From Patescibacteria group bacterium (GTDB lineage: Bacteria; Patescibacteriota; Minisyncoccia; UBA6257; 2-01-FULL-56-20), in the NCBI GenBank assembly GCA_024654525.1, contig JANLHI010000002.1, positions 16,496 through 80,495 on the forward strand: 64,000 nt of DNA. Direction: 5' to 3'. Positions 1 to 64,000 of this stretch are shown here, in pieces. How positions within the stretch are numbered: position 1 is the first letter of the stretch; the number at the start of each line of letters is the position of its first letter. The translations under genes and the position numbers were made by a program. Below the pieces are notes generated by a model. That model made no database searches and was not told the DNA's origin. It saw nothing but the letters and a program-made list of their open reading frames with translations.

Positions 1-456
1 GGGTGTATCGGAAATAGGGTATTCAGCCCTAATCGAGCATTTTGCGACCTCAAAGAGAGGGAAGGGCTTTTCGAGTTGATAAAGAAAGTGGATTTACTCA
101 TCATGAATCGCTATGAATATGCCGGATGTGCGGTAAGTACTCCGGCTGAAATTCACAGAATGGGGCCGGCGGTTTTAATAGTAACCGAGGACGCCCAAGG
201 AGGGTTTTACTCCATGAATGGCAGTATCCGGCGATTTGAGGCAATTCATTATCCATGCGAGCGCGCATATCCGACAGGCGCGGGAGATTGGTTCTTGGGC
301 GGTCTTCTCTCTGAATTAATCGCAAAAAACATTCGGGAAGTTTCCGAGTTAACCGAAGGAGCACTCCAAGAATGTCTTTTATTCGCCGCAAAGGTTGCGG
401 GGAAAAAAGTCACTATTCCGGGGAGCAGTCGAGGGCCTTCGCGGTCCGAGATCTAG
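1..456 (+). CDS. PfkB-family carbohydrate kinase, C-terminal part; the 5' end lies upstream of the window
   Basis: The frame is open from position 1. The motif PTGAGDWFLGG matches PfkB signature 2 (DTxGAGD). Confidence 0.6.
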   Translation, partial: GCIGNRVFSPNRAFCDLKEREGLFELIKKVDLLIMNRYEYAGCAVSTPAEIHRMGPAVLIVTEDAQGGFYSMNGSIRRFEAIHYPCERAYPTGAGDWFLGGLLSELIAKNIREVSELTEGALQECLLFAAKVAGKKVTIPGSSRGPSRSEI

Positions 457-513
457 CTCGCGAGAATATCAAAACGAAAAGAGGCGCGCATAATCTTCGC
501 GCCTCTTTGTATT

Positions 514-1149
514 TTAAATGATATCAAGAATATTTCGGAGGTTGTTGATGACCGGGATTGATTTATAAGAAGAAGAGGGAGCATAAGGGGAATCTTTTGG
601 ATTGCTAAAAATAATATAACGCAATAAAGGATGTGCGTGCATAATGCGTTCAGTTTCTATTGCGTGGTCATTAATAAAAAAACTTCCTTCAGGAGGATCT
701 AAATTTTTTAAAATATCTTCCTTAAAGTTTTGAACAATGTGAATCTCATCGAAAAAAGATTCGATGCCTGAATTGCGTATTTTAAAATACTGAAATTGTT
801 CGATTCCTTTTGTAATCAAAATAAGGTGATGCCCTTTTTTACGCAATTCAGCGAGAACTTCTTTAGAGCCACCGACAAGGTGTTTGTCCAAGGAGGATGA
901 AAGGAATGCATATACATTCTCAAGAGAATTGATATAACCACTTTCGAGTAATTCTTTACTGTGTGAAAGTATGTCGTAATTTCCCTCATGGGATTTAATA
1001 AAAGAATCGAAGGATTGCATAATGGTATTCTTATTCCCACCGCATGAATTGAGTACGGAAAATATATCCTTTTTTAATTCAGTAGTGTTAAAAAGAGTAT
1101 GATCAAGATCAAACATGACAAACGGATTTTTGGAGTGGTTGCGAGTCAT
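514..1149 (-). CDS. HAD-superfamily hydrolase
   Basis: N-terminal FDLDHTLF matches HAD motif I (DxDxT). The ORF is 211 aa. Confidence 0.6.
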   Translation of the reverse strand: MTRNHSKNPFVMFDLDHTLFNTTELKKDIFSVLNSCGGNKNTIMQSFDSFIKSHEGNYDILSHSKELLESGYINSLENVYAFLSSSLDKHLVGGSKEVLAELRKKGHHLILITKGIEQFQYFKIRNSGIESFFDEIHIVQNFKEDILKNLDPPEGSFFINDHAIETERIMHAHPLLRYIIFSNPKDSPYAPSSSYKSIPVINNLRNILDII

Positions 1150-1531
1150 GAGGGTATATTTTTCCTGTCATTATAATTGATTCTCTGGGGATTGACACTC
1201 TTTATTTTCTCTATATAATCAAGTCTTGCTATGGGTTCGGTCTGACAGCTCTCCATAGAGTAGTAATGCTATGGGGGGTGGTTCTTGAATCATGGCACAT
1301 GACTGATGCTTGAAAAATTCCTTGCTGGTTCGTGATCTGGAACATGCACGGCAATATAAGAATAAAAAAGAGTTTTTTAGTTGTTCCAATACGGTTTTGG
1401 TAGTTCCGTAAAAACTACATGTATTTCCGGTTTGGATTTTCACCTCGGTGGAATCCGAACTTTTTTTCGAGGATTTGATCCTGGTCCAGGATGAACGCTG
1501 GCGGCGTGGATAAGGCATGCAAGTCGAACGG

Positions 1532-1975
1532 TCAGATATCGGACCTCGGACGTCAGATTTCGGATGGTATACTGGAATAATGGATGTTACCGAATTGAGG
1601 ATATATGGAGATGCAATGAAGTTATTGCCGCAAGTATACACACTCGCAAAACAGCTTCCTAAAAGCGAGTTTGAACTCCGTTCTCAACTCTGTAATTCTG
1701 CAAAAGCTATTTCTGCTCAAATCGCAGAGGGATTCGCAAAAAAGGATTCGCAGGTTGAATTCAAGCGATTCTTGTTAATGGCACTCGGTTCTTCCGATGA
1801 GACAATCACGCATTTAAGACAAATTCAAATCTTAAAATTTGAAGGTGTTGATCTTAAATTGTGTGGGTCTTTAGTCGAAGAATATCAATCCGAGTCAAAA
1901 CAGATCAATTCATTAATTCAGAAGATAAAAAACAATTCGAAATCTGGTATCTGATGTCTGAAGTCCGATATCTGA
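1532..1975 (+). other. Intervening sequence (IVS) inserted in the 16S 5' domain, closed by a long inverted-repeat stem
   Basis: TCAGATATCGGAC at 1532 pairs with GTCCGATATCTGA at 1963. Canonical 16S sequence (GGCGAACGAGTTAGTAACAC) resumes immediately after. Confidence 0.75.
1580..1954 (+). CDS. rRNA intervening-sequence protein (four-helix-bundle family, TIGR02436 / S23-IVP-like)
   Basis: ELRSQLCNSAKAISAQIAEGFAKKD and FLLMALGSSDETITHL match the IVS-protein consensus (SQLrRAaxSIxaNIAEG ... FLxIAxGSxxE). The ORF lies entirely inside the IVS. The track ORF starts at 1517, but the internal ATG at 1580 is more likely. Confidence 0.65.
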   Translation: MDVTELRIYGDAMKLLPQVYTLAKQLPKSEFELRSQLCNSAKAISAQIAEGFAKKDSQVEFKRFLLMALGSSDETITHLRQIQILKFEGVDLKLCGSLVEEYQSESKQINSLIQKIKNNSKSGI

Positions 1976-2815
1976 CAGTGGCGAACGAGTTAGTAACACC
2001 CTAGTACGTACCCCGAAGTCGGACATAGCTCATCGAAAGGTGAGGTAATTTCCGATAGTCCCAGCTTTCGCTTTTCGTTTCACGAAAAGCTATAGCGGGC
2101 AAGTCGCAAAACTTGCCTGTCCGTAGCTCACGTGGAACGCAGAGCGAAGGCTGGGTAAAGTCGCAAGACGCTTTGGGATCGGCTTAGGTCCGATCAGCTA
2201 GTTGGTGGGGTAATGGCCTACCAAGGCGATGACCGGTAGGGGAGGTGAGAGCCTGGCCCCCAACGACGGAACTGAGACACGGTCCGTACTCCTACGGGAG
2301 GCAGCAGTCGAGAATATTCGACAATGGGCGAAAGCCTGATCGAGCGACGCCGCGTGCAGGATGAAGGGCTTCGGTCTGTAAACTGCGGTAGTATGGCAAC
2401 AACGCAAGTGAGTGCCATATGGAAAGAGGTGGGTAACTACGTGCCAGCACCAGCGGTAATACGTAGACCTCAAGCGTTATCCGGATTTATTGGGCGTAAA
2501 GAGCATGTAGGAGGCGCGGTGCGTCTTTGGTTAAATCCCACTGCCTAACGGTGGAAATGCCAGAGATACGGCCGTGCTAGAGGAGGTTAGAGGTGCATGG
2601 AACTCACGGTGTAGGGGTGAAATCCGTTGATATCGTGGGGAACACCAAAGGCGAAGGCAGTGCACTGGGACCTTCCTGACTCTGAGATGCGAAAGCGTGG
2701 GGAGCAAAAAGGATTAGATACCCTTGTAGTCCACGCCCTAAACGATGCCTGCTTGCTGTTTCGAGTATCGACCCTCGGAGTGGCGTAGCTAACGCGTTAA
2801 GCAGGCCGCCTGGGA

Positions 2816-2847
<32 letters not shown>

Positions 2848-2975
2848 AGACGGGGACTCGCACAAGCGGTGGAACATGAGGTTTAATTCGACGATAAGCG
2901 AGAAACCTTACCAGGGCTTGAAATGTTTGTTGAAAGTCTGTGGAAACACGGACCCTCCCTTAAAAAGACAGCAAG

Positions 2976-3007
<32 letters not shown>

Positions 3008-3090
3008 CTTTGAAGTGTTCCCTTAAGTGGGGTAACGAGCGCAACCCCTATCGTGTGTTATATGTGTCACACGAAACTGCCCCCGCTAAA

Positions 3091-3165
3091 GTTCAGATGT
3101 TGGAAATCAGATATCAGATGTCGGATGAAATTCCGAAATCTGATATCCGAAATCTGATATCCGAT
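3091..3165 (+). other. Roughly 75-nt expansion hairpin inserted in the loop of 16S helix 40
   Basis: CCCCGCTAAA and TTTAGCGGGG flank the insert. The insert is built of ATCAGATATCAGAT and CCGAAATCTGATATC repeats. Confidence 0.6.
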
Positions 3166-3687
3166 TTTTAGCGGGGGAGGAAGGAGGGGACGACGTCAAA
3201 TCCGCATGGCCCTCTGATGCCCTGGGCCACACTCGTGTTACAATGAAGCCGACAATGCGTTGCGAACCCGTAAGGGGGAGCTAATCGTATCAAACGGTTT
3301 CTCAGTTCGGATTGAGGGCTGCAACTCGCCCTCATGAAGCTGGAATCGCTAGTAATCGCGGATCAGAACGCCGCGGTGAATACGTTCTCGAGTCCTGTAC
3401 TCACCGCCCGTCACGCCAAGGGAGCCGGGAATGGGTAAAGCCTCGCAAGGGGTTAACTCAAATTCGGTGACATGGGCGAAGTCGTAACAAGGCACGCGTA
3501 GCGGAAGCTGTGCGTGGAACAATTAAACTATACGTCGTAATTTTTAGATTTTAGGTGATAGGTGTTGGATGAAATATTCTAAAACCTAAAACCTTCAACC
3601 TAAAACTTATTTGATTGGAACAACTAAAAAGCTTTTATACTCCAGTGTCCGATATCAAATGTCGGGAAATGTGGTATACTTTTTTAC

Positions 3688-4080
3688 ATGGCTGATTTGC
3701 AAAACACTATTATGGTCATCGAGGATGACCCGTTTCTTTCCTCTATATTAAAGGCTCGATTTGAAAAAGATGGGTTTCAAGTGATTCAAGCATTTAATGG
3801 AGAGGAGGCGCTTGCAAAGCTTCGTGAGTCGACGCCTGGAATTGTTATTTTGGATCTCATTATGCCGAAGATGTCGGGATTTGAGGTGCTTCAAGCAATT
3901 TCCCTTGACCCTCAGTTGAATAAGATTCCTGTGGTAGTGGTTTCAAACCTCGGACAACCGGGCGATATGGAAAAAGCAAAAGGGTTTGGTGCGATAGATT
4001 ATTTTGTTAAAATGAGGATGTCGATTGATGAATTGATTGTAAAAATTCGAGATATTGTGACAAAAAACGGGATGAAGTAG
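3688..4080 (+). CDS. Stand-alone response-regulator receiver (CheY-like) protein
   Basis: IMVIEDD is followed by ILDLIMPKMSGFEV and a conserved Lys region. There is no output domain. Confidence 0.8.
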   Translation: MADLQNTIMVIEDDPFLSSILKARFEKDGFQVIQAFNGEEALAKLRESTPGIVILDLIMPKMSGFEVLQAISLDPQLNKIPVVVVSNLGQPGDMEKAKGFGAIDYFVKMRMSIDELIVKIRDIVTKNGMK

Positions 4081-4153
4081 GTTAAAGGCGGAAAATAAAA
4101 CTGATAGCAAAGAGACTTGCGAGTTATTCAATAATAAGTTATACATTACTCCC

Positions 4154-4453
4154 ATGGATGCAGAAACAATAAAGAAAATAAAACCGGGCGCGCGTGTTCG
4201 CGTTTTCGAGGAAAAAGGCTATTTTGAAGGCCTTGTAATCGCGCGAAAGCATGGTTCGGAAGTGGGATCGACATTTACCGTGCGCACGATTATTGCGGGC
4301 GTAGGTGTGGAAAAGGTATATCCTATTCATTCTCCTGCAATTGCAAAGATCAATATCATTTCTTCTCCGAAGAAAGTGCATACCTCAAAAATCTATTGGG
4401 TAAGAAAAGCATCGGGAGCGAAGATTAGGCAGCGGTTGGGAGTATCTCTATAG
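4154..4453 (+). CDS. rplS: 50S ribosomal protein L19
   Basis: FEGLVIARKHGSEVGSTFTVRTIIAGVGVEKVYPIHSPAI matches the L19 consensus. Confidence 0.85.
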   Translation: MDAETIKKIKPGARVRVFEEKGYFEGLVIARKHGSEVGSTFTVRTIIAGVGVEKVYPIHSPAIAKINIISSPKKVHTSKIYWVRKASGAKIRQRLGVSL

Positions 4454-4460
4454 TGTAGTT

Positions 4461-4540
4461 CAGAAAGGTTCAACCTTGCCATATGGCAAGGTTGAACCTT
4501 TCTGTTTCTGTGAGTAAGCCGCGAGAGCGGCTTTTTTTTG
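4461..4540 (+). terminator. Tandem hairpin rho-independent terminator after rplS
   Basis: A perfect palindrome CAGAAAGGTTCAACCTTGCC/GGCAAGGTTGAACCTTTCTG is followed by GCCGCGAGAGCGGC and a T8 run. Confidence 0.8.
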
Positions 4541-4607
4541 TTTGACATTTTTCACAAAAGTTTTATTATATTCCCCATTGACCTTTAATAACTTAAATTG
4601 TGAAGAT

Positions 4608-5354
4608 ATGAAAAAATTCCTCTTGGTTCAGCTTAACCCTAACGGGGTAGCTGGGCATTTCTGGATGGGAATTGTGGGTTTGGTAATTACTGTAGGGGAG
4701 TCATTCCCCGGGTTTTTTCCAGATCCCCAATCCTTGTTAGTTCTCGCGGGTGTCGTGATTTTCGCGACTCTCCTCATCCCGGCGGGCGGTACTGATCGGG
4801 AAACGGAAGCCGATGTCTTGATTATAATGACGTTCGGTACGAGTGGTGTGTTCGGCGCCACTATAGGCGCGATGCTCACGTCTCTCGAAGGAATTTCTCC
4901 AAAACTCCTCACACCATCCATGATATGGAGTATGACGCTGGTAATTCTGGTATGTAAATCGTACTGGAAATGTGGGTATCTTTCGCGGGAACTTCTCGCG
5001 AGGGTATTTTCGAGTGTCAGGGTGAATGATTCAGTCCTTCACCTTATTGCATTCCTCGAGCGTCATAAGTTTCATGTCCGTGTAAGGAACCTCCGGCGGG
5101 CTATCCTCGACTTTGACGCAGAAGCCGTAGCGAAAACTTTCGATGGGTGGGTCGAGGGTAAGGTAAGATTTGCTTCGCTTGAAGCAATTCTTCGGCAAGA
5201 GGAAGCTTGGACGGAAAACATCGAGAATCTTTTCGTTCGGGCACGTGAGGATATCCTAAAACATATCACCTCGGGTGGGGAGAGCGTATCTCTCTCATCG
5301 GACTCGAAACCCGTTTCACGAGGGCGGGTGAAAATTCACCCCGCCCAGCAGTAA
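4608..5354 (+). CDS. Hypothetical membrane protein
   Basis: Hydrophobic helices are followed by a charged C-terminal domain. The track ORF starts at 4542; the ATG at 4608 (MKKFLL) is more plausible. Confidence 0.4.
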   Translation: MKKFLLVQLNPNGVAGHFWMGIVGLVITVGESFPGFFPDPQSLLVLAGVVIFATLLIPAGGTDRETEADVLIIMTFGTSGVFGATIGAMLTSLEGISPKLLTPSMIWSMTLVILVCKSYWKCGYLSRELLARVFSSVRVNDSVLHLIAFLERHKFHVRVRNLRRAILDFDAEAVAKTFDGWVEGKVRFASLEAILRQEEAWTENIENLFVRAREDILKHITSGGESVSLSSDSKPVSRGRVKIHPAQQ

Positions 5355-5445
5355 AGAATTATTCATTGAAGTTCGCCCGACGCACCAAGCGCCCGGGCGA
5401 CTTCTCTTTTTAGGGGTAATGTGGCATTATTGCACGTAAATAACC

Positions 5446-6576
5446 ATGAGGGAGAAACTACATAATTTTTTCCAGAATCCCACGACGTTTTGGGCAAAAT
5501 TTGTGGAGGTGGTGATTATGGTACTTATCGTGGTTTCCGTCGCGATTGTCGGGACTGAATTTTTTTACCCCGAGATTTTCAAACAGTTTTATACTCCTTT
5601 TATAATTATTGAGCATATTGCATTGGTGGTGTTTACCATAGAGTATGTGTTGCGCGTATTCACTGCGCCGCGAATTTTGCGATTTGCGGCGCGTCCGATG
5701 AGCATTGTGGATTTTCTTGCAGTGTTTCCAAATTACCTTGAGTTTTTCCTTGCGATATTTCCGAACACCACGGCAATTCGGGCAGTCCGGATTATTCGAT
5801 TATTCCGGTTCCTCCGTATTTTGAAGTTCTTCCGGTATAAGAGCTTTTTCGGGAGGATTTTCCGCTATCAAAACACCATCCTTGAACGCATCACACCAGT
5901 CCTTATCTTTTTCATGGCGCTCAAAGGAGCAATATGGCTATTAGAGGTAAAGGGGTGGTGGATTTCCCGCGCAGAACTGGGAGAACTTTTTGCAATTATT
6001 GGTTTTGCACTGGGTATTATTTTGTCCCAGAAAATCGGGGTGAGTTACGACAAATTTATTCAGGTTGAAGAAGCCATAGTGCGCGTATATAGCAAACTTA
6101 CGTCACTCTCAACTCTTCTTGAGCGAAAAAATAAAGGAGGGGGTTCGGGAGAAGCATGTCGGACGTGGGGGAAGTCATTCCTTGACCTTCTTCAAAACGA
6201 ATCCGATGACCATGCCGCATTTTTCCAGGAAAGCCACAATTTATATGAAAAAATTGCCGAAGTAGAACCCAATCCATCGGAACTCGCGATACTTTATACA
6301 GATCTTGAAAGTGATGCATCGTTTGCGTTAAGTAAAAAGCACCGTCTCACTCCCAAGGCATATGATACATTGCTCAACCAAGCAACGGTGCTTTATCTTG
6401 CGTTGGTAGCCGTGTTCATTCCTGCAGGAACCGGCATGATATCGGTGATAGTCGCAACCTATGTGCTCTACGGAATGTACCGCCTCACCCAAGACCTCGA
6501 TTCTATCTTTGGCGGTGAATTTAATTTGATTAATATTGATGTATCTGAGCTCAAACGATTTGTAGGGAATGTGTAA
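5446..6576 (+). CDS. Ion-transport-family protein with an S1-S4 voltage-sensor domain
   Basis: The S4-like segment AVRIIRLFRFLRILKFFRYKSFFGRIFR has Arg at every third position. No GYG/TVGYG selectivity filter is seen downstream. Confidence 0.55.
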   Translation: MREKLHNFFQNPTTFWAKFVEVVIMVLIVVSVAIVGTEFFYPEIFKQFYTPFIIIEHIALVVFTIEYVLRVFTAPRILRFAARPMSIVDFLAVFPNYLEFFLAIFPNTTAIRAVRIIRLFRFLRILKFFRYKSFFGRIFRYQNTILERITPVLIFFMALKGAIWLLEVKGWWISRAELGELFAIIGFALGIILSQKIGVSYDKFIQVEEAIVRVYSKLTSLSTLLERKNKGGGSGEACRTWGKSFLDLLQNESDDHAAFFQESHNLYEKIAEVEPNPSELAILYTDLESDASFALSKKHRLTPKAYDTLLNQATVLYLALVAVFIPAGTGMISVIVATYVLYGMYRLTQDLDSIFGGEFNLINIDVSELKRFVGNV

Positions 6577-6581
6577 TAGCG

Positions 6582-7622
6582 TTGTGTAATATTCTTATGC
6601 CAAAAAAAGAGAAAAAGAAGAATATCCTCATCCTCTTTTGCGGTGGGACGCTTGTAATGGAGGAGAATGAAAAAGGAGCACTTGAGACACCGTTAAAAGA
6701 GAAGGCAATCCGCACGCTTCTCTCGATGGAACCGAAACTCAAGAAAACCGCGAATCTCTTTGTGCATTATGTGGACAATATTGATAGTACGAACATGGAG
6801 CCGCGACATTGGGATACCATGACAAGGGTGATTGCGAAGGAGTATCGCAAGTATGATGGGTTCGTAATCACGCATGGCACGGACACTATGGGATATACCG
6901 CAAGCGCACTTTCGTATTCTTTGCAGAATCTTGGGAAGCCGGTGGTGCTTACTGGCGCGCAGATTCCCGGCGCGAAAGTGGAAACCGATGCGCGCAGGAA
7001 TTTTATCAATGCGGTTTCGGTTGCGTGCATGAATATTGCGGGAGTAATGGTGGTTTTTGACGAAGAGATAATTCTTGGTGCGCGGGCATCAAAAGTATCG
7101 GAATCAAAGTTGAATGCATTTGAAACGATAAACTGGGATTTATTGGGAGAAATTCGGATAGATATTCGTTTAAGTAATGAGGCAAAAAAGCGACATTCCG
7201 GAGTGCTTGCACCAATGCCCGGATTTGAGGAAAATATCACTGTGGTAATGTTGGTGCCGGGAACTCCCGTAGAAATGCTTATGCGCCTTCTTGAAGACGG
7301 CGTGAAGGGGATGGTACTTCGCGGATACGGTCCGGGGAATATCGCCTATACATATCTCCCTGTAATCAAGCGAGCACGACAACTCAATGTGCCGATTGTG
7401 GTGGATAGCCAATGTCTTGAAGGATCAACCTCAATGCACCTTTACGACGTGGGAAAACAGGCACTCGACAAGGGAGTTATTCAGGCATACGACATGAGCA
7501 TTGAGAGCGTAGCAACCAAACTCATGTGGGCGCTCAAGCACGCAAAGAACTACGCCGAGGTGAAAAAAATTATGCATACGAACTACACCGGAGAAATCAA
7601 TAAAGAAGGAAAAATCTATTAG
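6582..7622 (+). CDS. L-asparaginase (type I) / GatD-like
   Basis: ILILFCGGTL and ITHGTDTM are asparaginase active-site motifs. Confidence 0.8.
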   Translation: MCNILMPKKEKKKNILILFCGGTLVMEENEKGALETPLKEKAIRTLLSMEPKLKKTANLFVHYVDNIDSTNMEPRHWDTMTRVIAKEYRKYDGFVITHGTDTMGYTASALSYSLQNLGKPVVLTGAQIPGAKVETDARRNFINAVSVACMNIAGVMVVFDEEIILGARASKVSESKLNAFETINWDLLGEIRIDIRLSNEAKKRHSGVLAPMPGFEENITVVMLVPGTPVEMLMRLLEDGVKGMVLRGYGPGNIAYTYLPVIKRARQLNVPIVVDSQCLEGSTSMHLYDVGKQALDKGVIQAYDMSIESVATKLMWALKHAKNYAEVKKIMHTNYTGEINKEGKIY

Positions 7623-7766
7623 AGAGATATCGCATTTTTAAAACCACCGTTGTATGCGCGGTGTTTTTTGTATTTCCAAAGTCCGATGCGGAAATTTTAT
7701 TTAATTTCGCTTATAATCCAATTGGATTATAAGCGAATTCATATCTACACGAGTTTCTCAAAATGC

Positions 7767-9023
7767 TTACTCGTACCGCAACGCCTCAATCGGACTCTTG
7801 CGGGATGCCTGACTTGCCGGGTATCCACCGAAAACGAGTCCTATAAGTGCAGATACTCCCAATCCAAGGAAAGCGCCGTTCCACGGGAATACAAACTGCC
7901 AATTTACGCCAAGCCCATTAGAAAGACCTATCGCGATGCCAAATGAGAGGAAGGCGCCAAGGATTATACCTATAACGCCGCCAATGGCGGTAAGGAGTAC
8001 CGCTTCAAGAAGGAATTGGGAAAGAATATCTCGGTTTGTGGCGCCGAGTGCTTTCCGAAGTCCTATTTCTCTGGTGCGTTCGGTAACGGACACAAGCATA
8101 ATATTCATAATACCCACACCACCCACAAAAAGTGCGATGGATGCCATAGCCACGAGAAAAAGTGTCAATGCATTGGTGATGGTGGCAATGCGCGCGGAGA
8201 GGTCGACTTGTGTCTGCACGAAAAAGTCGTCTTTTGTCGGGTCATCAATATTATGGTTGTTTCTAAGTGTTGTGGTGATATCGTTGACTGTCTGACTGAC
8301 GGTATTGTCGCTGTCCGCAGTAACAATAATGCGGTCGAAATATGTCCTCCCTAATACATAGCTCTCTGCGGTGGTGTAGGGAATGAGAACCATGTCGTCA
8401 AAATTAAAGAATGATACCTGTCCCTTTGAAGCCAAAATACCGACAATACGAAAACTTTTATTGTTGATTTTAATTTTTTCCCCAAGTGGATTGATTCCGG
8501 GATCAAAAAGTTTATTTTTCACTTTATCTCCAATAACCACGACACTTGCTCTGGATTGGACATCATTGGTTGAAAAGAAATCCCCGATGCTCGGGTAGAT
8601 GTCAAAGATGTTACCTATTATATTGTTTTCATCACTGCTTCCTCCGCCCAAAACGGTGCTTTGATATGTTTGGTTTCCATATGCCAGTCTCACGGGCCCA
8701 AACATAACCGGCATGACATCCGAAGCGTGAGGGAGATTGCTTTTATTTTTCAGGCTTTGAAGGTCGCGCTCTTTGAGTGAGTTAAGAAATACGTTTGCAA
8801 AATCGCTCGGTCCGGTTGGTTGTCTCCCGGGAATGATTGCGATAGTTTTTGAACCGAGTCCTTGAACTTGTCCCAAGATGAATTTTTGTGCTCCCGCGCC
8901 AACCGAGATGACGAGCATAATTGCGGTAATTCCAATAACGATTCCCAGTATGGTCAGCATCGAACGCGAACGGTTTGTAGAGAGTCCCGTAAAAGAAGTT
9001 TTAAGTGTATGTTTCCAGACCAT
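7767..9023 (-). CDS. ABC transporter permease, MacB/FtsX family
   Basis: An N-terminal TM helix and a large extracytoplasmic domain are followed by a C-terminal FtsX-like four-TM domain ending ...SQASRKSPIEALRYE. Confidence 0.8.
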   Translation of the reverse strand: MVWKHTLKTSFTGLSTNRSRSMLTILGIVIGITAIMLVISVGAGAQKFILGQVQGLGSKTIAIIPGRQPTGPSDFANVFLNSLKERDLQSLKNKSNLPHASDVMPVMFGPVRLAYGNQTYQSTVLGGGSSDENNIIGNIFDIYPSIGDFFSTNDVQSRASVVVIGDKVKNKLFDPGINPLGEKIKINNKSFRIVGILASKGQVSFFNFDDMVLIPYTTAESYVLGRTYFDRIIVTADSDNTVSQTVNDITTTLRNNHNIDDPTKDDFFVQTQVDLSARIATITNALTLFLVAMASIALFVGGVGIMNIMLVSVTERTREIGLRKALGATNRDILSQFLLEAVLLTAIGGVIGIILGAFLSFGIAIGLSNGLGVNWQFVFPWNGAFLGLGVSALIGLVFGGYPASQASRKSPIEALRYE

Positions 9024-9094
9024 AGAAAGTTCAGAATTTAAAAATCAAAATTCAAAATAAATGTGTTTGCGAAGCAAGCTCTGTAATGTTGCAT

Positions 9095-9814
9095 TTATTT
9101 CGTATATTCATCTTCAGCAGTAAGGCGTTTAGCGACTTTCTTATCGGATTCGATTGAACCATCCATAAGCCGGATAATGCGTTCCGCGTGTTCGGCGGTA
9201 GAGGTTTCATGGGTAATAAGTATGATTGTTTTTCCGTGTTTCTCATTAAGATTCTGAATGATCGACATAACGTTTTTTCCTGATTTTGAATCCAAATTTC
9301 CCGTCGGTTCGTCGGCAAAAATAATTTCGGGATCGTTCACTAAAGCACGCGCAATGGCGACGCGTTGTTTCTCTCCGCCAGAAAGCTCGGCAGGGCTGTG
9401 TTCCGCACGATGCGTGAGGCCAACCGATTCAACGGCATCTTGTGCACGCGTATTCCATTCGCGTTCGGGGATATTCGAATACATAAGAGGTAGTTTCACA
9501 TTTTCAAGTACCGACGTGCGAGGAAGAAGATTGAACATCTGAAATACGAATCCGATTTTTTCGTTGCGTATTTTTGCGAGTTCTTCCGAAGAATATTCCG
9601 CGATATTTTTTCCTTCAAGAAGATATTCACCGCGTGTAGGTTCATCAAGAAGTCCCAGGAGGTGCAATAACGTTGATTTTCCGCTTCCCGAGGGCCCCAT
9701 AATGGCAAGAAATTCGCCTTTCCGTACGGAAAAATTTACACCGCACAGTGCGTTAGTTTCCGTTTTTCCGTCTCGATATGACTTCGTAAGATCTTTTGCG
9801 TGAATAATATTCAT
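9095..9814 (-). CDS. ABC transporter ATP-binding protein (MacB/LolD-like)
   Basis: Walker [13 protein letters not shown] signature [15 protein letters not shown] and Walker [10 protein letters not shown] are present. Confidence 0.9.
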
Positions 9815-9841
9815 TAGTGGGGATACAACGCTGCAACGTTG

Positions 9842-11404
9842 CTATTGAGAGTACGCGACGATGTTGTCACCCTCGGAGAGTCCGGAGATGATTTCAACGT
9901 TTCCTTCGGATCCGCGAAGCCCCGTGGTTATTTCGCGATCCTCAATCCCTCCATCGGAGAGTATGACACTCACAAATCTTTTCCCATTGATTTCGCGAAC
10001 GGCTCGTTGGGGAATAACAAGAACGTCCTTTTTAATTCCGATTATCAAGTTTACATTTGCGGTCATGCCGGGTTTTATACGCGCGTCTTCCTTGTCGAGC
10101 GAAAATGTCGCTTTGTAGGTGGGGACACCTTCGATAATGGTTGCCGCCGGGTCAATGCTGATGATGATTGCAGAGAATATGATGTCGTTTCCATACGCAT
10201 CAAGAGTTACCATTGCGGAGTTTCCCACTTCCATTTTCGCGATATCCACTTCGGCGACATTCGATTCTATTTGCAATGCACCGTTTGAAATAATAGAAAT
10301 AATGGACTGATTTGCAGTAACAAGTGCTCCCACTTTTGAATCCTGACGAGTCACTATTCCGTTCAGAGGACTACGCAGTACACTTTTTTCAAGCTGTATT
10401 TGTGTGGTACGCAATGCCGCATCAAGCTGGCTTACCGTTGCTTCTTGTGCGGTAATGTCTTGCGGGTCGCTTCCGGCAAGTTTTAAATCAAGCTCGCTCT
10501 TTTTTTGTGCAACGTCTATTTTTTGAGTGGCGATTGATTCCACTTCTCCATTTATGTTGGAAAGAGCGGTGTCGATACTGGTACGTCCGGTGGCAACATA
10601 TGATTTGTAAATGAGTGCGGTAGCGGGATCAAGCGAGGATGCGGCCCCAGTGACTGCTTCCATGGTTTTATCAAGAAGTCTTCGCGTGGTCATGAGATAT
10701 GCGCGACTTTTAAGAAGCATGCTTTCAAGTACCTCATTGGAAGTTGAGGAAGTGATTGACGTAAGTTCACGTCCCCATGCGGTAAGATTATCACCGGTGA
10801 TAGCGCGCAACGACGAGGCATCTGTGGTCGTTTGAGTACTGTTTGCTTCGAAGGATAATGCCGCATTTGTGTGCTCATCGTTTATAAAGAGGGGATCAAG
10901 CTGTTTGCGAACAGTGTCATCCGTTTTGGAATATGCGTCGTGGAGTACATCGGGAACACCATTAAAAATATTAGAAAGATCCTGTTCTTCTTTTTCGAGT
11001 GATGTTTGGGCAATCGTTATGTCTTCGTCGCGAGGACCTCGGTTCAAAGCCTCGAGCCTTGCGAGTGCCACAGTCTTATTCGCTTCGGCTTGGTCGACTG
11101 CCGCAGTAAGTTCTCGAGTATCGAGTGAGACGAGTATGGTTCCCCGTGCAACACGTGTCCCCACATGGGCATATATGTTTGCTACCGTACCACTTTTCTC
11201 AAATCCAAGTTCGATGTCGTCTTTCGGCCTGATTTTCCCGGTTACGATTACTTCTTGCGTGATGGAACCGCGTAACACGGTGATAGTGCGTTCCGGTGCG
11301 TTCCCTCCGCGTTGTGAAAAGAATATCCACGTGCCAGTAATAACAACAACCACCACCACCCCGATCACATATTTCCTCTTTGAACTTTCAGCGGTATATT
11401 TCAT
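9842..11404 (-). CDS. HlyD/MacA-family periplasmic adaptor (membrane-fusion protein)
   Basis: An N-terminal TM anchor is followed by a lipoyl/beta-barrel region flanking a long coiled-coil hairpin. It is co-oriented with the ATPase and permease genes. Confidence 0.75.
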   Translation of the reverse strand: MKYTAESSKRKYVIGVVVVVVITGTWIFFSQRGGNAPERTITVLRGSITQEVIVTGKIRPKDDIELGFEKSGTVANIYAHVGTRVARGTILVSLDTRELTAAVDQAEANKTVALARLEALNRGPRDEDITIAQTSLEKEEQDLSNIFNGVPDVLHDAYSKTDDTVRKQLDPLFINDEHTNAALSFEANSTQTTTDASSLRAITGDNLTAWGRELTSITSSTSNEVLESMLLKSRAYLMTTRRLLDKTMEAVTGAASSLDPATALIYKSYVATGRTSIDTALSNINGEVESIATQKIDVAQKKSELDLKLAGSDPQDITAQEATVSQLDAALRTTQIQLEKSVLRSPLNGIVTRQDSKVGALVTANQSIISIISNGALQIESNVAEVDIAKMEVGNSAMVTLDAYGNDIIFSAIIISIDPAATIIEGVPTYKATFSLDKEDARIKPGMTANVNLIIGIKKDVLVIPQRAVREINGKRFVSVILSDGGIEDREITTGLRGSEGNVEIISGLSEGDNIVAYSQ

Positions 11405-11575
11405 GATATGCTTGAATTTAATCGATTGTTTGGATAATATATCATTGTTGTATCTTTGTGAAATTGCCTTCTGGCGCTTTCCGGGAGTATATTCATAAAG
11501 AGATGTTATATTTTGAGCAGGTGTCCCTCATCTCCTTCAGAGGATAAACTCCACGGCAATCGCAGTTCATTATAT

Positions 11576-11650
11576 GCGCGAGTGGCGAAACGGCAGACCT
11601 GCCTGCCGGCAGAGAGCGGACAACTCGTTCCTATCGACCGTTTCGCCTTA
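11576..11650 (+). ncRNA. tRNA-derived structured element (partial duplicate of the tRNA-Leu 5' half); not a canonical tRNA
   Basis: GCGCGAGTGGCGAAACGGCAGAC matches the tRNA-Leu 5' half. GGCGAAACGG pairs with CCGTTTCGCC 45 nt downstream. No anticodon arm or T arm is recognisable. Confidence 0.3.
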
Positions 11651-11746
11651 TCTGCACTGAGAAGTTTGGGACTCGTAGTGATGCGCGAGTTCGGGAGAAG
11701 TACTTGAAATCCGGTATAGGAAAGGAGTATATTAAGGCAATACTAT

Positions 11747-11829
11747 GCGCGGGTGGCGAAACGGCAGACGCACTACCTTGAGGTGGTAGCGCCCGCAAGG
11801 GCGTGCAGGTTCAACTCCTGTCCCGCGCA
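11747..11829 (+). tRNA. tRNA-Leu (anticodon GAG), type II with a long variable arm
   Basis: Acceptor GCGCGGG/CCCGCGC. Anticodon stem CTACC/GGTAG with loop TTGAGGT. T-arm GGTTCAACTCC. CCA is not encoded. Confidence 0.85.
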
Positions 11830-11954
11830 CAATCTGGCTCTCAAAAAGCCGAAATGTTTTGCCTTAGTGTATTTATACAACCAAGTTCGCACCTATTTCC
11901 AAAACAAATAATGTCGCAATTGAGAATTTATTATAATAATGCCATCATGATTTT

Positions 11955-13268
11955 TTGAACCAAAAAGGATTTGCAAACATAGTAATGCTTATTGTCGCAG
12001 CCCTCGCTATCGCCGGAGTAGGCGGTTATTTCGTTTTGAATCGGCAGGCGCCATTACCGGAACCTACGCCGACACCAACACCGAATCCAATTGAAAATCC
12101 TAGTCCGACCCCAACTCCTATTCAAATTCCCAAACAGCCTGCTCAATTCCAAAATCCTAAAAATATTCCGCAAGCTCATAATACTTTCGGATTTAATTCC
12201 ATCAAGATACTTGTCAAAGAAGAAGGAAATAAAAATGTTTTTATTTCGCCTTCCAGCATCGCTTTGGCGCTGTCTATGGTCTATAACGGCGCAAATGGAG
12301 AGACAAAAAATGCCATGCAGAAAACTTTACAATTTCAAAATTTGGACATCGCTACTGTCAATCAAGAAAGTTTAGGACTTATCAACAGCTTAAAAAATCC
12401 TGATCCGAAAGTAGAACTTTCGGTGGTAAATTCAGTATGGGCAAGAAATGGTGTAGATTTTAAGAAAGATTTTCTAAGTGCGGTTGGAAGTTATTTTAAC
12501 GCCGAGATTTCAACTCTTGATTTTTCCAACTCAAATGCGGCAAACACAATAAACGCTTGGGTTGATAAAAATACTAAAGGAAAAATACCCACCATAGTAA
12601 CTCCTCCTATTCCGTCAGATATGGTGATGTATCTTATCAACGCGGTTTATTTTAAGGGAAGCTGGACTACTGAATTTGATAAGAAATTAACAGAAGACAG
12701 AAATTTTACTACTGCTGATGGTGTTTCTAAAAAACATCCGCTTATGCGACAGTATGGTGATTTGCCATATCTTGAAATGGAGGATTTCCAAAGCGTGAAT
12801 CTTCCATATGGTACAAACAAGCGATTAAGTATGTATGTATTTTTGCCAAAAAATCTCAATAGTTTTGTTCAAACTTTGGATACGAATAAATGGAATGATT
12901 GGATGAAACAATATAAAGAAACAGAAGGCACTATATTGCTTCCGAGATTTAAAATGGAATACGAAAAGGGATTGATACCGATGCTGACACAGCTAGGTAT
13001 GGGAGTTGCATTTCAAGATAACGCTGACTTGACTGGCATTGGTGATAGTCTAAAAATCAGCGAGGTCAAACATAAAACCTATGTTGATGTAAATGAAGAA
13101 GGGACGGAAGCCGCCGCGGTAACAAATGTGGGTGTAGGCACTACATCAGTTATGCCGGCGCAAAAAACATTCTACATGGAAGTCAACCGTCCTTTCTTCT
13201 TTGTGATTAGAGACAATCAAACCCAAGAGGTATTGTTCATGGGAACAATACAAAATCCTTCTAAATAG
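11955..13268 (+). CDS. Serpin (serine protease inhibitor) with an N-terminal membrane anchor and a Pro/Thr-rich linker
   Basis: FISPSSIALALSMVYNGANGETK, NAVYFKGSWTTEFD, the hinge/reactive-centre loop EEGTEAAAVTNVGVGTTSVMP and the C-terminal FFFVIRDNQTQEVLFMGTIQNP are all serpin motifs. Confidence 0.85.
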   Translation: MNQKGFANIVMLIVAALAIAGVGGYFVLNRQAPLPEPTPTPTPNPIENPSPTPTPIQIPKQPAQFQNPKNIPQAHNTFGFNSIKILVKEEGNKNVFISPSSIALALSMVYNGANGETKNAMQKTLQFQNLDIATVNQESLGLINSLKNPDPKVELSVVNSVWARNGVDFKKDFLSAVGSYFNAEISTLDFSNSNAANTINAWVDKNTKGKIPTIVTPPIPSDMVMYLINAVYFKGSWTTEFDKKLTEDRNFTTADGVSKKHPLMRQYGDLPYLEMEDFQSVNLPYGTNKRLSMYVFLPKNLNSFVQTLDTNKWNDWMKQYKETEGTILLPRFKMEYEKGLIPMLTQLGMGVAFQDNADLTGIGDSLKISEVKHKTYVDVNEEGTEAAAVTNVGVGTTSVMPAQKTFYMEVNRPFFFVIRDNQTQEVLFMGTIQNPSK

Positions 13269-13430
13269 GAATAACCGCCCATTTTTTTGAAAGAAACAGA
13301 AGCGAATCCCGCCCGCTTGCGTGGCTAAAGCCACTTCAGCGAGGCGCTGGCGGGCTTTCTCGGAGCGTGCGACTTAGTTTCGCTTCACCACGCGCTCCGC
13401 GCGTGGTAGCTTGAATTATATAATAGCAAC

Positions 13431-14765
13431 ATGTTCAATTCACTTGTTTTTTATCTTGCAATTTATATCGGTTTACTCTTTCTACTCTCTTGGTTTGTTT
13501 CTAGAAAACAACAGGAGGAAGATTTTCTCATTGCGGGAAGAAATAGGAGTGGCTGGCAAATTCTCCTCTCCAAGTTCGCCGCTTCAATCGGTGCGGGTTA
13601 TTTCATAACTTATACAGGTTTCGCATACGAATACGGTGTCGGGGTTTTTGCTATGCTCGCTGGTCTTATCGCCGGTTTTTTATTCTTTGCGTATTGGGCT
13701 GCACCAAGAATTGCGGCTGGTTCACGAGAAGGAAAATTTTATACAATCGGGCATTTTGTGTATAGCAAATTCCAAAATAACAAAGCACGCTTTCTCGCCG
13801 ATATCTTTTCCAGCGCAATCTTGTTTAGTTGGTTATTAGTTGGGATTATTGGTAGTGGAAAAGTTATTGCCGATTTCGGTTTGCTTTCATACAACCTCGC
13901 CGTTGTTGCAACAAGCTTAGTGGTGCTTTGTTATTTACTGCTCGCCGGATATCGTGCGGTTCTTCTGACTGATATAGTGCAATCTGCCGTCATTTTTATT
14001 TTGATGATTGTGGTTACTTTTGGCATAATTGGTACTTCTCGCTTTGGAGAGTTACATTCTTTTTCTACGGCTAATCTTGATATTGGTGTTGCAATAGGGT
14101 TTTTCCTATTTGGCATTTTGAGCGTATTTTCTTACTCGGATCGATATCAACTTTCATATGCCGCCAAGAGCGAAAGAGGGTTAAAACACGGGCTCGGATT
14201 ATCTATCGTTCCAATTATTCTCATCGCGTATTTCCTGCTTCTGATAGGTGTGTTCATGGCTACCAAAGTTTCTGGTTTGGATTCGGGGCTTGTGTTCACG
14301 GAGGCGCTAAAGCAATTTCTCAATCCATCGTTAGTGCCGCTTGCCGTAGTGCTGTTTTTTGCGGGCATAATGAGTTCAGCCGATACTGATATTTACGCGA
14401 TTTCTTCTCACTATGCATTGTCAAAAACAAATAACACTAACTATATTAAAGATGTCCGGAGAGCGATGATTGGTTTAACGATTATTGTCACAATCCTCGC
14501 AATAACATTTCCTGATGTGGTGAAAGCTTCTATTGTTGCCGGAGCAGCATCGCTCCTGCTGTCATGGGCAATGATATATGTAATATCTGGCGGAAAAAAT
14601 CCAAATAGATTTATCGGATCGATTGTTACCTCAACAATAGGATTGGCACTTGCTATCATGTATTTTGGATTAGAACCAACGGTAGCGATTGCCATAGTAG
14701 TATTTGGTCCATTGGGACTACTGTACAAGGGACGCAAAAATAAATCAGAACTTATCGTAAGTTAG
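13431..14765 (+). CDS. Sodium:solute symporter family (SSF) transporter
   Basis: The protein is multi-TM. An N-terminal AGRNRSGW motif and the overall organisation fit SSF/PutP-PanF-like transporters. Confidence 0.65.
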   Translation: MFNSLVFYLAIYIGLLFLLSWFVSRKQQEEDFLIAGRNRSGWQILLSKFAASIGAGYFITYTGFAYEYGVGVFAMLAGLIAGFLFFAYWAAPRIAAGSREGKFYTIGHFVYSKFQNNKARFLADIFSSAILFSWLLVGIIGSGKVIADFGLLSYNLAVVATSLVVLCYLLLAGYRAVLLTDIVQSAVIFILMIVVTFGIIGTSRFGELHSFSTANLDIGVAIGFFLFGILSVFSYSDRYQLSYAAKSERGLKHGLGLSIVPIILIAYFLLLIGVFMATKVSGLDSGLVFTEALKQFLNPSLVPLAVVLFFAGIMSSADTDIYAISSHYALSKTNNTNYIKDVRRAMIGLTIIVTILAITFPDVVKASIVAGAASLLLSWAMIYVISGGKNPNRFIGSIVTSTIGLALAIMYFGLEPTVAIAIVVFGPLGLLYKGRKNKSELIVS

Positions 14766-14863
14766 TTGTTATACGTACTCTCTTCAGATTCGCGGCGGAG
14801 GCGGTGGATGTAACAAAAAATCACCGACGGATCGGTGATTTTTTGTCGCGCTTTCCGAATCAA

Positions 14864-15571
14864 TTATTGATTGGTGCGGAAAAAACTTGGCCATACCATA
14901 CTCATGTTTCCTGCACTATCAACACCTCGGACGAGGTAGTAATAGGTAGTATTTGATTGAAGGTTTGAAACCATAACTGCGTGGTTGGTTTGAAAGCCAC
15001 CCGCATCAATTGCAAGTGTTCCGCTTACATATGGCTGTTGATGAGGCCCTGTCGCCTCACTGAACTGGAGAGGTGTGTTACTCCAGTAGACTTGACCTTG
15101 TGTCGGTTCGTTGCTTGCCCATGTGAAGGTTGCACTTGTATTTGTGTGCTGAACCATAGGATTGCTCAAGCTTGGTGAAGTATCCCACCATACCTGACTT
15201 CCTCCTCCAGAGCCAAGCAAGCTATTGATTCTTGCCATCGTCTGTGGCCCAACACGGCCATACCCGGTTGTCTCTGGCGTTCCTTGGGAAACAATTCCCT
15301 GCGTTGCCTGGAATCTTTCTACTGCCGCTTTGGTAAGCTGACCGAAATATCCAGTAACCAAACCTTCAGGATAGATACTCGTGTTTGTCGCGAGGTATGT
15401 CTGAAGTTCAGTAACTTCTAAGTTGCTATCACCAAAATCCAAATGGCTGGTAATGGCGGCATAAGCACTCTGAGTTCCGAGGAGCGAGAAGGTAAGTATT
15501 GCAATCATCGTTCCACTAAAGAGAAGCCCTATGCGTGACGAGTTTCTTTGTAAATTTATTATTTTGTTCAT
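14864..15571 (-). CDS. Secreted protein with a peptidoglycan-binding domain and a C-terminal Fn3/purple-acid-phosphatase-N-like domain
   Basis: A signal peptide is followed by the PG_binding_1-like segment LQTYLATNTSIYPEGLVTGYFGQLTKAAVERFQATQGI. The C-terminal region contains TFTWASNEPTQGQVYWS...TTYYYLV. Confidence 0.55.
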   Translation of the reverse strand: MNKIINLQRNSSRIGLLFSGTMIAILTFSLLGTQSAYAAITSHLDFGDSNLEVTELQTYLATNTSIYPEGLVTGYFGQLTKAAVERFQATQGIVSQGTPETTGYGRVGPQTMARINSLLGSGGGSQVWWDTSPSLSNPMVQHTNTSATFTWASNEPTQGQVYWSNTPLQFSEATGPHQQPYVSGTLAIDAGGFQTNHAVMVSNLQSNTTYYYLVRGVDSAGNMSMVWPSFFRTNQ

Positions 15572-15707
15572 ATGATTTTTGTTTAGACTAATTTTAGAGA
15601 TTATTGAGACTTTTCACACAATCGACCTTTTATGTTTAATCTCCATACATGATGCCGTTTCCGAACCGTTACTATTACCATTACAGACATCATTACAGTG
15701 ACCTATC

Positions 15708-16289
15708 TTATGAGCTTTGCGTCCTATTTTTGAGTCCGCCCACCATTTCCTCTAATCTTTTAATATAGACTTCTAGTTTTTCTATGCGCTCTCCTGTTTT
15801 TATTTCAAACTGTTTTGTATGGTGAGCAAGCATTTCGGCAACGCCCATAATTTCCGTAACATCTTCGATGGCAAGAAGTATGATTGGCGGGAAAGCAGCA
15901 TCCTCCTTCACATGAATTTGGCGGGCGTTTAAAATCATGGTCTTGTGTCCGATTGAAGGAAAATCATGAGCAACTTCAAATCCTTTGAAAAAAGTGTTTT
16001 TAGGCAGAATATCCTCGAGTAATTTTCGTAGCGCGGGAATATCCCATTGGCCGTTTCCCAGTGCATACACAATTTGTTGTTCTGTATCTTTTGGGTCAAC
16101 CTGAAACACTCGATAGAAAGACTCGTTAGCCGCCATTACGCGAAAATTCTTATCTAAGATAAGGACGGGTTCACGAACAACGTCTACCACGGTCTTAATG
16201 TATGTCCAGCTTTTTTCCCAAAAATGATTTACAAAATCATCTCCGATCGCGATACGTGCCTGTTCCGCAACTTTTTTATTTTTTTCCAT
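15708..16289 (-). CDS. PAS-domain protein
   Basis: REPVLILDKNFRVMAANESFYRVFQV is a PAS core. No kinase domain is attached. Confidence 0.55.
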   Translation of the reverse strand: MEKNKKVAEQARIAIGDDFVNHFWEKSWTYIKTVVDVVREPVLILDKNFRVMAANESFYRVFQVDPKDTEQQIVYALGNGQWDIPALRKLLEDILPKNTFFKGFEVAHDFPSIGHKTMILNARQIHVKEDAAFPPIILLAIEDVTEIMGVAEMLAHHTKQFEIKTGERIEKLEVYIKRLEEMVGGLKNRTQSS

Positions 16290-16379
16290 ATAACGAATGC
16301 CGATAGAAATCCTTTCTTATTACAAGAACTCGCTATAATACGTAGAATGAACGGCTCTATGCTCGGCTTAACTTGTCTG

Positions 16380-16888
16380 ATGACTCCGAAGTAAAAAACA
16401 GAGCAAGAGGGGATTTTGACCGTAGCACACCACGACTATGAGAAAAGAATGAATTCGTATGCTTTTTTCAAGGTAAATAATCACGCAACTGGTCAAGATT
16501 TGGTGCAAGATACCTTCATAAAAACCTGGGACTATCTTGTCAGGGGGGGGAGATCGATTTGATGAAGCCCTTTTTATATCACGTCCTGAATCACCTGATT
16601 ATTAATACCGCAAGCACAAAACTTCTTCCCTCGATGTCCTTCTAGAAAAAGGGTTTGAACCAAGTCTCGACACTTCCGAACGTGTTTTTAATGTCTTTGA
16701 CGGTAAGGATGCGCTACTCCTCATTAAATATTTTCCGGCAAAATAGGAGAAAGTGATGCGTATGAGGCATGCGCAGGATCTCTCACTTAAAGAAATATCG
16801 CTTATTACGGGGCAATCGAGAAATGCTGTCGCCGTGCAAGCATATCGGGGTCTTGTAAAACTTAAAATATTACATAACCGTACCTAGA
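16380..16888 (+). pseudogene. ECF/sigma-70-family sigma factor pseudogene with multiple frameshifts
   Basis: Region 2 (DLVQDTFIKTWDYL, KPFLYHVLNHLIIN) and region 4 (LSLKEISLITGQSRNAVAVQAYRGLVKL) appear in three different frames. One shift falls at a G8 homopolymer near 16540. No ORF of 60 aa or more spans the region. Confidence 0.6.
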
Positions 16889-17006
16889 AATGTTTTTGAC
16901 AATCATAATCGAGGTAAAAGGTTCCCGATATCTTTTTTTGCCACAAAATTAAAACCAGTTCGTCCATATCTCCGCAGTAAAGCTGTCGGAGAATTTTTCG
17001 GATAGA

Positions 17007-18377
17007 TTAAATTCTTGCCAATCTTTTTTCTTTGAAAATTGGGACAACGTAAGCAATGATGGAAATAAGAAGTCCTGGAATAAATGCAAAGTTCACATTG
17101 ATTGGCAAAACAATCAGAGTCGCCAAGAAGCCAAGCAATATGCTCCAATAAGCAGATTTTTCGTTTTTAACTTTCCAAACTAATCCACCCAACAATGCGG
17201 GAGCAAAAATTATTAGAACTTGAACTGATACTATCGCAAGGGTTACAATGTCTTGCACAAAATAGGCGATAGCAAGCCCGACAAGTCCAAAAAGTGAGGC
17301 TGAAATTTTCCCGACCCTTAACACTTCTTCCTCTGAAGCATTTTTGTATTTTGCGAGGAAAAAATCCTTAGTAATAGTGGCGGAACCAACCATAATCCCA
17401 GTATCCACAGTAGACATAATAATCGCCAAAACGCTTGCAAGCCCCAAACCAAGCAGTCCGGACGGAAGAATTTCCGCCATCAATGCAAACATCGCGCCAT
17501 CAGCGTCGGCATTTGGCACAATATGGTAAGCAAGTAATCCAACCAGAATAGCCGCACCAATCACTCCAACTTTTAGTATGCCCGACCAGTAAAAAGCAAT
17601 TTTTGCGGTTCTTTCGTCAGTAGCGGCAAATACTCGTTGCCATGCATCGACTGATGTTAGGATTAATGGGAATCCAAGCAAAACGCCCGCCCAGAAAAAT
17701 ATCGGTCCATTGTAGTTATATAGATTAAAAAATCCTTCAGGGAGAATAAGAAGTTCTTTAATTCCCACCAAAGCAAAACCTTTTATGAAAAGAAAGATAA
17801 AAACAGGAAACATCACAAAAAATTGAAGCGCGTCCGTATAAAAATCTCCCTTTACGCCCGCGAGAGCGGTATACAAAATAGTTATGAGAGCGACTATTAA
17901 GAGAGCGGGCGTAAAAGATAAATTCGTCGTAACATTTATCAATTGAGCGAAAGCTACAAACTGAATTCCTGTTCCAAAAAAATATGCAATTAAAACAACT
18001 AGCCGACCGATTTTTCTTGCTCTATCCGAATATTGGTAAGCAAGATAATCTCCAAATGTATATGCTTTTTGTTCGTCGCCAAATTTTTTTATTCTTGGGG
18101 CAAGGTAGCCCATCAAGGCCCAACCCAAAGCCGAAGCAATCATAAAAAGTACTCCGAAAGAAATCCCTGTTTGAAAACTGGCACTTGCGACGCCAAGCAC
18201 CGTCCCCGCACCGACGCTTGTGGATAACGCGGTAAAAATTAAAAAGAAAAGTGTGGTGTTTCTATTGTTCACAAAATATCCTTCCGCTCCTTCTTTTTTG
18301 CTTAAATAAAAACCCAAGCCGAGAACGACCAACATATAAATAACGAGGACAAAAATATCAAGGGTTGATATATTCAT
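17007..18377 (-). CDS. Sodium:solute symporter family (SSF) transporter
   Basis: 456 aa, multi-TM, with SSF-like architecture. A conserved Gly-rich TM1 and AGR-like region is present. Confidence 0.7.
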   Translation of the reverse strand: MNISTLDIFVLVIYMLVVLGLGFYLSKKEGAEGYFVNNRNTTLFFLIFTALSTSVGAGTVLGVASASFQTGISFGVLFMIASALGWALMGYLAPRIKKFGDEQKAYTFGDYLAYQYSDRARKIGRLVVLIAYFFGTGIQFVAFAQLINVTTNLSFTPALLIVALITILYTALAGVKGDFYTDALQFFVMFPVFIFLFIKGFALVGIKELLILPEGFFNLYNYNGPIFFWAGVLLGFPLILTSVDAWQRVFAATDERTAKIAFYWSGILKVGVIGAAILVGLLAYHIVPNADADGAMFALMAEILPSGLLGLGLASVLAIIMSTVDTGIMVGSATITKDFFLAKYKNASEEEVLRVGKISASLFGLVGLAIAYFVQDIVTLAIVSVQVLIIFAPALLGGLVWKVKNEKSAYWSILLGFLATLIVLPINVNFAFIPGLLISIIAYVVPIFKEKRLARI

Positions 18378-18572
18378 AAAATGATAATGGCATGTTTATA
18401 AAATAAATTCTACTGGCCACTGATTTTTTAAAAGCGAGAATGGCTCGGCAGAAAGATTCGCTATGAGAAAAATTCGCAGAAAATGAAAGGAATTTTTTTA
18501 GGGGGCGCGTGAAGCATTAATCTATTTTGAAAATAGTGCGAGTTTGGTAAAATAAAAACACCAAAACAGAAC

Positions 18573-18598
18573 TCGCGCGCCGTGTGGCGCGTTTTTTG
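18573..18598 (+). terminator. Rho-independent terminator with no obvious upstream + strand CDS
   Basis: GCGCGCCGTGTGGCGCG hairpin followed by a T6 run. Confidence 0.4.
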
Positions 18599-18701
18599 TG
18601 TATATGCCTTGGATTTTTTCAATAGTTGCAAATCAAATACGGATTGCTTTTTATATTACAGTGTTGTGTAATATAACCGTCATCGGGGACTCCGGTGATT
18701 C

Positions 18702-18974
18702 TTGTTGCGGGTGCGCGACAAGAGGGGATTAACAATTGAAAATTGTGAGACTATGAAAAAAGAATGCATTCACACAGAGAGGGATAGGACGATGGCATGG
18801 GATGCGGCGCTGTTTATCATTGGAGTAGTGGGAATTGCGCCTATCGTTGTGGTTACCAAATCTTTTCTGGGAGCAATCATCTGGATGATGGCTCTTTGGG
18901 TTTTCCGCTCATGGGCGTTACGAAAAGAAAAGACAACCTGGAAGTGGCTCACTCGCGGTTATAAGGGCAAATAG
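18702..18974 (+). CDS. Small hypothetical membrane protein
   Basis: Two predicted TM helices (AALFIIGVVGIAPIVVV and AIIWMMALWVF). The start codon is uncertain. Confidence 0.3.
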   Translation: MLRVRDKRGLTIENCETMKKECIHTERDRTMAWDAALFIIGVVGIAPIVVVTKSFLGAIIWMMALWVFRSWALRKEKTTWKWLTRGYKGK

Positions 18975-19076
18975 GAGTGACAAATTTTAAAAGGAGGTGG
19001 CTGGACATTCGCGTTCAACCACCTTTTCCTATTTTAAATCCTCTCCATTTTTCCTTAAAAGAATGGTGCTACATAT

Positions 19077-19793
19077 GTGATGAGTAAAACTAAAAATCCG
19101 AGAGCAAATGCTGATTTTATATTAATTAATAGCGCAATCATGTTCTTTTGCTACCATATACAAGTGACGAAATTTATCATCGGTATTGATGAAGTGGGGC
19201 GCGGAGCGCTTGCGGGCCCGGTTGAAGTGGCGGCGGTATACACAAGGAAGGGAATAAGGATTAAGGAGAAAGGACTGGGTATGTTACGGGATTCGAAGAA
19301 GCTTACTGCAAAAAAACGCGAGCAGTGGGCTGAATATATTAAAAATAATCCAAAAATTATATTTGCAACCGCGCGCGTGTATCCGCGCGGAGTGGAGAAA
19401 ATGAATATTGCTCGGGCAACGAATGAAGCGGCGCTTCGGGCATATGAGAAGCTTGTTGCAAATAACGAATTGCGAATAGCGAATTTCGCAGTGTTTCTGG
19501 ATGGCGGGCTTTACCTTGGGAATGGATGTCAGCCGAAAAATGCGAAGACAGTGGTCCGAGGTGATGAAAAATTCATCGCAGTGAAGCTGGCTTCGATTAT
19601 GGCAAAGGTTTCGAGGGATCGATATATGACAAGGCTTGATATGAGATACCCGCAGTATGGGTTTGCGGTGCATAAAGGATATGGCACGAAAGCGCATATT
19701 GCCGCGTTAAAGAAATACGGGGTGAGTACGACGCACCGATTGACGTTTCTCAAGAAATACCCTACTATGCAACAAGTGATAAGGAAAAAGTAG
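19077..19793 (+). CDS. rnhB: Ribonuclease HII
   Basis: IIGIDEVGRGALAGPV is the RNase HII catalytic motif. An alternative in-frame start lies at 19140. Confidence 0.85.
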   Translation: MMSKTKNPRANADFILINSAIMFFCYHIQVTKFIIGIDEVGRGALAGPVEVAAVYTRKGIRIKEKGLGMLRDSKKLTAKKREQWAEYIKNNPKIIFATARVYPRGVEKMNIARATNEAALRAYEKLVANNELRIANFAVFLDGGLYLGNGCQPKNAKTVVRGDEKFIAVKLASIMAKVSRDRYMTRLDMRYPQYGFAVHKGYGTKAHIAALKKYGVSTTHRLTFLKKYPTMQQVIRKK

Positions 19794-19829
19794 CAGGTTG
19801 TGATTTCTGCTGTATCACTTTTTAACTCT

Positions 19830-19982
19830 ATGGGAGGCGTTCCAACAAAACATCATAGTAAAGGGAAAGTAGGCCGGAGACGGTCTCATTTGGCGCTCAA
19901 GAAAAAGAAGATTCTTGTATGCGCGTCATGCAAAGGCCCCAAGCTTACTCACCGAACGTGCAAGCAGTGTGGAAAGAAATAG
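19830..19982 (+). CDS. rpmF: 50S ribosomal protein L32
   Basis: KGKVGRRRSHLALKKKKILVCASCKGPKLTHRTCKQCG shows the L32 pattern (RRxH...CxxC...HRxCxxCG). The track ORF starts at 19800. Confidence 0.7.
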   Translation: MGGVPTKHHSKGKVGRRRSHLALKKKKILVCASCKGPKLTHRTCKQCGKK

Positions 19983-20081
19983 AAGAAGTTCAAATTTCAA
20001 AATTCAAAAATGAAAATTAAAGTGTTTGCGGAGCACGCTCATCCATTTTGCACTTTGATGTTTCCGTTTTAAACTTTCATT

Positions 20082-20567
20082 ATGGCTACTCGGCACCTTG
20101 TAAGAACAGTGATTCTCCAGTCCCTTTATGAATGGGATTTTTATCATAAAGAGAAGGATATTATTGCGATTCTTGAGAGAAATCTCCAAGAATTCGCGTC
20201 GGGCATAGACGAGCCCGATTTTGCGTGGAGAATTTTAAAAGGTCTCGTGGAGCATTTGCGCGAGATAGACGAAATAATTGTGCGTGTTGCGCCAGAATGG
20301 CCTCTTGATAAAGTTGCCATAATTGACAGGAATATTCTTCGAATAGGGCTTTACGAATTGATGTACGCGAATCCCGAAGAAGTACCTCCCAAAGTCGCTA
20401 TTAATGAAGCGATTGAAGTTGCAAAAAATTACGGCGGTCCAAGCTCTGCGCGATTTGTAAACGGCGTATTGGGTACGGTCTATCGCGAGGTGCAAGCGAA
20501 GCGCGGTGATGTGGTTTCCGAAGTACCTGTCGCGCCGAAACGTAAGAAACGGAAAGATGCAAAATAG
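20082..20567 (+). CDS. nusB: Transcription antitermination factor NusB
   Basis: [26 protein letters not shown] and [19 protein letters not shown] match NusB. Confidence 0.85.
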
Positions 20568-21252
20568 TCCCGATACACAAGCTCTCGAAACAGCAATTGG
20601 CGTTCCAATCGGGAACGTTGATTTATACTACGCGGCGCTCACGCATCGTTCCTATTTAAATGAAGAACCTCATTGGCCTCATGGGCATAACGAACGGCTG
20701 GAGTATCTTGGAGATGCGGTGTTGGAGCTTGTGGTGAGCGAGGATCTCTATTTAAAATTTCCCGATGATCCGGAAGGGAAACTTACACTTCTTCGCGCGG
20801 CGCTCGTAAACTACCAATTTCTTGCACGCGTGGCGGAAGATATCAATCTTAACAGCTTTCTCCTTATGTCGCGTGGTGAAAACAGAGATGTAGGAAAGGC
20901 GCGCGAAGTTATTTTGGCGAACGCGATGGAAGCGCTTATCGGCGCAATTTATCTTGACCAAGGGCTTGGTGAAGCAAAAAAATTCATTGATCGTTTCGTC
21001 ATGGTAAGTCTTGGTGAGATTGTGAGAAATGGAAGTTATAAAGATGCGAAAAGTGAGCTTCAAGAACTGATTCAAGAAAAGAAAAAAGTAACTCCTTCAT
21101 ATCGGGTACTTGATGAAAACGGCCCTGCGCATAAAAGAACATTCCGAATAGGAGTGTATTTTGGTGAAGATCTTATTGCCGAAGGAGAAGGACTGTCAAA
21201 GCAAGAGGGAGAGGTTGAAGCGGCGCGAAAAGCGTTAGAGAAGGTGAGATAG
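20557..21252 (+). CDS. rnc: Ribonuclease III
   Basis: [20 protein letters not shown] is the RNase III signature. A C-terminal dsRBD is present. The start was adjusted to the ATG that overlaps the nusB stop. Confidence 0.9.
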
Positions 21253-21376
21253 TGAGACATTCAAAAAATAAATTCCCAATGGTATATTAGTGCTAAAGTT
21301 CAAATTGTTACGGGTGGTCTTTTGGAGTTTTGAAATTGGTTTAATAGGTAAGCGTTGAAGTTTGGATTTTCCTACC

Positions 21377-23599
21377 ATGCATTTACTTAAGCGTCTTGAA
21401 CTAAATGGTTTTAAATCGTTTGCGGGAAAGACCGTGCTTGATTTTCCGAACGGTATTACTGCGATTGTTGGGCCGAACGGTTCGGGAAAGTCGAATGTGG
21501 TTGATGCAATTCGATGGCTTCTCGGTGAGCGTGACGCAAAACACCTTCGTGGTGGGAAAGTGGAAGATCTGATTTTTGCGGGAACTCCGGATCGCCCGCG
21601 TGCGGGACTTGCACAGGCGAGTCTGCATTTCGATAACGAGAAAAAGTTTTTTCCGCTTGATACTGCGGAAGTCACGGTAAGCCGAGAAGTTGCTCGTGAC
21701 GGAACAAGTAAATATTTTTTGAATAAAGCGGAGGTGTTGTTGCGCGATCTTGTGGATTTTTTTGCACAGGCACGTTTGGGAAGTCGGGGAATCGTGGTGG
21801 TAACGCAGGGGAATAGCGATCTTTTTATACGTGCCGAGCCGAAAGTCCGACGCGAGATGATTGAGGAAATTTTGGGTCTTCGCGAATACCAGATTAAAAA
21901 AGCGGATGCGGAACGCCGTCTTGGACAAAGCGAGGATAATTTACGCAAGGCACACGCGCTTATTGATGAGATTCTTCCTCATCTCCGCTCGTTGCGCAGA
22001 CAGGCAACACGATGGGAAAAGAGAGGTGCGTGTGAAGAAGAACTTCGTACGCTCGAGAATCACTATTTCGGAGAGTCGTGGAAAGACATTGCAGTGCAAT
22101 CGTCTGTGCTCGAGGAAGAGATGAAACAGCATAATGTGCGGGGAGAAACGTTGCAACGCGAGCTTTCTGATGCCGAAAAAAAAGAAAAAGATATCGAGAA
22201 AAGTCAGCCGGAGGAAAGAAAGGAACTCGCTTCATTGCGCGAAGAAATGCGCGCTATTCTCGAGAAGAAAAGCATAATGGAAAAAAATGTGGCGCGTCTT
22301 GAAGCGCAAGCGGAAATTGTGTCTCATGACGAATCGGATGATGAATTTCTTCCTTCCGGGGAGATAATGAAAGTGGTACAGCGAGTGCGTGACATGTTAC
22401 TTGCGGCAGAAGATGCCGATGTAGAGGCATTGCAGACCACAATCCAATCCGCGCTTGATGAATTCGAGACGCTGTTTGCAAGTCATGTAAAGAAGAAAAA
22501 ACCGGCAACAGATGCGCCGTCGAATGTAATGCACGAAGAATTGCAAAAGGTTACGGATGCGCTTTCGGTACTCAGTAAGGAACTCAATGCATTTCGCGCA
22601 AAAGAGCAGGAACTTGAAAAAGGACAAGAGGATTTTTATAAGATATTCACTGCGGCAGTGCGCGAAGTGGAACGTATTCGCAAAGAACTGCATGCATGGG
22701 AGGCGGTGCGTCAGGATAAACTTCTTCGCAAAGAACGCCATACTTTCCAGCGCGAAGAATTGCGCCGTCAGATGTGGCAAGCAGGGAGAAAGCCCGAAGA
22801 GTTTGACGGTGGGGAAAAAGTGGAGAATATGACATATAGCCGAGATGAAGCGGAAAGAAAAATGTTGCGTTTGCGCGGAGAACTTGCGGCAATCGGCGAG
22901 ATTGACGAGGCGGTGATGAAAGAAGCGAAAGAGACGGAATCGCGGTATGAATTTTTGACGCATGAAGCGGAAGATCTGAAAAAAGCGGTGGGCGATTTAA
23001 GGAATCTTATTCGCGAACTTTCGGATAAAATACGAACGGAATTCGGTGGCGCACTCCACACCATCAATGACGAGTTCAAAAAGTTTTTTGGATTAATGTT
23101 TGACGGGGGAAGCGCGAAATTAAAAATCCAAAAACAAAAACTTAAAAGTTATTCTGAGAAAGAAGAGAGTCAGACCGGCAATTCTGAAAGCAAGGAGTCG
23201 GAATCAGGACTTCACCCCGGGGAGTTTATCGAAGAGGATCAGGAAGAGGGAATTGAGATTGAGTTTAAGCTCCCTCGAAAACGGGCAAATTCACTTGATG
23301 TACTCTCGGGCGGTGAGCGAAGTTTGGTGGGACTTGCCGCGCTTTTTGCGCTGATTTCAGTGAGCCCCCCGCCATTTTTAGTGCTCGATGAAATTGATGC
23401 CGCGCTTGATGAGCGAAATGCGCGTCGTTTCGCCGATTTACTCAAGGAGTTTGCACGAAAGACGCAATTTATCGTAGTAACGCACAACCGTGCAACCATG
23501 GAGTCTGCAAACGTACTTTATGGGGTAACACTTGGTCCCGATGGCACCTCGAAAGTGCTTTCGTTATCGCTTGAAAAAGGAGTAGCGCAAGTTTCATGA
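21377..23599 (+). CDS. smc: SMC-like chromosome-segregation ATPase, short form with no recognisable hinge
   Basis: The N-terminal head reads LELNGFKSF...ITAIVGPNGSGKSNVVDAIRWLLGE. The C-terminal head reads LSGGERSLVGLAALFAL...FLVLDEIDAALDERNARRFADLL...FIVVTHNRATMESANVLYGVT. It is only about 740 aa, and the middle is continuous coiled coil. Confidence 0.8.
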   Translation: MHLLKRLELNGFKSFAGKTVLDFPNGITAIVGPNGSGKSNVVDAIRWLLGERDAKHLRGGKVEDLIFAGTPDRPRAGLAQASLHFDNEKKFFPLDTAEVTVSREVARDGTSKYFLNKAEVLLRDLVDFFAQARLGSRGIVVVTQGNSDLFIRAEPKVRREMIEEILGLREYQIKKADAERRLGQSEDNLRKAHALIDEILPHLRSLRRQATRWEKRGACEEELRTLENHYFGESWKDIAVQSSVLEEEMKQHNVRGETLQRELSDAEKKEKDIEKSQPEERKELASLREEMRAILEKKSIMEKNVARLEAQAEIVSHDESDDEFLPSGEIMKVVQRVRDMLLAAEDADVEALQTTIQSALDEFETLFASHVKKKKPATDAPSNVMHEELQKVTDALSVLSKELNAFRAKEQELEKGQEDFYKIFTAAVREVERIRKELHAWEAVRQDKLLRKERHTFQREELRRQMWQAGRKPEEFDGGEKVENMTYSRDEAERKMLRLRGELAAIGEIDEAVMKEAKETESRYEFLTHEAEDLKKAVGDLRNLIRELSDKIRTEFGGALHTINDEFKKFFGLMFDGGSAKLKIQKQKLKSYSEKEESQTGNSESKESESGLHPGEFIEEDQEEGIEIEFKLPRKRANSLDVLSGGERSLVGLAALFALISVSPPPFLVLDEIDAALDERNARRFADLLKEFARKTQFIVVTHNRATMESANVLYGVTLGPDGTSKVLSLSLEKGVAQVS

Positions 23600-24300
23600 A
23601 TATTCCGCGACATATTCTCATTATTCCCGATGGCAATCGTAGATGGGCGCGCGCGAAAAATAAACCCGCGCATATGGGGCATCTTGAGGGCGTGCGAATT
23701 ACCGGCGCGATATTGAAAGAAACGCTGAATCTTGGAGTAACCACAATCACTATATGGGGCGCTTCGGAAAAAAACCTCACCAAACGTTCGCGACAGGAAG
23801 TTGCGTTTCTTGGAAAAATATTCAAAATTTATTTCACAAAACTTCTGAAAGAATCTGATCTGGAAAAATATGATGTACGTATTCGTGCGCTTGGGAAATG
23901 GAAAGAGCTTTTGCCTCAATCGGTTTCTGCCACGGTACAAAAATGCATTGATACCACAAAAACACACAAAACTCGCTCGCTCACATTCCTTCTTGGTTAC
24001 AATGGTAAGGATGAAATGAGAAATGCGATAGCGGATATTGCGGCGGAAAAGCTCAAGAATCCAAAGATAAAAATCAGGGAAGATGACATTAAAAAGTATC
24101 TTTGGACAAAGGATTTACCGCCGGTGGATTTAGTAATTCGTACGGGAGGAGAACCGCATCTTTCCACAGGAGTAATGATGTGGGATATTGCCGATGCGCG
24201 ATTTTATTTCACCGAAACATTTTGGCCCGCATTCACGCCAAAAGAATTAAGAAAAGCGGTGGATGAGTACTCGCGTCTTGAAAAGCGTGATGGCGCGTGA
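23596..24300 (+). CDS. uppS: Isoprenyl transferase (undecaprenyl-diphosphate synthase)
   Basis: HILIIPDGNRRWA is the UPPS motif. The gene overlaps the smc stop by 4 nt. Confidence 0.9.
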   Translation: MNIPRHILIIPDGNRRWARAKNKPAHMGHLEGVRITGAILKETLNLGVTTITIWGASEKNLTKRSRQEVAFLGKIFKIYFTKLLKESDLEKYDVRIRALGKWKELLPQSVSATVQKCIDTTKTHKTRSLTFLLGYNGKDEMRNAIADIAAEKLKNPKIKIREDDIKKYLWTKDLPPVDLVIRTGGEPHLSTGVMMWDIADARFYFTETFWPAFTPKELRKAVDEYSRLEKRDGA

Positions 24301-24345
24301 GTTGCGAAAGTGTTCTTTTTGGCTACAATGTGAGCGGTAGAGAAA

Positions 24346-24419
24346 GGGCCCATAGTTAAGTGGTATAACGGCGCATTCGCATTGCGCAGGCGGGAGTTCG
24401 ATTCTCCCTGGGTCCACCA
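24346..24419 (+). tRNA. tRNA-Ala (anticodon CGC)
   Basis: Acceptor GGGCCCA/TGGGTCC carries the G3:U70 Ala identity pair. Anticodon stem GCGCA/TGCGC with loop TTCGCAT. T-arm GGTTCGATTCC. CCA is encoded. Confidence 0.85.
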
Positions 24420-24603
24420 AATGATAATTTTCGAGAGCGTTGTGCTGATTTAATTCGTAAACTAGGCCTAATTTGGCAGTTCTAATTTGTATCACTACTG
24501 AAAAGCCACGTGTTATCCACACTTCAGGTTTGTTTATATTACTTGACCTGATGTAAGCAAAGGAGTATACTTTGTTTACATTGATAAAAAGATGTAAGCA
24601 AAC

Positions 24604-25746
24604 ATGAAATCACTAGATATCGGCCAGTTAAAAGATCAAAAAGAAGGCTTTAAAGCTTTCGTTCCCAACCCTTTTCCTCCAAAGGGCGGTTTTGAGTTTG
24701 ACCCGAAAATTCTGAAGAAAAGCGACGAGGCGACGCGCCTCTTGGGTAAACTCGACGGTATCACCAAACTCCTTCCCGATGTCGATTTTTTCTTGAGTAT
24801 GTACCTGCGCAAGGACGCCGCATCATCAAGTCAAATCGAAGGGACGATGGCCACGATGATTGACGCCATCGAAGCCGAAGTCCAAGCAAGCGCGAATATT
24901 CCGGAAGATGTTGATGACATTCTGCATTACATCAAGGCGCTGAACTACGGGATGAAGCGCGTACAGCAAGACGACTTTCCGATGGCTCTCCGTTTTGTAA
25001 GAGAGTTACATAAGCAATTGATGGACAAGGCTCGAACGACTCATTATTCCGACCCAGGAGAATTCAGAAAATCACAGAACTGGATTGGTGGTACTCGTCC
25101 TGACAATGCACGCTTCGTGCCTCCCCCTGTCGAAGAAATGCATGTTGCCTTGAATGATCTTGAGAAATTTATGCATTCGAGTGATGACATTCTCACGATC
25201 ATCAAAGCGGCGCTTATACACGCGCAATTCGAAACGATTCACCCATTTCTCGATGGTAACGGTAGAACCGGTCGTATGCTCATAACGTTCTATCTTTGGA
25301 AAGAAGGTTATCTGGAGAAACCGGCATTGTTCCTGTCCTCCTACTTCAAGAAGCATCAAAAAGTCTATTACGAAAGACTGTTCGGCTATCACTTTGGAAG
25401 TGTTTCCGATTGGGTAGATTTCTTTCTTGATGGTGTCATTGAGATCGCCGGTGAGGCAATCGACATTGTCGGAAAGATCACGACACTTCGTGAAAAAGAC
25501 ATGCTCAAAGTACAGACTCTCGGCAAACGCTCGTCAGAGAGCGCGGCTTTGGTATTGCCAAAACTTTACGAACAGCCGATCGTCAACGTTGCGACGGTTC
25601 AAAAATGGACCGGTTTTTCCCGAGTTGGCTCCCAGTCGGTGATCAATCGATTTATCGAGATGGGTATCCTTACTCCCAAGGATAAGGATAAGAAATACGG
25701 GCAATCGTATATCTATAAAAAATACATAGATATATTTGCTGAATAA
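24604..25746 (+). CDS. Fic-family protein (AMPylator-type)
   Basis: Canonical Fic motif HPFLDGNGRTGR. The protein is 380 aa with a C-terminal winged-helix-like region. Confidence 0.85.
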   Translation: MKSLDIGQLKDQKEGFKAFVPNPFPPKGGFEFDPKILKKSDEATRLLGKLDGITKLLPDVDFFLSMYLRKDAASSSQIEGTMATMIDAIEAEVQASANIPEDVDDILHYIKALNYGMKRVQQDDFPMALRFVRELHKQLMDKARTTHYSDPGEFRKSQNWIGGTRPDNARFVPPPVEEMHVALNDLEKFMHSSDDILTIIKAALIHAQFETIHPFLDGNGRTGRMLITFYLWKEGYLEKPALFLSSYFKKHQKVYYERLFGYHFGSVSDWVDFFLDGVIEIAGEAIDIVGKITTLREKDMLKVQTLGKRSSESAALVLPKLYEQPIVNVATVQKWTGFSRVGSQSVINRFIEMGILTPKDKDKKYGQSYIYKKYIDIFAE

Positions 25747-25751
25747 TTCAG

Positions 25752-26207
25752 ATGACACACGACATCATCAAAAACTTAATATTCGTGGATTGCGAGGGAC
25801 ACGGACCGGCACCGACACTGAATGATTCGGTGGGTTTTGAATTTGGCGCGGTTGCGCACCCTTCAAAGCAGACATTCCACGGAATCGGGGCAACAAAAGA
25901 GACATTTGAGGATTTCGACAAATGGATTTCATCCGTGGTAGAGAAAGGATTCAGGCCGCTGTTTGTGAGCGACAATCCGGCCTATGACTGGCAGTTCATA
26001 AACTATTATTTCCACCTGCATCTCGGCAGAAACCCGTTCGGCCATTCGGCAAGAAGGATCGGCGATTTTTACGCCGGACTCGTTGGCAACTTCACTGATG
26101 GGAGTTCATGGAAAAAGCTACGGGTTACGGTGCATGACCACAATCCCGTAAACGATGCGATGGGTAATCTCGAAGCGTTCGAGAGGATATTAAGCGGAGA
26201 AAGATAA
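25752..26207 (+). CDS. Small DEDDh-type 3'-5' exonuclease-like protein
   Basis: Exo I-like FVDCEG, Exo II-like SDNPAYDWQF and Exo III-like HDHNPVNDAMGN (H-x4-D). Only 151 aa. Confidence 0.5.
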   Translation: MTHDIIKNLIFVDCEGHGPAPTLNDSVGFEFGAVAHPSKQTFHGIGATKETFEDFDKWISSVVEKGFRPLFVSDNPAYDWQFINYYFHLHLGRNPFGHSARRIGDFYAGLVGNFTDGSSWKKLRVTVHDHNPVNDAMGNLEAFERILSGER

Positions 26208-26260
26208 AATATATGCCAAAGGAAATCGCCAAGAAAACTAAAGAAGAAGTATAATTACAT

Positions 26261-28216
26261 ATGAAAAATATCTTTGAACAATTAGTAGATTTATTAAAAA
26301 AAGATGAGCGCCTTGTTTCGCAAGACGGCGTGCTTTTGAAAAATCAAGTGCAGGAATTGGCTAGGAAAAATGATCCAGCTTTGATTAAGCTTTTACTTTC
26401 CGACAAGGCGATAAAACAGCACTTCTTTTTTGAAGTAGAAAAAACGCTGATTTTTGATAAAGAAAAGTTTATCCGCTTTGTTTCTAATAAACAATTTTTA
26501 CCGGATTCCTATACTGCGTTTAAAAATAAAATCGGCTTAACTGCTGGCGATGAATATGTGAGCGAAAACAAAGAAGTGGTTTTAACTTGGCCTTATAAGG
26601 ATTGTGTTTTGGAAGGCGGAATGACCAAAGAAGACCAAAAGAGGGATGAGATTTTTTATAATGAAACATTAGCGCCGGACGATATCAATCGCCTACTGGA
26701 CGCCAAAGTTTTTACCAATTTCAAACGGATAGACAAAAAAGGCGAACACAAACTGGACGGCTTCAAGCGCGATGAAAAAGGTACGATTAAAGACAATTTG
26801 ATTATTAAAGGCAACAACTTGCTCGCGCTTGCTTCACTTAAAAAAGAATTCGTCGGAAAAGTGAAGCTGATTTACATTGATCCGCCGTATAACACAGGTG
26901 ATGACGGATTTAATTATAACGATACATTCAACCATTCAACATGGATGACCTTCTTAAAAAATCGATTGGAAATAGCTAGAAAAATGCTGACCAAAGATGG
27001 ATCGATTTTTATCCAAATTAATGATATCGAAGAAGCATATCTAAAGGTGTTATGTGATGAGGTTTTTACTCGGGAAAACTTTCATACGAGCATATGCGTG
27101 CAAATGTCTCATTTGAGCGGAGTAAAAATGGCGCACAAAGATAAGAAATTACCTAAAATTAAAGAGTATGTCTTATTTTATACAAACTCACCAAAGATTA
27201 AATTAAACCCACAATATGTTCCAGCTAGTTGGGATGAAGCACTAGAGCGATATTCTTCATTCGTAGTTAAAGAAAATTATACTGATGATGAGTGTGAAAA
27301 ATGGAAGATTATTCCACTAAACAAAGCGATCAAAGATAGTGGCGTTGATATAAAAGACAAAAAGGCAGTAACTGATTTCAAATTAAAAAATGCAGACTTA
27401 ATATTTAGAACTGCAAGAAATAGAGGGGCAGATTATTCAGCATACAATCCTAATTGTTTTAATAAAGTCACCAACCCCGACGAATCATATTATTTTGTTT
27501 ATAAAGGAGAAGATATAAGTTTTGCAGCGGACAAGGTTATTTCTATAAACGGTAAATTGACTCCAGTTGTTGCTTTGGGGGATATTTGGACCGATATCGG
27601 AATAAATAATCTATCAAATGAAGGTGGTGTGGATTTAAGATTTGGAAAAAAACCTGAAAAGTTGATAGAACGAATAATTAAGCTAATATCTAATTCAGAC
27701 GATGATATTATCGTGGATTTTTTTAGTGGATCAGGAACTACCGGTGCTGTTGCTCATAAATTGAAAAAGCGATATATCCTCATTGAGCAATTAGCTGATC
27801 ATATTAATAAATCTATTGCAAGAATTAAGAATGTAATCAAAGGTGAACAAAGTGGGATAAGTAAAGATAATGATTGGAAAGGTGGCGGAGATTTTGTCTA
27901 TATGGAACTTGCTAAATGGAATGAGGAATGGATAGAAAAAATTGAAAAAGCCAAAACCGGCAAAGAACTCGCTAAACTTTGGGATGAGATGAAAGAAACC
28001 GTCTTTTTGAGCTACAAAGTCGATCCGACAAATGTTGATGCAAATGCCAAAGATTTTGCGGAATTATCTATTGCCGATCAAAAGAAATTTTTGATTGAGT
28101 GCTTGGATAAAAATCAGCTTTATGTAAATTTGAGCGAGATTGAGGATAGAGAGTATGGGGTGAGTAAAGAGGATATAAAGTTAAATAAAGAGTTTTATGA
28201 AAAAGATAGCTTTTAA
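26261..28216 (+). CDS. mod: Type III restriction-modification N6-adenine DNA methyltransferase (Mod)
   Basis: Motif IV (IYIDPPYNTG) precedes motif I (VDFFSGSGTTGAVA), which is beta-class order. The 651-aa length is typical for Mod. Confidence 0.85.
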   Translation: MKNIFEQLVDLLKKDERLVSQDGVLLKNQVQELARKNDPALIKLLLSDKAIKQHFFFEVEKTLIFDKEKFIRFVSNKQFLPDSYTAFKNKIGLTAGDEYVSENKEVVLTWPYKDCVLEGGMTKEDQKRDEIFYNETLAPDDINRLLDAKVFTNFKRIDKKGEHKLDGFKRDEKGTIKDNLIIKGNNLLALASLKKEFVGKVKLIYIDPPYNTGDDGFNYNDTFNHSTWMTFLKNRLEIARKMLTKDGSIFIQINDIEEAYLKVLCDEVFTRENFHTSICVQMSHLSGVKMAHKDKKLPKIKEYVLFYTNSPKIKLNPQYVPASWDEALERYSSFVVKENYTDDECEKWKIIPLNKAIKDSGVDIKDKKAVTDFKLKNADLIFRTARNRGADYSAYNPNCFNKVTNPDESYYFVYKGEDISFAADKVISINGKLTPVVALGDIWTDIGINNLSNEGGVDLRFGKKPEKLIERIIKLISNSDDDIIVDFFSGSGTTGAVAHKLKKRYILIEQLADHINKSIARIKNVIKGEQSGISKDNDWKGGGDFVYMELAKWNEEWIEKIEKAKTGKELAKLWDEMKETVFLSYKVDPTNVDANAKDFAELSIADQKKFLIECLDKNQLYVNLSEIEDREYGVSKEDIKLNKEFYEKDSF

Positions 28217-28826
28217 AACTTACGAACAAATAAAAAATCTACTCCGGATAACAGGGTACTTATTCTGGTGGATCATACCCTTTGCTTTATTTATACTGGC
28301 CACATATTTACCGAAATTTATTTGGAATATTAGTTTTAATGACTATTTAAATTTTATAAAGATTCTAGTCTGGCCCATATCAGCCTTGATTATTTTATTT
28401 TTCTTTAAAAAGGTGATAACTTACCTTTTCTTTTCCATTGATGGCTTTAATTTTTTTGGCGCCAAAGGAGAAATAAAAAATGTATATGACCTAATAACGG
28501 AAAAAGTCAACGAAAGATTTGAAAATGAAAAAAGAGAGGCCGCAAGAGAAACCGAGGTAAATAGACTACAAAGAGAAATTGAAACAAATTCAGGAAGGGC
28601 GGATGAAAATTTAAAGACTGCAAAGGAGATTTTAGCAGAATGGAAAAAATCTAACACGGATAATAAGAGACTTTTGGAGGAAAATAAGCAACTAAGGGAC
28701 GCAATTGAGAGAAAAAATCAATACTCTGGCAATTTTCCGCCTGTTTCTGGAGAGTCAGAACTTGGTACTGGTAATAAGGTTGATAATAGTCAACCCGTGG
28801 CTCCTTCCAATGAAGAAAAAATATGA
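28197..28826 (+). CDS. Hypothetical membrane protein with a C-terminal coiled coil, embedded between mod and res
   Basis: Two or three N-terminal TM helices are followed by a K/E/R-rich coiled coil. The start overlaps the mod 3' end by 20 nt. Confidence 0.5.
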   Translation: MKKIAFKTYEQIKNLLRITGYLFWWIIPFALFILATYLPKFIWNISFNDYLNFIKILVWPISALIILFFFKKVITYLFFSIDGFNFFGAKGEIKNVYDLITEKVNERFENEKREAARETEVNRLQREIETNSGRADENLKTAKEILAEWKKSNTDNKRLLEENKQLRDAIERKNQYSGNFPPVSGESELGTGNKVDNSQPVAPSNEEKI

Positions 28827-29089
28827 ATAAATATTTAATAACTTACGATTTGAAAAATAAGTCCATAAGGGATTACCAATCACTTTTTATTGCCATAAAA
28901 AGTCTTGGCCCATGGTGGCATTATTTAGAGTCAACATGGATTGTTAAAACTAATTTAAATTCCCAACAAATATGGAATACTTTAGGCCAACACTTACTCA
29001 CAAATGACCATATTTTAGTTGTAAAAATTGATAATAGTGATAAGTGGGGATGGTTACCACAAGATGCATGGAATTGGCTAAACACATAA
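28823..29089 (+). CDS. Small Trp-rich hypothetical protein (88 aa), embedded between mod and res
   Basis: ATGA start/stop overlap with the upstream ORF. The stop lies 7 nt before res. The pattern YLITYDL...DHILVVKI suggests an alpha/beta fold. No recognisable family. Confidence 0.45.
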   Translation: MNKYLITYDLKNKSIRDYQSLFIAIKSLGPWWHYLESTWIVKTNLNSQQIWNTLGQHLLTNDHILVVKIDNSDKWGWLPQDAWNWLNT

Positions 29090-29095
29090 TAAATT

Positions 29096-31780
29096 ATGCT
29101 TTACGACGAATTTAACTCATATAAAAACTTTGCCGGCGCTGATGTTTTCAAAAACAAAGCGACAGAAAAATCAGATGTTTTGAAAAATCTCAATCCGGCT
29201 TTTCCGGCGCGCGAATATCAGAAGGAAGCACTGGGGCGGTTTTATTATTATTGTGAGGAATATCACCAAAAACAAAAGCCAATTCATTTGATGTTCAATA
29301 TGGCGACTGGTTCGGGGAAAACGCTCATAATGGCGGCGAATATTTTGTATTTATACCAAAAGGGCTACCGTAATTTTATTTTTTTTACTCGTTTGGGTAA
29401 CATTATTCAAAAAACCAAAGCAAATTTTCTTGATCTAAGTTCTAAAAAATATTTGTTTGCCGACAAAATCACTCTTGGCGGACAGGAAATAAAAATCAAA
29501 GAAGTTGATAATTTTGAAGGTGTAAATGATGATGATATCAATATTATTTTCTCTACCACCGCGCTTTTACACTCTCGTTTCAATTTTGCTCGCGAAAATG
29601 TTTTAACTTACGAAGATTTTGCGGAAAAGAAAATTGTTTTGATTGCTGATGAAGCGCACAACCTATCTGTGGAAACAAATAGCAAGATAAGCAAAACCGA
29701 AGAAGAAGACCGCCGAAACTGGGAAAATACAGTAATGCGGATTTTGAACGCCAACAGCCAAAAGGATAATGTGCTTTTGGAGTTTACGGCAACGGCTCGA
29801 TTAGAACAGGAATATCCTGAGATTTTGGAAAAATACAAAGACAAAGCGATTTATCGTTATGATCTGAAAGAATATCGCTTGGACGGGTTTTCAAAAGATG
29901 TGCGAACTTTGCAGATAAACGCGCCGATTATGGAACGAGCTCTTTCGGCGGTGATTATTTCGCAATATCGCCGTAAGGTGGCAGAAAAGTATAAAATCGC
30001 ACTAAAGCCAGTGGTTATGTTTAAGGCCAACAGAGTAAGTATTCCCAAAGAAGGAATATCCAAGGAACATAATCCGCAAATTGTCGTTTCAAACATTTTC
30101 AAAGACTCTTTTCATAAACTTATTTCTGAACTAGACGAAAAACACCTAAAACAGCAAACAGCAATAAAAAACGCAACATTGCAAAAAGCATTTCAATTTT
30201 TCAATGAGCAAAAAATTACTCTTGTGGATTTAGCGGCAGAAATGAAAAGCGATTTTGCACCGGAAAAATGCTTGACGGTTGATGAAGATAAAGATTTAGA
30301 GCAAAAACAAATTTTACTTAATTCACTAGAAGATCAAAACAATGAAATCCGCGCTATTTTTGCGACAGAAAAATTGAATGAAGGTTGGGATGTTTTGAAT
30401 CTTTTTGATATTGTCCGGATTTACAACAGTCGTGACGAAAAAGGCAATAAACCGGGAAAAACAACTGTGCAAGAGGCGCAACTTATCGGGCGAGGCGCAA
30501 GGTATTATCCTTTTACTCTTGGTGAATTTACTGACCCATATAGAAGAAAATTCGATACTGATATACAAAATGAATTACGGATATTGGAACAACTTTATTA
30601 TCATAGCGTAACGAATTCTAAGTACATTTCTTTACTAGAAGGAGTTTTGGTTCGTGAAGGTATTATGCCATCACGCACAGTGCAAAAAGAGATTAAAATT
30701 AGAAGCGATTTTAAAAACAGCGATTTTTGGAAGAAAGGCTATATTTTCTTAAATTCTCGCAAGGAAAATTTAGGAAAAGATGTTTTTACTCTCTCGGACG
30801 CCAAAGCAGAATTCGACCATAACGCTGAAATAAACATCTTTCAACTACCAACGCGAGAAGCGATAGAAAAAGATTTGTTTGTTGCTGGTGCTGGCGCCGG
30901 AGTAAAGGCAAAAATTAAAATCCGAGATTTTAGAATTGCTGATTTCGGAACACATATTGTCCGCATCGCTTTGGCAAAAATATCATGCGGACAGTTTTGT
31001 GAACTTAAAAAGATTTTCGGTAACATAGAATCCGCAAAAGATTTTATTTCAAATGAAAAATATCTTGGAGGCATAAAAATTAAGGTGAAAGGTACAAACG
31101 AGCAAGTAGAAAATCTTTTGCAGATTGAAAAGTTGAATATTACCGGATTTGTGATTGATAAAGTATTGGAAGTCGCCGGCAAAGAGAAAAAGGAATACTA
31201 CGGAACAAAGGAGTTTAAAGCTCACCTGATCCAAAAAATATTTGAAAATGACAAGGTGTTGCAATTAGATAGCGAAAGTCCGCGAGCGCAAAATATGCGA
31301 GATTTTGATTTTTCTTCTCGGGATTGGTTTGCTCAAAACGAAATCTGGGGAACGAGCGAGGAGGAATCATTTTTGCGTTTTATTGATGAGGCAATAACAA
31401 AGCTAAAAAAGAAATATCAAGATGTTGCACTATTTCGTAATGAGCAGTTTTTCAGAATCTACGGCTTTGAAAACGGTGAGCCGTTTTATCCCGATTTCGT
31501 TTTGTTTTTGACGGAAAAGAAAACAAAGCAAGAAGTTATGTATCAGATTTTTGTTGAGCCAAAGGGCAATCAATTTTTGGATGCACAAAATACTTTTGAG
31601 CATTCAAAAGAGGGTTGGAAGCAAAAACTATTGGTTGAGATAGAAAAAAGTCATATTGTTGAGTTGAGGATAGAAAGTAAGGATTTTCGTTTGGTTGGTT
31701 TGCCTTTCTTTAACGAGGGACAGGTGAATAGTGCCTTGCGTGAAAAGTTTGAAGAGGTGTTTGAAAAAAAATTATTATAA
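29096..31780 (+). CDS. res: Type III restriction endonuclease (Res) subunit
   Basis: A REYQ motif, Walker A MATGSGKT and DEAH box IADEAHN are present. The C-terminal nuclease-like segment reads PDFVLFL...IFVEPKG (PD-(D/E)xK). Confidence 0.85.
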   Translation: MLYDEFNSYKNFAGADVFKNKATEKSDVLKNLNPAFPAREYQKEALGRFYYYCEEYHQKQKPIHLMFNMATGSGKTLIMAANILYLYQKGYRNFIFFTRLGNIIQKTKANFLDLSSKKYLFADKITLGGQEIKIKEVDNFEGVNDDDINIIFSTTALLHSRFNFARENVLTYEDFAEKKIVLIADEAHNLSVETNSKISKTEEEDRRNWENTVMRILNANSQKDNVLLEFTATARLEQEYPEILEKYKDKAIYRYDLKEYRLDGFSKDVRTLQINAPIMERALSAVIISQYRRKVAEKYKIALKPVVMFKANRVSIPKEGISKEHNPQIVVSNIFKDSFHKLISELDEKHLKQQTAIKNATLQKAFQFFNEQKITLVDLAAEMKSDFAPEKCLTVDEDKDLEQKQILLNSLEDQNNEIRAIFATEKLNEGWDVLNLFDIVRIYNSRDEKGNKPGKTTVQEAQLIGRGARYYPFTLGEFTDPYRRKFDTDIQNELRILEQLYYHSVTNSKYISLLEGVLVREGIMPSRTVQKEIKIRSDFKNSDFWKKGYIFLNSRKENLGKDVFTLSDAKAEFDHNAEINIFQLPTREAIEKDLFVAGAGAGVKAKIKIRDFRIADFGTHIVRIALAKISCGQFCELKKIFGNIESAKDFISNEKYLGGIKIKVKGTNEQVENLLQIEKLNITGFVIDKVLEVAGKEKKEYYGTKEFKAHLIQKIFENDKVLQLDSESPRAQNMRDFDFSSRDWFAQNEIWGTSEEESFLRFIDEAITKLKKKYQDVALFRNEQFFRIYGFENGEPFYPDFVLFLTEKKTKQEVMYQIFVEPKGNQFLDAQNTFEHSKEGWKQKLLVEIEKSHIVELRIESKDFRLVGLPFFNEGQVNSALREKFEEVFEKKLL

Positions 31781-31784
31781 ACTT

Positions 31785-32306
31785 ATGAAAATCAACACTT
31801 TGACTGGTTCAACAGGCTCACCGCAAGCAAGCTCAGTGCGAGGCAACACATTCAAACTCATCATCTCGCTTATTATTCCACAATTGGCAGGAGGTCTGGG
31901 GAGCTTCTTTACCATCAGTTCGGTGAAAGATTGGTATCCGATGCTGGAGAAGCCCTTGCTCAATCCGCCAGCATGGATATTTGGTCCGGTCTGGACGACG
32001 TTGTTTCTTTTGATGGGCTACGCGCTGTATCTTGTCTGGAAGGACGAGAGCGGAAAAAGCAAACGCCTGGCCTACTTCGCTTTTGGGATTCAAATGGTTT
32101 TAAATATGCTATGGTCAATTATCTTTTTCGGTCTGCACAGTCCGGGCGGTGCGCTTATTGAGATCGTATTCCTTTGGCTCGCCATTCTTGCCACGTTTGT
32201 TGCTTTTGCGAAAATATCAAAACCGGCGGCGTGGCTCTTGTTGCCCTATATCCTCTGGGTCAGCTTTGCTATGTATTTAAACTATTCAATCTGGATGCTT
32301 AATTAG
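31785..32306 (+). CDS. tspO: TspO/MBR-family (tryptophan-rich sensory) membrane protein
   Basis: WYPMLEKPLLNPPAWIFGPVWTTLFLLMGYALYLVW and LWSIIFFGL are hallmarks of the TspO family. The start ATG follows 2 nt after the res stop. Confidence 0.8.
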   Translation: MKINTLTGSTGSPQASSVRGNTFKLIISLIIPQLAGGLGSFFTISSVKDWYPMLEKPLLNPPAWIFGPVWTTLFLLMGYALYLVWKDESGKSKRLAYFAFGIQMVLNMLWSIIFFGLHSPGGALIEIVFLWLAILATFVAFAKISKPAAWLLLPYILWVSFAMYLNYSIWMLN

Positions 32307-32329
32307 GCAAAAATTGATAAAATAGATTT

Positions 32330-32545
32330 ATGCAAAGAACGCCGGTTTCATCAACAAATATCCGCTCCATAGGCTACGATTCACAATTGGCGACTTTGGA
32401 AGTGGAGTTTACTTCTGGTGATATCTACCAGTATTTTAATGTGCCAGAACATCTGTTCCAGCAGTTTTTACACGCATCATCACACGGGCAATTTCTGAAT
32501 GACAATATCCTCCGTTATAACTACCGATACCAAAAGGTAAGCTAA
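32330..32545 (+). CDS. KTSC-domain protein
   Basis: SSTNIRSIGYDSQLATLEVEFTSGDIYQYFNVPEHLFQQF matches the KTSC-domain pattern. Confidence 0.65.
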   Translation: MQRTPVSSTNIRSIGYDSQLATLEVEFTSGDIYQYFNVPEHLFQQFLHASSHGQFLNDNILRYNYRYQKVS

Positions 32546-32549
32546 TTTT

Positions 32550-33326
32550 ATGTTTACGCCGAAAACACAGAGAATAAAAGATATTGCGAATGATAAACAG
32601 GAAGTCATTAAGCGACTTGAAGGTATTTTTCATACGAACACCCACGTTTATATTGATTACGCAAATGTGCGTCCATGGAGCGAAAAACTTGGGTGGCATA
32701 TTGATTTGAAACGGCTCAAGCAATTTTTGGATTCTTTCAGCACTATAGAGGCAATCAATTTTTATAACGGGTACCTTGCGGGCAACGAACGTTCGGAAAA
32801 AGAAAAATCAGAAGCAGAAAATTATAAATATATTCTTCGGACAAAACCCGTCAAGATACTTAATTTTTCTATCAATGCATCAAGCGTGCCGGCAGATTCA
32901 ACGGTTCTTGTGAAGCAGTTTATTCGTCGCGCGTTACTGAAGAAGTACGAGGTAGGGACTATCGAATACTTGAATCAGCGTTTTGTCGATATGAACAAGA
33001 AGGGCGAGTATTTCATTGAAGACATGAAATGCAATTTTGATGTGGAAATCGGCGTTGATATGCTACTTGATTGCGAACGGAACAGCGCTGAAACATTTAT
33101 ACTATGGAGCGGAGACAGCGATTTTGCCGATCCGATTAGAAAATTAATAGCCGCCGGCAAAAAAGTTTACTTGTTCGCGACGGCTGGCAGAATTTCCAGC
33201 GAATTGAATGAACTTAAGGAAAGCGGTCTCAAGATAGTGGATATTTTTGAGCTCAAAGAGTTTATTTGTTGGCTAAAGGAATCATCCTATAAAAGCACAA
33301 AGGACCCCGTTGCCGAGGCCCTTTAG
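32550..33326 (+). CDS. NYN-domain (LabA-like) putative ribonuclease
   Basis: FDVEIGVDML...ILWSGDSDFADPIRKLIAAGKKVY is the NYN / LabA-like PIN-type core. Confidence 0.7.
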   Translation: MFTPKTQRIKDIANDKQEVIKRLEGIFHTNTHVYIDYANVRPWSEKLGWHIDLKRLKQFLDSFSTIEAINFYNGYLAGNERSEKEKSEAENYKYILRTKPVKILNFSINASSVPADSTVLVKQFIRRALLKKYEVGTIEYLNQRFVDMNKKGEYFIEDMKCNFDVEIGVDMLLDCERNSAETFILWSGDSDFADPIRKLIAAGKKVYLFATAGRISSELNELKESGLKIVDIFELKEFICWLKESSYKSTKDPVAEAL

Positions 33327-33537
33327 CTCTAAAATCAGTGATCTTACGATCGATTGCATTGTAGCATAAGACAAGGAAAGTTGTCCACAGTTTATGGAAA
33401 TCAAATCAAAACAACCCCATACCAGTTCGCGACTGGGCAAGAAAATTAGGAGAGAAAATTAAACATTCCAACATTCTTGCTTCGCCCGTCCGTATCCTCG
33501 TGCGAAGATAAGGGGGTCAGGTACGGGATATACTTTA

Positions 33538-33618
33538 CGATCGGTTCGGTGAAAGATTGGTATCCGATGCTGGTCAAGCTGGTTCTCAATCCGCCGGCGT
33601 GGATATTCGGTCCGGTAC
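33538..33618 (+). pseudogene. TspO gene fragment (remnant duplicate of the 31914-31990 region)
   Basis: About 83% nucleotide identity over about 80 nt to the tspO N-terminal coding region (GGTGAAAGATTGGTATCCGATGCTGG...CAATCCGCC...GGATATT.GGTCCGGT). No intact ORF. Confidence 0.5.
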
Positions 33619-33947
33619 TTGCCCCCACACCAAATTGATATGTTCTACCTCTACGTTTTAAAAAGTAAAAAAGACTCTGCACGGGAAATCAGCCGACTTA
33701 TCCGCCATAGCTGGCTCCAGCGGTGACGCAAGGAGGTAGCGAAGGTGGAGTCCGCATTTCGCCCCGCCACCTACCCGGAAACCGAGCAGAAAAATATCCA
33801 CTTCCTTTTTGAAAGAAAAAATCGGTCACGCGCAAATCCGAAAAGCAAAGAATATTTTTCTTTGGGTGGTGTTTAGGATGTTATGAGGACTTCCTCACTA
33901 CTCGAAGGGGAGCGTAGAATGTTACTATCTATCTATAGTATATTAGG

Positions 33948-35108
33948 ATGAAAATCTCCAGAATAACTTTTTTTATTATTGTAATATTAGCATTGGCTGG
34001 TTTCTATGCATACAAAACCCGAACCGGGCTCCATGTCGAAAATCCATCGGTGCAACCAAGCAACGAAATCGACACATCCACGAATAATAAAGCCGATTTA
34101 CAAGTAAAAAATCTCGATATCAGTCAGAAGAACGATAATTCTTCGGCTTCTTCTGGGTCTTCGAAAATGGCGCTAAGTCCGCCGGCGGAGCGCTGTTTGA
34201 TAACGGGTACCTGTTTTGATGATCGAATATTTTTAATCACCGAGGGTGCGGATGGGAATTTTATCGATTCGGATAACAATTCTATAGATAAGGAAATTAT
34301 CTTACATTATGCCAAAAGTACGCGAAGCGAGGCGGATTTTTTGGTGGTGTTCAAAGACTGGAATGCGCTTTCTGCATTCAGCGCAGCTTATTTTATATCC
34401 GTAAATAGTAGTGATTCCGGAATGGGCATGTTAGAAAATGAAGATCGGACATATGGCTCGCGCGGTAATTTGAAAGGTCTTATTACAATGCCAAATATCA
34501 AAGTTCTTTCTGACCCCGATAGTTTTAATGCAAATATTTTTTCTTTCGCGCATGAATTAGGGCATTACTGGTTGGCGTATTTTTACGATCCATTATTGAT
34601 GATCTCGAATTCGAGTGGACACTATAATTCCTGCATGGTATTCGGGGACGGGGATATTATGACCCATGGATTCTTTAATTTTAAAAGGGTAAGCGACACG
34701 CTATTTGCCTCACCTCCGCCCGATAACGATCCACATAGAATGAAATTTAGCGACTTTTCTTTGTATGTCATGGGTTTGCTACCCGAAGAGGAAGTTGCGC
34801 CGATCGGAATTGTGAAAAGTGGTATGGACTGTGTGCAGAATGGGAAAGTGGAAAACGGGGCCATTAACGTTACGGGAGATTTTGAACAATTTACTCTTTC
34901 CGACTTCATAAAAGTGTATGGCGCTAGAAATCCCCCATACCCCAATGCGAAGAGAAATTTTACTGTGCAAGTGGCACTCCTTGTTCACCGAGATTCGCCA
35001 CTTACGCAAAACGATGCCGATACCTTCAAAAGGTACCTTGATGAAGCCGAAAACTATCTACCTTTTGCAGTCTCGAACAAAGCAACTTTTAAGTTTCTAA
35101 AAAACTGA
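33948..35108 (+). CDS. Secreted hypothetical protein with an HExxH zinc-metallopeptidase motif
   Basis: A signal/anchor segment is followed by FSFAHELGHYWL (HExxH) at about residue 200. Confidence 0.45.
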   Translation: MKISRITFFIIVILALAGFYAYKTRTGLHVENPSVQPSNEIDTSTNNKADLQVKNLDISQKNDNSSASSGSSKMALSPPAERCLITGTCFDDRIFLITEGADGNFIDSDNNSIDKEIILHYAKSTRSEADFLVVFKDWNALSAFSAAYFISVNSSDSGMGMLENEDRTYGSRGNLKGLITMPNIKVLSDPDSFNANIFSFAHELGHYWLAYFYDPLLMISNSSGHYNSCMVFGDGDIMTHGFFNFKRVSDTLFASPPPDNDPHRMKFSDFSLYVMGLLPEEEVAPIGIVKSGMDCVQNGKVENGAINVTGDFEQFTLSDFIKVYGARNPPYPNAKRNFTVQVALLVHRDSPLTQNDADTFKRYLDEAENYLPFAVSNKATFKFLKN

Positions 35109-35231
35109 GCTTAAATGGCGGGGTAAATGATATGCAAGACGAGTAGGGAATTGTAGCTGTTGTTAATCTTGCTTGACTTTAAGGTTAACATTTGTTAATC
35201 TCATCAATATATAGAGTTAACATAAAAAAAT

Positions 35232-35513
35232 ATGAAAAATAAGGGCAAAAAAGCAATATATATATCTGTAGCTGAGCTGGCAAAAATTCTTGGCATTAGT
35301 CGTATTGCTGTATTTAATAAAATAAAGAAAGGACAAATTCAAGCTGAAAAAATTGGACGTTCTTATGCTATTTCGATGGAACATGTTAATGAAATAATTT
35401 CTGGTTCTAGCTCTGGGGTATTAACAGAAGAGAAAAAGGAAGACATAAAAAAAGCTGTAGAAAAAGTTGTAAAAGAATATGGAGAAACTTTAAAACTTCT
35501 CGGTAGAGAATAA
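35232..35513 (+). CDS. Excisionase-family HTH DNA-binding protein (putative antitoxin)
   Basis: ISVAELAKILGISRIAVFNKIKKGQIQAEKIGRSYAI is an excisionase/MerR-like HTH. It lies 3 nt upstream of the Doc gene. Confidence 0.6.
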   Translation: MKNKGKKAIYISVAELAKILGISRIAVFNKIKKGQIQAEKIGRSYAISMEHVNEIISGSSSGVLTEEKKEDIKKAVEKVVKEYGETLKLLGRE

Positions 35514-35515
35514 TT

Positions 35516-35941
35516 ATGAAATTGAAGCAACTTACAATTGTAGATATAGAGTATGCAGCACATCGCTTAGCAAAAGAAACAATGAGTTGGAATAAACCGA
35601 TTCCTGATTTTAGTACTCGATATACTAATACTCTTGAAAGATGTGTTGAGGCACCGTTTCAATCATTCGGAGGAAGACAGCTATACCCCGGACTAATAAA
35701 AAAAGGTGCCATACTTTTTTATTTTATGATTAAAAATCATCCATTTCAAAATGGAAACAAAAGATTGGCTATGACGACATTATTCATATTTCTTTTTCAA
35801 AATAAAAAATGGCTTAAGGTTGATAATCAGGAATTATATAATTTTGCTCGTTGGGTTGCAGAAAGCAACGCAAAATTAAAAGAAGACACTGTTCGCGCTG
35901 TCGAAACATTCCTAATTAATTATATAACTGATATTCATTAA
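35516..35941 (+). CDS. doc: Doc-family toxin (Fic/Doc fold)
   Basis: Doc motif HPFQNGNKRLA. 141 aa. Confidence 0.8.
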   Translation: MKLKQLTIVDIEYAAHRLAKETMSWNKPIPDFSTRYTNTLERCVEAPFQSFGGRQLYPGLIKKGAILFYFMIKNHPFQNGNKRLAMTTLFIFLFQNKKWLKVDNQELYNFARWVAESNAKLKEDTVRAVETFLINYITDIH

Positions 35942-36007
35942 TTTTATGAACGAATCAGAAACGCGAGCCAAATATTTTTGCCCCTTGAAAAACTTTTGAA
36001 ATAATTT

Positions 36008-36379
36008 ATGAAAAAATCATATATATCATCAGAAACAACAGGAGCACCACTATCAGGAGCATACGAGGCAAATAATTTTATATTTGTCTCTGGTCAAATT
36101 CATATGAATTTCTCTCAACAGTTAGAGGGGATCACCATTGAAGAAAAGTTTGATATTGTTATTTCTAATGTAAAGAAAATTTTAGGTGAAGCTGGACTTT
36201 CGCTAAGCGATATTATAAGAGTTCACCTATATCTCACTGATCTAAAAGAATTACCTGCTCTCAATAAGGTCTATCTAAACTATTTTCAACATCCACTTCC
36301 TGCGCGTACCGCAGTAGGTGTTGTTGCGTTACCACTTGGTGCAAGTTTAGAAATGGATGTAATAGCGGTACGAAAATAA
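36008..36379 (+). CDS. ridA: RidA/YjgF-family protein
   Basis: The protein is 123 aa. The C-terminal PARTAVGVVALPLGASLEMDVIA matches the RidA consensus. Confidence 0.85.
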   Translation: MKKSYISSETTGAPLSGAYEANNFIFVSGQIHMNFSQQLEGITIEEKFDIVISNVKKILGEAGLSLSDIIRVHLYLTDLKELPALNKVYLNYFQHPLPARTAVGVVALPLGASLEMDVIAVRK

Positions 36380-36380
36380 T

Positions 36381-36908
36381 ATGAAACTATACCGTTTCAG
36401 CCCAATAAAAAATGAAAAGGAACTGATTGAAGCAATAAAACATACACACTTCGCTTGTTTTGAATTATGCAACAAGGCTTTTGGAAAATATCTTCCCGTT
36501 GCAGGAAATATGGGAATATTTTGCCACTATGATGATGAATATAAATTCCTTACAAAATTACGCCAAGAATTAACAGAGCAATCTGATAACTTTAATCAAA
36601 AATATTTTCGGCTTCATAATCCCATAATTATTTCCGCTCACGAAGATGTGTCGGAAACCACATATACCTATCTTTACATTCGCAGACCAGACCAATACAG
36701 AGCACAGGTTGGAGATGTCGATTTTATTATTGATGATGAAAAATATACTGAACTTAAAAAATCCCTACAGAGTGGCTCACAAATCAACGGAGCAAAAATT
36801 TTTGATCGTCCTGATTTAGACATGGTTGAGTTATCTGACCCGGATACTGATGCCCTTGCCTACATAAGTACGAGGGCAATGACAAAAAAAGTGAGAGTTA
36901 AACAGTAA
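36381..36908 (+). CDS. Hypothetical protein
   Basis: 175-aa ORF directly after ridA. No recognisable motifs. Confidence 0.35.
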   Translation: MKLYRFSPIKNEKELIEAIKHTHFACFELCNKAFGKYLPVAGNMGIFCHYDDEYKFLTKLRQELTEQSDNFNQKYFRLHNPIIISAHEDVSETTYTYLYIRRPDQYRAQVGDVDFIIDDEKYTELKKSLQSGSQINGAKIFDRPDLDMVELSDPDTDALAYISTRAMTKKVRVKQ

Positions 36909-36911
36909 TTT

Positions 36912-37895
36912 ATGGAAGAAATAAAACCAAACTGCATAATAATCCACGGCTGTCCCTCGGACGCGGAAAAGGCGATGAATCCCGCAACGCGGACATACGA
37001 TAAGCATTGGATTCCGTGGCTCAAACTAGCCCTTGTCGCCGCCGGAATAGCGACGGAAACGCCGCGTATGCCCGATCCGTGGGAGCCGAGCTATCAAAAG
37101 TTCAAAACCGAGTTTGAGAAATACGAAGTTAACGAAAACACAATTTTAGTTGGGCATAGTTGTGGCTGTGCCTTTTTGGTTCGTTGGCTTGGCGAAACAA
37201 AGAGGGAAATTTTCAAACTTGTTCTCGTCGCGCCGTGGAAAATTCCCGACAAAGATGATGAGTTTAAAAAGGAATTCTACACTTATCCGATTGACGAGAA
37301 CATAAAATTGAGAGTAAACGAAATTGTGATGTTTACTGCCGATAATGAGGAAAACGAAGGAAAGGAAAGTTTGAAAATTTTTCACCAAGCATTAGGCGGT
37401 ACGATTATCGAATTAAAAGGACGCGGACATTATAAGCTCGGAGACATGGGAACAGAGGAATTTCCAGAATTATTGGAAAAACTTGTTTCGTTCGATAACC
37501 GCAAAGCTCTTATCGTGCCCATCAATTCAAAACATCAAATTTTTATTCAAGATAGGCGCGGATATAAAAAACCGGATTGGGGTTATTTTGGCGGTGAAAT
37601 CGAAAAAGGAGAAACGCCACTACAAGCAATAATCCGCGAGACAAAAGAGGAATTGCAAATTGATGTCCGCGCCGATGAATTGAAGTATCTTGGCACCTCA
37701 ATCACACCTTGGAACGAACGCAAAATTATCCGATATATGTTTTTGTATCGTACCGATCAAGAAAAATTTAATGTTTTGGAAGGCAAGGGTGGACATTGGC
37801 TCGCATTCGAGGAAGTGCGCGAGAGATTGGACAACAAAGACAGGTTTGATGAGATATCTGATCGGATAAGAAAAGCGGAAGAAAAATCCTTATAA
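36912..37895 (+). CDS. Fusion protein: YdeN/RBBP9-like serine hydrolase + NUDIX hydrolase
   Basis: The N-terminal part reads IIIHGCPSDAEK...HWIPWL...ILVGHSCGC (Ser_hydrolase-like). The C-terminal part carries the Nudix box GGEIEKGETPLQAIIRETKEELQI. Confidence 0.65.
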   Translation: MEEIKPNCIIIHGCPSDAEKAMNPATRTYDKHWIPWLKLALVAAGIATETPRMPDPWEPSYQKFKTEFEKYEVNENTILVGHSCGCAFLVRWLGETKREIFKLVLVAPWKIPDKDDEFKKEFYTYPIDENIKLRVNEIVMFTADNEENEGKESLKIFHQALGGTIIELKGRGHYKLGDMGTEEFPELLEKLVSFDNRKALIVPINSKHQIFIQDRRGYKKPDWGYFGGEIEKGETPLQAIIRETKEELQIDVRADELKYLGTSITPWNERKIIRYMFLYRTDQEKFNVLEGKGGHWLAFEEVRERLDNKDRFDEISDRIRKAEEKSL

Positions 37896-38072
37896 TATAT
37901 AAATATGGGAAAATATAAATTTGTTAATCTAACGGTATTCATAATCTTTTTTGGAACGGCACTTTTCGAGGCATTCCAAAAACAAAATTGGATAGAGGTG
38001 ATTATATTTTTAGCCTTGGGCGTATTATCACTTTGGGCTGATTCTAAAAGAAAAACTTGAAATCAAAAAATT

Positions 38073-38600
38073 ATGACCACCTACAAACACACTCAAATTG
38101 GTTACCTGATGCGGGTTATTACGCTGACCGTGTTAGTGTTTTTCGCGTGGCTTCAAATTACGGTCAGGGCTGAACCTCCCTCAATTGACTCCGGTACAAA
38201 TTTTGCCTTTACCGCTATCATGGCGCTGGTCTTATTCATCCTTGCATCTTTCGGCTCACTTACCGTGAGTGTTGACGAACAGCGCGTGGCGATCAAATTT
38301 GGCTTCGGCATTTTTCGCAAAAAATTCACGACGAGTGAGATTGCATCAGTGGCACAAGTAAGAAACCATTGGTATTACGGCTGGGGTATACGGCTGTGGT
38401 TTTGGCCACGTATGTGGATTTTTAATGTTTCCGGATTTGATGCGGTTGAAATTCGAATGAAGAACCCCACCTCCGCCCCACCTTCGCTGAAAGCTCCGGA
38501 CGGACACTGCAAGGCTTCGGCGGGCAGGGAAAAAATCTACCGGATCGGAACGGATGAGCCAGAAAAACTTGAGACCGCAATCAGGCAAGTAATAAATTAA
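38073..38600 (+). CDS. Hypothetical membrane protein
   Basis: Two N-terminal TM helices. No motifs. Confidence 0.35.
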   Translation: MTTYKHTQIGYLMRVITLTVLVFFAWLQITVRAEPPSIDSGTNFAFTAIMALVLFILASFGSLTVSVDEQRVAIKFGFGIFRKKFTTSEIASVAQVRNHWYYGWGIRLWFWPRMWIFNVSGFDAVEIRMKNPTSAPPSLKAPDGHCKASAGREKIYRIGTDEPEKLETAIRQVIN

Positions 38601-38783
38601 GCAAACCGTTGAATAGTGGTGGCAATTGGTGATAAGCGCGAGTTCGTGGAACAAAGCTCTCCTTAAAGTGGTATTCCGACAAAACTGATTATAAAAACAA
38701 GGGAGTCTGCGGTATGGGGATATCCCGCTTTAGAAGTGCAGATTAAATAAGTTTTTTGGCGCATTTTATGATAGAATAGACTT

Positions 38784-39044
38784 ATGGGCATGTTATACGA
38801 ATCGTTGTTGCAGTCTCAAATTTTCTTTTTCATTTCCTCGGTGGGGTTCATTATTCTAGGACTTTTGGCGGTGGTGCTTTTGCTTTATTTTATCCGCGCG
38901 ATGAGCACCTTCAATAGAATTATGGATAATATGGAAAAAAACATAGATAAAATAGGCGACACGACCAAAGAAATGTTCGGTGAGATGAAAGACAGTTTTA
39001 TTTTCAATTTTCTCTTCAAAAAGAAAAAGCGTCGCAAAGATTAA
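38784..39044 (+). CDS. Small hypothetical membrane protein
   Basis: A single TM helix and a KKKKRRKD tail. Confidence 0.3.
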   Translation: MGMLYESLLQSQIFFFISSVGFIILGLLAVVLLLYFIRAMSTFNRIMDNMEKNIDKIGDTTKEMFGEMKDSFIFNFLFKKKKRRKD

Positions 39045-39058
39045 AAGTTATCAATAAT

Positions 39059-39403
39059 ATGACAAACAAAAAAATATCCAAAATGTCTACAGGTAAGAAA
39101 ATGGCAATCGGGGCGGGAATAGTGGCAGTGGGCGCGGCGACCGGAGGCGCGTATTATATATTAGGACCGAATGCCAAAGCGCATCAAAAGAAAGTGGCTG
39201 CGCTTTTGAATAAAATAAAAAAAGAAGTGGAAAAGGAGGCGAAAAAAGCAAAGGAAATATCCGTACCCCTGTATCACAAAGCGGTGGATACTGTTTCCAA
39301 AACTTACGCCAAGCACTACAAAGCTCACGAAAAAGATATAAAAGCTTTCACCAAGAAGCTAAAAAACGAATGGAAGGGGATGAAAAAAATGGGCAAGTCT
39401 TAA
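39059..39403 (+). CDS. Lys-rich hypothetical protein with an N-terminal TM segment
   Basis: A Gly-rich TM segment (AIGAGIVAVGAATGGAYY) is followed by a K/E-rich helical region. Confidence 0.35.
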   Translation: MTNKKISKMSTGKKMAIGAGIVAVGAATGGAYYILGPNAKAHQKKVAALLNKIKKEVEKEAKKAKEISVPLYHKAVDTVSKTYAKHYKAHEKDIKAFTKKLKNEWKGMKKMGKS

Positions 39404-39533
39404 ATTTTGTTTATTGTCTACAGGTGTCCAACACCTGACAATAAGGAAGAGTTGGTGACCGCATGACTTGGGGCGTATCAGGAGTTTTCTTCAAAAAAGG
39501 TTCGAATAAATGCAAAAATAACACCACTACATT

Positions 39534-40196
39534 ATGAAAACGGTTTTGATCACAGGGGGTAGTAGGGGGATTGGAAAAGCTTTGGTACAAAGATTTTTAT
39601 CCGAAGGATATTTTGTTATTGGGACTTCAACGAAGGGCGTTACTGATATTACCCATGAAAATTTGCTCGTGGTGCAGTTGGATTTGATGAGTCCAGAGAG
39701 TATTAGAAACTGCGCGGATAAAATTCTGAATATCAAAAAAACCGTAGATATTTTGATTAATAACGCCGCCGCGCTTTGGACTGAGCGAGTTGGTGATACG
39801 ATGGAGCTTCAAGTGGATATTTTGAGAAAAACTCTAGAGGTCGATTTGATTGGTGTGATAGATTTTACCTTACGCATTGTTCCGATTATGAGTCAGGGTG
39901 GGCATATTATAAATATATCCTCGCGACAGGGATCATTGCATTATGTTCATGAAATGAAAAATCCCTCCTATCAGATTTCGAAGGCGGGATTAAATATGTT
40001 TACCAAGGTTCTTTCTTGTCAGTTGAAAGATACAATTACCGTTTCCTCGGTTCATCCGGGTGCGGTACTTTCGGGTTTAGCTGCGGCAGATGCGAATATG
40101 TTACCAGAAGAATCTGCAAATTATATCTATGACTTGGCGATTTCGAAATCAAAAACCGGTCAGTTTTGGTTTAAGGGAGAGCCTTTTCCTTGGTAA
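39534..40196 (+). CDS. Short-chain dehydrogenase/reductase (SDR)
   Basis: VLITGGSRGIGKAL is the Rossmann motif. A YxxxK-like SYQISK is present. Confidence 0.85.
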   Translation: MKTVLITGGSRGIGKALVQRFLSEGYFVIGTSTKGVTDITHENLLVVQLDLMSPESIRNCADKILNIKKTVDILINNAAALWTERVGDTMELQVDILRKTLEVDLIGVIDFTLRIVPIMSQGGHIINISSRQGSLHYVHEMKNPSYQISKAGLNMFTKVLSCQLKDTITVSSVHPGAVLSGLAAADANMLPEESANYIYDLAISKSKTGQFWFKGEPFPW

Positions 40197-40251
40197 TCAG
40201 GGTTTTTAGCTTTGCTCTCTCGGATCTATTGAAGAGCGATTTTGCGAATTT

Positions 40252-40491
40252 TTGATTATGGAGGATAATTACGGTATGGATATGCTTGCATTGTTATGCG
40301 GTGTTGTGGGGCTTCTTGTTATCTCCCGCGCGGTGTGGTTGCGGAATGAGCGTGCGCAGGATGAATGGTTTATTGTCGGGGGCATACTACTTTTGGTGTA
40401 CAGCGTAAGCATCGGGAGCGCAATATTCACCATTCTTCAGTTGGTATTTATTCTTTCGGCGTTTTGGGAACTGAAAAAGCTACGGAAATGA
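40252..40491 (+). CDS. Small hypothetical membrane protein
   Basis: Two TM helices. It overlaps the tspO2 start by ATGA. Confidence 0.3.
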   Translation: MIMEDNYGMDMLALLCGVVGLLVISRAVWLRNERAQDEWFIVGGILLLVYSVSIGSAIFTILQLVFILSAFWELKKLRK

Positions 40492-40982
40492 GTGCGTTTT
40501 TCAAACTTGTTTTTACGATAGGAATATCCGAACTTGCGGGAGTTTCCGGTTCTATTTTTACCGTGCCGGCGATTTCTTCCGGGTGGTACGCGACGTTGGA
40601 GAAACCCGCACTCACACCGCCTTCGTGGGTGTTTGCTCCCGTGTGGACGATACTTTTTGCGCTCATGGGAATATCACTTTTCCTTGTGTGGCGTGCACAT
40701 TCCAATATTTTGCAAAATATTGGAATGTTGCCGATGTGGCATTTGGCATTCTTTGTATTTGCGTTCCAGCTTTCGCTTAATGTGTTATGGTCAATGATGT
40801 TTTTTGGATTACAGAGCACTGCGGGAGCGTTGGTGATAATTATTTCTCTTTGGTGCGCTATTCTTGCGACTATTTTGGTATTTGGAAAAATTTCCCGTGT
40901 GGCGGCATGGCTTTTAGTGCCGTATATCGTATGGGTGAGCTTTGCGGCATATCTTAATTATTCAATCTGGATTCTTTCTTGA
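40488..40982 (+). CDS. tspO: TspO/MBR-family membrane protein (second paralog)
   Basis: GWYATLEKPALTPPSWVFAPVWTILFALMGISLFLVW. The start was adjusted to the MSAFFKL ATG. Confidence 0.8.
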   Translation: MSAFFKLVFTIGISELAGVSGSIFTVPAISSGWYATLEKPALTPPSWVFAPVWTILFALMGISLFLVWRAHSNILQNIGMLPMWHLAFFVFAFQLSLNVLWSMMFFGLQSTAGALVIIISLWCAILATILVFGKISRVAAWLLVPYIVWVSFAAYLNYSIWILS

Positions 40983-40994
40983 TACGCGGGAACA

Positions 40995-41828
40995 ATGTTT
41001 GGAATTATCCTTGCAGGAATTGGTGCGGCACTTAATGAAGTTGGTTCTTCAATCGGTAAGTGGGAGGTGGAGCATCACAAAGAAACTTTGCCGATTATGG
41101 GTTTTATTCAGCTCTTTTGGGGAGCGGTGTTTTTTGCAATATTCGGGTTAGTGGTCAAAGGATCGTTTGTGTTCAATCTTGCATCGCTTCCCACATTTCT
41201 CCCAAGAGTAATTCTTGAAGTTATTTGTATACATCTCGCATTGCGTGCAACGGCGACTGCGGAGCGAAGCGCAATAGGATTTCTTACGGTTGGTACCATC
41301 CCCTTGGTGCTTATGGCGGACATTGTACTTGGGTACGCAATTTCGCCCATGCAGTTCGGAGGAATATTTGTTGTCGCGGTAGGATTGTTGTTATTATTGA
41401 TTAATCATGGAATCAAAGTAAGAGGCATTCCCTATGTAGTGGGTTTTGTCGTGACAAGCGCCGCTACCATTTCCCTTTATAAATATGACATCACCTATTT
41501 CAATTCGGTAGGAGCGGAACAAGGAATCATCTACGCAATTTTACTTTCCTACTTCACGCTATCTGTGATAGTGCGTAATCGAAAGAATCCTTTTGTATTT
41601 CTTATGCGATATCCGTTCTCACTTCAAAGTATTGCGCATGGGGGAGTGGGTATAGTATCGAGCTTTGCATATACGTTTGCTCCGGCATCGATAATTATTA
41701 CTGCACGCCGTGCATTCGGCATACTCTCCAGCGTGGTATCCGGAAAAATTTATTTCCACGAGAGGCATCTTCTCGCAAAAAGCGCGGCATTCGTATTGGT
41801 AATGGTGGGAATCGTAATGCTGGTCTAG
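40995..41828 (+). CDS. Multi-TM membrane protein, EamA/DMT-like
   Basis: About 10 TM helices with two repeated halves. Confidence 0.45.
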   Translation: MFGIILAGIGAALNEVGSSIGKWEVEHHKETLPIMGFIQLFWGAVFFAIFGLVVKGSFVFNLASLPTFLPRVILEVICIHLALRATATAERSAIGFLTVGTIPLVLMADIVLGYAISPMQFGGIFVVAVGLLLLLINHGIKVRGIPYVVGFVVTSAATISLYKYDITYFNSVGAEQGIIYAILLSYFTLSVIVRNRKNPFVFLMRYPFSLQSIAHGGVGIVSSFAYTFAPASIIITARRAFGILSSVVSGKIYFHERHLLAKSAAFVLVMVGIVMLV

Positions 41829-42051
41829 TTTTCGAGGTGATGTGATTGTGAATAATTTCCTATGGTAAAAATGGTATAATAATTCCATGATTGGACACCT
41901 TAAGGGACACTAATCGTTGTTCCCAAAATCCCTCCGACATGGGTCGGAGGGATTTTGTTTTTATGCGTAGAACTTTCAGCATGACCCTGTTTCAACCATA
42001 ATCATACCAACAAACTCAAGTATGTTGGTATGATGTTCTATATGGTTATTG

Positions 42052-43305
42052 TTATCGGGGAAATATGGTGTCCCACACCGCGCCTGCCGCGTTTTGGATT
42101 TTTCCTTTGAAGGGATAATGGTGGTTGTCCAAAAAGGGAAGACTATTACATTCAATCACTCCGGAGCGTGGTTGTTCTTTCCATGACGTGCCAATGTCGC
42201 GAATTATAAAGTCGATTCCCACAATGGGATCGTCAAAATACGTGCCGATACGATTGAAAAGTGCAATATTCTCCGGATGAGTCGTGTCTGTCGCGTCTTC
42301 CGTGGTGCCTCCGTAACACCAGTTTATTTTTTGATGAAGAGGAATAATGACGCCGTGCGCAGGAATACTTTCCCATGTGAGCCCTTGGCGTTGAAGTTCG
42401 TCTTCCGCTCCATCGCCGGTCGCGAGTTTCGAGAAAATTGGTCCCTGTCGCAGGGGATTTTTATTTTCTTCCACGACAAGTTCTCTAATGGTGTGCGTGC
42501 CGTCCCCGATAACTTGCGCGGAGTCTCGTCGGATAACCCCCACGGTTTTCCTGTCAATGACGGTTGCGCGAAATACCGAACCGAAAAGCTCTTCTTCTAT
42601 GATGACCCACGGAGAAAGTTTGCGTGCAATACGAAATGCATGCACAAACGATTCTTCATCTTCGAGGTGAATGAATGTATGACGGCTTCCCGAGCCAAGC
42701 GACGGTTTTACGATTACGGGCTTATGAAGCGTACGAAATAGTTTTCGCGCTCCTGCAATCGTGGCGCGCGCACCACCCGCGGCAACGGGGAATCCCTGTA
42801 CGAGAAATTTTTTTTTCATGATGCGCTTGTCATCCATCCAAAGAAGAGCGTGAGAAGGACGCCCTTTTCGCGGAAGTCCTTCGAATGCAATTTTTGTGCC
42901 ACGGTATTCCGCAAGGAAAAGCTCTTTTACTTTATTAAAAAGGCGAAATTGACGCATAGTGATACCGCGCCTGATTGCTTCTTCCCACATACATCGCGTA
43001 CGGAGTGAATCGCGTTCATCGGGTGCGTGGGTAACAGTGCCGAGTCGGAGTGCCACAAGAACAGGAACAAGGCGCCACGCAAGGGGAGTCCATATTTTTT
43101 GAAACAGGGGAACAAGGTATCGCCATGTCATATCCACGGAAAAAAATACCGGACGCGTAACGGTTTCGATAAAACCGTTTAACCACTCGGCAAAGTGTAA
43201 AGTAGGGGACCCGCTACAGTGCGGGCAAGTTTCTCGTTTCATTGGTATTAACGATAGCAGTATCGGGAGAAAGGGAAACTTGACATTATAGCACTTTTTA
43301 TGCAA
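42052..43305 (-). CDS. ATP-grasp domain protein (RimK / cyanophycin-synthetase-like)
   Basis: KPVIVKPSLGSGSRHTFIH and surrounding ATP-grasp features are present. The GC content is higher than in neighbouring genes. Confidence 0.55.
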   Translation of the reverse strand: MHKKCYNVKFPFLPILLSLIPMKRETCPHCSGSPTLHFAEWLNGFIETVTRPVFFSVDMTWRYLVPLFQKIWTPLAWRLVPVLVALRLGTVTHAPDERDSLRTRCMWEEAIRRGITMRQFRLFNKVKELFLAEYRGTKIAFEGLPRKGRPSHALLWMDDKRIMKKKFLVQGFPVAAGGARATIAGARKLFRTLHKPVIVKPSLGSGSRHTFIHLEDEESFVHAFRIARKLSPWVIIEEELFGSVFRATVIDRKTVGVIRRDSAQVIGDGTHTIRELVVEENKNPLRQGPIFSKLATGDGAEDELQRQGLTWESIPAHGVIIPLHQKINWCYGGTTEDATDTTHPENIALFNRIGTYFDDPIVGIDFIIRDIGTSWKEQPRSGVIECNSLPFLDNHHYPFKGKIQNAAGAVWDTIFPR

Positions 43306-43345
43306 TAATTTTCCCGTGAACTTGAAAACTTAAAACAAGATACAT

Positions 43346-43564
43346 ATGAATGAAAAAAATAAAGAAAATACAAGGCTATTTTTCCTTGTTATGGTCTCTA
43401 TTCCGATCATCGTATGGTGGTGGGTACGAGTCGTGAATAGTCCTTATGGTCAATATGCCTTTGAAGGGATACCCTTCGGGTGGAAGGGGCTTCTATTCTA
43501 TTGCTTGATCCAGGGAATGGGAGTGTTTTTTCTTACTCGTTGGCTATTAAAGAAATTCTTCTAG
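43346..43564 (+). CDS. Small hypothetical membrane protein
   Basis: Two TM helices, followed by a terminator. Confidence 0.3.
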   Translation: MNEKNKENTRLFFLVMVSIPIIVWWWVRVVNSPYGQYAFEGIPFGWKGLLFYCLIQGMGVFFLTRWLLKKFF

Positions 43565-43587
43565 GAAAGACACGAAAAAAAATAAAA

Positions 43588-43613
43588 AGGGCAGTCATCA
43601 GCTGCCCCTTTTT
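43588..43613 (+). terminator. Rho-independent terminator
   Basis: GGGCAGTCATCAGCTGCCC hairpin followed by T5. Confidence 0.6.
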
Positions 43614-43843
43614 AATACATACAAAGACTTGACTATATAAAAATATTATGCATAATATTTAAGCCTTATCCAAGTGAAAATTATCGCATTGTTGCGAGTG
43701 AGAATGGATGGGATTAGTACATTAATGTTATGAAAAAATCTAAAAAGAAAGTACCGAAGAAAGATTCTTCTTCGGAGGAGTTGTGGGCGAACCGGGAACC
43801 GGTTGCTCAAAAAATGACACCGGAGGAGAGTAAAAACTACAAC

Positions 43844-43900
43844 AAAGGAAGGGAGATTTTGGGCATCTCGCCCAATGAACTCCCCAGTGCGCAGAAGTAA
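43844..43900. repeat. Copy 1 of a roughly 55-nt repeat (GGGAGATTTTGGGCAT.TCGCCCAATGAACTCCCCAG...AAGTAA)
   Basis: About 88% identical to the copy at 45930-45986. Contains nested GGGAG/CTCCC and GGGC/GCCC stems. Confidence 0.7.
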
Positions 43901-43949
43901 GTTATTCGCTCTAACATTCGAGAAAGGAGAAAAATTATGCAAAAAAAGA

Positions 43950-43977
43950 AAAGGCGACCGTAAGGTTCGCCTTTTTT
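43950..43977 (+). terminator. Rho-independent terminator downstream of repeat copy 1
   Basis: AAGGCGA...TCGCCTT hairpin followed by T6. Confidence 0.6.
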
Positions 43978-44154
43978 GATTGGTGAAATAGATAGAGATG
44001 GGCATCTTTAGTGGTCTTGAAAGATGCCTCTCTTACGTTGTGTCCATGAATTTGCAATGGGATATACCAAGGTATAGAGTGTGGTGGGCTGTAAGTAATA
44101 GCCCAAATCGGACAACCTGTCCTTTGATAGGACTAAATATGGAAGGAATCAGTT

Positions 44155-45177
44155 ATGCAGAAATCTAGAAATTTTCGGGCGATGCTCGAGAAGAAATGGG
44201 ACGAGGGGAAACATATCTGTGTCGGGCTTGATCCCGATATGGAGAAAATTCCACAACATATCAAAGATGCGGCGGTAAAGAAAACTACACCGGGACAATC
44301 GTCAATTGGGCGCACGATTATCGGTTTTTGCCGTGCGATTGTGCACGCAACGAAAGACCTCGTGTGTGCCTTCAAGCCAAACATCGCCTTCTTCGAAGCG
44401 TTCGGACCGGAGGGGTTTTGGATATTCGCCGATGTGGTGAAGATGGTGCGGGACGAGGCGCCCGATGTGGTTCTTATCGGTGACATGAAACGGGCTGACA
44501 TCGGCAATACGAACAAGGGGTACGCCACGGGAGCGTTCGAATGGTTAGGCGTGGATGCCATTACCGTGAATCCCTACTTTGGAGGCGGTTCACTCGCTCC
44601 TTTCCTTGATTTCGAAAAGAGGGAAGTGGGAATTAACAGGGGCGATTGCGGTGTTATCGTTCTTTGTCGCACCTCGAATCCTGAGGCGGCGGAATTTCAA
44701 GATCGGCTGACGTTGGTGCTAGCAGAAGATGTTGAAACAGAGCGCGGGATACTTCTTCGATCGGGGGTAACTAACGAAATTTCCAAAGCGTGGAGTACGG
44801 TAACGCTGGATGGAAAATTGTATTGTGCGATGCCGCACTACCAATGGGTGGCCCTTCGGTTTGCAAGCCGTTGGAGTTATAACGGAAACTGCGCGCTCGT
44901 GGTGGGCGCAACGGCACCGCAAGAGCTCGCCGATGTGCGTGCCCTTGTGGGAGATCTTCCGCTCTTAATTCCCGGAATCGGGTTTCAGCAAAAAGGTGTG
45001 CCGATTGAAGATCAGATAGAGCGCGCAGTGAATGCAGGAAGGGACAGTCGCGGTCGCGGGTTTATCCTCAATGACTCGCGAGGGACTCTCTATGCCTCAA
45101 GCGGAGATGACTTCACGGATGCGGCACGGGCAAGAGTCAATAAACTAAACGAATTAGTCAGGCAAAATCTGAAGTGA
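44155..45177 (+). CDS. pyrF: Orotidine 5'-phosphate decarboxylase, long type 2 form
   Basis: ICVGLDPDMEKIP plus a conserved KxxDIGNT region (DMKRADIGNT). 340 aa. GGAAGGAA lies upstream. Confidence 0.85.
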   Translation: MQKSRNFRAMLEKKWDEGKHICVGLDPDMEKIPQHIKDAAVKKTTPGQSSIGRTIIGFCRAIVHATKDLVCAFKPNIAFFEAFGPEGFWIFADVVKMVRDEAPDVVLIGDMKRADIGNTNKGYATGAFEWLGVDAITVNPYFGGGSLAPFLDFEKREVGINRGDCGVIVLCRTSNPEAAEFQDRLTLVLAEDVETERGILLRSGVTNEISKAWSTVTLDGKLYCAMPHYQWVALRFASRWSYNGNCALVVGATAPQELADVRALVGDLPLLIPGIGFQQKGVPIEDQIERAVNAGRDSRGRGFILNDSRGTLYASSGDDFTDAARARVNKLNELVRQNLK

Positions 45178-45190
45178 AAGAGGAAAAAGT

Positions 45191-45925
45191 ATGAAAGATA
45201 TCCTACAGTTGGGACCAAAAGGTATTCTTGCGCTTGACCCCGGGGAAGTGGACCGTCCACTTACCGCACCGGAGGTGGTGTATATTGCAAAAACACTCGG
45301 CGCCTTTTGGGAGTATGACTACGCGGCGGCGAATGTGGGACGAGTCGGTATGCATGCCATACTCAAGTCGAAGCGGCACAGCGACGGATTTTTTGTGTCG
45401 AGGATTCTCCTCGAGTCGGATAATATCTGTCGCATCATGGCGGATCAGATTGTGATGCGCCTCCGGAGTGAGAGCATTCCTTGTCCCGACTGTGTCATTG
45501 GCATACCCGATGGCGCTACCAAATTGGGACGCGATGTCGCCAAGACATTGGGTGTGCGTAAGGTGGAAATGGAGAAACTCGTCGGACGGCTCGTGCTTAA
45601 GGATGCAATTCCCGATGACGCGAGCGTGCTCCTCGTCGAGGACTTTTGCACGCGGGGTACCGGTTTTAAGGAAGCGGTTCTCGAAGTGAAAGGCAAGCAT
45701 CCATCGGTGAAAGTCGTTCCGTATGACCCCGTTATCATCAATCGTGGGGGATTGCGGGATTTCGAAGTCGAGGGAGTCGGACGTTTCACAGTACTCCCTG
45801 TTGTCGAGCGGCGCGTGCAGGACTGGGAAGCGGATGAGTGTCTGTTGTGTCCTCAAGGTTCGACACCCATCAAACCAAAAGAAACAGACGCTAATTGGCG
45901 GCTTATCAACGAATCACAACATTAA
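45191..45925 (+). CDS. pyrE: Orotate phosphoribosyltransferase-like type I PRTase
   Basis: PRPP-binding motif VLLVEDFCTRGTG. It sits 13 nt after pyrF, with GAGGAAA upstream. Confidence 0.65.
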   Translation: MKDILQLGPKGILALDPGEVDRPLTAPEVVYIAKTLGAFWEYDYAAANVGRVGMHAILKSKRHSDGFFVSRILLESDNICRIMADQIVMRLRSESIPCPDCVIGIPDGATKLGRDVAKTLGVRKVEMEKLVGRLVLKDAIPDDASVLLVEDFCTRGTGFKEAVLEVKGKHPSVKVVPYDPVIINRGGLRDFEVEGVGRFTVLPVVERRVQDWEADECLLCPQGSTPIKPKETDANWRLINESQH

Positions 45926-45929
45926 GCTA

Positions 45930-45986
45930 AAGGGAAGGGAGATTTTGGGCATATCGCCCAATGAACTCCCCAGCACCCAAAAGTAA
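45930..45986. repeat. Copy 2 of the roughly 55-nt repeat, immediately after the pyrE stop
   Basis: See copy 1. Differs by a G-run length and a few substitutions. Confidence 0.7.
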
Positions 45987-46006
45987 AAGAAAAAATAAAA
46001 CAAGAA

Positions 46007-46031
46007 AAAGGCATCTGCAAAGATGCCTTTT
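46007..46031 (+). terminator. Rho-independent terminator downstream of repeat copy 2
   Basis: AAAGGCATCTGCAAAGATGCCTTTT. Confidence 0.65.
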
Positions 46032-46150
46032 CTAATTCCATTTTTTCCAAAAGTACCACTTATCCACAAACATCTTATCTCTTGTAGGGTATAATATAAT
46101 CACGATCAAAGGTCGAAGGTGTTATTAGGGGTAATAAAATTTAAATTCAC

Positions 46151-46834
46151 ATGGTAGTACAAGATTGGACGAATGTGGTGGCTAATTCCCTCCAGAACCT
46201 TTGGCTGGGAGTAGCCGGCTTTCTTCCGACGCTCATTGGTGCGCTTGCGGTTCTTTTGGTAGGACTCATTGTTGCATTTGGCGTGGGGACGGCAGTTGAA
46301 AAAATATTTCAGGCATTGAAGCTCGATACGTTTCTTTCGAAACTCGGACTTAGTCATTATTTTGAACGCGCAAACCTTAAACTGCGTGCCTCTTACTTTT
46401 TGGGGCAGTTAGTGTACTGGTTTGTCGCAATCGCGTTTCTCCTTGCGGCGTCGGACATATTGCAGCTCAATGCACTTTCTGAATTTTTGAAAGATGTGCT
46501 TGGGTATCTTCCGAACGTGATTCTTGCGGTGTTGATCATGCTTGCGGCGGTGATTGTGGCGAACTTTGTGCGCCACATCGTACGCGCATCGGTGATGAGC
46601 GCGAAGCTTCACGCAGGACGATTTCTAGGAACGCTTGCATGGTGGTCGGTGGTGGTGTTTGGTTTGTTGACCGCGTTGGTTCAATTGAACGTAGCGGTAA
46701 GCATTATCAATAGCATTGTAACCGGCTTTATTGCAATGCTCGCAATCGCGGGAGGACTTGCCTTCGGATTGGGGGGTCGTGATTATGCGGCGTATCTTAT
46801 CAATAAGCTTCGGGAGCACACGGAATCTCGATAA
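46151..46834 (+). CDS. Membrane protein with repeated 'conserved TM helix'-type segments (small MscS-like N-terminal architecture)
   Basis: Three similar hydrophobic modules, for example LPNVILAVLIMLAAVIVANFVRHIV. Confidence 0.45.
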   Translation: MVVQDWTNVVANSLQNLWLGVAGFLPTLIGALAVLLVGLIVAFGVGTAVEKIFQALKLDTFLSKLGLSHYFERANLKLRASYFLGQLVYWFVAIAFLLAASDILQLNALSEFLKDVLGYLPNVILAVLIMLAAVIVANFVRHIVRASVMSAKLHAGRFLGTLAWWSVVVFGLLTALVQLNVAVSIINSIVTGFIAMLAIAGGLAFGLGGRDYAAYLINKLREHTESR

Positions 46835-47031
46835 TCAATCCTTGTGAGGAGGATTGGTGTCGGTTCCAGGTTCTCGAAACGGTGTGCGACTTCATTTTTC
46901 CGCATAGAGGGGATGAAGTTTGCCCGGTAATGGATTTGCGATTCCCGCCTTTGGCGGATTGAGATTATATCGCGGTTCCATTACCGGGTTTGCATTTTTT
47001 TTGACTCTCGTATACCATTGAACACACAAAT

Positions 47032-47469
47032 ATGTTGGTAATTCGCTTCCAGCGTACAGGGAAAAAACATCAGCCAAGCTACCGTATTGTTGTTGCGGAG
47101 CGTCGTTCGAGTTTGGGTGGTCCTTCCGTGGAGACGCTTGGATCGTATGAAGTAGCGACAAAGAAAGTAATTATCAATAAAGAGCGTGTTTTGCACTGGT
47201 TGAAAATGGGCGCGCAGGCAAGCGATACCGTGTGGAATCTTTTTGTAAGAGAGAAGGTAATAGACGGACCAAAGCGAAAACTTAATATTAAATTTGTAGA
47301 AAAGGAAAATGCAAAGTCTCCTGATCCCGTAGCGCAAGTCGCGGAGCCAAAGAAGGAAGAGGAGTCGGTTTCCCCCGTGGATCAAGCACCGGTAGCATCA
47401 AAAGAAGAGGTTCCTGCTTCAGTAGAAACATCGGATGAAGTTCCCGCAGAAACACCTGCTACACAATAA
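47032..47469 (+). CDS. rpsP: 30S ribosomal protein S16 with a K/E/P-rich C-terminal extension
   Basis: MLVIRFQRTGKKHQPSYRIVVAERRSSLGG...HWLKMGAQASDTV matches the S16 core. Confidence 0.85.
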   Translation: MLVIRFQRTGKKHQPSYRIVVAERRSSLGGPSVETLGSYEVATKKVIINKERVLHWLKMGAQASDTVWNLFVREKVIDGPKRKLNIKFVEKENAKSPDPVAQVAEPKKEEESVSPVDQAPVASKEEVPASVETSDEVPAETPATQ

Positions 47470-47505
47470 AAGAGGAGTATCTTTACGGTTTTGCTCAAGA
47501 AGAGG

Positions 47506-47533
47506 TTGACAACCTCATCGTTTTGTGTATAAT
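47506..47533 (+). promoter_or_regulatory. Near-consensus sigma-70 promoter upstream of the KH-domain gene
   Basis: TTGACA, a 16-nt spacer, then TATAAT. Confidence 0.5.
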
Positions 47534-47601
47534 AAAATTACGCTCGGTCAATGTAAAGAAATGGAGCGAAAGGTCGAAGGAGATAAGTTCTGAATATCAG
47601 T

Positions 47602-47922
47602 ATGGATCAATCAGCTGACAAAGAGTTTCTCGAATATCTGGTTAAGTCATTAGTGGATCATCCTGAAGACGTAAAAGTTGACCGCAAGGTTGACGAAATG
47701 GGAGTGCTTCTCTCACTTCGGGTAAATCCCTTGGATATGGGCCAGGTAGTCGGACGCCAGGGCGCAACCGCGAAAGCGATTCGCTCATTGCTCCGGATTG
47801 TGGGCATTAAGAATAACGCCCGCGTAAATCTCAAGATTGAGGAACCGGAAGGCAGTACGCGTCCCCCGCGCACTCATGGTGGCGAAAGCCGTCGTGATGG
47901 TGCAGGAGAAGGGAATTACTAG
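47602..47922 (+). CDS. KH-domain RNA-binding protein (YlqC/UPF0109-like) with an RG-rich tail
   Basis: The GxxG loop VVGRQGATAKAIRSLL is present. The position after rpsP is conserved. Confidence 0.75.
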   Translation: MDQSADKEFLEYLVKSLVDHPEDVKVDRKVDEMGVLLSLRVNPLDMGQVVGRQGATAKAIRSLLRIVGIKNNARVNLKIEEPEGSTRPPRTHGGESRRDGAGEGNY

Positions 47923-48094
47923 TATAGTTTTGCTCTTAAACCACCTCGCTCCCTTACGGGAGTGAGGTGGTTTTGTTTTTCCGGGAAGAGAATGAGAGAT
48001 TGACTGCGTACATAGAATTTGTTATTTTATATGCCATCTGCGAGTCGGATGGCGCCACTCAGCAATTATTATTTATTAATTATACGGAATCTTT

Positions 48095-48664
48095 ATGCTT
48101 GCCTATACCGATCTCAAAAAAGGAGCATTGTTTGTTATGGATGGAGCGCCCTATGAGGTGCTTGATTCTCATTTTCTGCGTATGCAACAGCGAAAAGCCG
48201 TGGTACAAACAAAAATTAAAAATCTTGTTACGGGAAAAATTGTTGATCGAAATTTTCAGCCGAGTGATAGTTTCGAAGAGGCGGAAGTCGAGAAGAAGTC
48301 TGCAGTGTTTATTTATATGAATCGCGGAGAGTTTTGGTTTCATGAAGAGGGTAATCCAAAAAATCGCTTTATATTAAAAGAGGACGTCCTTGGGGAAAGC
48401 GGAAAATTTTTGAAGCCAAATACTTCAGTGGAGACGGTGCTTTTCGAGGAAAAGGTAATTGGAGTAAAACTTCCGGTAAAAGCCGATTTTAAGGTTGTCG
48501 AAGCGCCACCTGGGGTAAAGGGAAATACGGCGCAAGGCGGTACAAAAGTCGCCACGCTGGAGGGCGGCGCGAAGATTGCGGTACCACTTTTCGTAAATGA
48601 AGGGGATGTGGTGCGTGTGAACACGGAGACCGGAGAGTATGTTGAGCGCGTTGAAAAAAATTAG
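48095..48664 (+). CDS. efp: Elongation factor P
   Basis: The protein is 189 aa with the KOW-like N-terminus; GAPYEVLDSHF...KIKNLVTGK precedes the conserved lysine loop. Confidence 0.9.
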   Translation: MLAYTDLKKGALFVMDGAPYEVLDSHFLRMQQRKAVVQTKIKNLVTGKIVDRNFQPSDSFEEAEVEKKSAVFIYMNRGEFWFHEEGNPKNRFILKEDVLGESGKFLKPNTSVETVLFEEKVIGVKLPVKADFKVVEAPPGVKGNTAQGGTKVATLEGGAKIAVPLFVNEGDVVRVNTETGEYVERVEKN

Positions 48665-48751
48665 AGCGTGATTAGGGAAATCGGGACATTTTTATTTTTT
48701 TGAAAACATTCTGCAGAACGCGAGAAGGTTATCGCAGTGCGATTACATAGC

Positions 48752-50062
48752 ATGAAGCAAGGAACGGCAGTTAAGAAAAAAAGTGTATTCGTAGCAATGT
48801 CCCGCCGTCGCCAACCTGCGCTTCGCGTGCCGCCAGGATATCCTTTGGCGACGCACGGCTGGAGGTTTCGGCAAGGCGAGGGCTATGGCGGGCAAGCCGG
48901 AGGAGCTAAAGATTCAAAATCGAAGCGTGTATTTGTTGCAATGTCTGGTGGTGTTGATTCGAGTGTCGCGGCGTTGCTTCTTAAGCGGCAGGGGTATGAC
49001 GTGACCGGCGTATTTATGCGTTGTTACAACCTCGATGGATGTGCCGTACGTGATGCGGAAGACGCACGGCGTGTGGCAGGGCGTTTGCATATTCCTTTTT
49101 ATGTGTGGGATTTTGAAAAGGAATACAAAAAGCATGTAATGCATTACATGATAGACGGTTACCGTCGCGGTATTACTCCGAATCCGGATGTAATGTGCAA
49201 TAAAGAGATTAAATTCGGGTTATTTTTCGAAAGAGCTATGGCGTTGGGTGCGGATTATGTCGCAACAGGACATTACGTGAAAATTCGGAAATCAAAAATA
49301 AAAGATAAGAATGTGTATAAGCTTTACCGTGCGAAAGATAACCGCAAAGACCAATCGTATTTTCTTTGGACGCTGACTCAGAGACAGCTTGCACATTGCC
49401 TTTTCCCCATAGGGGAGTATCTCAAATCCGAAGTCAGAACGGTTGCGCGTCGTGCGGGGCTTGCAACTGCCACAAAAAAAGATTCACAGGGGATTTGTTT
49501 TCTTGGAAAATTTTCACTGAAGGATTTTCTCAAAAAACACATTCGCGCACGACGAGGGAAAATCGTGAATATATCGGGCGTAGAGATGGGAATACACGAT
49601 GGAGCGGTTTTTTATACGATAGGACAACGACACGGATTTAATCTCAATAACGTAAATCGTGAACTGGGAATTGCGAATCAAGGCGAAACAAAACCCTATT
49701 ATGTTGCGGGAAAAGATATAAAGAATAATCTGATTATTTTGGCGGAAGGGGGGAACAATCAGTCGCTTTATAAAAAAGAAGTGTCGCTTGCCGAAGTTAA
49801 TTATATTCATCCAATTTCTGATTCTCGATTTCCCATTTCCGTACGCGCGCGAGTTCGGTATCGTCAGCCACTTGCAGAAGCGCGGATTATACGCGGTAAA
49901 ACAAAAAATAAACAAAAGGGCGAGAAAATACCTTTGCCCCCCCATTTTTCTTTGCGCTTCACTCAACCTCAAAAGTGTATTGCGGAGGGACAGTCGGCAG
50001 TATGGTATTCGCCACGAGGAGAAATGCTAGGAGGTGGGATAATCGTTTCAGCAGGGAAGTAG
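48752..50062 (+). CDS. mnmA: tRNA-specific 2-thiouridylase MnmA, with a roughly 45-aa in-frame GC-rich insertion at the N-terminus
   Basis: PP-loop VFVAMSGGVDSSVAA. The insert separates a duplicated KxVFVAMS segment from the true PP-loop. Confidence 0.85.
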   Translation: MKQGTAVKKKSVFVAMSRRRQPALRVPPGYPLATHGWRFRQGEGYGGQAGGAKDSKSKRVFVAMSGGVDSSVAALLLKRQGYDVTGVFMRCYNLDGCAVRDAEDARRVAGRLHIPFYVWDFEKEYKKHVMHYMIDGYRRGITPNPDVMCNKEIKFGLFFERAMALGADYVATGHYVKIRKSKIKDKNVYKLYRAKDNRKDQSYFLWTLTQRQLAHCLFPIGEYLKSEVRTVARRAGLATATKKDSQGICFLGKFSLKDFLKKHIRARRGKIVNISGVEMGIHDGAVFYTIGQRHGFNLNNVNRELGIANQGETKPYYVAGKDIKNNLIILAEGGNNQSLYKKEVSLAEVNYIHPISDSRFPISVRARVRYRQPLAEARIIRGKTKNKQKGEKIPLPPHFSLRFTQPQKCIAEGQSAVWYSPRGEMLGGGIIVSAGK

Positions 50063-50086
50063 CCCTCAAAAGATGTTTTACTTTTT

Positions 50087-50926
50087 GTGAATCCACACGA
50101 TTTGACGTTTCCGTATATCGGAGGCATAATAGACCCCTATATGGCAGAAGAAATAAACAATACAGGGTATCCACAACCTGCAGCGGTGGAACTCGATGAT
50201 GCAACCCGCGAAATGATAGAAGCGGGTGTCTTTTACGGAAAAAGGAAAAGTAAGACGCATCCGCGAATGAAGGCGTCGATTCTTGCAAACAGAGGAGGAG
50301 TGGAGATTTTTAATCTTACAAAGACATCGGACGAGCTTGCTCGTGCATTAAAGTTTTTGAAAGAACGGGTTGTAAAGGGAGAATTGGTTCTCTTCGTGGG
50401 TACACAACCTGCGGCACAAGATTCCATTCGAACTCTTGCGGACTCATTCCAAATGCCTTTTGTGGTAAATCGATGGGTTGGTGGAGCGCTCACCAACTTT
50501 AAAGTGGTATCCAAGCGTGTGGAATATATGAAGAAGATAAGAGCCGGACTTTCCTCTCATGCATTCGACAAATATACGAAGAAAGAAAGACTTGGTATTG
50601 AGCGCGAGCTTGAACGCTTGAACGAATTGATGGGGGGATTCGAAAACATGCCCCACGTTCCTGCGGTTCTTATGGCAATCGATCCGTTGGTGCATATGAC
50701 CGCGATTCGCGAAGCTCGTACGTTAAATATTCCCATCATTGCGTTTGCGGATACGGATGCCGATCCAAATCTTCTTACATATGCAGTGCCGGGAAATACA
50801 AAATCAAAAAAGAGTATTGATTGGTTTTTGAGTAAAGTGAAAGACGCTTTCGAAGAAGGCCGTCGTGAGGTACAATCAGTACCAAAGGTGGAATCTTCGG
50901 ATTTGGAACCCGCGAGCGAAGAATAA
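50087..50926 (+). CDS. rpsB: 30S ribosomal protein S2
   Basis: REMIEAGVFYGKRKSKTHPRM and NRWVGGALTNF match S2. The N-terminal start is uncertain; the ATG at 50144 is an alternative. Confidence 0.85.
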   Translation: MNPHDLTFPYIGGIIDPYMAEEINNTGYPQPAAVELDDATREMIEAGVFYGKRKSKTHPRMKASILANRGGVEIFNLTKTSDELARALKFLKERVVKGELVLFVGTQPAAQDSIRTLADSFQMPFVVNRWVGGALTNFKVVSKRVEYMKKIRAGLSSHAFDKYTKKERLGIERELERLNELMGGFENMPHVPAVLMAIDPLVHMTAIREARTLNIPIIAFADTDADPNLLTYAVPGNTKSKKSIDWFLSKVKDAFEEGRREVQSVPKVESSDLEPASEE

Positions 50927-50990
50927 CGCGACGCTTCTTGGTTTGTATAATAAGTGTTCCGAACTTGTTATAATTAATAATATTATTTAT

Positions 50991-51437
50991 ATGAGCTCTG
51001 TTGATGCGGTTCAAAAATTAAGAGAAGCAACGGGTGCAGGTGTGATGGAGTGCCATCGTGCGATTAAAGATGCGAACGGTGATTTTGATAAAGCGGTTGC
51101 GATTATCGGTGAAAGGGGACTCTCTAAAGTGGAAAAACGTTCGGGAAGAGAAACGGGTGCGGGATTGGTGCATTCATATGTGCATAATGAGCGTATTGGC
51201 GTATTACTCGACATTCGCGCGGAGACCGATTTTGTGGTGCGTTCCGAGCCGTTCCGTGCGCTTGCACACGATCTTGCCATGCAACTTGCCGCAGTGGGGG
51301 CGAAAGATGTTGACGAGTTTTTGGGACAGCCATACATCAAAGACGAGAAGAAGACGATAAAAGAGGTGATAGGAGAGGTAATCGCAAAAGTAGGGGAGAA
51401 TGTTCAAATAAAGCAGTTTTATCGTATCGAGGTTTAA
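50991..51437 (+). CDS. tsf: Elongation factor Ts, short form
   Basis: VQKLREATGAGVMECHRAIKDANGDFDKAV matches the EF-Ts N-terminal UBA-like signature. About 148 aa. Confidence 0.8.
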   Translation: MSSVDAVQKLREATGAGVMECHRAIKDANGDFDKAVAIIGERGLSKVEKRSGRETGAGLVHSYVHNERIGVLLDIRAETDFVVRSEPFRALAHDLAMQLAAVGAKDVDEFLGQPYIKDEKKTIKEVIGEVIAKVGENVQIKQFYRIEV

Positions 51438-51443
51438 CGCGCC

Positions 51444-51845
51444 ATGTTCGAATTTATTTTGGGAAATATAGCAATGGTTTCGGCGGGAGTGGTGTTATAC
51501 CTTTTTGCGCATTCATTGCCCCGTATTGGCGAGCCGGAAGCCCAATCCAAAGATATTTTCGAACGATGGGCAACTTCCGAGTTCCCCGAAAAGCTTGATG
51601 GCGCATTTAACGGATTTGCGGGAAAGTTTTTAAGAAAACTCCGTGTAGTGATTTTAAGGTTTGATAATATTATCTCCGAATCGCTCAGGCGGTTCAAACA
51701 GAATAATGGGAATGGAAAATCGCTCGGTGTGTTCGAAAAATTCAACACCGAAATCGAACAGAAAAGAAATGTTGACTTTAAAGAGACGATAGAGGATAAA
51801 GAAGGGGGTAGTGACGGTAAAAGCAAAAAAAAGAAGCACCTATGA
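51444..51845 (+). CDS. Hypothetical protein with an N-terminal TM helix
   Basis: The ORF follows tsf directly. No motifs. Confidence 0.35.
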   Translation: MFEFILGNIAMVSAGVVLYLFAHSLPRIGEPEAQSKDIFERWATSEFPEKLDGAFNGFAGKFLRKLRVVILRFDNIISESLRRFKQNNGNGKSLGVFEKFNTEIEQKRNVDFKETIEDKEGGSDGKSKKKKHL

Positions 51846-51919
51846 ACATATTTACGTATACAACCCCGCTCCGCTGATCGGCGGTAAGCGGGACTTCATA
51901 GAGGTTGCTCTTTATTGAA

Positions 51920-52006
51920 GCTGGGATGGCGGAGCGGTCAATCGCACCTGACTGTAAATCAGGCGCCTCTACGGCTACGCAGGTTCGAATCCTGCTCCCA
52001 GCACCA
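51920..52006 (+). tRNA. tRNA-Tyr (anticodon GUA), type II with a long variable arm
   Basis: Acceptor GCTGGGA/TCCCAGC. Anticodon stem CCTGA/TCAGG with loop CTGTAAA. T-arm GCAGGTTCGAATCCTGC. CCA is encoded. Confidence 0.85.
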
Positions 52007-52009
52007 CGT

Positions 52010-52657
52010 ATGAAAATAAAAGCCGTTGTTTTAGATTTTGATGGAACAATTACCACCGCAGATATTCTGAATATGCTGTGTGATTTAGTTGGTAAAAAAG
52101 AGGAAAGTGAAAAACTAGATACGTTATTTCGAGAAGGTAAAGTAAAAGGTTTGGAAACCCTAGTGCAACGCATTAATTTTTTGAAAGGATTATCTCTTGA
52201 ACAAATCCGTGCAGTGGTTTCAAAAAACGATTACTTGCAAAAAGGGGCTTTAGAATTCTTCACTTTTTTGAGAGAAAATAATATTGTTTCGATTATTGCT
52301 TCGGGTAATATTATGCCTTTGTTGGAAATATATAAAGAAAAACTGGGTGCTGATTATTTAGTTGGCAGTAAACCAATCATTGAAAATGGCGGTATCGTAT
52401 CAATTTCGGAAAAAGAATATTCGGGAGATGGTTTTAAAGTAAGAGATATAAAGTCAATACTGGAGGAATTGGATATTTCTCCTGAGTATGTAGTTGCGAT
52501 AGGAGATTCCCCCGCTGACAGGGGTATGTTTGAATTATCTGCAAAAAGTATTGCTATAAATCCCAAAGGAAACATCGCTCAATGTGCTGATTACGTTATA
52601 GAAAATGATCTTTCAAAAGCCATACCAATATTGAAAGATTTGATGAATTTTTTATGA
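52010..52657 (+). CDS. HAD-family hydrolase (phosphoserine-phosphatase-like)
   Basis: AVVLDFDGTIT is HAD motif I. The C-terminal GDSPAD is motif IV-like. The track ORF start at 51905 (TTG) overlaps the tRNA and was rejected. Confidence 0.7.
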   Translation: MKIKAVVLDFDGTITTADILNMLCDLVGKKEESEKLDTLFREGKVKGLETLVQRINFLKGLSLEQIRAVVSKNDYLQKGALEFFTFLRENNIVSIIASGNIMPLLEIYKEKLGADYLVGSKPIIENGGIVSISEKEYSGDGFKVRDIKSILEELDISPEYVVAIGDSPADRGMFELSAKSIAINPKGNIAQCADYVIENDLSKAIPILKDLMNFL

Positions 52658-53298
52658 TCAAAGCTATTATTTTTGACTTAGATGGATTGCTGATTGATTC
52701 CCAGCATTTGCAATATCAATCAGCCAGTAAGGCTTTTTTAGAGAAAGGAAATATCCTCACAAAAGAAGATTGGCATCATTTTATTCATGGGGATATGGAT
52801 TATAAAAAATGGATAGAATTAAACCACATATTAACAACAGCAGAAGAAGTTCGTGCGAGAAAAAAGGAAATTTATGACCGATTAATTAAAACCGAACTCC
52901 AATTGAAAGCGGGAGCCGATAATTTAGTTCATTTATTGCATGGTAAATTCAAGCTCGCTGTTGCTTCACATTCTAGAATAGAATCCATAGAACCTTGTAT
53001 TAATAAATTTGATTTAAGGTATAAATTTGAACATGTAATTTCAGATCAAGCGGTGGGTAAAAGAAAGCCTCATCCAGAGGTTTTTTTACATGTTGCAAGG
53101 ATAATGAACATAGAACCTGAAGCGTGTCTTGTATTTGAAGATTCTTTAATGGGTGTGAAGGCGGCGAAATCGGCAGGAATGAAATGTATAGTTTGCCCCG
53201 ATAGTTTTAGCAATCTTGACCACAAATTGTTTGCGGGAGCTGACAAAATAGTTTCGTCGCTAAATGATGTTGATTTGGAAATGATTAACGAATTTTAA
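52654..53298 (+). CDS. HAD-IA hydrolase (beta-phosphoglucomutase-like)
   Basis: IIFDLDGLLIDS is motif I. ...FEDSLMGVKAAKSAGMKCI carries motif III/IV. Confidence 0.75.
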   Translation: MIKAIIFDLDGLLIDSQHLQYQSASKAFLEKGNILTKEDWHHFIHGDMDYKKWIELNHILTTAEEVRARKKEIYDRLIKTELQLKAGADNLVHLLHGKFKLAVASHSRIESIEPCINKFDLRYKFEHVISDQAVGKRKPHPEVFLHVARIMNIEPEACLVFEDSLMGVKAAKSAGMKCIVCPDSFSNLDHKLFAGADKIVSSLNDVDLEMINEF

Positions 53299-53670
53299 CT
53301 GATATACTCGCAAAGCCTCGCTTTTTCCCGCAGACAAATTCCTTTGGGCATTAAACCATTTGTTTCATTTTTGCCCCGCCCGCCAAGGCAAATGGCGGGC
53401 AGGTCGGACGCCATGCAAACTAAGAAGTTTGCGTGGCGTTCCTCGCGAGCCGAAATAATAAAGCCCAGGCAATAGTGTCTGGGCTTCCTCTTTAATTCGT
53501 TGAAAGTTTTTTATGTGGGGACTCACAACCCCTTGAAAAGAACAAAACGAAAAGAATGGATTGGTGGAGGAGAGTTGCTATGCTCTCCTCCACCCGACCG
53601 AACCTCACAAGAAGTTTAGTCGTCTCCATTGCCTTTCGGCGTGCCGGATTTACGCAAACCCGACGAAAAC

Positions 53671-54327
53671 TTAGGCGAGTGCCGTAATGGTAGCTCGCGT
53701 TCGGACTGTGTCCGGGTTGAGCGGTTCGCCGTCTCTTGCCAAAGCGTAAATGGCGAATGCCGCCGTGTGCTCGGATGTGCTTTCATGCGTGTGTTTGCCA
53801 GAACGGATGCGTTTGGCAAGCACACGCAACACCCAGTCCATCACATCGTAAGTGTGAAACTCCGACGTGAAATTGTCGGCGTTCCATGTACTGATACTCT
53901 CGTAGCCGTTCCCTTCGATGGTTTTACCATTGAGTGTCCACCCAAACCGGGTGGAACTTCTTTCTGGGATAATCACGGCGGTTCTGCCTCCGTTCCATTT
54001 CAGATTTGGGATTGGGTCATTTAGCACCTCCCGTGCCTCCGCGGGGGACATATCCCGTTGTAAGCCGTCTGTCTCACAGACGGTAGGGATTGCTCCCATT
54101 TCCCGAAACCCGATGGTTCCCGGTATTGGCAGATACCGGTCAAACTTTCCGTCCAACCACTTCTGCGCCTTCTCCTCGGCGTCTTTGGCGAAACGCTCTC
54201 CCTGCCCACAGGCGAGACCAGGATAAAGCCTGTAGTTTTCTGCCTCCTTGAGGCATGCTTCAGCTCTTTCTTGTCGGAATTCTTCTTTATTCATAGCAAT
54301 GGAGTCTGCGCTGTTGCGGTAGCGCAT
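53671..54327 (-). CDS. Hypothetical protein, GC-rich orphan
   Basis: 218-aa ORF with markedly higher GC than its surroundings. No recognisable motif. Confidence 0.4.
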   Translation of the reverse strand: MRYRNSADSIAMNKEEFRQERAEACLKEAENYRLYPGLACGQGERFAKDAEEKAQKWLDGKFDRYLPIPGTIGFREMGAIPTVCETDGLQRDMSPAEAREVLNDPIPNLKWNGGRTAVIIPERSSTRFGWTLNGKTIEGNGYESISTWNADNFTSEFHTYDVMDWVLRVLAKRIRSGKHTHESTSEHTAAFAIYALARDGEPLNPDTVRTRATITALA

Positions 54328-54413
54328 TCCGTCTTCGGTTTTTTGAAAAAGACCAAAGATTAAACTTTACTACGCTCGCACGAGAATAGCTCATTGAAGA
54401 ATTCTCAATCTGC

Positions 54414-54452
54414 CAAGGTTTAACCTTTTTTCAGATTCAAGGTTAAACCTTT
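54414..54452. repeat. AAGGTTTAACCTT / AAGGTTAAACCTT inverted-repeat hairpin
   Basis: 13-bp arms with an 11-nt loop. The same core appears in the rplS terminator at 4461-4505. Confidence 0.6.
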
Positions 54453-54662
54453 GAATTCCCCAAGGAGCTACCCTCATACTTTCAACAGCTCCATTCGTGA
54501 TGTAAAAGAACTACATAAAAATCCTGCTAGTATATTAGCATATTATACGATATTTGTCAATGTTTCGTAATGGTTTAATAGCTCGGAATACTCCACGCTA
54601 TGTACATGGCATAATCGGCACGATAGGAATCTTTGCCGTCTTGAAAGATATCTATATTTTCC

Positions 54663-54893
54663 TTACTTTTTTGATGTACAGAAGCGGCGTATATTTTCGC
54701 TTACATAGGAATCGCTCGTACAGTATTTCGCGCGGAGTTCGCGGTTTATTTCGTCGGCTTGAGCTTGTTTGATTGCGGCGGCCTGCTGAATAGGAACAAC
54801 AAAAACGTAGTACCACGCGACAAATAAGGCAAGCATAAAAAGTATAATCACCAGCGCAACCCCCACCACCTTTCTTATTGAAATAGGTTCCAT
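54663..54893 (-). CDS. Small hypothetical membrane-anchored protein
   Basis: MEPISIRKVVGVALVIILFMLALFVAWYYVF is followed by a helical tail. It is divergent from recO. Confidence 0.3.
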   Translation of the reverse strand: MEPISIRKVVGVALVIILFMLALFVAWYYVFVVPIQQAAAIKQAQADEINRELRAKYCTSDSYVSENIRRFCTSKK

Positions 54894-54939
54894 TTCCTTT
54901 CTTGTAACTATAGCAAACTTTCCCCGCGAAGGGTAAAAT

Positions 54940-55443
54940 ATGCACATGGAGGAATATGCAAGCGAGGCAGTGGTACTCCGTCGAGAACCACAGGGAGAGG
55001 CCGACAGTCGCATTTCTTTTTTTACAAAGAAATACGGAAAACTTGTCGCAAAAGCACGAAGTGCCAGAAAAATTACCTCAAAGCTTTCAGCGCATCTTGA
55101 ACCGGGAATGGTATCCGAAATACGCCTTGTCGAAAAAAACGGCATGCTCATTGTGGATGCATTAAAGCGCAAAAAACTTTCGCTTGCTCCCGCAACATTG
55201 TATTTTCTCGATCGCATACTTGCAGAGGCGGATCCCGATATGGATTTGTGGCAGATGCTTCAAAGCGATAGTTTTTCATGGCACAGTGTTCTGGGGCTTC
55301 TTGGATGGGATCCTAAGAGTGCGGTATGCGGTTCGTGCGCGGCGCTTCCTTCTTCATTTCACATAGGAAGACAGGATTTTCTTTGTGTGTCGTGTTCGCG
55401 ATATGAACCACAGAAAAATTTAATTGTATTAAACAAGGTATAA
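54940..55443 (+). CDS. recO: DNA repair protein RecO, short form
   Basis: An N-terminal OB-fold (EAVVLRREPQGEADSRISFFTKKYGKLVAKARSARK) and a C-terminal CxxC...CxxC zinc finger. Only 167 aa. Confidence 0.65.
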   Translation: MHMEEYASEAVVLRREPQGEADSRISFFTKKYGKLVAKARSARKITSKLSAHLEPGMVSEIRLVEKNGMLIVDALKRKKLSLAPATLYFLDRILAEADPDMDLWQMLQSDSFSWHSVLGLLGWDPKSAVCGSCAALPSSFHIGRQDFLCVSCSRYEPQKNLIVLNKV

Positions 55444-55453
55444 TAATCTTATT

Positions 55454-57244
55454 ATGACGACTACAACTCCGTGGGAGGAGGATAGCAATACTCTTGCAGT
55501 TTCGGAACCACCTCGCCACTCAAAAGTCTTAAAGGTGGTCGTTGTCACGATTTTTCTTATGATTGCGGGAGGAGGAATATATGCATATTTTCTTTCGCAA
55601 CGTCCGACGGGTGTCAATGTGTCCGTCGAATTTGTGACGCCACCACAAACGCTTTTAGGGGAATCCTTTCCCTTGATACTTTCCGCAGCAAATCACTCGG
55701 ATAGCGTATTGCATGATGCAAAGCTTTCGATATTACTCCCCGAGGACGTTTATTTTGTGGGAGAATACAGCGGAGAACGTATTCATGACGAGGTATTGGG
55801 TACAATCGGCCCGGGGAGCGTAACACAACGTGTAGTGAATATAGTGATATTGGGGCAAGCCCAATCAATACGACTCATTGAGGGGAAACTTGCATATAAA
55901 ACATCTGATGACGGAAGAGTGCAGTTTGAACAGGGAGCGCGGGCAAATGTGCAAGTGAGCGATCCTGCGTTGCAACTTTCATTTGAAACTCCAAAACAAG
56001 TGGTAAACGGGGAAACATTTACTACCAAAATCCATTACAAGAACGAAAGTAAGCAGGAGTTCAATAACGTAAAGCTCGTGTTTCGTTCACCTTCCATCTT
56101 TTCTTTCCAGCGTGCTACGCTTGAAGTTTCTGCACGTACGAATGACGTTTGGAATCTCGGCACCTTAAAGGGCGGGAGTGAAGGGGATTTGGAAATTGAC
56201 GGGAAAATAGTAAGTCTGGAAGGTTCATTTTTCACACTATCCGCGGAAATGAGCGCTGATTTTCTCGGCAAGTCGCGCGAACTCGCGGTGCAAACGGTAT
56301 CACTGGGCATTGCCACTTCACCGCTTTCAATATCAATAGTGGCGAATGATGCTTCGGATTATATTGCGAAGATAGGAAGTAGTTTTTCCTACAGGATGAC
56401 TGTCCGTAACAATTCGGATATCGTATTCCGAGGATTGAAAATAAGTGCGCATCTCATCGGAAATCTTTTCAATTACGGTTCGGTGCGTTCAACGGGGTCA
56501 TTCAACTCTCTTGCAAATACGTTAACGTGGATTACCGCGAATCAGGGAGACCTGGAAAATATTGCTCCGGGAGAAACTCGTGCGGTCAATTTCACTATAT
56601 TACTCAAAGACTCGTTTCCGATAAAAAGCGCGACCGATAAAAATTATGAAGTGAGAGTCGAAGCGCATGTTGAGTCTCCGACGGTACCTCCCGATACTGC
56701 AGCCGACAAAACGATTGCAGTAACCGATGTCACTACAAAAGTTGCGGGGGCGGTAGTGCTTCGCGCTTTGGCGCTTTGGCGCGATGCCGCATGGGGAATT
56801 CTCAATGATGGGCCATATCCTCCTCGTGTAAATCAACCTACTCAATACAGTATTCATTGGAGAATCGCCAATTACGCAACCGATATAGGAGCGGTGCATG
56901 TGGAGGCATTTCTTCAGTCAGGTGCTCGGTTTGTGGGGAATGCAAAAAGCAATGTTGCGACGGTACCGCAGTACGATGTATCAACGGGACTTGTGACATG
57001 GGACATTCCTTCAATTGCCGCAACAAAGGGAGTTGCAAGCGTTCCGGTTGAGGGAGTGTTTCAAATAGAGGCAACTCCGGCAACTACTCATATCGGGCAA
57101 AGCATGGTGCTTATGAAGGATTCTTCGTTAAAGGCAAAAGACTTGTTTACGGGCATTGAGCTTCAAAGCGATGCGGGAGCGGTAGACAGCAATATTCCGG
57201 AAGATGCGACTGTTACCGTAGTTGAGAGAAGAGTGGTGCCGTAA
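55454..57244 (+). CDS. Large membrane-anchored surface protein with repeated beta-sandwich (DUF11/CARDB-like) modules
   Basis: An N-terminal TM anchor is followed by about four Ser/Thr/Val-rich modules of roughly 120 aa each. Confidence 0.45.
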   Translation: MTTTTPWEEDSNTLAVSEPPRHSKVLKVVVVTIFLMIAGGGIYAYFLSQRPTGVNVSVEFVTPPQTLLGESFPLILSAANHSDSVLHDAKLSILLPEDVYFVGEYSGERIHDEVLGTIGPGSVTQRVVNIVILGQAQSIRLIEGKLAYKTSDDGRVQFEQGARANVQVSDPALQLSFETPKQVVNGETFTTKIHYKNESKQEFNNVKLVFRSPSIFSFQRATLEVSARTNDVWNLGTLKGGSEGDLEIDGKIVSLEGSFFTLSAEMSADFLGKSRELAVQTVSLGIATSPLSISIVANDASDYIAKIGSSFSYRMTVRNNSDIVFRGLKISAHLIGNLFNYGSVRSTGSFNSLANTLTWITANQGDLENIAPGETRAVNFTILLKDSFPIKSATDKNYEVRVEAHVESPTVPPDTAADKTIAVTDVTTKVAGAVVLRALALWRDAAWGILNDGPYPPRVNQPTQYSIHWRIANYATDIGAVHVEAFLQSGARFVGNAKSNVATVPQYDVSTGLVTWDIPSIAATKGVASVPVEGVFQIEATPATTHIGQSMVLMKDSSLKAKDLFTGIELQSDAGAVDSNIPEDATVTVVERRVVP

Positions 57245-57399
57245 CGTGCCATAAAATCGTGGCGAGGGACACCTTTTATGATTGGTAATGGGAGGTGCAA
57301 GGGGCGTGGGTTGAGAATGTGACATGGAGCATGTAGTATGTAACCCATACGGGGGATAGCGTGTCTTTTGTCGTTTTCCCCATTTTTACCTTTTTCTCT

Positions 57400-58767
57400 A
57401 TGGCCGAATTGATGGATAAAATTGTTTCGCTTTCGAAGCGCAGGGGATTTGTGTTTCCCGGATCCGAAATTTACGGAGGATTTGCATCCACATATGATTT
57501 TGGCCCCCTCGGATTTTTGCTGAAAAAAAATATCGAAAAAGCATGGCGTTATTGGAATGTTGAAAGCCGTACTGATGTGGTGGAGATTGAGGGGGCGATT
57601 TTTCTGCATCCCAAGGTGTGGGAAGCAAGCGGGCATGTCGGCGGATTTGCCGATGTATTGGTGGAGGATATGGTTACCCATAAACGATACCGCGCAGACC
57701 ATCTCATCGAAGAAGCAGGGATTTTGGAAAATGCCGGCGCTTTAAAACCGAAGGAAATAGATGAAATAATTGGCAATCATCACTTGAAAAGTCCTGAAGG
57801 AAATCAGCTTTCATCAGCAAAGCTTTTTAATTTATTAGTGAAGACCCACTTGGGTCCGGTGGAAAGCGATGCCACGGTTGCATATCTTAAAGGGGAAAGT
57901 TGTCAGAATATCTATGTCGACTATAAATCGGTTCAGGAAACGACGCGACGCAAACTTCCGTTTGGCATTGCGCAAATCGGCAAAGCATTTCGGAACGAAA
58001 TCACGGTAAAAAACTTCTTATTCCGTACTCGTGAATTTGAGCAGATGGATATGCAATATTTTGTCCGACCGGAAGATGCGGATAACTATTACGATGAGTG
58101 GAAAAAGAATCGAGATGCATTTTATACGGAATGCATGAGTTTTAAGAAGGAAAATATAAAGTGGAGACAACATGCTCCCGACGAGCGAGCGTTTTATGCC
58201 AAAGACGCGTGGGATGTCCAATATAAATTCGGAGAATTGGGCTTTCAGGAAATTGAAGGAGTCCATAATCGCGGCACGTATGATTTGGATCAGCATGCAA
58301 AGTTCTCCGGCCAAGACCTTTCTTATTTTGATGAAGAAACAAAGAAACGTTTCAATCCCGCGGTAGTGGAATGTTCCGGAGGATTCAATCGGTTGTTTTT
58401 GGCGACACTGTTCGAATTTTATAAAGAAGAAAAGGAGCGTACCGTGTTGGCATTTCCACCTCGTCTCGCGCCCTATAAAGCCGCAGTATTTCCTCTTTTG
58501 GCAAATAAACCTCAATTAGTTGATAAGGCGCGAGAGGTGTATGATGCGTTACGCAAAAATTTCATGATAGCGTGGGATGACAGGGGAAATATCGGCAAGC
58601 GGTATTATTCGCAAGACGAGATAGGAACACCTTATTGCATCACGGTGGATTTTGATTCGCTTGAGAAAGACAACGTTACGGTACGTGACCGCGATACCAC
58701 AACACAAGAGCGTGTTGCGATTAAGGATCTCGATAGCTTTTTAAGAGAAAAGATTTCCATGTCGTAG
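57400..58767 (+). CDS. glyQS: Glycine--tRNA ligase (alpha2 type)
   Basis: FVFPGSEIYGGFASTYDFGPLG and class II motifs are present. The track ORF starts at GTG 57361. Confidence 0.9.
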   Translation: MAELMDKIVSLSKRRGFVFPGSEIYGGFASTYDFGPLGFLLKKNIEKAWRYWNVESRTDVVEIEGAIFLHPKVWEASGHVGGFADVLVEDMVTHKRYRADHLIEEAGILENAGALKPKEIDEIIGNHHLKSPEGNQLSSAKLFNLLVKTHLGPVESDATVAYLKGESCQNIYVDYKSVQETTRRKLPFGIAQIGKAFRNEITVKNFLFRTREFEQMDMQYFVRPEDADNYYDEWKKNRDAFYTECMSFKKENIKWRQHAPDERAFYAKDAWDVQYKFGELGFQEIEGVHNRGTYDLDQHAKFSGQDLSYFDEETKKRFNPAVVECSGGFNRLFLATLFEFYKEEKERTVLAFPPRLAPYKAAVFPLLANKPQLVDKAREVYDALRKNFMIAWDDRGNIGKRYYSQDEIGTPYCITVDFDSLEKDNVTVRDRDTTTQERVAIKDLDSFLREKISMS

Positions 58768-58797
58768 GCAACGCATTATTTTCTATACGTTATTTCT

Positions 58798-60096
58798 ATG
58801 AGTTTTATAGTTCATGGCGGGCGTCCGCTTCAAGGAGAGGTAAAACTTGCAGGGTCAAAAAATGGAACGACAAAACTTATGGTTGCGGCGCTCCTTACCG
58901 ATGAGCCATGCACGTTGCATAATTTCCCTTCCATCGGTGATGTCGCAATCACCGCGGAACTTTGCAGGAAAATAGGAAGTGTCATCACTATACGCGATGG
59001 GAGTGCAACGATACACACGCCGGAAATCAAACAGAATAAAGTGGTAGAGCTTTCAAGAAGAAACCGTATTCCGATTCTTGCGATGGGCCCGCTTCTTGCG
59101 CGCGCAGGAGAGGCGGAAGTACCTATTTTGGGAGGCGATAAAATTGGACCACGTCCCGTCGATTTTCACTTGGATGCGCTTCGGGCGCTTGGCGCGACGG
59201 TGGAAGTTACCAAAACAAGCTATCTTGCTCGTGCGCCACAAGGACTCCGTGGAGCTTCAATCTCGCTTCCTTTTCCAAGCGTGGGAGCAACCGAGACAAG
59301 TATTCTTGCCGCGGTGCTTGCAAAGGGGGAAACGACTATAACGAACGCCGCATTGGAGCCGGAAATTATCAGTATGGTAAAGATGCTCCAAAATATGGGT
59401 GCCATTATTGAGCTTGGTGCAAATCGCGATATCTATATCGAAGGAGTTTCAAAACTTCGTGGTGTGGTGCATGAGATTATTCCAGACAGGAACGAAGCGG
59501 TGTCTTTTGCGTGTCTTGCGATTGCGACCGGAGGAGAAATTCTTGTACGCGGAGCGATACAGGATCATCTCATCACTTTCCTGAATGCGGTGCGTCGCGT
59601 GGGAGCGGAATATCGCGTTGTCTCGGGGGGTATTGTTTTTTTCCGTCCCGGACCGCTTCGCGCAATTACGGTTACTACTGCGCCACATCCGGGATTTATG
59701 ACAGACTGGCAACAACCATTTGCCGTGCTTCTTACGCAGGCACAAGGAATTTCATATATCCATGAAACCATTTATGAAGATCGTTTTGCATACGCTGAAG
59801 ATTTACGAGCGTTTGGAGCGCGTATATCCGTGGCGTATGAATGTCCCGCCGCGCAATGCAGATTTTTTGGAAAGAAATGCAATCACGTTGCGGCAATCGA
59901 AGGCCCCGTTGAACTCAATGCCGATGGAAAAGAATTTCATGTTCGTGATTTGCGTTCGGGAATGATCGATATTATCGCGGCGCTCGTATCCAAAGGAAAA
60001 ATGCGCATTGAAGGTGTTGATGAAATAGATCGCGGCTACGAACGAATTGATGAGCGGTTGCGGAAGCTTGGAGGGGATATCAAAAGAGAGGAATAG
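58798..60096 (+). CDS. murA: UDP-N-acetylglucosamine 1-carboxyvinyltransferase
   Basis: An EPSP-synthase fold begins at KLAGSKNGTTKLMVAALL. The predicted catalytic Cys lies in ...TDEPCTLHN. Confidence 0.9.
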   Translation: MSFIVHGGRPLQGEVKLAGSKNGTTKLMVAALLTDEPCTLHNFPSIGDVAITAELCRKIGSVITIRDGSATIHTPEIKQNKVVELSRRNRIPILAMGPLLARAGEAEVPILGGDKIGPRPVDFHLDALRALGATVEVTKTSYLARAPQGLRGASISLPFPSVGATETSILAAVLAKGETTITNAALEPEIISMVKMLQNMGAIIELGANRDIYIEGVSKLRGVVHEIIPDRNEAVSFACLAIATGGEILVRGAIQDHLITFLNAVRRVGAEYRVVSGGIVFFRPGPLRAITVTTAPHPGFMTDWQQPFAVLLTQAQGISYIHETIYEDRFAYAEDLRAFGARISVAYECPAAQCRFFGKKCNHVAAIEGPVELNADGKEFHVRDLRSGMIDIIAALVSKGKMRIEGVDEIDRGYERIDERLRKLGGDIKREE

Positions 60097-60177
60097 AACC
60101 GGAAGCTCAATTTTAAATAAGCAAGAAGCGTCCGCTTTCAATTGACCAAGAGGTGGTAGCGCGTTACAGTATATGCG

Positions 60178-61185
60178 ATGTTTACCACAAAAATTGGTAT
60201 CGATTTAGGAACTGCAAATACGGTCATTTATGTTCCCGGAAGGGGATTCATAATCAATGAGCCGACTATTGTTGCGCTCTCAAAACCGGACAATACCGTA
60301 CTTGCGGTAGGGGGTGAGGCGAAGGAAATGATAGGAAGAACGCCCGACGAGATCGTGGCATACCGGCCTCTTAAGGATGGCGTCATTGCCGACTATTATA
60401 TTACGAAAGCGATGCTTACCTATTTTATTGCCAAAGCACGCGGTCGTTTTAATATCTTTCGTCCAGATGTGGTAATCTCCGTTCCCGCAGGTATTACTCA
60501 AACGGAAAGGCGTGCGGTGGTGAATGCGGCGAGAGAAGCGGGTGCACGAAATGCATTCGTGGTGCGGGAACCGGTTTTGGCGGCGCTTGGTGCGGGAATC
60601 CCGATTAATGCGCGATCTGGAAACATGGTAATCAACATGGGGGGTGGTACTTCGGAGGTCGCAGTAATTGCGTTGGGAAATATTGTATCATGGACTTCGC
60701 TTCGTATCGCGGGAAACAAGTTTGATGCCGCAATCACCGAATATATCAAGAAAAAATATGCACTTGCAATCGGAGAGCAAAGTGCGGAGGTGGTAAAAAT
60801 CAACATTGGTGCGGCGATGCCGTCAAAAAACAAGATGGATTACAATGTGCGCGGACGCGATCTATTAAGCGGACTTCCGAAAGATGTAAAAATAACATCA
60901 GATGAAATTGCGGAAGCGCTCAATCATCTTCTTTTGGAGATTGCGGCATCGGTGCAGAACGTATTTAACGATACGCCACCCGAGCTTGTGGCGGATATTA
61001 TGGAAAAAGGAGTTATTCTCTCCGGCGGAAGCGTCCAATTACACCACCTCCCCGATTTTTTTGAACGATTTCTTGGCGTGCCGGCATATGTCGCCGAAGA
61101 TCCTTTGTTTTGTGTTGCGCGCGGTACGGGGATTATCCTAAATCATTTGGATACCTATAAACGTACACTTCTCAATAAAAGATAG
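60178..61185 (+). CDS. mreB: Rod shape-determining protein MreB
   Basis: IGIDLGTANTVIYV and NEPTIVAL match the actin-like ATPase motifs. Confidence 0.9.
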   Translation: MFTTKIGIDLGTANTVIYVPGRGFIINEPTIVALSKPDNTVLAVGGEAKEMIGRTPDEIVAYRPLKDGVIADYYITKAMLTYFIAKARGRFNIFRPDVVISVPAGITQTERRAVVNAAREAGARNAFVVREPVLAALGAGIPINARSGNMVINMGGGTSEVAVIALGNIVSWTSLRIAGNKFDAAITEYIKKKYALAIGEQSAEVVKINIGAAMPSKNKMDYNVRGRDLLSGLPKDVKITSDEIAEALNHLLLEIAASVQNVFNDTPPELVADIMEKGVILSGGSVQLHHLPDFFERFLGVPAYVAEDPLFCVARGTGIILNHLDTYKRTLLNKR

Positions 61186-61240
61186 CACAATTATTTTTTT
61201 TGATTGTCATTTTGAGATTTGTATTAAATTTTGAATTTCC

Positions 61241-62065
61241 ATGACCTTCGGTCATTCCCGTATTATAAAAACGTTACGCAGTCTCGCCGATGAAAAACGG
61301 ATTGCTCACGGATATCTTTTTTTCGGTCCCGAAGGAGTAGGGAAAAAGCGTATCGCGGAATCGTTCGCACATCATGTCGAAGGGGGATCTTTTTCTCCCT
61401 CGGAACATATTCTGAGCGATATGTTGATGACGGTGCCGGATGCCGAAGAGAAAATAGGAATTGATGCGGTGCGGCGATTAAAAGGTTTTCTTTATAGTAA
61501 GCCGAATATAAGTGTGTATCGATGTGCAATTATAGATGATGCGCACCGCATGACTCCCGAAGCCCAAAATGCATTGCTGAAAATTGCGGAAGAGCCTCCG
61601 CAGTCCGGAGTAGTGATACTTATTACTTCCGATAGAGATGCGTTAATGACCACACTCCGTTCTCGTATACAACAAATATACTTTGCGCCTTTTCCGCAAG
61701 AAAAAATTGAGACATGGCTTTCCGATGTGCATGGATATACTGCAGAAAAAGCAAAAAAATCGGCTCAAGTTTCGTGTGGTGCGCCGGGGAGAGCATTGCA
61801 TGCAACGCCCGATGAGGAAGACTATGACGCCACACAGTTTCTTTTTTCCTCCTTAAAGAGGAAGGATATTGTGAAGAGAATTATTGCACCCGTGGATTTC
61901 AACCTGGCGGATTTTCTCGATCGTTGTATTGCAATACTTGCGCGAGATATGAGAGAAGGAAAAACAATCGATAAAGGGCTGTGGCATCGTATGCTTTCTT
62001 TGCGACAGCGCGCCGCATATGGTACGCTCAATGCACGGATACAGCTTATGGCGTTGATGACGTGA
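61241..62065 (+). CDS. holB: DNA polymerase III delta' subunit
   Basis: HGYLFFGPEGVGKKRIAESFA is a P-loop-like clamp-loader motif. An SRC-like TLRSRIQ motif is present. Confidence 0.75.
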   Translation: MTFGHSRIIKTLRSLADEKRIAHGYLFFGPEGVGKKRIAESFAHHVEGGSFSPSEHILSDMLMTVPDAEEKIGIDAVRRLKGFLYSKPNISVYRCAIIDDAHRMTPEAQNALLKIAEEPPQSGVVILITSDRDALMTTLRSRIQQIYFAPFPQEKIETWLSDVHGYTAEKAKKSAQVSCGAPGRALHATPDEEDYDATQFLFSSLKRKDIVKRIIAPVDFNLADFLDRCIAILARDMREGKTIDKGLWHRMLSLRQRAAYGTLNARIQLMALMT

Positions 62066-62099
62066 TCGGCGAATTTACTGTAAGAATTTAACGATAATA

Positions 62100-62657
62100 A
62101 TGGATACAGTTCTCTTTTTAAAGACATTTGAGCAGGAGTTAAAATGTATAGAAGATAAAATTCGCGATACCTTGCGACTTATTCGAAGTAATCGTCCGTC
62201 TGCGGATCTTGTGGGAGATTTGCAAGTGAATTATTACGATCAGTGGTTTAGCGTGAAACAATTGGGAACACTTGCGATGCTTCCTCCTCGAGGAGTGCAA
62301 GTTACCGTATGGGATAAGAGTGCAATCGGTCCCATTACAAAAGCAATTGAAGATGCAAAAGTGGGACTTTCCGTTTCTACGGACGGAATGACGGTTCGCG
62401 CTACTCTTTCGGCACTTTCAAGCGAACGACGCGAAGAACTTGCAAAGACTGTGAAGAAGGAAACGGAAGAATCGCGCATTCGTATTCGTGCGGCGCGAGA
62501 TGAAGCCATTAAAAAACTCAAAACATCGGAAAACGAAGGGCATATAAGCGAAGATATATTGTTCAAAACAAAAGAAAAACTTCAAAAGATAGTAGAGGAA
62601 GCCAATCAAAGCGTGGAGGCGACGCTTGATGCGAAGCTTGCAGAACTTCAAGAATAA
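62100..62657 (+). CDS. frr: Ribosome recycling factor
   Basis: The 185-aa length fits RRF. The segment ...VSTDGMTVRATLSALSSERREELAKTVKKETEESRIRIRAARDEA supports the call. Confidence 0.85.
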   Translation: MDTVLFLKTFEQELKCIEDKIRDTLRLIRSNRPSADLVGDLQVNYYDQWFSVKQLGTLAMLPPRGVQVTVWDKSAIGPITKAIEDAKVGLSVSTDGMTVRATLSALSSERREELAKTVKKETEESRIRIRAARDEAIKKLKTSENEGHISEDILFKTKEKLQKIVEEANQSVEATLDAKLAELQE

Positions 62658-62659
62658 TC

Positions 62660-63700
62660 ATGTTTATCGCTTTCATTGTCATTATTGGTCTCTCGGTATT
62701 GATTCTTGGTCATGAACTTGGGCATTTTTTCGTGGCAAAATCATTGGGACTTCGTGTTGATGAGTTTGGGTTTGGTTTCCCTCCGCGTATCGCTGCGATT
62801 AAACGGGGAGAAACCGAATATAGTTTGAACTGGCTTCCGTTTGGTGGATTTGTGAAGATTGCCGGCGAAGATGGAGAAGAGGGTGCTCCTGCGCTTACTC
62901 ACGAAGAGAAGAAAAGACTATTTTCATATCAGAAAGCGCGAAGGCGCATAGCGGTGCTTGTTGCGGGTGTGGCGACCAATTTCATTCTCGGATGGTGGTT
63001 TTTTTCCGCGGCACTCATGATGGGAATTCCTCCTGCAATTGTAATAACGGGGACTGCGCCGGAATCTCCCGCGTCAAAGGCGGAGCTTGTAATGGGGGAT
63101 GTGTTTTTGGGGTTTGGGAGCGCGAAGGAGTTTATCGAATATGTGGGCGCACATAAGGGACAACCTGCCGATTTCAGCGTACTGGGAGCCGGTGGAGAGC
63201 GAAAAGTGAGTATGACACCCCGTAGTGATCCTCCGGAGGGAGAAGGGGCTCTTGGCGTTGCATTTGCCGAATCAGGAGAGCCGGCACATGGATTTTTTTC
63301 CGCTCTTTGGAAGGGATTAAATCGCACAGTTGAGATTACATGGCTCACGCTCGTAGGAATGGGTACTATGCTTTACGGGCTTATTGCACAACATCCTGTT
63401 GAAGGAATGGGAAGTGTTGTGGGACCCGTAGGTATTATTACGATTGCACAGCATACCGGACAAATCGGGTTTGCATATCTTTTGGAACTTGTCGGTTTGA
63501 TTTCTATAAACCTCGCAATCATAAATCTTATTCCGTTCCCGGCGCTTGATGGAGGAAGAATTTTGTTTATCGCAATAGAAAAAATAAAAGGAACCCCGAT
63601 TCCTCGCCATGTGGAGGGGATTGCAAATGGAGTGGGATTTCTTGCGCTTATCGCACTTATGGTGTTTGTCACGGTGAGAGATGTGGCGCGATGGTTTTGA
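62660..63700 (+). CDS. rseP: RIP metalloprotease RseP (site-2 protease)
   Basis: HELGHFFVAK (HExxH) and NLIPFPALDGGR (LDG motif) are present. A PDZ-like middle region is present. Confidence 0.85.
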   Translation: MFIAFIVIIGLSVLILGHELGHFFVAKSLGLRVDEFGFGFPPRIAAIKRGETEYSLNWLPFGGFVKIAGEDGEEGAPALTHEEKKRLFSYQKARRRIAVLVAGVATNFILGWWFFSAALMMGIPPAIVITGTAPESPASKAELVMGDVFLGFGSAKEFIEYVGAHKGQPADFSVLGAGGERKVSMTPRSDPPEGEGALGVAFAESGEPAHGFFSALWKGLNRTVEITWLTLVGMGTMLYGLIAQHPVEGMGSVVGPVGIITIAQHTGQIGFAYLLELVGLISINLAIINLIPFPALDGGRILFIAIEKIKGTPIPRHVEGIANGVGFLALIALMVFVTVRDVARWF

Positions 63701-63765
63701 GTAGGGATACTATTTCGTGTGTATTGGTGACTGTAAGATGAGCGGTAGCTGATATTTTAAATTCT

Positions 63766-64000
63766 TTATATGTGGCATGTCCCTCCACCGTTTTTAAGAA
63801 AGTATTGTTGATGATACTCTTCTGCGCGCCAAAATTTTCCCGCAGAGATTATTTCCGTAACAATATTTTTATCTGCATAGCGAGGCGATTGTTGTAGTCC
63901 CTCTTTGGCTTTACGCGCTGAATTTTCTTGTTCTGATGTATGGAAAAAAATCACCGAACGATATTGGGAGCCGATATCCGGACCTTGTCGATTTGAAGTT
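63766..64000 (-). CDS. msrA: Peptide methionine sulfoxide reductase MsrA, C-terminal part; the 5' end lies beyond the window
   Basis: GSQYRSVIFFHTSEQ...FWRAEEYHQQY matches the MsrA C-terminal consensus. The minus-strand frame is open to the window edge. Confidence 0.7.
   Translation of the reverse strand, partial: TSNRQGPDIGSQYRSVIFFHTSEQENSARKAKEGLQQSPRYADKNIVTEIISAGKFWRAEEYHQQYFLKNGGGTCHI

Follow-up and report, generated by a model that had tools for sequence, protein, structure and literature searches.

A probable RNase III-type intervening sequence with an S23p-family gene in helix 6 of the 16S rRNA of a Parcubacteria-group CPR bacterium

The stretch of DNA analysed here (the window; 64,000 nt) carries a 16S rRNA gene that is interrupted three times. 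The longest of the three insertions holds an ORF and is the subject of this report; the other two are hairpins. The features referred to below all lie on the + strand:
1192..1219, +, consensus sigma-70 promoter TTGACA-16-TATAAT (12/12 matches in a promoter scan)
1463..3529, +, 16S rRNA gene, 2067 nt including the three insertions (Rfam RF00177 and alignment with E. coli)
1525..1565, +, 5' arm of the closing stem of the first insertion (predicted fold)
1532..1975, +, intervening sequence (IVS), 444 nt, replacing distal helix 6 (E. coli ~71-100)
1565..1573, +, extended -10-like box TGgTATACT, 6 nt before the ATG at 1580, a putative internal promoter
1580..1954, +, 124-aa ORF, 23S-IVS protein (S23p) family (profile HMMs, predicted fold)
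1942..1983, +, 3' arm of the closing stem
2072..2145, +, second insertion, 74 nt, forming a hairpin at the helix 10 tip (Rfam alignment, fold)
3088..3172, +, third insertion, 85 nt, forming a hairpin at the helix 40 tip (arms 3093-3125 and 3132-3164)
20506..21252, +, rnc, RNase III (Ribonuclease_3 and dsrm domains)

The promoter at 1192-1219 lies ~245 nt upstream of the 5' end of the 16S gene and is the probable source of the 16S precursor. Downstream of the 16S gene come genes for a response regulator (3688-4080) and ribosomal protein L19 (4154-4453), and there is no 23S gene anywhere in the 64,000-nt window; the rRNA genes are therefore unlinked. The protein genes nearest to the ORF inside the 16S gene are those of a HAD hydrolase and the response regulator. 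Further genes in the window specify a serpin (11955-13268), a Fic protein (24604-25746) and a type III restriction-modification pair (26261-28216 and 29096-31780).

The 5' flank of the first insertion, GTCGAACGG, ends at 1531, the insert occupies 1532-1975, and the rRNA sequence resumes with CAGT followed by GGCGAACGAG. The first-pass annotation, made from the sequence alone, had the 5' flank and the 444-nt insert right, but the 3' flank that it named begins 4 nt further on. From flank to flank the distance is 449 nt in the window gene and 27-47 nt at the same place in other bacteria (fetched loci). Pairwise alignment with E. coli 16S rRNA equates window 1474-1532 with E. coli 12-70 and window 1977-2057 with E. 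coli 101-181. The SSU alignment that had been proposed as a way of naming the interrupted helix thus points to distal helix 6, in V1 (E. coli ~71-100): as is typical of an IVS, the insert takes the place of the tip of a peripheral rRNA hairpin. Searched with the whole window, the Rfam model reports the 16S gene as 1836-3529, with its 5' end threaded through the ORF. That start, inside the ORF, is an alignment artefact and is corrected by the E. coli alignment and by a search restricted to 1440-2010, in which SSU model positions 1-128 cover 1463-2010.

A perfect 13-bp inverted repeat, TCAGATATCGGAC (1532-1544) facing GTCCGATATCTGA (1963-1975), closes the insert. This repeat, already described in the first-pass annotation together with an imperfect stem extending it, is the outer part of a predicted stem of 37 pairs. 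The arms of the stem are built of 7-nt repeats, with 1532-1566 consisting of five units of nTCRGAY and the 3' arm of units of RTCYGAn, and across 38 nt (1528-1565 against 1942-1979) they are 82% complementary. The fold of 1516-1996 has a predicted free energy of -150 kcal/mol (z = -7.1), which was equalled by none of 100 shuffled sequences. When 18 aligned IVSs (see below) are compared, 92% of the cells of the stem are paired and 15 of the 37 pairs show compensatory changes, with many G-U pairs; none of 500 shuffles reaches the observed values, and in slid controls the paired share is just 24-41% of cells. The RNAalifold consensus of the aligned IVSs gives the same closing stem and places nothing but short local hairpins, within the ORF, inside it. 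Because the changes are compensatory and include G-U pairs, selection acts on the RNA duplex and not merely on a DNA inverted repeat: the complementary termini of the insert form a long duplex that is conserved at the RNA level, as those of an IVS should.

The heptad pattern TCRGAYN has 14 matches in the window, against 0.13 expected, and these fall within both arms of the IVS and within the helix 40 hairpin, apart from a single weak site elsewhere. The stop codon of the ORF (TGA, 1952-1954) sits within the 3' arm, so that the variable C-terminal residues of the protein are set by the repeat. In one relative (L093) an extra heptad repeat of ~85 nt (1890-1975), forming an additional hairpin, lies between the ORF and the 3' arm, which suggests that the repeat arrays expand. 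Literature searches on heptad repeats around genes of this protein family returned nothing relevant, although such repeats may nevertheless have been described.

The 124-aa ORF, with the motifs quoted for it in the first-pass annotation, is found at 1580-1954. Its product matches PF05635 (E 7.8e-19; 68.3 bits, cut-off 33.8) and TIGR02436 (E 2.7e-20; 72.6 bits, cut-off 24), the two profiles against which its assignment to the IVS-protein family was to be checked, above their cut-offs. PF05635 is the sole match in a Pfam scan of the ORF, which detects no homing endonuclease or maturase. Profile search of the PDB retrieves 2GSC (E 1e-13) and 2RLD (E 3e-4). The proposal that the protein is a four-helix bundle is borne out by an AF2 monomer model (pLDDT 93.4) with helices at residues 7-24, 31-53, 58-85 and 92-121, which Foldseek superposes on solved members of the family, with TM 0.84-0.9 for 2GSC and a match to 2RLD as well. 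These two proteins, XCC0516 (2GSC) and BT_0352 (2RLD), are homologous to the window protein and agree with its model at TM 0.75-0.9 and an rmsd of 1.4-2.0 Å; their crystal entries hold five chains each, whereas the window protein has been modelled as a monomer. A solved S23p-family protein is a homopentamer (Lin et al. 2006, as cited in PMC4990558). By analogy with these solved relatives the window protein is probably a nucleic-acid-binding homopentamer; its target might, at a guess, be the repeat duplex of its own cassette, or it might take part in rRNA processing.

The same fold is shared, at 11-13% identity, with the Avd proteins of diversity-generating retroelements (DGRs; 4DWL and 8UB7, TM 0.71-0.83), and the PHROG Avd profile gives a weak match (E 2e-4). 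Avd binds nucleic acid and reverse transcriptase. In DGRs, however, Avd sits beside a reverse transcriptase gene and its template and variable repeats, whereas the window gene lies inside the 16S gene and is flanked by rRNA, with no reverse transcriptase among the 20 window ORFs scanned; a DGR accessory gene is rejected on this context. An anti-phage defence gene was likewise considered and rejected, the ORF product having no match among the PADLOC defence models.

A protein search yielded 204 relatives, and the top ~57 clusters, all with PF05635, share at least 65% identity with the ORF product. Where their contigs are long enough, the close relatives are found at the same 16S site, in CPR bacteria of Parcubacteria type such as Candidatus Jorgensenbacteria. 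Eighteen distinct helix 6 IVSs (the window and 17 other contigs; 431-533 nt) could be aligned; 17 of them have an intact ORF, while L102 has a frameshift. The proteins are 48-83% identical to that of the window, with 21 invariant residues. Variation affects every one of the 98 aligned third codon positions but 45 second positions; pN is 0.19 and pS 0.78 (saturated), and dN/dS is 0.04-0.09 where dS can be estimated. By these sequence measures strong purifying selection acts on the ORF, which is a working gene. In a conserved stretch, the relatives' 16S genes are about 9-20% different from the window gene (an indicative range, most contigs holding little 16S), and the cassette must thus have been retained for a long time. 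LAGLIDADG or group I insertions often lie further 3' in these 16S genes.

How the ORF might be expressed is suggested by what precedes it. The box TGgTATACT ends 6 nt before the ATG, and in 16 of 17 helix 6 IVSs a hexamer of TATAMT type, usually after TGn, stands 6-8 nt upstream of the ATG; the RNAalifold consensus leaves this hexamer unpaired, and no Shine-Dalgarno (SD) motif precedes the ORF start in helix 6 IVSs. Family members at other genome loci behave similarly. TANNNT lies 5-9 nt before the start in 32 of 42 CPR members but in 2 of 20 non-CPR members, and conversely an SD is present in 3 of the 42 and 10 of the 20. In the CPR members the spacing is most often exactly 6 nt, in 16S, in 23S and outside rRNA alike. 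The 16S rRNA of the host ends ...GGAACAATTAAACT (3505-3529), where other bacteria have GGATCACCTCCTT, and has no CCUCC, i.e., no anti-SD. The anti-SD is also absent from the 16S 3' ends of relatives, which read GGATCAATTAAACT in L001 (~7015) and L010 (~7273) and GGATTAATTAAATT in L005 (~7487). Loss of the anti-SD in a subgroup of the Parcubacteria has already been published (PMC9297842).

Any SD-like 4-mer precedes only 9 of the 53 ORFs of the window, while a TANANT box lies 5-9 nt before the start of 7 of the 53, compared with 2.7% of all ATG triplets, which suggests that this genome makes frequent use of leaderless mRNAs. The arrangement TGGTATACT-N7-ATG at 3688 is an example of the box-to-ATG spacing in another window gene, and TATAAT or TATACT boxes stand 5-9 nt before the ATG of apparently operon-first genes at 3665-3690, 13414-13433, 26245-26263 and 55434-55456. 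Because the spacing is fixed, an SD is absent and the host is devoid of an anti-SD, an internal extended -10 promoter and a leaderless mRNA are the favoured reading of the IVS signals. Such an mRNA would start at the A of the ATG at 1580, driven by TGgTATACT within the cassette, and the sequence signals suggest that the ORF is translated from it; leadered translation from the excised RNA, in a genome that lacks the anti-SD, is a possible alternative. The box has no recognisable -35 element and for that reason was missed by the consensus promoter scan; its identification rests on positional conservation across IVSs and family members. No terminator was found after the ORF, and a transcript from the internal promoter would therefore continue through the remainder of the 16S gene.

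The other two insertions in the 16S gene are hairpins. The one at helix 10, a known site of 16S IVSs, is very stable (-62.5 kcal/mol, z = -10) and has neither a heptad repeat nor an ORF. The one at helix 40 is likewise ORF-less (-57.5 kcal/mol, z = -9.9), and its arms are made of TCRGAYN heptads, as are those of the IVS. A comparable heptad hairpin occupies the helix 40 site in L001, while L005 has a normal 12-nt loop there, and similar ORF-less heptad hairpins occur in or near the 16S genes of L002, L010, L089 and L099. A hairpin of a different repeat unit (four copies of TTTTAGN facing four of CTAAAAC) is found just 3' of the 16S gene at 3543-3606; it may serve the rRNA transcript as a terminator or as a stem for processing.

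The host encodes RNase III, as the first-pass annotation had noted; the gene starts at 20506, however, and the start given for it there (20557) is an internal ATG of the ORF 20506-21252. With the helix-tip site, the long covarying stem, rnc, the HMM matches and the predicted fold all in agreement, the annotation's reading of the insert as an RNase III-type IVS with an IVS protein is supported. We judge it fairly likely, if short of certain, that the insert is such an IVS in helix 6 of the 16S RNA of a Parcubacteria-group CPR bacterium, with a functional S23p-family gene. The cassette would be transcribed within pre-16S RNA from the promoter at 1192-1219, and its arms would zip into a ~37-bp extension of the base of helix 6. 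By analogy with other IVSs, RNase III would cut this long stem, freeing the ORF-bearing loop, and the ends would be left unligated; base pairing would hold a 5' piece of ~70-85 nt to a 3' piece of ~1.5 kb. A 16S RNA split ~70 nt from its 5' end, as proposed here, would be unusual and is not known from the helix 6 site. Fragmented, unligated rRNA is the outcome of 23S IVSs in Coxiella, Leptospira and Salmonella. The window 16S RNA, with its three insertions, probably matures as several pieces.

The RNase III step is inferred from the anatomy of the IVS and from the precedent of the Coxiella 23S IVS, a 428-nt element that has a stem of 28 bp, carries an S23p ORF and is cut in mid-stem by RNase III (PMC4990558). 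The likeness to this element, and to that of Leptospira, is close: the size is nearly identical (428-444 nt), the terminal stem is long, the S23p ORF lies in the loop, and the tip of an rRNA hairpin is replaced (PMC4990558). The differences are of several kinds. The host helix is h45 of 23S rRNA in Coxiella and h6 of 16S rRNA in the window; the window IVS has arms of 7-nt repeats and a -10 box 6 nt before its ATG; and, while the Coxiella ORF is decaying and apparently untranslated (PMC4990558), that of the window is under strong purifying selection. Within 16S rRNA, ORF-less IVSs are on record for Campylobacter, Helicobacter and others, in works cited in PMC5041132; these, too, are insertions at the hairpin tips of variable helices, but they are much shorter and hold no ORF.

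The main competitor of excision is retention: the insert would stay in mature 16S RNA as a long helix 6, with no processing by RNase III and with the ORF expressed from its own promoter only. The stem is coaxial with the base of h6 (the spur of the 30S subunit) and lies at the subunit periphery, and the cassette does seem to own a promoter, so that expression of the ORF needs no excision. Nevertheless, we consider retention unlikely. A nearly perfect 37-bp duplex is a standard substrate of RNase III, which the host has; homologous 23S cassettes are excised where this has been tested (PMC4990558); and, according to Brown et al. 2015 (as cited in PMC9297842), the transcripts of CPR bacteria do not contain their rRNA insertions. 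Removal of the insert by self-splicing, with ligation of the 16S exons, is a much weaker contender. It draws some plausibility from the group I and group II introns that account for many CPR 16S insertions in one survey (PMC11270868), 3 of whose 18 IVS-protein ORFs in 16S are reported, in its Table S3, to lie inside group I introns, and from relatives L005 and L011, in which a group I intron lies further 3' in the very 16S gene that carries the IVS. Yet the covariance models that detect Intron_gpI in those two relatives find no intron, and no other non-SSU RNA family, in 1440-2010 of the window, even at E <= 1. They recognise no group I or group II catalytic core in the insert. Beyond the closing stem, its consensus fold holds only short hairpins inside the ORF. 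A homing endonuclease is absent, and the insert is built like an IVS that takes the place of a hairpin tip. The intron reading is rejected on these grounds as highly improbable.

The ORF might, alternatively, be the unexpressed remnant of a decaying selfish element of which only the RNA stem still matters. That is what the Coxiella ORF looks like, with its signs of reductive evolution and no synthesis of the protein in vivo (PMC4990558), and the frameshifted ORF of L102 hints at the same fate. The selection analysis disposes of this explanation for the window gene, for which it can be given very little credence: dN/dS is low with synonymous sites saturated, the ORF is intact in all but the one lineage, 21 residues are unchanged across otherwise diverged proteins, and the start signals track the type of host, with a -10 box in CPR bacteria and an SD in Firmicutes. 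A mis-joining of a protein gene into a 16S contig has also to be thought of, metagenomic rRNA regions being prone to mis-assembly. However, the arms covary, and the same insert with the same arms at the same site is found in 17 independent contigs, from different samples and assemblers, with divergence like that of orthologues; a chimera is accordingly rejected, its likelihood being next to nil. What is left as the preferred reading is the RNase III-type IVS.

The finding is real, but ORF-bearing inserts of this kind in the 16S genes of CPR bacteria were known already. The novelty that the first-pass annotation implied for this protein family in 16S disappears in the light of a survey of 380 16S and 348 23S genes of CPR bacteria (Tsurumaki et al. 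2024; PMC11270868), which had catalogued it there and in which 16S is the commoner location: as tabulated (Tables S3 and S4), PF05635 (23S_rRNA_IVP) ORFs occur in 18 16S insertions and in 4 23S insertions, and 15 of the 18 lie in insertions that are not introns. The companion statement, that homing endonucleases dominate among CPR 16S insertions, is upheld by the same survey (159 of 177 ORFs in 16S; PMC11270868). Its authors point out that their result agrees with Brown et al. 2015, and they suggest an RNase III-type IVS for some of the CPR insertions. [quoted passage not shown]

The window adds a clean and well-supported example of a protein-coding IVS in 16S rRNA and leaves existing knowledge unchanged. 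Its heptad arms, miniature hairpins, leaderless start signals and purifying selection, none of which was found described in the literature searched, are modest additions, but they could make the role of the S23p/IVS protein testable, the gene being under selection, unlike that of Coxiella. At a practical level, three insertions and a probably fragmented 16S RNA affect primer design, rRNA-based detection and the automatic annotation of rRNA genes.

The family extends beyond rRNA. Among 80 genome loci, PF05635 genes are in 16S in 8 and in 23S in ~27; most of the remaining ~45 have no rRNA nearby, and a few adjoin an rRNA gene without being inside it. Five of the 8 genes in 16S are at helix 6 and three are near E. 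coli 1070-1090. This second 16S site is represented by L022 (1393-1761), L035 (1058-1399) and L038 (578-919), on contigs of Uhrbacteria, Levyibacteriota and Daviesbacteria; in L022 a group II intron domain match lies near the PF05635 insertion. Many of the copies outside rRNA are bracketed by pairing, periodic inverted repeats of CAGA/CGGA type (z from -4 to -14). Host-matched start signals and arms, the latter also on many non-rRNA copies, point to a self-contained cassette that could be tested in vitro. We offer, as a tentative proposal with rather less than even prospects, that the PF05635 gene, its periodic arms and its leaderless promoter constitute an autonomous cassette that colonises highly transcribed DNA of CPR bacteria (the helix tips of 16S and 23S rRNA, and gaps in operons). 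It would be neutralised by excision at the RNA level and would leave behind or spawn ORF-less heptad hairpins such as that at helix 40, with an Avd-like pentamer recognising the repeat duplex for spread or for processing.

Arms of CAGA/CGGA type outside rRNA are seen in L008 and also in L013, L016, L018, L025 and L029. In L008 (Doudnabacteria, GCA_016218585.1) two copies of the gene, at 1474-1833 and 4001-4378, are placed among type IV pilin genes and share the orientation of their neighbours.

Follow-up and report, generated by a model that had tools for sequence, protein, structure and literature searches.

A 16S rRNA without an anti-Shine-Dalgarno sequence in a Patescibacteria genome segment, and the conserved A/U-rich tail found in its place

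Textbooks present Shine-Dalgarno (SD) pairing as the way in which bacteria initiate translation. Its rRNA half, the anti-SD sequence at the 3′ end of 16S rRNA, is nonetheless missing from a number of bacteria, among them some Flavobacteriia (such as Chryseobacterium, Elizabethkingia and Blattabacterium), Carsonella and some Mycoplasma (Lim et al. 2012, PMC3457768; Amin et al. 2018, PMC6107228). Such organisms generally lack SD sites as well, and have no matching variant motif (PMC6107228). The closest described case lies within the Parcubacteria. Tsurumaki et al. (2022, RNA 28:1041; PMC9297842) detected an anti-SD motif in only 48% of Parcubacteria; those without it (CCTCCT) overlap the group that lacks uL1, and bS21 is often absent. 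The uL1-lacking group is the class Paceibacteria, and a 2025 study reports that Paceibacteria are without rplA and der and mostly without era, that ABY1 differs, and that 16S 3′ ends are often left unannotated in Paceibacteria genomes (PMC12641178). Era binds GAUCACCUCC and has been lost in most CPR (PMC10582724).

Here we describe the 16S rRNA locus of a 64-kb stretch of a Patescibacteria genome, the whole of which is called the window. The initial annotation of the window had noted that this 16S rRNA seems to end without CCUCC, against a background in which the anti-SD is almost universal in bacteria. The generalization is true, but an exception in the same clade was already in print: the anti-SD-less Parcubacteria subgroup of PMC9297842 represents the same clade and the same trait, and the 16S rRNA of the window has the helix-45 signature and the tail type of that subgroup. 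Because the loss was published by Tsurumaki et al. (2022), the trait is known, and its appearance here is a rediscovery at the level of the clade. The window is a further instance rather than a discovery, with two modest additions, a conserved replacement tail and the probable loss of SD use before loss of the anti-SD. The accessible part of that paper gives presence or absence of the motif only, and does not describe the replacement tail, the lack of SD sites in ABY1-type relatives that retain the anti-SD, or the leader/trailer context.

The window holds a single bacterial small-subunit rRNA (Rfam RF00177) and three tRNAs (Rfam), with no large-subunit rRNA detected by Rfam in the 64 kb. The 5′ end of the 16S gene was placed by direct reading of GAGGATTTGATCCTGGTCCAG at 1469-1489, since the start reported by Rfam, 1836, is an artefact of a 447-nt insertion. 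This insertion (about 1531-1977) encodes a protein of the 23S_rRNA_IVP family (Pfam) and is one of three intervening sequences in the gene, the others being at about 2063-2147 and 3083-3172. The gene and the elements of its precursor are as follows.

1374-1390, plus strand: 5′ strand of the leader/trailer stem, a 17-bp perfect complement to 3614-3630 and a likely RNase III substrate
1461-3530, ends approximate, plus strand: 16S rRNA gene (RF00177, 1229.9 bits; 5′ end by reading, 3′ end by model alignment)
3491-3517, plus strand: helix 45, GGCACGCGTAGCGGAAGCTGTGCGTGG / GGCACGCGTAGCGGAAGCUGUGCGUGG, with the usual GGAA loop; model positions 1496-1520, all pairs kept
3518-3530, plus strand: 3′ tail AACAAUUAAACUA, which replaces AUCACCUCCUUUC and has no CCUCC; gap-free to model positions 1521-1533
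3542-3606, plus strand: long imperfect trailer hairpin (cofold), without CCUCC; a spacer structure, not an intron
3614-3630, plus strand: 3′ strand of the leader/trailer stem, which marks the end of the pre-16S and leaves 3531-3613 as the trailer

The CACG/CGUG stem of helix 45 is a signature of the anti-SD-less clade, and from 3518, directly 3′ of the helix, the sequence reads AACAATTAAACTATACG. In a focused search of 3180-3700 (Infernal, RF00177), the 16S 3′ domain scored 293.8 bits, with an alignment that runs right through to the gene's end: model GAUcACCUCCUUu is matched by GAACAAUUAAACU of the window (3517-3529), and the last 16 positions of the model, cugGAUcACCUCCUUu, correspond to GUGGAACAAUUAAACU (3514-3529), both without gaps and the latter with posterior probability '*'. 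Because the 3′ alignment is gap-free, the tail itself is there, in register, and the replacement is confined to the CCUCC core and its neighbours. No CCTCC occurs in 3500-3700, which includes everything from helix 45 to the next CDS, and the single CTCC in that interval, at 3640, lies beyond the processing stem. Over the whole window there is one perfect CACCTCCTT, at 18991-18999 on the minus strand, an occurrence that chance accounts for, and the 15 near-matches to it are likewise within chance (expectation 10.6 ± 3.1). The 16S tail of the window is thus confirmed to be without an anti-SD. Both of the observations from which the initial annotation had started, a non-canonical sequence after helix 45 and the lack of CCTCC before the next CDS, are borne out, the first of them by the comparison with a small-subunit covariance model that it had proposed.

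The initial annotation had also considered that the true tail might be displaced or processed. A further intervening sequence or intron would then follow helix 45, and CCUCC would be joined to the rRNA after processing or be encoded elsewhere. The idea draws on the at least three insertions of this 16S gene, one of them encoding the 23S_rRNA_IVP protein, and on a relative (L213) that has a group I intron near its 16S 3′ end. The precursor itself argues against it. The leader/trailer stem grows to about 23 bp in the cofold, the motif of its 3′ strand, CAACTAAAAAGCT, is also found downstream of 16S in L213, and the window encodes RNase III (20506-21252) as well as NusB. The 17-bp stem closes the pre-16S, and as it encloses no CCUCC, the precursor conceals no displaced tail. 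The 83-nt trailer (3531-3613) folds as one long hairpin and has no significant Rfam match, to an intron or otherwise, the one sub-threshold hit being a chance match to a microRNA hairpin model. The intron of L213, which carries an ORF, is inserted after GAAGUCGUA and thus upstream of helix 45, and the exon 3′ of it consists of helix 45 followed by AUCAAUUAAACUA, again an anti-SD-less tail. In addition, the same architecture is seen in 116 independent contigs. Given the gap-free tail, the closed stem and the position of the intron in L213, an intron or intervening sequence between helix 45 and a canonical tail is rejected, and a displaced tail of any kind appears to us extremely improbable.

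A different concern is that the tail is an assembly or sequencing artefact, or belongs to a non-functional 16S copy that stands beside a canonical one; the window comes from a metagenome-assembled genome, and mis-assembly is common in rRNA regions. The distribution of the tail among relatives bears directly on this point. When one genome per species was scanned with GTCGTAACAAGGNNNNNGTAGCGGAAGCTG, 120 loci were returned, 28 of which have the helix-45 signature GGCACG.GUAGCGGAAGCUG..CGUG. CCUCC is absent from all 28, and these are labelled Paceibacteria/Paceibacterota, Taylor-, Nomura-, Jorgensen- and Ryanbacteria, Minisyncoccia and ‘Parcubacteria group’. Where the helix-45 stem differs, as in Magasanik-, Uhr-, Falkow- and Moranbacteria among others, the loci have AUCACCUCCUUU or a one-base variant of it. 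Of the 119 usable tails from an unbiased scan of metagenomes for the helix 45 of the clade, 116 were without CCUCC. Two of the three exceptions, L148 and L215, have comparable 16S segments, which are closest to anti-SD-bearing ABY1-type sequences; tail type therefore tracks phylogeny.

The 16S rRNA nearest to that of the window (L019, 86.8% identity) ends in AUCAAUUAAACUA and comes from a closed 829-kb chromosome, and a locus labelled Minisyncoccia (L106) has 82% identity. These nearest sequences, together with a helix-45 signature common to Paceibacteria-, Taylor-, Nomura- and Jorgensen-labelled loci, place the window in the Parcubacteria/Paceibacteria. The Pfam-scanned ORFs of the window include no rplA, der or era, a result that in 64 kb is uninformative on the whole genome. 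The same tail type thus recurs across numerous assemblies that different projects produced independently, the closed chromosome included, and follows 16S phylogeny; the 16S gene of the window scores 1230 bits with its helices intact, and its genes have an SD deficit (see below) that agrees with the missing anti-SD. An artefact or a defective second copy has next to no probability in our estimate, and assembly error, which the initial annotation had named as grounds for discarding its observation, is rejected on the evidence of independent genomes and metagenome contigs. The missing anti-SD is a trait of the whole clade.

The genes of the window were searched for the mRNA half of the pairing. 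Gene starts were taken as the first start codon of the longest ORF, a crude procedure in which a weak or oddly spaced motif could escape and some called ORFs lie within rRNA. A site was counted as SD-like when its duplex energy with CACCUCCUUU was -4.5 kcal/mol or lower at -20 to -4, and the region from -60 to -44 served as control. With these crude starts there is no SD enrichment among the 59 long ORFs of the window (22% at -20 to -4 and 22% in the control region), which is the outcome, for the window, of a check that the initial annotation had called for genome-wide. By exact motif, the same interval contains GGAGG in no case, GGAG in 1, GAGG in 4 and AGGA in 5. Housekeeping genes confirmed by Pfam include rplS (4154), rpsP (47032), efp (48095), rpsB, tsf, murA (58798), mreB (60178) and frr (62100), alongside a class II aaRS (glyQS-like) at 57361, and mnmA, holB and rseP were also identified with Pfam. 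None of the named housekeeping genes is preceded by an SD at a distance of up to 15 nt, in line with the initial annotation; rpsB does have a GGAGG, but 16 nt upstream of the likely ATG at 50141.

The same pipeline found SD-like sites in 62% of Saccharibacteria genes against 25% in the control region (n=8, from a set of only 8-10 genes), and is therefore able to detect SD sites. A second intended positive control, mixed non-CPR loci (group C), was unusable because these are mostly GC-rich rRNA operons with spurious ORFs. The relatives that bear an anti-SD are informative as well. In Magasanik-, Uhr-, Falkow- and Moranbacteria loci, SD-like sites are found at 10% against 17% in the control, and the upstream regions of anti-SD-bearing Parcubacteria relatives are plainly A/T-rich, with no purine-rich box.

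Two genes had been singled out by the initial annotation, pyrF and pyrE, as compositionally foreign and equipped with SD sequences. SD-like strings, GGAAGGA and AGAGGA, are indeed present upstream of pyrF (44155) and its neighbour (45191), and the GC content of the two genes is 0.52-0.53 against 0.43. The rest of the proposal is not supported. The homologues of the window's pyrF protein (MCR4327957.1) that have a source name are all from Patescibacteria or Paceibacterota, so a foreign origin is not shown, and two SD-like matches among 59 genes are within the 22% background. A relic or working SD in foreign pyrF/pyrE genes is accordingly unsupported.

It is conceivable that SD pairing was not lost but re-coded: the conserved tail CAAUUAAACU would be a new anti-SD, mRNAs would carry AGUUUAAUUG, whole or in part, ahead of their starts, and initiation would proceed through pairing of such an element with AAUUAAAC. 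The tail is strongly conserved in the sub-clade, with unrelated sequence downstream of it; GTTTAA- or AGTTAA-like strings can be seen by eye at -12 to -20 in several window genes; and AGTTA and TTAAA are over-represented relative to the composition of the whole window. The controls, however, go against re-coding. At no position do the counts exceed those of a composition-matched control made by complementing the tail without reversing it, and AGTTAA, the most frequent string, fits the tail in parallel rather than antiparallel orientation. Tail-complementary k-mers are not enriched in the 23 loci with the window's tail type (194 kb, 178 ORFs), which also show no positional peak, nor are k-mers reverse-complementary to each locus's own tail enriched at any position in 187 ORFs. 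With the tail of the window, duplex energy averages -1.16 upstream of starts, much the same as in the control region (-1.12) and with the reversed tail (-1.35). Furthermore, no pair of variant SD and variant anti-SD was found in 128 taxa by Amin et al. (PMC6107228). Having failed the composition-matched, positional and energy controls, an alternative SD for the new tail is rejected at present resolution, and we hold re-coding to be very unlikely.

The explanation that we favour, and consider quite probable, is that the clade initiates translation independently of SD pairing and has replaced CCUCC within an otherwise retained tail. Ribosomes of the Paceibacteria (Parcubacteria, Patescibacteria/CPR) would no longer use SD pairing; the 13-nt single-stranded tail after helix 45 would still be made, with an A/U-rich sequence, here AACAAUUAAACUA, in place of CCUCC. 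This is the other possibility that the initial annotation had put forward, SD-independent initiation with a degenerated anti-SD, and it is supported by the tail, by its sharing across the clade and by the lack of motif enrichment.

The relatives also suggest an order of events. ABY1-type relatives keep CCUCC yet are without SD sites, so SD-independent initiation probably preceded loss of the anti-SD, and probably also reaches wider than that loss. The likely sequence is that SD use was lost first, and that the anti-SD then drifted once its remaining constraints were gone. Published surveys find that CPR mostly have no Era and that Parcubacteria often have no bS21, which may bear on this relaxation of constraint.

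Start codons would most likely be located without rRNA-mRNA pairing, by three routes. The first would be leaderless or near-leaderless transcripts for some of the genes that stand first in operons. In related loci, 20 matches to -10-like hexamers lie 6-11 nt before the ATG (75 ORFs), compared with 2-3 per 3-nt bin elsewhere, an enrichment of about three-fold. About 7-10 genes of the window fit a -10-like box a few nucleotides before the ATG, including the following.

3672-3680, plus strand: extended -10-like box TGgTATACT, 7 nt before the ATG at 3688 of a response-regulator gene (Pfam Response_reg) with no SD; candidate leaderless start
ATG at 13431: -10-like box TATAAT, gap of 6 nt
ATG at 26261: -10-like box TATAAT, gap of 5 nt
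ATG at 33948: -10-like box TATAGT, gap of 8 nt
ATG at 38784: -10-like box TAGAAT, gap of 6 nt
ATG at 55454: -10-like box TATAAT, gap of 9 nt

The second route would be termination-reinitiation at tightly packed stop/start junctions inside operons. Stop-to-start distances are -4 to +6 nt at 12 junctions of the window. The string AATAAT just before an ATG was rejected as a -10 box because most instances come from the TAA stop that ends the preceding gene at such tight junctions, and for that reason it fits termination-reinitiation. As read from the DNA, -10-like boxes that precede some ATGs by 5-11 nt and junctions with 1-6 nt between stop and start hint at leaderless and coupled translation. 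For the remaining genes, the third route would be provided by A/U-rich, weakly structured upstream regions, as in Bacteroidia. A practical implication is that gene finders that score ribosome-binding sites will misplace starts in Paceibacteria genomes. More generally, a globally abundant bacterial class without the rRNA half of SD pairing is a natural experiment on how start codons are found.

A further question is whether the replacement tail has a role of its own. Across 139 distinct anti-SD-less tails, the pattern is A-W-Y-A-W-U-U-M-A-A, with A at position 1 in 100%, A at position 4 in 89%, and U at positions 6 and 7 in 85% and 95%. C or A occupies position 8, A predominates at positions 9-10, the sequence is variable after about position 11, and G is found in none of the 139 at positions 5-10. 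In the sub-clade of the window, a tail A[A/U]CAAUUAAA, with CAAUUAAA invariant, recurs in 23 loci (22 besides the window) and is followed by unrelated sequence. Such conservation is not predicted by pure relaxed drift, and the tail therefore probably keeps some function. One candidate is that it has been retained for ribosome biogenesis, through a 3′ maturation hairpin formed with the trailer, or for protein docking, and not for binding of mRNA.

Several comparisons point in this direction. The canonical relatives have a GGGAG further downstream with which CCUCC pairs (-5 to -6 kcal/mol), and at the site of this pairing most anti-SD-less subtypes have a weak hairpin. A hairpin of at least 4 bp can be formed from tail positions 4-10 in 83% of sequences, compared with 56 ± 4% of shuffles, and the arm at positions 6-9 has a downstream complement in 48% of cases with its own sequence and 23% with other sequences, although kinship among the sequences means that these counts overstate their independence. 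The matched arms include UUCA/UGAA, UCCA/UGGA, GUCA/UGAC and CUCA/UGAG, which is suggestive of arms of the tail/trailer hairpin that change together in most subtypes. A1 and A4, the counterparts of the two adenines of GAUCA, also stay conserved. On the other hand, the A/U hairpins are only marginally stable (about 0 to -2.5 kcal/mol), and the window's own subtype, with the arm UUAA, is without the hairpin (6/29, compared with 38% in others). The mini-hairpin is accordingly rejected as a universal feature, since it holds for the UUCA, UCCA and CUCC subtypes and not for UUAA.

We therefore offer only tentatively the idea that the replacement tail is a new selected element, as opposed to decayed junk, and we rate its re-purposing for biogenesis or docking as possible, though on the doubtful side. 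Re-purposing is compatible with SD-independent initiation and does not exclude it. If it were true, the 16S tail would have a conserved role independent of SD pairing, for which 3′ maturation and protein docking on the 30S platform are candidates, and genomes that have given up SD pairing, which would otherwise hide this role, would be the best place to observe it.

Finally, we compare the window with other systems that start translation without SD pairing. The ‘SD-blind’ ribosomes of Bacteroidia (Jha et al. 2021, PMC7797042; PMC13000453) are SD-independent genome-wide and work with A-rich upstream regions, a state that the anti-SD-bearing Parcubacteria relatives resemble; the ABY1-type relatives that have an anti-SD may fit it. 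Bacteroidia, however, keep their anti-SD, which is sequestered by bS21, bS18 and bS6 and is used for autoregulation of rpsU. The window has no anti-SD, and a Bacteroidia-type ribosome is rejected for it on that ground. The leaderless-rich Actinomycetota and Deinococcota (Zheng et al. 2011, PMC3160421; GeneMarkS-2 group C, PMC6028130) have -10-like boxes near the ATG in a fraction of their genes, as the candidate starts of the window do. These phyla retain the anti-SD, and their leadered genes use SD sites; the likeness of the window to them is one of motif spacing alone. Mitochondrial mRNAs are leaderless or nearly so. In mammalian mitochondria, 12S rRNA lacks the anti-SD and keeps helix 45, as in the window (PMC10582724), but a mitochondrion is an organelle with few mRNAs and dedicated factors, whereas the window belongs to a free genome with hundreds of genes.

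The likeness is greater to the anti-SD-less bacteria described elsewhere, the Flavobacteriia, Mycoplasma and Carsonella cases. As there, SD motifs are absent, no motif compensates for them, and the trait is phylogenetically clustered; with crude gene calls, the window combines a tail without CCUCC, no SD sites, no motif complementary to the tail and neighbours that share the trait. The difference lies in breadth and in the fate of the tail. Elsewhere the loss is found in scattered genera or in endosymbionts with tiny genomes, whereas here the anti-SD is missing from a whole, very diverse class, in which the sequence that replaces it is conserved.

Insertions interrupt the 16S genes of the window and of one relative. 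One of those in the window is recorded as:

1531-1977, intervening sequence of 447 nt near the 16S 5′ end, containing a 23S_rRNA_IVP-family coding region
1517-1954, plus strand, ORF for a 23S_rRNA_IVP-family protein (PF05635, E=1.2e-18)

Because of this insertion, which has the inverted repeats gtcagatatcggac ... gtccgatatctgac on either side, the Rfam start of 16S is wrongly set at 1836. A CAGATATCGGA / TCCGATATCTGA-like motif occurs at window positions 1533-1575, 1950-1975, 3090-3170 and 3647-3666: it borders two of the 16S insertions at their ends, and it appears once more immediately 3′ of the processing stem, the leader/trailer duplex of pre-16S. The shared motif suggests that these elements could form a related family, possibly a mobile one. 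The 16S of the relative L213 carries a group I intron, inserted after GAAGUCGUA, immediately upstream of helix 45; the window 16S has no intron at the corresponding site.

L213 4497-5294, group I intron with an ORF inside (RF00028, 59.3 bits)

The rRNA genes themselves appear to be unlinked as a feature of the sub-clade. In the region downstream of the window 16S (3531-4080), the next gene is a response regulator instead of 23S, no LSU rRNA was found in the whole 64-kb window, and no 23S lies downstream of 16S in the available sequence of four sub-clade relatives (L019, L142, L155 and L158).

The initial annotation regarded pyrF and pyrE as foreign; the low-GC Type III module below is more likely than these genes to be foreign DNA, and there is also a second low-GC block.

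26261-31780, Type III restriction-modification module (GC 0.31-0.36 versus 0.43)
26261-28216, methylase of the module
29096-31780, Res helicase of the module
35232-36908, HTH protein and Fic/DOC protein (GC3 0.16-0.29)

Other genes of the window include:

11955-13268, plus strand, full-length serpin (PF00079, E=7e-112)
31731-32306, plus strand, first TspO/MBR-family gene
40365-40982, plus strand, second TspO/MBR-family gene
48737-50062, plus strand, mnmA ORF with an N-terminal extension

The serpin gene adjoins two sodium:solute symporter genes, and the two TspO/MBR-family genes lie within a single 64-kb window of a reduced genome. In the mnmA extension the motif K(K/S)xVFVAMS occurs twice (residues about 13-22 and 62-71); ATG, GTG and TTG are all absent at the expected start immediately before the conserved VAMSGGVDSS.

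With regard to the anti-SD, five comparison loci (L047, L150, L186, L132 and L164) have intermediate-looking 16S tails (AUUUUCUCCUAGUAAGGA, AUUCAUCCUAGUAAGGA, AAUAAUUUCUAGGAAA). These retain part of CUCCU together with a matching AGGA downstream, which suggests that the anti-SD hairpin may have drifted stepwise, with compensation. The canonical anti-SD is retained in the ABY1-type loci of Magasanik-, Uhr-, Falkow- and Moranbacteria (L001, L013, L027, L031, L039, L053, L074, L096, L101, L105 and L118), and in these 11 loci there is no SD enrichment upstream of genes; upstream regions are G-poor and A-rich, and position -1 strongly favours T (69%). Such a state, apparently undescribed so far in these four groups, resembles that of Bacteroidia.

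Follow-up and report, generated by a model that had tools for sequence, protein, structure and literature searches.

A probable mosaic defence island in a Patescibacteria genome, made up of a Fic cassette, a mini-exonuclease and a Type III restriction-modification cassette

Introduction

When several defence genes lie side by side in a Patescibacteria (CPR) genome, do they form a single system, or are they independent units that have come to share a location? The question is raised by a stretch of 64,000 nucleotides (the window), in which the region from 24.5 to 31.8 kb encodes a Fic protein, a small exonuclease (exo) and the mod and res genes of a Type III restriction-modification (R-M) system. 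We conclude that this region is probably a mosaic defence island of independently moving cassettes that act as separate layers. The mosaic consists of a Fic cassette, a mini-exonuclease and a four-gene Type III R-M cassette, and is not a single system.

Results

Gene content and composition of the island

All of the island genes (Fic, exo, mod, the genes for a 209-aa and an 88-aa protein, and res) are on the + strand. A preliminary description of this DNA had reported tRNA-Ala, Fic, a 151-aa DEDDh exonuclease, mod and res, and each was recovered at its reported position, in the same orientation. It had also described mod as followed by res; both genes are present, but they are not directly adjacent, as two packed ORFs (28197-28826 and 28823-29089) lie between them. 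Its suggestion of a composite defence island agrees with our results: PADLOC models match Fic (SoFic, 2.9e-109, nearly full length), exo (PDLC00753, CBASS 'Effector/Exonuclease', 6.3e-20), Mod (MTase_III, 1.8e-191) and Res (REase_III, 1.1e-107, full length), and the blocks recur separately elsewhere, with sharp homology limits. Because HMM E-values across the features range from 1e-20 to 1e-191, the features are not due to chance. The sharp drop in GC content claimed for the start of mod was likewise borne out, with values of 0.487 for exo and 0.343 for mod; GC then stays at 0.31-0.36 through res, and GC3 is 0.28-0.34 in mod-res versus 0.51-0.56 in Fic and exo. The analysis demonstrated what the genes are, which motifs they carry, where the cassettes end and what patterns their neighbours form. 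A search for a close relative of the host genome found none, the best UppS identity being 49%.

A SoFic-type Fic gene and its promoter region

The Fic gene (24604..25746, + strand) starts 184 nt after tRNA-Ala and encodes a 380-aa SoFic-type class II Fic protein. Pfam recognises its Fic_N (3.8e-21) and Fic (6e-21) domains, PDB chains of SoFic match it at 1e-23 to 1e-25, and its C-terminal region likewise aligns to SoFic models. Residues 213-224 form the canonical Fic motif HPFLDGNGRTGR, and residues 75-80 the inhibitory-helix motif SSQIEG. Upstream is the promoter/operator region of the cassette (24512..24603, + strand), where homology to two related loci (L007 and L031; L numbers denote related loci) begins at 24512. 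It contains a promoter-like site, with a -35 element TTGACC (24543-24548) and a -10 element TATACT (24566-24571), and palindromes comprising two copies of TTTGTTTA(C/T)AT and two of the complement ATGTAAGCAAA. This region of ~95 nt is kept in five loci, whether or not exo is present. For SoFic, EF-Tu is the AMPylation target, and the protein binds the promoter of its own gene (bioRxiv 10.64898/2026.07.09.737422), which by analogy suggests that the palindromes may function as operators.

A compact exonuclease with varied neighbours

Directly after Fic, exo (25752..26207, + strand) encodes a compact, 151-aa, Cap18-like DEDDh 3'-5' exonuclease with residues D13, E15, D79, H130 and D135. It matches PDB entry 7t2s (Cap18) at E=2e-15, and the same structure is the best fold match of its AF2 model (pLDDT 94; TM 0.75), with RNase T next. 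The preliminary description was correct to place it outside the standard R-M components. Its other thought, that exo might be a piece of a larger gene, is refuted by a family of 3027 clusters, almost all of 143-170 aa and with invariant catalytic residues; exo is a complete gene. The protein is 65-95% conserved across CPR classes. Its distribution is patchy, since it was found at 216 loci among 185,579 species genomes, a lower bound given that exact peptide patterns were searched, and near-identical copies in different candidate phyla imply horizontal transfer. Family members also occur in 123 viral contigs, within ordinary phage gene arrays, in view of which exo may have a general nucleic-acid role.

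We examined 46 sizeable co-oriented genes upstream of exo, drawn from 80 genome loci. Twenty are PDC-S01, five Fic, five AbiEii, two RhuM (PDC-S05) and two CD-NTase, and defence models match 34 of the 46. PDC-S01 and RhuM are candidate defence genes only, PDC-S01 being an unvalidated and very common ATPase + PD-(D/E)xK candidate (PMC12988326), and the pattern could reflect island residence alone, as defence genes cluster anyway. One locus is a complete CBASS of 1TM effector, cyclase and exo (L066), and another a complete AbiEi/AbiEii plus exo (L045). On the 3' side of exo, relatives carry HsdM, EcoRI methylase, PLD-Snf2 helicases or RhuM, and in other genomes exo lies immediately before R-M genes of Type I or II, or PLD-helicases.

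Nucleotide comparisons delimit these units. Fic plus exo (24512-26229) is 80-82% identical to L007 and L031, which have no other part in common with the window, while exo alone (25741/25752 to ~26257) is 80-89% identical to loci with an upstream AAA_14-DUF4143 ATPase. Fic and exo are co-oriented and 5 nt apart, and spacers of 1-6 nt separate exo from the gene upstream; because CPR genomes are very compact, such spacers are weak evidence of functional coupling. No exo adjoins the Fic proteins that share 93% and 89% identity with the one in the window. The exonuclease is thus an optional add-on rather than an obligate antitoxin, and the pairing with Fic that the preliminary description implied is not obligatory.

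A Type III R-M cassette inserted after exo

The low-GC cassette at 26260-31780 (+ strand) begins with mod (26261..28216), which encodes a 651-aa beta-class N6-adenine-type methyltransferase (Pfam TypeIII_RM_meth 1e-24, N6_N4_Mtase 6e-38) with DPPY at 207 before FSGSG at 488, the beta-class order. It ends with res (29096..31780), whose 894-aa product (Pfam ResIII 3e-24) has the SF2 helicase motifs GSGKT at 72 and DEAH at 185 and a C-terminal nuclease motif, PD(799)...EPK(821); the L092 homologue has 898 aa. The block at 26260-31766 is 82% identical in nucleotides to L092-L096 except in the Mod target-recognition region (~27032-27644), and the flanks of those loci also differ from the window. 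We found no simple-sequence repeats that could drive phase variation.

In relatives, exo is followed by a DUF7695 gene, 63 aa when intact (L006, L017). Aligning the post-exo region of the window with L001, L006, L010, L011, L013 and L016 reveals a 13-codon DUF7695 remnant from the start-codon region of that gene (MPKEIAKKTKEEV*; 26213..26254, + strand), and this truncated remnant appears to mark the point, just after exo, at which the R-M cassette was inserted into the small gene. The right-hand flank of the insertion is a TspO/MBR gene (31785..32306, + strand; Pfam TspO_MBR 2.4e-52), which, by blastn against the window, is found after exo in L008, L038 and L055 as well.

Two genes embedded between mod and res

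The gene overlapping the 3' end of mod by 20 nt (28197..28826, + strand) encodes a protein of 209 aa that combines a pair of N-terminal TM helices (hydropathy windows ~18-40 and 50-80) with a coiled coil; it has no match to curated families. Its stop codon is overlapped by the ATG of the next gene (28823..29089, + strand), whose 88-aa product matches phrog_1090 (5e-23) and has 234 homologues, of which two carry PF09827 Cas2. The AF2 model of the 88-aa protein (pLDDT 92) has a beta-alpha-beta-beta-alpha-beta topology, and its top Foldseek matches are Cas2 proteins and GhoS; as the E-values are weak (>=5e-3), we treat the Cas2 fold as a tentative assignment. Homologues of the 209-aa protein are paired with the 88-aa gene in L092-L096 and also outside R-M, in L086 (32% identity).

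The neighbouring tRNA gene

tRNA-Ala (anticodon CGC; 24346..24419, + strand; ARAGORN, and Rfam RF00005 at 67.6 bits) is the left-hand neighbour of the island, and the preliminary description had tied the two together. Were the whole block a classical integrase-mediated genomic island, inserted as one unit at the tRNA 3' end, its start 93-185 nt past the tRNA gene and the deviating GC content of part of it would be explained. We regard this as highly improbable. Even when 3 mismatches were allowed, the tRNA 3' end did not recur in the window, and no integrase ORF lies within 24-36 kb, which leaves tRNA-targeted integration unsupported. Moreover, only mod-res has low GC, each of the two cassettes has homologues of its own in other loci, and tRNAs do not consistently adjoin exo cassettes across 85 related loci.

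Discussion

Under the mosaic reading, Fic would be expressed from its own promoter and probably self-repressed, and by analogy with SoFic would AMPylate a host protein (EF-Tu in Shewanella), stopping translation in infected cells. The exonuclease, probably co-transcribed with Fic, would be a portable add-on located downstream of abortive-infection-type genes that suffice on their own (PDC-S01 ATPase-nuclease, Fic, AbiEi/AbiEii, RhuM, CBASS). CBASS Exo breaks down linear 2'-5' intermediates and determines an activation threshold (bioRxiv 10.1101/2025.03.04.641389); exo would, similarly, most likely trim short nucleotides, oligonucleotides or 3' ends, which would keep partner systems from firing without infection. 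Mod would methylate its site and Res-Mod would use ATP to cut unmethylated DNA, and the 209-aa/88-aa pair would be a module travelling inside the R-M operon, perhaps a toxin/antitoxin-like or back-up abortive module. The biochemical activities of all of these modules, and any cooperation between them, we infer.

Other roles for exo deserve consideration. SoFic is a toxin and a single-gene defence, and has a small downstream anti-SoFic gene, AS1 (PMC12249575), a precedent for an obligate two-gene toxin-antitoxin or defence system in which exo neutralises Fic, for example as a de-AMPylase that hydrolyses the AMP-protein phosphodiester. The close, co-oriented spacing, the inheritance of both genes as a single block in L007 and L031, four further Fic subtypes or arrangements beside exo homologues (L004, L043/L050, L057, L063) and a 5'-NMP leaving group that may suit DEDDh chemistry are in keeping with this idea. 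We nevertheless find it improbable, because, besides the Fic proteins that lack exo, exo copies 85-92% identical mostly sit behind an unrelated ATPase-nuclease, SoFic has its own inhibitory helix and de-AMPylase activity, and AS1 is an unrelated 47-aa protein.

A housekeeping or general nucleic-acid role for exo, as a stand-alone enzyme (e.g. an RNase T or oligoribonuclease substitute) that sits at a recombination hotspot and takes no part in immunity, is also unlikely. Its very high conservation, its structural neighbours RNase T and Rv2179c, the recurring TspO adjacency and the relatives in ordinary phage arrays would fit; its patchy distribution (at least 216 loci), its horizontal transfer between candidate phyla, the defence matches of its upstream partners and its closest characterised relative, the CBASS accessory Cap18, argue otherwise. 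Nor do we think it probable that exo is itself the effector, degrading phage DNA or RNA from 3' ends beside independent neighbours (Fic, PDC-S01, others): although its DEDDh site is intact, the related PADLOC model is filed as 'Effector' and the gene is housed in defence islands, the characterised CBASS Exo was active towards 2'-5' dinucleotides but not towards DNA or RNA (bioRxiv 10.1101/2025.03.04.641389), a 151-aa enzyme has no obvious self/non-self discrimination, and phages themselves encode relatives.

Comparison with known systems

The Fic protein of the window has in common with SoFic (the Shewanella oneidensis / E. coli class II Fic AMPylator) the Fic_N + Fic architecture, the canonical HxFx(D/E)GNGRxxR motif and the N-terminal (S/T)xxxE(G/N) inhibitory motif, and the upstream palindromes fit own-promoter binding. 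The kinship is distant, with 131.6 bits on the NCBIfam SoFic equivalog (cut-off 550) and PDB matches of about 1e-24. Unlike SoFic, the window protein belongs to a CPR-specific clade (80-93% identity), and is followed by a DEDDh exonuclease, whereas E. coli H397 SoFic is followed by AS1.

The best match of exo, by sequence and by fold alike, is Cap18, the CBASS-associated Exo, an enzyme that cleaves linear 2'-5' intermediates; all of the DEDDh residues are conserved, both are small accessory genes placed last in an immune operon, and more distant exo family members (L066, L069) lie within true CBASS operons. However, exo, at 151 aa against 177-187 aa, lacks ~25-35 residues between the Exo I and Exo II motifs, and the window and most close relatives have no CD-NTase, the partners being PDC-S01, Fic, AbiE or RhuM.

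The R-M cassette resembles EcoP15I/EcoP1I in the Type III N-terminal domain and beta-class methyltransferase of Mod, the SF2 helicase motifs and C-terminal PD-(D/E)xK of Res, the co-oriented single operon and the swapping of the Mod target-recognition region between relatives. It differs in the two genes between mod and res, which are kept in L092-L096. These recall the type V toxin-antitoxin GhoS/GhoT, which likewise pairs a Cas2-fold RNase with a small membrane toxin, and GhoS is among the fold matches of the 88-aa protein (rank 25, TM 0.49). In the window, however, the two genes come in the opposite order, the membrane protein is far bigger and includes a coiled coil, sequence similarity is absent, and the putative Cas2-fold gene also occurs behind a PIN_12 gene or alone in prophages. 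The PrrC anticodon nuclease lies within the EcoprrI Type I R-M locus and is, like the 209-aa/88-aa pair, an unrelated module inside an R-M operon, which suggests an R-M-coupled second-line function. The R-M type and the proteins differ, a nuclease activity or regulation by Res/Mod is unsupported for the pair, and the pair, in contrast, occurs outside R-M as well. Overall, the island is largely made of ordinary, known kinds of genes, and its unusual features are the mini-exonuclease, which is portable, and the pair of genes lodged within the R-M operon.

Gene content and composition of the locus

The plus strand of the window carries, in order, tRNA-Ala(CGC) (24346-24419, from a tRNA search), a 380-aa Fic gene (24604-25746), a 151-aa DEDDh exonuclease gene, here called exo (25752-26207), a 13-codon remnant of a DUF7695 gene (26213-26254, recognised by comparison with related loci), mod (651 aa, 26261-28216), ORFs of 209 aa (28197-28826) and 88 aa (28823-29089), res (894 aa, 29096-31780) and TspO (31785-32306). 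The ORFs were taken from the ORF listing; Fic, mod and res were also assigned by Pfam and PADLOC, and exo by PADLOC. The preliminary description had recognised Fic, exo, mod and res here, and we found that all of their motifs are present and that the Pfam and PADLOC profiles agree, with PADLOC matching SoFic, “Effector/Exonuclease” PDLC00753, MTase_III and REase_III. It had also noted a fall in GC at the start of mod, and indeed Fic and exo have a GC content of 0.455-0.487 (GC3 0.51-0.56), while the genes from mod to res have only 0.31-0.36 (GC3 0.28-0.34), and TspO is back up at 0.47. Because the motifs, the profile matches and the GC shift were all found, that observation is confirmed. Its statement that mod is followed by res holds for the presence and shared strand of the two genes, but not for their direct succession: the 209-aa and 88-aa ORFs, which it missed, intervene.

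An Rfam scan of the window returned nothing beyond 16S rRNA and three tRNAs. The 16S rRNA gene (1836-3529) is 1694 nt long against a 1533-position model, which amounts to about 160 extra nucleotides, and is only 75-80% identical to one Paceibacterota 16S that was met by chance (on comparison locus L071).

The exonuclease is a complete Cap18-like protein

The DEDDh residues of exo, namely D13 and E15 (Exo I, DxE), D79 (Exo II) and H130-x4-D135 (Exo III, Hx4D), are invariant in an alignment of 24 homologues. The family comprises 3027 clusters at E<=1e-3 in a search of 5.8 billion proteins, and nearly all of the 120 matches listed are 143-170 aa long, many of them 65-95% identical. The idea that exo is a fragment of a larger gene, raised as a test in the preliminary description, is rejected on this length, which holds throughout the family, and on the presence of all five catalytic residues.

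The sole significant PDB sequence match is 7t2s (E=2e-15), and the PADLOC match to PDLC00753 has an E-value of 6e-20. An AF2 model of exo (pLDDT 94) adopts an RNase H-like fold, for which Foldseek ranked 7T2S first, “E. coli upec-117 Cap18 3'-5' exonuclease” (TM 0.75, 29% identity), followed by RNase T, PolC exo and TREX2. Enterobacter and Klebsiella plasmids encode relatives with about 30% identity, which carry the annotation 3'-5' exonuclease and form the last gene of CapW-CD-NTase-HORMA/TRIP13-type CBASS operons. These CBASS exonucleases are reported to leave DNA and RNA intact and to cleave 2'-5'-linked linear intermediates, thereby setting an activation threshold (bioRxiv 10.1101/2025.03.04.641389). 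Neither a CBASS cyclase nor a CBASS effector was found between 20 and 36 kb of the window by ORFs, Pfam or PADLOC.

The exonuclease accompanies several defence or candidate defence families

When one genome per species was scanned, exo was found in at least 216 loci, mostly from Patescibacteria of many candidate classes, with a few in Atribacteria, Acidobacteria and proteobacterial MAGs. Protein identities of 85-92% across many candidate classes imply horizontal spread. To identify the partners, we kept 80 genome loci and five from contig look-ups, extracted and clustered the co-oriented ORFs ending at the exo start, and scanned representatives. The genome loci yielded 46 sizeable upstream genes, of which 20 were AAA_14+DUF4143 ATPases matching PADLOC PDC-S01 (9e-100), a very common, unvalidated candidate that combines an ATPase with a PD-(D/E)xK nuclease (PMC12988326). 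Fic proteins of four subtypes accounted for five of the 46, with one more Fic divergently oriented (L063), AbiEii for another five, RhuM (PDC-S05) for two, and CD-NTases for two (CBASS cyclase model, 4e-78). Some of these arrangements are whole systems: L066 is a complete minimal CBASS consisting of a 1TM effector, a cyclase and exo, and in L045 a complete AbiEi/AbiEii pair precedes exo. This very compact Cap18-like exonuclease accompanies at least five families of defence or candidate defence genes. The proposal that all partners are nucleotidyltransferases fails for the commonest of them, the ATPase-nuclease PDC-S01, and we keep it only as a low-probability reading. In L042, the gene 5' of exo (4-1947) encodes an SNF2-type helicase with an intein splicing domain.

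The DNA directly 3' of exo varies as well. Close relatives have a small DUF7695 gene, HsdM (L016), an EcoRI-type methylase (L012), PLD-Snf2 helicases (L007, L023) or RhuM (L019) there.

Members of the exo family are also found in 123 IMG/VR contigs. They are about 165-180 aa long and 40-75% identical, and they lie in ordinary phage gene arrays from which these partners are absent. Relatives are likewise encoded by uncultured phages whose genomes measure 462-735 kb (hits H16-H18; LR756501.1 515683-516162, 37% identity). Such phage copies might counteract nucleotide-based host immunity.

The Fic gene appears self-contained

The Fic protein (Pfam Fic, 6e-21; Fic_N, 3.8e-21) contains the catalytic motif HxFx(D/E)GNGRxxR as HPFLDGNGRTGR at residues 213-224. 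The class II inhibitory-helix motif, (S/T)xxxE(G/N), is present N-terminally on the same chain as SSQIEG (residues 75-80). Its match to the PADLOC SoFic profile (2.9e-109) aligns residues 15-378 to positions 5-358 of 361, and it scores 131.6 bits against the NCBIfam SoFic equivalog, whose cut-off is 550.

Roughly 95 nt 5' of the Fic gene are kept in five loci. This conserved stretch contains a promoter-like site, TTGACC-17-TATACT, and two palindromes built from TTTGTTTACAT/ATGTAAGCAAA. Promoter and terminator scans did not exceed shuffled expectation, and the sole promoter that we rely on is this one, which is conserved across loci. For SoFic, AMPylation of EF-Tu and binding to the 100 bp directly upstream of its own gene have been reported (bioRxiv 10.64898/2026.07.09.737422).

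In E. coli, SoFic is accompanied by AS1, a 47-aa protein described as an obligate antitoxin (PMC12249575), and exo could be imagined in the same role. Co-occurrence decides against this. A protein search showed that this Fic clade has abundant members in CPR, with identities of 80-93%, and two of the closest clusters lack exo: P0244 (93% identity), in which a convergent rpsT comes next in eight contigs, and P0285 (89% identity), in which methyltransferases come next. An obligatory toxin-antitoxin pairing is also contradicted by the five or more other partner families of exo. Because two of the closest Fic clusters do without it, exo is, unlike AS1, an optional add-on next to a Fic that appears self-contained.

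A gene pair is embedded in the Type III operon

Mod matches PF12564 (TypeIII_RM_meth, 1e-24), PF01555 (N6_N4_Mtase, 6e-38) and PADLOC MTase_III (1.8e-191). Its DPPY (position 207) precedes FSGSG (position 488), so that motif IV lies ahead of motif I and the TRD separates the two, which is the beta-class order. Res has the SF2 helicase motifs GSGKT (72) and DEAH (185) and a C-terminal PD-(D/E)xK site (PD 799...EPK 821), and it matches PF04851 (ResIII, 3e-24) and, over residues 39-891, PADLOC REase_III (1.1e-107). No phase-variable repeats were found in mod.

In the 209-aa protein, a coiled coil comes after two hydrophobic segments, and profile searches gave no match to curated families. The 88-aa protein matches phrog_1090 (5e-23); its 234 homologues are 85-95 aa long and share the invariant motifs ITYDL, WWHYL and GWL..AW. 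Its AF2 model (pLDDT 92) has beta-alpha-beta-beta-alpha-beta topology with an additional helix. This topology would fit the ferredoxin-like fold of the Cas2 family, and D9 in ITYDL, conserved in at least 90%, would fit the Cas2 Asp at the end of beta1. Foldseek placed Cas2 proteins on top, but only at weak E-values (5e-3) and TM 0.56-0.66, and GhoS was also among its matches; Pfam Cas2 matches only two of the 120 homologues listed. No cas gene lies near the 88-aa gene, either in the window or in L086-L096. A similar pair stands outside any R-M system in L086 (membrane protein 32% identical), and the 88-aa gene by itself comes after a PIN_12 gene (L088) or after small unknown genes (L090), while on prophage-like contigs it is mostly solitary. 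We infer that the pair may have a toxin/antitoxin-like or back-up abortive role.

A mosaic locus, probably built by cassette insertion

We set cassette limits by blastn of all loci against the window. In L007 (Jorgensenbacteria) and L031, similarity to the window is confined to 24512-26215/26229 (80-82% identity), and loci with a PDC-S01 partner have only 25741/25752 to about 26257 in common with it. The R-M block (26260-31766) is 82% identical to L092-L096, from groundwater metagenomes, which have the same layout (mod-207aa-89aa-res) and different flanks (RhuM there, TspO in the window). The exception is 27032-27644, the target-recognition region in the centre of mod, which has no nucleotide similarity to L092-L096; Mod is 592 aa long there versus 651 aa in the window. 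Such a pattern is to be expected if the target-recognition domain was swapped, and a swap of this kind would alter specificity.

The start of the DUF7695 gene survives in the window as ATG CCA AAG GAA ATC GCC..., located between the stop codon of exo and the start of mod. L001, L006 and L011 have an intact copy of this gene; the window copy ends after 13 codons, exactly where the low-GC DNA starts. In L013 and L016 the break has the same position and the cargo is different, and TspO lies shortly 3' of exo in L008, L038 and L055. The simplest history would be the insertion of a Type III cassette between exo/DUF7695 and TspO.

The alternative is a genomic island integrated at the tRNA, for which the neighbouring tRNA-Ala would be the attachment site. 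The preliminary description had proposed looking for a direct repeat of the tRNA 3' end downstream, but no second match to its 3' 20-28 nt exists in the window with up to 3 mismatches allowed. No integrase was found among the ORFs of 24-36 kb, and tRNA adjacency of exo cassettes was not consistent across 85 loci. Integration at the tRNA is therefore not supported. The composite island that the preliminary description proposed is borne out by cassettes with separate homologues and sharp blastn limits: the locus is a mosaic defence island whose components are of known kinds, built by cassette insertion and not by tRNA-targeted integration. In the search for host relatives with an empty site, the exact UppS protein was not on record and a metagenome scan gave at most 49% identity, with neither shared synteny nor the tRNA, so the outer borders of the island are not settable by synteny.

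Several features lie beyond res. A KTSC-domain gene and a 258-aa NYN-domain gene occupy 32330-33326. The NYN gene matches PADLOC NYN (2.8e-12) and HEC-09 (3.9e-7), and a similar NYN lies near the Cas2-fold gene in L088, so defence-type content may extend past res. The 620-nt gap that follows the NYN gene holds a 92-nt TspO relic (33525-33616), which covers only residues 39-69 and has 85% identity to 31899-31990. An older recombination border on the right-hand side of the island may be marked by this relic; the window has two full TspO genes (31785-32306 and about 40480-40982). At 35232-35941, past the end coordinate of the preliminary description, an excisionase-type HTH gene (93 aa) precedes a Doc-family toxin (141 aa, TIGR01550 3e-12), both of very low GC (0.31; GC3 0.16-0.22). 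This is a separate, probably foreign, toxin-antitoxin cassette. The segment 37892-38054, intergenic in the ORF listing, is 82% identical to the DNA directly after exo in L008 (6466-6628) and holds an ORF for a small hydrophobic protein, which starts at about 37905 and has about 51 codons.

Possible roles and comparison with known systems

Two features of the locus are beyond routine: a portable Cap18-like mini-exonuclease with many partners, and a gene pair embedded in a Type III operon. A reading that covers both, which we consider improbable, is that Cap18-like exonucleases of 143-154 aa act as a portable “immune checkpoint” and that, in parallel, the 2-TM/Cas2-fold pair acts as a PrrC-like back-up. 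The exonuclease would be placed behind abortive-infection systems that do not share a mechanism (PDC-S01, SoFic-type and smaller Fic, AbiE, RhuM, CBASS) and would restrain or reset its partner by hydrolysing a nucleotide-linked product or trigger. Its substrates could be oligonucleotides (2'-5' or linear), extra nucleotides on tRNA 3' ends, or even AMP adducts of proteins. The pair would fire when restriction is blocked.

If the checkpoint reading is true, the principle of the CBASS exonucleases would extend well beyond CBASS. Should exo regulate its partners, the use of nucleases to set thresholds would not be peculiar to CBASS but a principle of bacterial immunity in general, comparable to TREX1/cGAS, and exo would offer a handle on PDC-S01. 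The membrane/Cas2-fold pair, stably carried between mod and res, may be a new example of a second-line module that an R-M enzyme guards. If neither lead holds, the locus is a well-resolved ordinary defence island; the defence systems of CPR/Patescibacteria are poorly charted, and the locus shows islands arising from small cassettes that swap at precise junctions.

By both sequence and structure, the closest characterised relative of exo is Cap18/CBASS Exo, although exo lacks about 26 of the residues that separate Exo I from Exo II in VcExo. CBASS Exo shares an operon with a CD-NTase and an effector, whereas among the relatives of exo only those in the distant loci L066 and L069 do so. In Type III R-M systems res directly follows mod, whereas the operon described here has two ORFs between them, with all four genes overlapping or abutting.

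Follow-up and report, generated by a model that had tools for sequence, protein, structure and literature searches.

A portable gene pair with a predicted Cas2-fold product, nested between mod and res in the Type III restriction-modification operon of a Patescibacteria group bacterium

The window analysed here is a stretch of 64,000 nucleotides from a Patescibacteria group bacterium (assembly GCA_024654525.1, contig JANLHI010000002.1), in which two small genes, orfA and orfB, lie between mod and res of a Type III restriction-modification (RM) operon (Table 1). An earlier, sequence-only reading of this DNA had described the ORFs and their junctions as we find them, the 6 nt (TAAATT) that separate the stop of orfB from the ATG of res agreeing with the 7 nt that it gave, and its assignment of mod and res to Type III is upheld by Pfam and PADLOC matches. 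No terminator-like sites were found on the + strand between mod and res, and this absence, along with the gene overlaps, suggests that orfA and orfB are probably co-transcribed with both RM genes. The site upstream of mod might be the operon promoter, with promoter-like sites in the region being no more numerous in the consensus scan than expected from shuffled sequence. The GC content is 33-38% over the operon as against 44-47% in the flanks.

Table 1. Genes and other features of the operon, in positions of the window
Feature	Position	Strand	Details
Promoter-like site 5' of mod	26226..26255	+	consensus scan: TCGCCA-18-TATAAT, 10/12 matches
mod, Type III methyltransferase, 651 aa	26261..28216	+	PF01555 (6e-38), PF12564 (1e-24), PADLOC MTase_III 1.8e-191; upstream flank of the mod-res slot
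orfA, 209 aa	28197..28826	+	ATG start; 20-nt overlap with mod 3' end
orfA tail motif L189-G-T-G-N-K194, proposed orfB docking site	28761..28778	+	21 residues from the C-terminus, in the disordered tail
orfB, 88 aa, predicted Cas2-superfamily ferredoxin-fold protein	28823..29089	+	ATG overlaps orfA TGA as ATGA
res, Type III, 894 aa, HI_1054 type	29096..31780	+	PF04851 (3e-24), PADLOC REase_III 1.1e-107; downstream flank of the mod-res slot

Both orfA and orfB are real genes under purifying selection rather than chance ORFs, as indicated by their clusters of homologues and by dN/dS against the same pair in two related loci, L081 and L082 (0.11-0.13 for orfA and 0.03-0.07 for orfB, with dS close to saturation, yet pN far below pS). 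Homologues of orfA form 44 protein clusters, all of them from Patescibacteria/CPR-type bacteria. Its predicted layout begins with a membrane hairpin of two helices at the N-terminus, continues with a conserved FNFFGAKG segment and a coiled-coil hairpin, and ends in a disordered tail. According to a hydropathy scan, its two TM segments begin close to residues 15 and 50, and the AF2 model (pLDDT 71) has long helices at 2-43 and 47-82, the coiled-coil hairpin at 96-130 / 135-177 and a tail at 179-209 with pLDDT <50. The invariant residues (alignment A2) are W59, P60, F69, F70, F79, F84, F86, F87, G88, K90 and G91. No significant match to orfA was recovered from Pfam, NCBIfam, PADLOC or PHROG, the best PADLOC score being that of PDC-S52 (E=0.023).

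The AF2 model of orfB (pLDDT 91.5) shows the order β1-α1-β2-β3-α2-β4-α3, to which the β-α-β-α-β pattern proposed earlier comes near without being exact, and it accords with the ferredoxin-like β1-α1-β2-β3-α2-β4 fold of about 90 residues typical of the Cas2 superfamily. Landmarks of the protein include Y8-D9 at the end of β1 (residues 2-9), a strand with the sequence WWHY and, at the C-terminus, a helix rich in Trp, GWLPQDAWNW, and the family alignment contains 16 residues that are invariant across phyla. Of the β1 pair, Y8 is invariant and D9 is conserved in at least 90% of the family, being missing from a few distant phage-borne variants; an Asp at this position is the metal-binding residue of Cas2 nucleases. 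In HMMER alignments β1 of orfB, 'YLITYDL', is matched with the Cas2 segment 'LYIVSYDI', the Asp included. Profile scores against Cas2 are sub-threshold (PADLOC Cas2g, E=0.028), the sole match of the family profile in the PDB is the Cas2 chain 7mi4_E (E=0.7), and two homologues bear a precomputed PF09827 annotation. No significant match to orfB was obtained in Pfam or NCBIfam, nor, for either protein, to any defence system modelled in PADLOC-DB v2.0.0, and a fold search of BFVD gave no match at E<=0.001. In PHROG, orfB matches phrog_1090, of unknown function, over residues 1-87 of 88 (E=5.3e-23), as does gp05 of Enterococcus phage phiFL1A (5.4e-33), and a first search already gathered at least 234 homologous protein clusters. 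On the strength of the structural model and these matches, orfB appears to have a Cas2-type fold, and it belongs to a very large family without a described function. The earlier statement that recognisable family motifs are lacking therefore holds for orfA but not for orfB, in view of its likeness to Cas2 and its match to phrog_1090; similarly, the system is undescribed in that neither protein has a described function, but B belongs to a large family that had been catalogued before as an unknown. A role for orfB as an RM controller (C) protein was rejected because both ORFs lack an HTH, its predicted fold being that of Cas2. The B fusions that we inspected (P0275, P0289, P0290, P0302, P0253 and P0223) are few and uninformative; two fusions have 'LGT' directly after the B domain, possibly by chance.

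Homologues of the pair (A and B hereafter) recur between mod and res in the same order in L081 and L082, and they also occur in quite different surroundings. The pair is found without any RM genes (L096/97, L098/99 and L100), after a Type II-like MTase with DUF6996/6997 (L093-95), and ahead of a NUDIX gene, an MvaI/BcnI REase and a C5-MTase (L102). In L084 it follows a Type I hsdR and is flanked by a 41-aa remnant of mod and a 28-codon remnant of res. Altogether, the tightly coupled genes have moved together and are kept in at least eight distinct contexts, which marks A-B as a portable pair and not a component of the restriction enzyme. The suggestion that the two genes serve the Type III system as an accessory or regulatory module accordingly finds no support, given their presence without RM genes or near Type I and Type II systems, and the other suggestion, a hitchhiking abortive-infection or toxin pair, is the better reading, being consistent with the portability of the pair, the distribution of B and the effector-like partners described below. 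Homologues thus lie both inside and outside RM loci, and neither protein could be identified with a known C protein or Abi family; neither of the findings by which the earlier reading was to be refuted was made.

Contrary to the expectation that mod and res are normally adjacent, they are adjacent in none of the six inspected relatives of this res clade. In these relatives, in which res is 89-94% identical, the slot between the two genes is always filled with mutually unrelated cargos, which further argues against an accessory module. Among the cargos are a 237-aa soluble protein, a 242-aa protein with two TM segments and a coiled coil, a 237-aa coiled-coil and TM protein together with a 99-aa WYL protein, a 342-aa protein that weakly matches Shedu-like PD-(D/E)XK, and a TM protein of 229 aa. 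The flanks of the slot retain 68-94% nucleotide identity as against about 50% within it; the last ~40 aa of mod are conserved among relatives with different cargos, and the first 84 nt of res are 87-94% identical to those of different-cargo relatives (L142-L146). These comparisons mark the slot of this res clade as a hotspot for cargo genes. A search for HI_1054-type res genes gave at least 8,000 hits; of the res clusters among the matches listed, 117 of 120 stand at 75% identity or more, and res relatives bear the precomputed annotations PF27159/PF27365. Two of the loci, L142 and L146, have a separate HTH_3 gene 5' of mod.

In other lineages, B relatives are tightly coupled to unrelated upstream genes, which include several 2-TM families, SIR2, PIN_12 and an AAA_14-DUF4143 ATPase; the SIR2_2 and PIN_12 assignments are upheld by Pfam, and SIR2 by PADLOC too. 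Even a B protein 72-73% identical to orfB of the window has a PIN_12 partner instead of orfA. Two-TM partners of 111-127 aa were found at seven genome loci, which represent four phyla or more. Homology of the c9 two-TM family to orfA was rejected (hhalign probability 0.5%). Gene calls in the related loci are crude ORF calls, and clusters c6, c10, c13 and c24, from high-GC loci that contain spurious ORFs, were left out as apparent antisense or overlapping artefacts. A feature shared by many of these otherwise unrelated partners is a C-terminal tail motif, [FYWLM]-G-[STN]-[DEG], which is present in 8 of 14 independent families versus 40 of 2,328 background ORF tails (1.7%; binomial P = 2e-11). 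The regular expression was set after inspection of the c9 and orfA tails and tested on the other families, exceptions being L001, L101, L004, L086 and L131-138. Patatin (c22) was not counted, since 'YAGTD' appears in some copies only and its Gly is not conserved.

The constraint on this motif acts on the protein, as its synonymous codons vary, and an RNA or DNA element 5' of orfB was rejected on account of this free variation and of the distance of 43 to 171 nt to the B start. Furthermore, homologues of orfA that are 46% identical over the TM and coiled-coil regions pair with a divergent B subgroup devoid of both WWHY and GWLPxxAWxW, and their tail reads TSDP[IV]xEE. In these alignments, then, the motif co-varies with the Trp-rich C-terminal helix of B, which argues for protein-protein recognition. 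By the strict expression, a motif-bearing neighbour is found at only 15 of 80 genome loci of B relatives; most B genes, often alone, have none, and a simple obligate-pair model does not explain them.

Members of the B family occur in defence islands, on small plasmids and in prophages (77 plasmid and 16 phage records contain a B relative), and lone B genes sit in the lysogeny or early regions of prophages. PADLOC analysis of the 147 nearest large neighbours returned, as raw counts with no matched random baseline, capP (15), WYL (7), RmrA (6), mad3 (4), a phospholipase effector (3), LmuB (3), PtuA (3) and a cyclase (2), and HsdS, a TaqI REase, a DncV-like cyclase and patatin are among the neighbours at particular loci. 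At about 26 genome loci the B relative is divergent from a CapP-like M78 protease (PADLOC capP, 15 members, best 8e-65), accompanied at about 14 of them by a σ70-like gene; in three such loci B is followed by DUF2188. A 3.2-kb Pantoea plasmid carries B 50 nt after a RelB/DinJ-family antitoxin gene, in whose product the tail motif is absent.

The portability of the pair, the spread of B over defence islands, plasmids and prophages and the effector-like nature of its partners lead us to favour, with a confidence somewhat short of even, a self-contained conflict module of two genes, horizontally mobile and of the abortive-infection or toxin-antitoxin kind, carried as cargo of the Type III operon, in which B docks on the tail of its partner. 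Under this proposal, orfB would use its invariant Trp-rich surface to bind the disordered C-terminal tail of the partner, and the cell-damaging effector would be that partner, which in this operon is orfA with its membrane and coiled-coil regions. As the cytoplasmic part, orfB would either restrain the effector or switch it on upon infection, and it may sense or cut nucleic acid, as Cas2-family proteins do. Nested in an RM operon, the pair could provide a second line of defence beside restriction, like PrrC in its Type I locus. A broader generalization, which we hold to be rather doubtful, is that the orfB family is the constant hub of an as yet undescribed class of pan-bacterial defence modules, with the Cas2-fold protein reading the tail motif Φ-G-S/T/N-acidic on interchangeable effectors (several two-TM families, SIR2, PIN and an ATPase, with a CBASS cyclase as a further possibility), and that the HI_1054-type mod-res junction is a dedicated cargo slot, where recombination at the conserved 3' end of mod and 5' end of res would exchange one back-up system for another.

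The strong conservation of B, the retained Cas2 catalytic Asp and the RelB/DinJ plasmid point the other way, to B itself as the toxin. With polarity thus reversed, orfB would be a Cas2/VapD-like nuclease toxin and its partner an antitoxin or regulator that neutralises it with the tail motif, the variable N-terminal domains (membrane anchor, SIR2 or PIN) acting as sensor or localisation modules; we regard this as unlikely. Toxins are usually more conserved than antitoxins, and conservation is much stronger in B than in its partners (dN/dS 0.03-0.07 versus 0.11-0.29); B has 16 invariant residues and a β1 Tyr-Asp aligned with the 'YDI' of Cas2. Type II antitoxins neutralise the toxin through C-terminal segments; several partners are likewise small (63-127 aa) with the motif near the C-terminus, and the partner-first gene order is that usual for antitoxin and toxin. 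The position of B behind the RelB/DinJ-family gene fits as well, as do the Cas2-like toxin RNases in integron cassettes mentioned by Anantharaman et al. (PMC3710099). However, the RelB/DinJ protein lacks the tail motif, and most partner families are membrane, SIR2 or PIN proteins, which are classical effectors and hardly ever antitoxins. Moreover, the majority of B genes lack a motif-bearing neighbour, and such lone genes, which occur in prophage lysogeny or early regions, are hard to square with an unneutralised toxin.

A type V-like arrangement, wherein orfB would be a Cas2-fold endoribonuclease that silences the membrane toxin orfA by cleaving its mRNA and not by binding the protein, appears very improbable. 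In its favour, a Cas2-fold protein paired with a small membrane protein mirrors GhoT/GhoS, and two-TM partners of 111-127 aa are found at seven loci, but neither protein is similar in sequence to GhoS or GhoT, the gene order is opposite to that of ghoST, and partners with SIR2, PIN or ATPase domains fall outside a small-membrane-toxin scheme. The one conserved feature of the partners is, in addition, constrained as protein, with synonymous sites free, and co-varies with the B C-terminal helix. Finally, there is scarcely any likelihood that A and B belong to this Type III enzyme as dedicated subunits with an accessory or regulatory role, for instance in control of Res activity, membrane localisation or establishment: their tight embedding (20-nt and 4-nt overlaps and the 6-nt gap), the mod-A-B-res order kept in L081 and L082 and the occupied slot in every inspected relative of this res clade would fit such a role, but the slot genes are unrelated to one another, A-B occurs without RM genes and beside other RM types, L084 retains the pair with only remnants of mod and res, B relatives have hundreds of non-RM contexts, and an HTH is absent from A-B, with L142 and L146 having theirs in the gene 5' of mod.

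Should the preferred reading of a two-gene conflict module prove true, a function and a testable interaction, that of the Trp-rich surface with the tail motif, would be provided for about 5,000 protein clusters of the B family, which is now annotated as 'hypothetical' or as an unknown PHROG and is spread across many phyla. It would also imply a non-CRISPR role for the Cas2 fold, bearing on the old idea that Cas2 descends from toxin-like nucleases, and Type III RM operons would be seen to carry second-line defences that can be exchanged, just as prrC is carried by Type I operons. The immune repertoire of candidate-phyla-radiation bacteria is poorly known, and the conserved ends of mod and res would offer anchors with which to mine defence genes in them. 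If A-B is merely an addiction (toxin-antitoxin) cassette, it would be a modest addition to a known theme.

In comparison with known systems, orfB is of the same size (~90 aa) as Cas2 (PF09827), the VapD toxin and BPSL1038, and its β1 motif with the Asp is alike. It differs from Cas2 by the extra Trp-rich C-terminal helix and the WWHY strand, both invariant in the orfB family, and the partners of the family are TM, SIR2 or PIN proteins, not Cas1 or VapX as for Cas2 and VapD. A CRISPR association of orfB was rejected, as no CRISPR array was found in the window and its neighbours are mod, orfA and res; nor was cas1 seen among the six ORFs scanned at the locus or the top PADLOC families of the 147 neighbours of relatives. 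With respect to GhoS/GhoT, to which orfA and orfB have no sequence homology and opposite gene order, the partners here are far more diverse, and the evidence suggests that a protein tail, rather than mRNA, is recognised. Operons of 'DUF2188 + hypothetical protein' regulated by CapH/CapP have been reported, with the hypothetical proteins left unanalysed (Lau et al. 2022, 10.1101/2022.04.27.489752). The loci of B relatives with CapP and DUF2188 match that layout, the likeness being one of architecture only, and the window is devoid of CapP, CapH, σ or DUF2188 genes.

The many partners of one small protein recall PanA (SocA_Panacea), a hyperpromiscuous antitoxin that is a small conserved protein with many unrelated partners, and TAC systems, in which a SecB-like chaperone recognises a short C-terminal ChAD tail. 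As in TAC systems, a short C-terminal extension of the B partners may be what is recognised; unlike PanA and the TAC chaperone, B has a different fold without homology to either, and it is much more conserved than typical antitoxins. Lastly, genes embedded in RM operons, such as PrrC, are seen as back-up suicide defences guarded by the RM enzyme (PMC12707154, PMC3710099). Like PrrC/EcoprrI, RloC, the Abi2/AbiF/AbiD HEPN proteins and ApeA, A-B is a non-RM element that sits within an RM operon and is presumably expressed together with its genes. The host operon of PrrC/EcoprrI is Type I and that of A-B Type III, and PrrC, which is activated upon inhibition of the RM enzyme, combines an ABC-ATPase with a HEPN anticodon nuclease, neither domain being present in orfA or orfB. 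What further sets the present locus apart from PrrC-type loci is that the slot itself is a hotspot, with at least six different cargos.

The Type III methyltransferase (mod) and helicase-nuclease (res) genes of the window are separated by two ORFs, orfA and orfB, with all four on one strand and no intergenic space, res following the orfB stop after six nucleotides. The sequence-only reading had orfA starting inside the 3' end of mod, orfB overlapping orfA by ATGA and a short gap before res, and the ORF coordinates bear this out. As a consensus scan detected a promoter-like site directly upstream of mod but no terminator-like site from mod to res, a single transcript is plausible. The operon is also AT-richer than its flanks, with a GC content of 33-38% (window 26000-32000) against 44-47% on both sides, which would fit a recent horizontal gain of the entire unit. 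An exact match to orfA places the window in a Patescibacteria MAG. Homologous clusters recovered in a word-indexed search (44 for orfA, at least 234 for orfB), along with low dN/dS values when the codons were compared with those of the pair on two further contigs (0.11-0.13 and 0.03-0.07, respectively), indicate that both ORFs are genuine genes.

Coordinates of features in the window and in related loci (locus numbers prefixed by L)
Feature	Location	Strand	Description
tRNA-Ala(CGC)	within window 24346-26207		directly after uppS
SoFic-type Fic protein	24604-25746		after tRNA-Ala(CGC); PADLOC SoFic 2.9e-109
151-aa protein	25752-26207		5 nt after SoFic gene; PADLOC 'Effector: exonuclease' model, 6e-20
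mod	26261-28216	+	Type III methyltransferase; PF01555 + PF12564; PADLOC MTase_III 1.8e-191
orfA	28197-28826	+	20-nt overlap with mod
orfB	28823-29089	+	ATGA overlap with orfA
res	29096-31780	+	Type III helicase-nuclease; PF04851; PADLOC REase_III 1e-107
TspO/MBR gene	within window 31731-33616		after res; listed GTG start overlaps res
KTSC-domain gene	32330-32545		between the two TspO/MBR-derived repeats
NYN-domain gene	32550-33326		between the two TspO/MBR-derived repeats
mod C-terminus remnant	L084 6892-7014		41 residues; flanks orfA-orfB
res stump	L084 7909-7992		28 codons, ends in stop; flanks orfA-orfB
Slot cargo, L142	4285-4998		237-aa soluble protein
Slot cargo, L143/144	L143 4271-4999		242-aa 2TM+coiled-coil protein
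Slot cargo, L145	3980-4998		237-aa coiled-coil+TM protein + 99-aa WYL-domain protein
Slot cargo, L146	2970-3998		342-aa protein, weak Shedu SduA_C/PD-(D/E)XK match
Slot cargo, L147	298-987		229-aa TM protein

The earlier statement that neither ORF has family motifs holds for OrfA, which matched nothing in Pfam, NCBIfam, PADLOC or PHROGs and whose family was found solely on Patescibacteria-type contigs, but not for OrfB, which is Cas2-like and belongs to phrog_1090, a family of unannotated function. The transmembrane helices and coiled coil read from the OrfA sequence were recovered as a predicted two-helix membrane hairpin at the N-terminal end, directly followed by an invariant F84-x-F86-F87-G-x-K-G, and a predicted coiled-coil hairpin (residues 96-177), after which comes a predicted disordered tail (residues 179-209). 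The AF2 model of OrfB (pLDDT 91.5) has a β1α1β2β3α2β4 core with a C-terminal helix, close to, though not identical with, the β-α-β-α-β pattern guessed earlier. The sole PDB match of its family profile was Cas2 (7mi4_E; E 0.7), with 'YLITYDL' of the family aligned to 'YIVSYDI' of Cas2; the best PADLOC match of OrfB was Cas2g (E 0.028), and two homologues carry a precomputed PF09827 match. Sixteen residues are invariant across phyla, including Y8, W31-W32-H33, W39, D62 and those of G76-W77-L78...A82-W83-x-W85, and D9 is nearly so. We accordingly file OrfB as a divergent Cas2-superfamily member, set apart from CRISPR Cas2 because there is no CRISPR array in the window and no cas1 among the six ORFs scanned at the locus or the top PADLOC families of its relatives' neighbours. 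An exhaustive profile search recovered 4,992 cluster representatives (50% identity) at E<=1e-3, and 1,480 at E<=1e-10, with relatives encoded in 215 GTDB species genomes and on 36 IMG/VR contigs, 77 plasmids (including small ones of 3-5 kb) and 16 phage records.

Crude ORF calls in 80 genome loci, followed by clustering of the neighbours, revealed a recurrent arrangement in which an upstream same-strand partner, varying by lineage, is tightly coupled to the orfB relative (gap -8 to +23 nt). These partners include a 111-127-aa two-TM family (cluster c9; seven loci, at least four phyla), further TM proteins (L004, L053, L067/69, L080, L131 and L132), a SIR2_2 protein (L059; Pfam 29.7 bits, PADLOC SIR2 1.5e-12), PIN_12 proteins (L001 and L101, where the OrfB relative is 72-73% identical to that of the window), an AAA_14-DUF4143 ATPase (L027) and small proteins of 63-88 aa, including DUF2188. 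Profile comparison rejected homology between c9 and OrfA. In about 26 loci a CapP-like M78 protease is divergent from the orfB relative, in about 14 of them as a three-gene set with a 148-aa and a σ70-like protein, and in these an 85-aa protein or DUF2188 often comes after the orfB relative. The same architecture is seen in the CapH/CapP-controlled putative defence operons of Lau et al., which include 'DUF2188 + hypothetical protein' systems (10.1101/2022.04.27.489752). These sets are proteobacterial, mostly from Alphaproteobacteria, and their 148-aa member belongs to no family. The repeated divergence from a σ70-like gene (upstream of the orfB-family match at ~8001 in L005, L013, L019, L025, L039-L041, L044, L046, L063, L066, L070 and L072), which in Clostridium phage CP51 is a true Sigma70_r2+r4 gene (L149 2240-3270), suggests σ-dependent induction of the orfB relatives; the 148-aa protein is perhaps a cleavable anti-σ. 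OrfB relatives also lie beside a divergent WYL-mod-ResIII operon (ten alphaproteobacterial loci), head CBASS-like operons (patatin, SMODS, Cap2; or DncV-like cyclase) and adjoin HsdS or TaqI endonuclease. Among temperate phages, Enterococcus phiFL1A has the gene in or beside its lysogeny module, whereas Bacillus phi4B1 and Clostridium CP51 carry it alone on the integrase/repressor strand, inside an oppositely transcribed early region. Qualitatively, the 147 nearest large neighbours of OrfB relatives included many defence families in a PADLOC scan.

Unrelated coupled partners share a motif, [FYWLM]-G-[STN]-[DEG], 10-50 (typically 20-30) residues from the C-terminus, as in c9 ('PPFGSESH'), SIR2 ('APFGTDSK'), the ATPase ('RIFGTEQT'), the L067 partner ('EPLGTESA'), DUF2188 ('TFGNDPYPP') and OrfA ('SELGTGNK'), where it falls in the predicted disordered tail. 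When the last 60 residues of 14 independent partner families were searched, leaving out the two families of first sighting, eight bore the motif against a background of 40 of 2,328 ORF tails (1.7%; binomial P = 2e-11, an optimistic value since the expression was chosen post hoc). A second group of OrfA homologues, 46% identical to that of the window over the membrane and coiled-coil parts, has tails reading 'TSDP[IV]xEE' in place of the motif and is coupled to divergent OrfB relatives without WWHY and the GWLPxxAWxW helix. The motif thus co-varies with OrfB, and we infer that the partner tail is bound by the aromatic surface of the latter. A DncV-like CD-NTase immediately downstream of an OrfB relative (L050 8390-9499) also carries the motif ('KSLGTDFK', 25 residues from the C-terminus), raising the possibility that OrfB docks on CBASS cyclases as well.

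We tentatively favour, with confidence just short of even, an abortive-infection-type module within the RM operon, in which the partner is a cell-killing effector and OrfB its regulator or sensor. The partner repertoire of small membrane, SIR2 and PIN proteins is that of abortive-infection effectors, so a regulator or sensor would be the simplest role for OrfB: this constant small protein would hold the effector back or release it, and its Cas2 ancestry suggests that the input would be nucleic-acid binding or cleavage. The main rival is the reverse assignment, in which OrfB would be the toxin, a nuclease of VapD/Cas2-like type, and the tail of its partner the antitoxin element. This would fit the very strong conservation of OrfB, its retained Cas2 Asp, the gene order and its position after a RelB/DinJ gene on one plasmid; however, we regard it as rather unlikely, given the nature of the partners and the many lone orfB genes, a strict motif-bearing neighbour being present in only 15 of the 80 loci. 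Motif codons vary synonymously (GGT/GGC/GGA/GGG for Gly; TCA/AGC/TCG for Ser), and the distance from motif to orfB start differs among partner genes, so that the constraint acts on the protein; a GhoST-like mechanism at the RNA level is less likely still.

A dedicated Type III accessory role, one of the two options that the sequence-only reading had offered, is also less likely. L081 and L082, both close relatives, do share the mod-orfA-orfB-res order, but in L096/97, L098/99 and L100, three neighbourhoods unrelated to each other, the pair stands without RM genes. Elsewhere it follows a Type II-like methylase with DUF6996/6997 (L093-95), precedes a NUDIX gene and a Type II pair of MvaI/BcnI and C5-methylase genes (L102), or follows a Type I hsdR (L084). 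In the last case the pair lies between remnants of mod and res, a fossil of the original Type III operon in which the cassette outlived the enzyme genes. Such contexts indicate that the pair is not tied to Type III RM.

The slot between mod and res is itself a hotspot that accepts other genes. Res proteins like this one (HI_1054 type) occur extremely widely across candidate-phyla bacteria, with at least 117 clusters at >=75% identity (117 of 120 among the matches listed). Five res proteins, 89-94% identical to that of the window, led to six loci, a small sample in which the slot is occupied in every case by cargo differing from that of the window and among the distinct operons; the cargos compared resembled neither each other nor OrfA or OrfB. 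At the DNA level, identity between these loci and the window is 68-80% over the final 120 nt of mod and 87-94% over the initial 84 nt of res, against ~50% inside the slot; the simplest explanation would be that cassettes are swapped by recombination between the conserved sequences on either side. This slot may be a general reservoir of unannotated defence genes among candidate-phyla bacteria. Two relatives encode HTH+SocA_Panacea (PanA-type hyperpromiscuous antitoxin) proteins a few kb downstream of this Type III operon (L143 9246-9926 and L145 10437-11150), underlining the toxin-antitoxin-rich nature of these islands.

Upstream of the operon in the window lie uppS, the tRNA-Ala gene, the SoFic gene and the exonuclease-like gene, the last two looking like a second defence-type pair in a tRNA-flanked hotspot. 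CTP synthase is found near such orfB-family pairs in CPR loci L100, L101 and L102, and uppS (undecaprenyl-diphosphate synthase) in L101 and the window (23596-24300); these common housekeeping neighbours hint at a conserved chromosomal hotspot for cargo of this type. The true start of the TspO/MBR gene is probably downstream of the listed one, which overlaps res. A second copy, 85% identical, of 92 nt from its 5' part (31899-31990) lies at 33525-33616, and the KTSC and NYN genes in between appear to have been inserted with partial duplication of the target. The 16S rRNA gene (window 1836-3529; full-length match, 1229.9 bits) spans 1,694 nt against a model of 1,533 positions and so has ~160 nt extra, which may be one of the insertions reported for candidate-phyla bacteria.

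In a limited literature check, the function of the OrfB family, the partner-tail motif with its co-variation and the variable-cargo slot of this Type III clade appear to be undescribed. The general themes are familiar: RM operons that harbour abortive-infection or toxin-antitoxin cargo, a single small protein paired with exchangeable effectors, and non-CRISPR proteins with a Cas2 fold. As an effector-regulator pair nested in a restriction operon, orfA-orfB would be comparable to PrrC and the other suicide genes embedded in RM loci.
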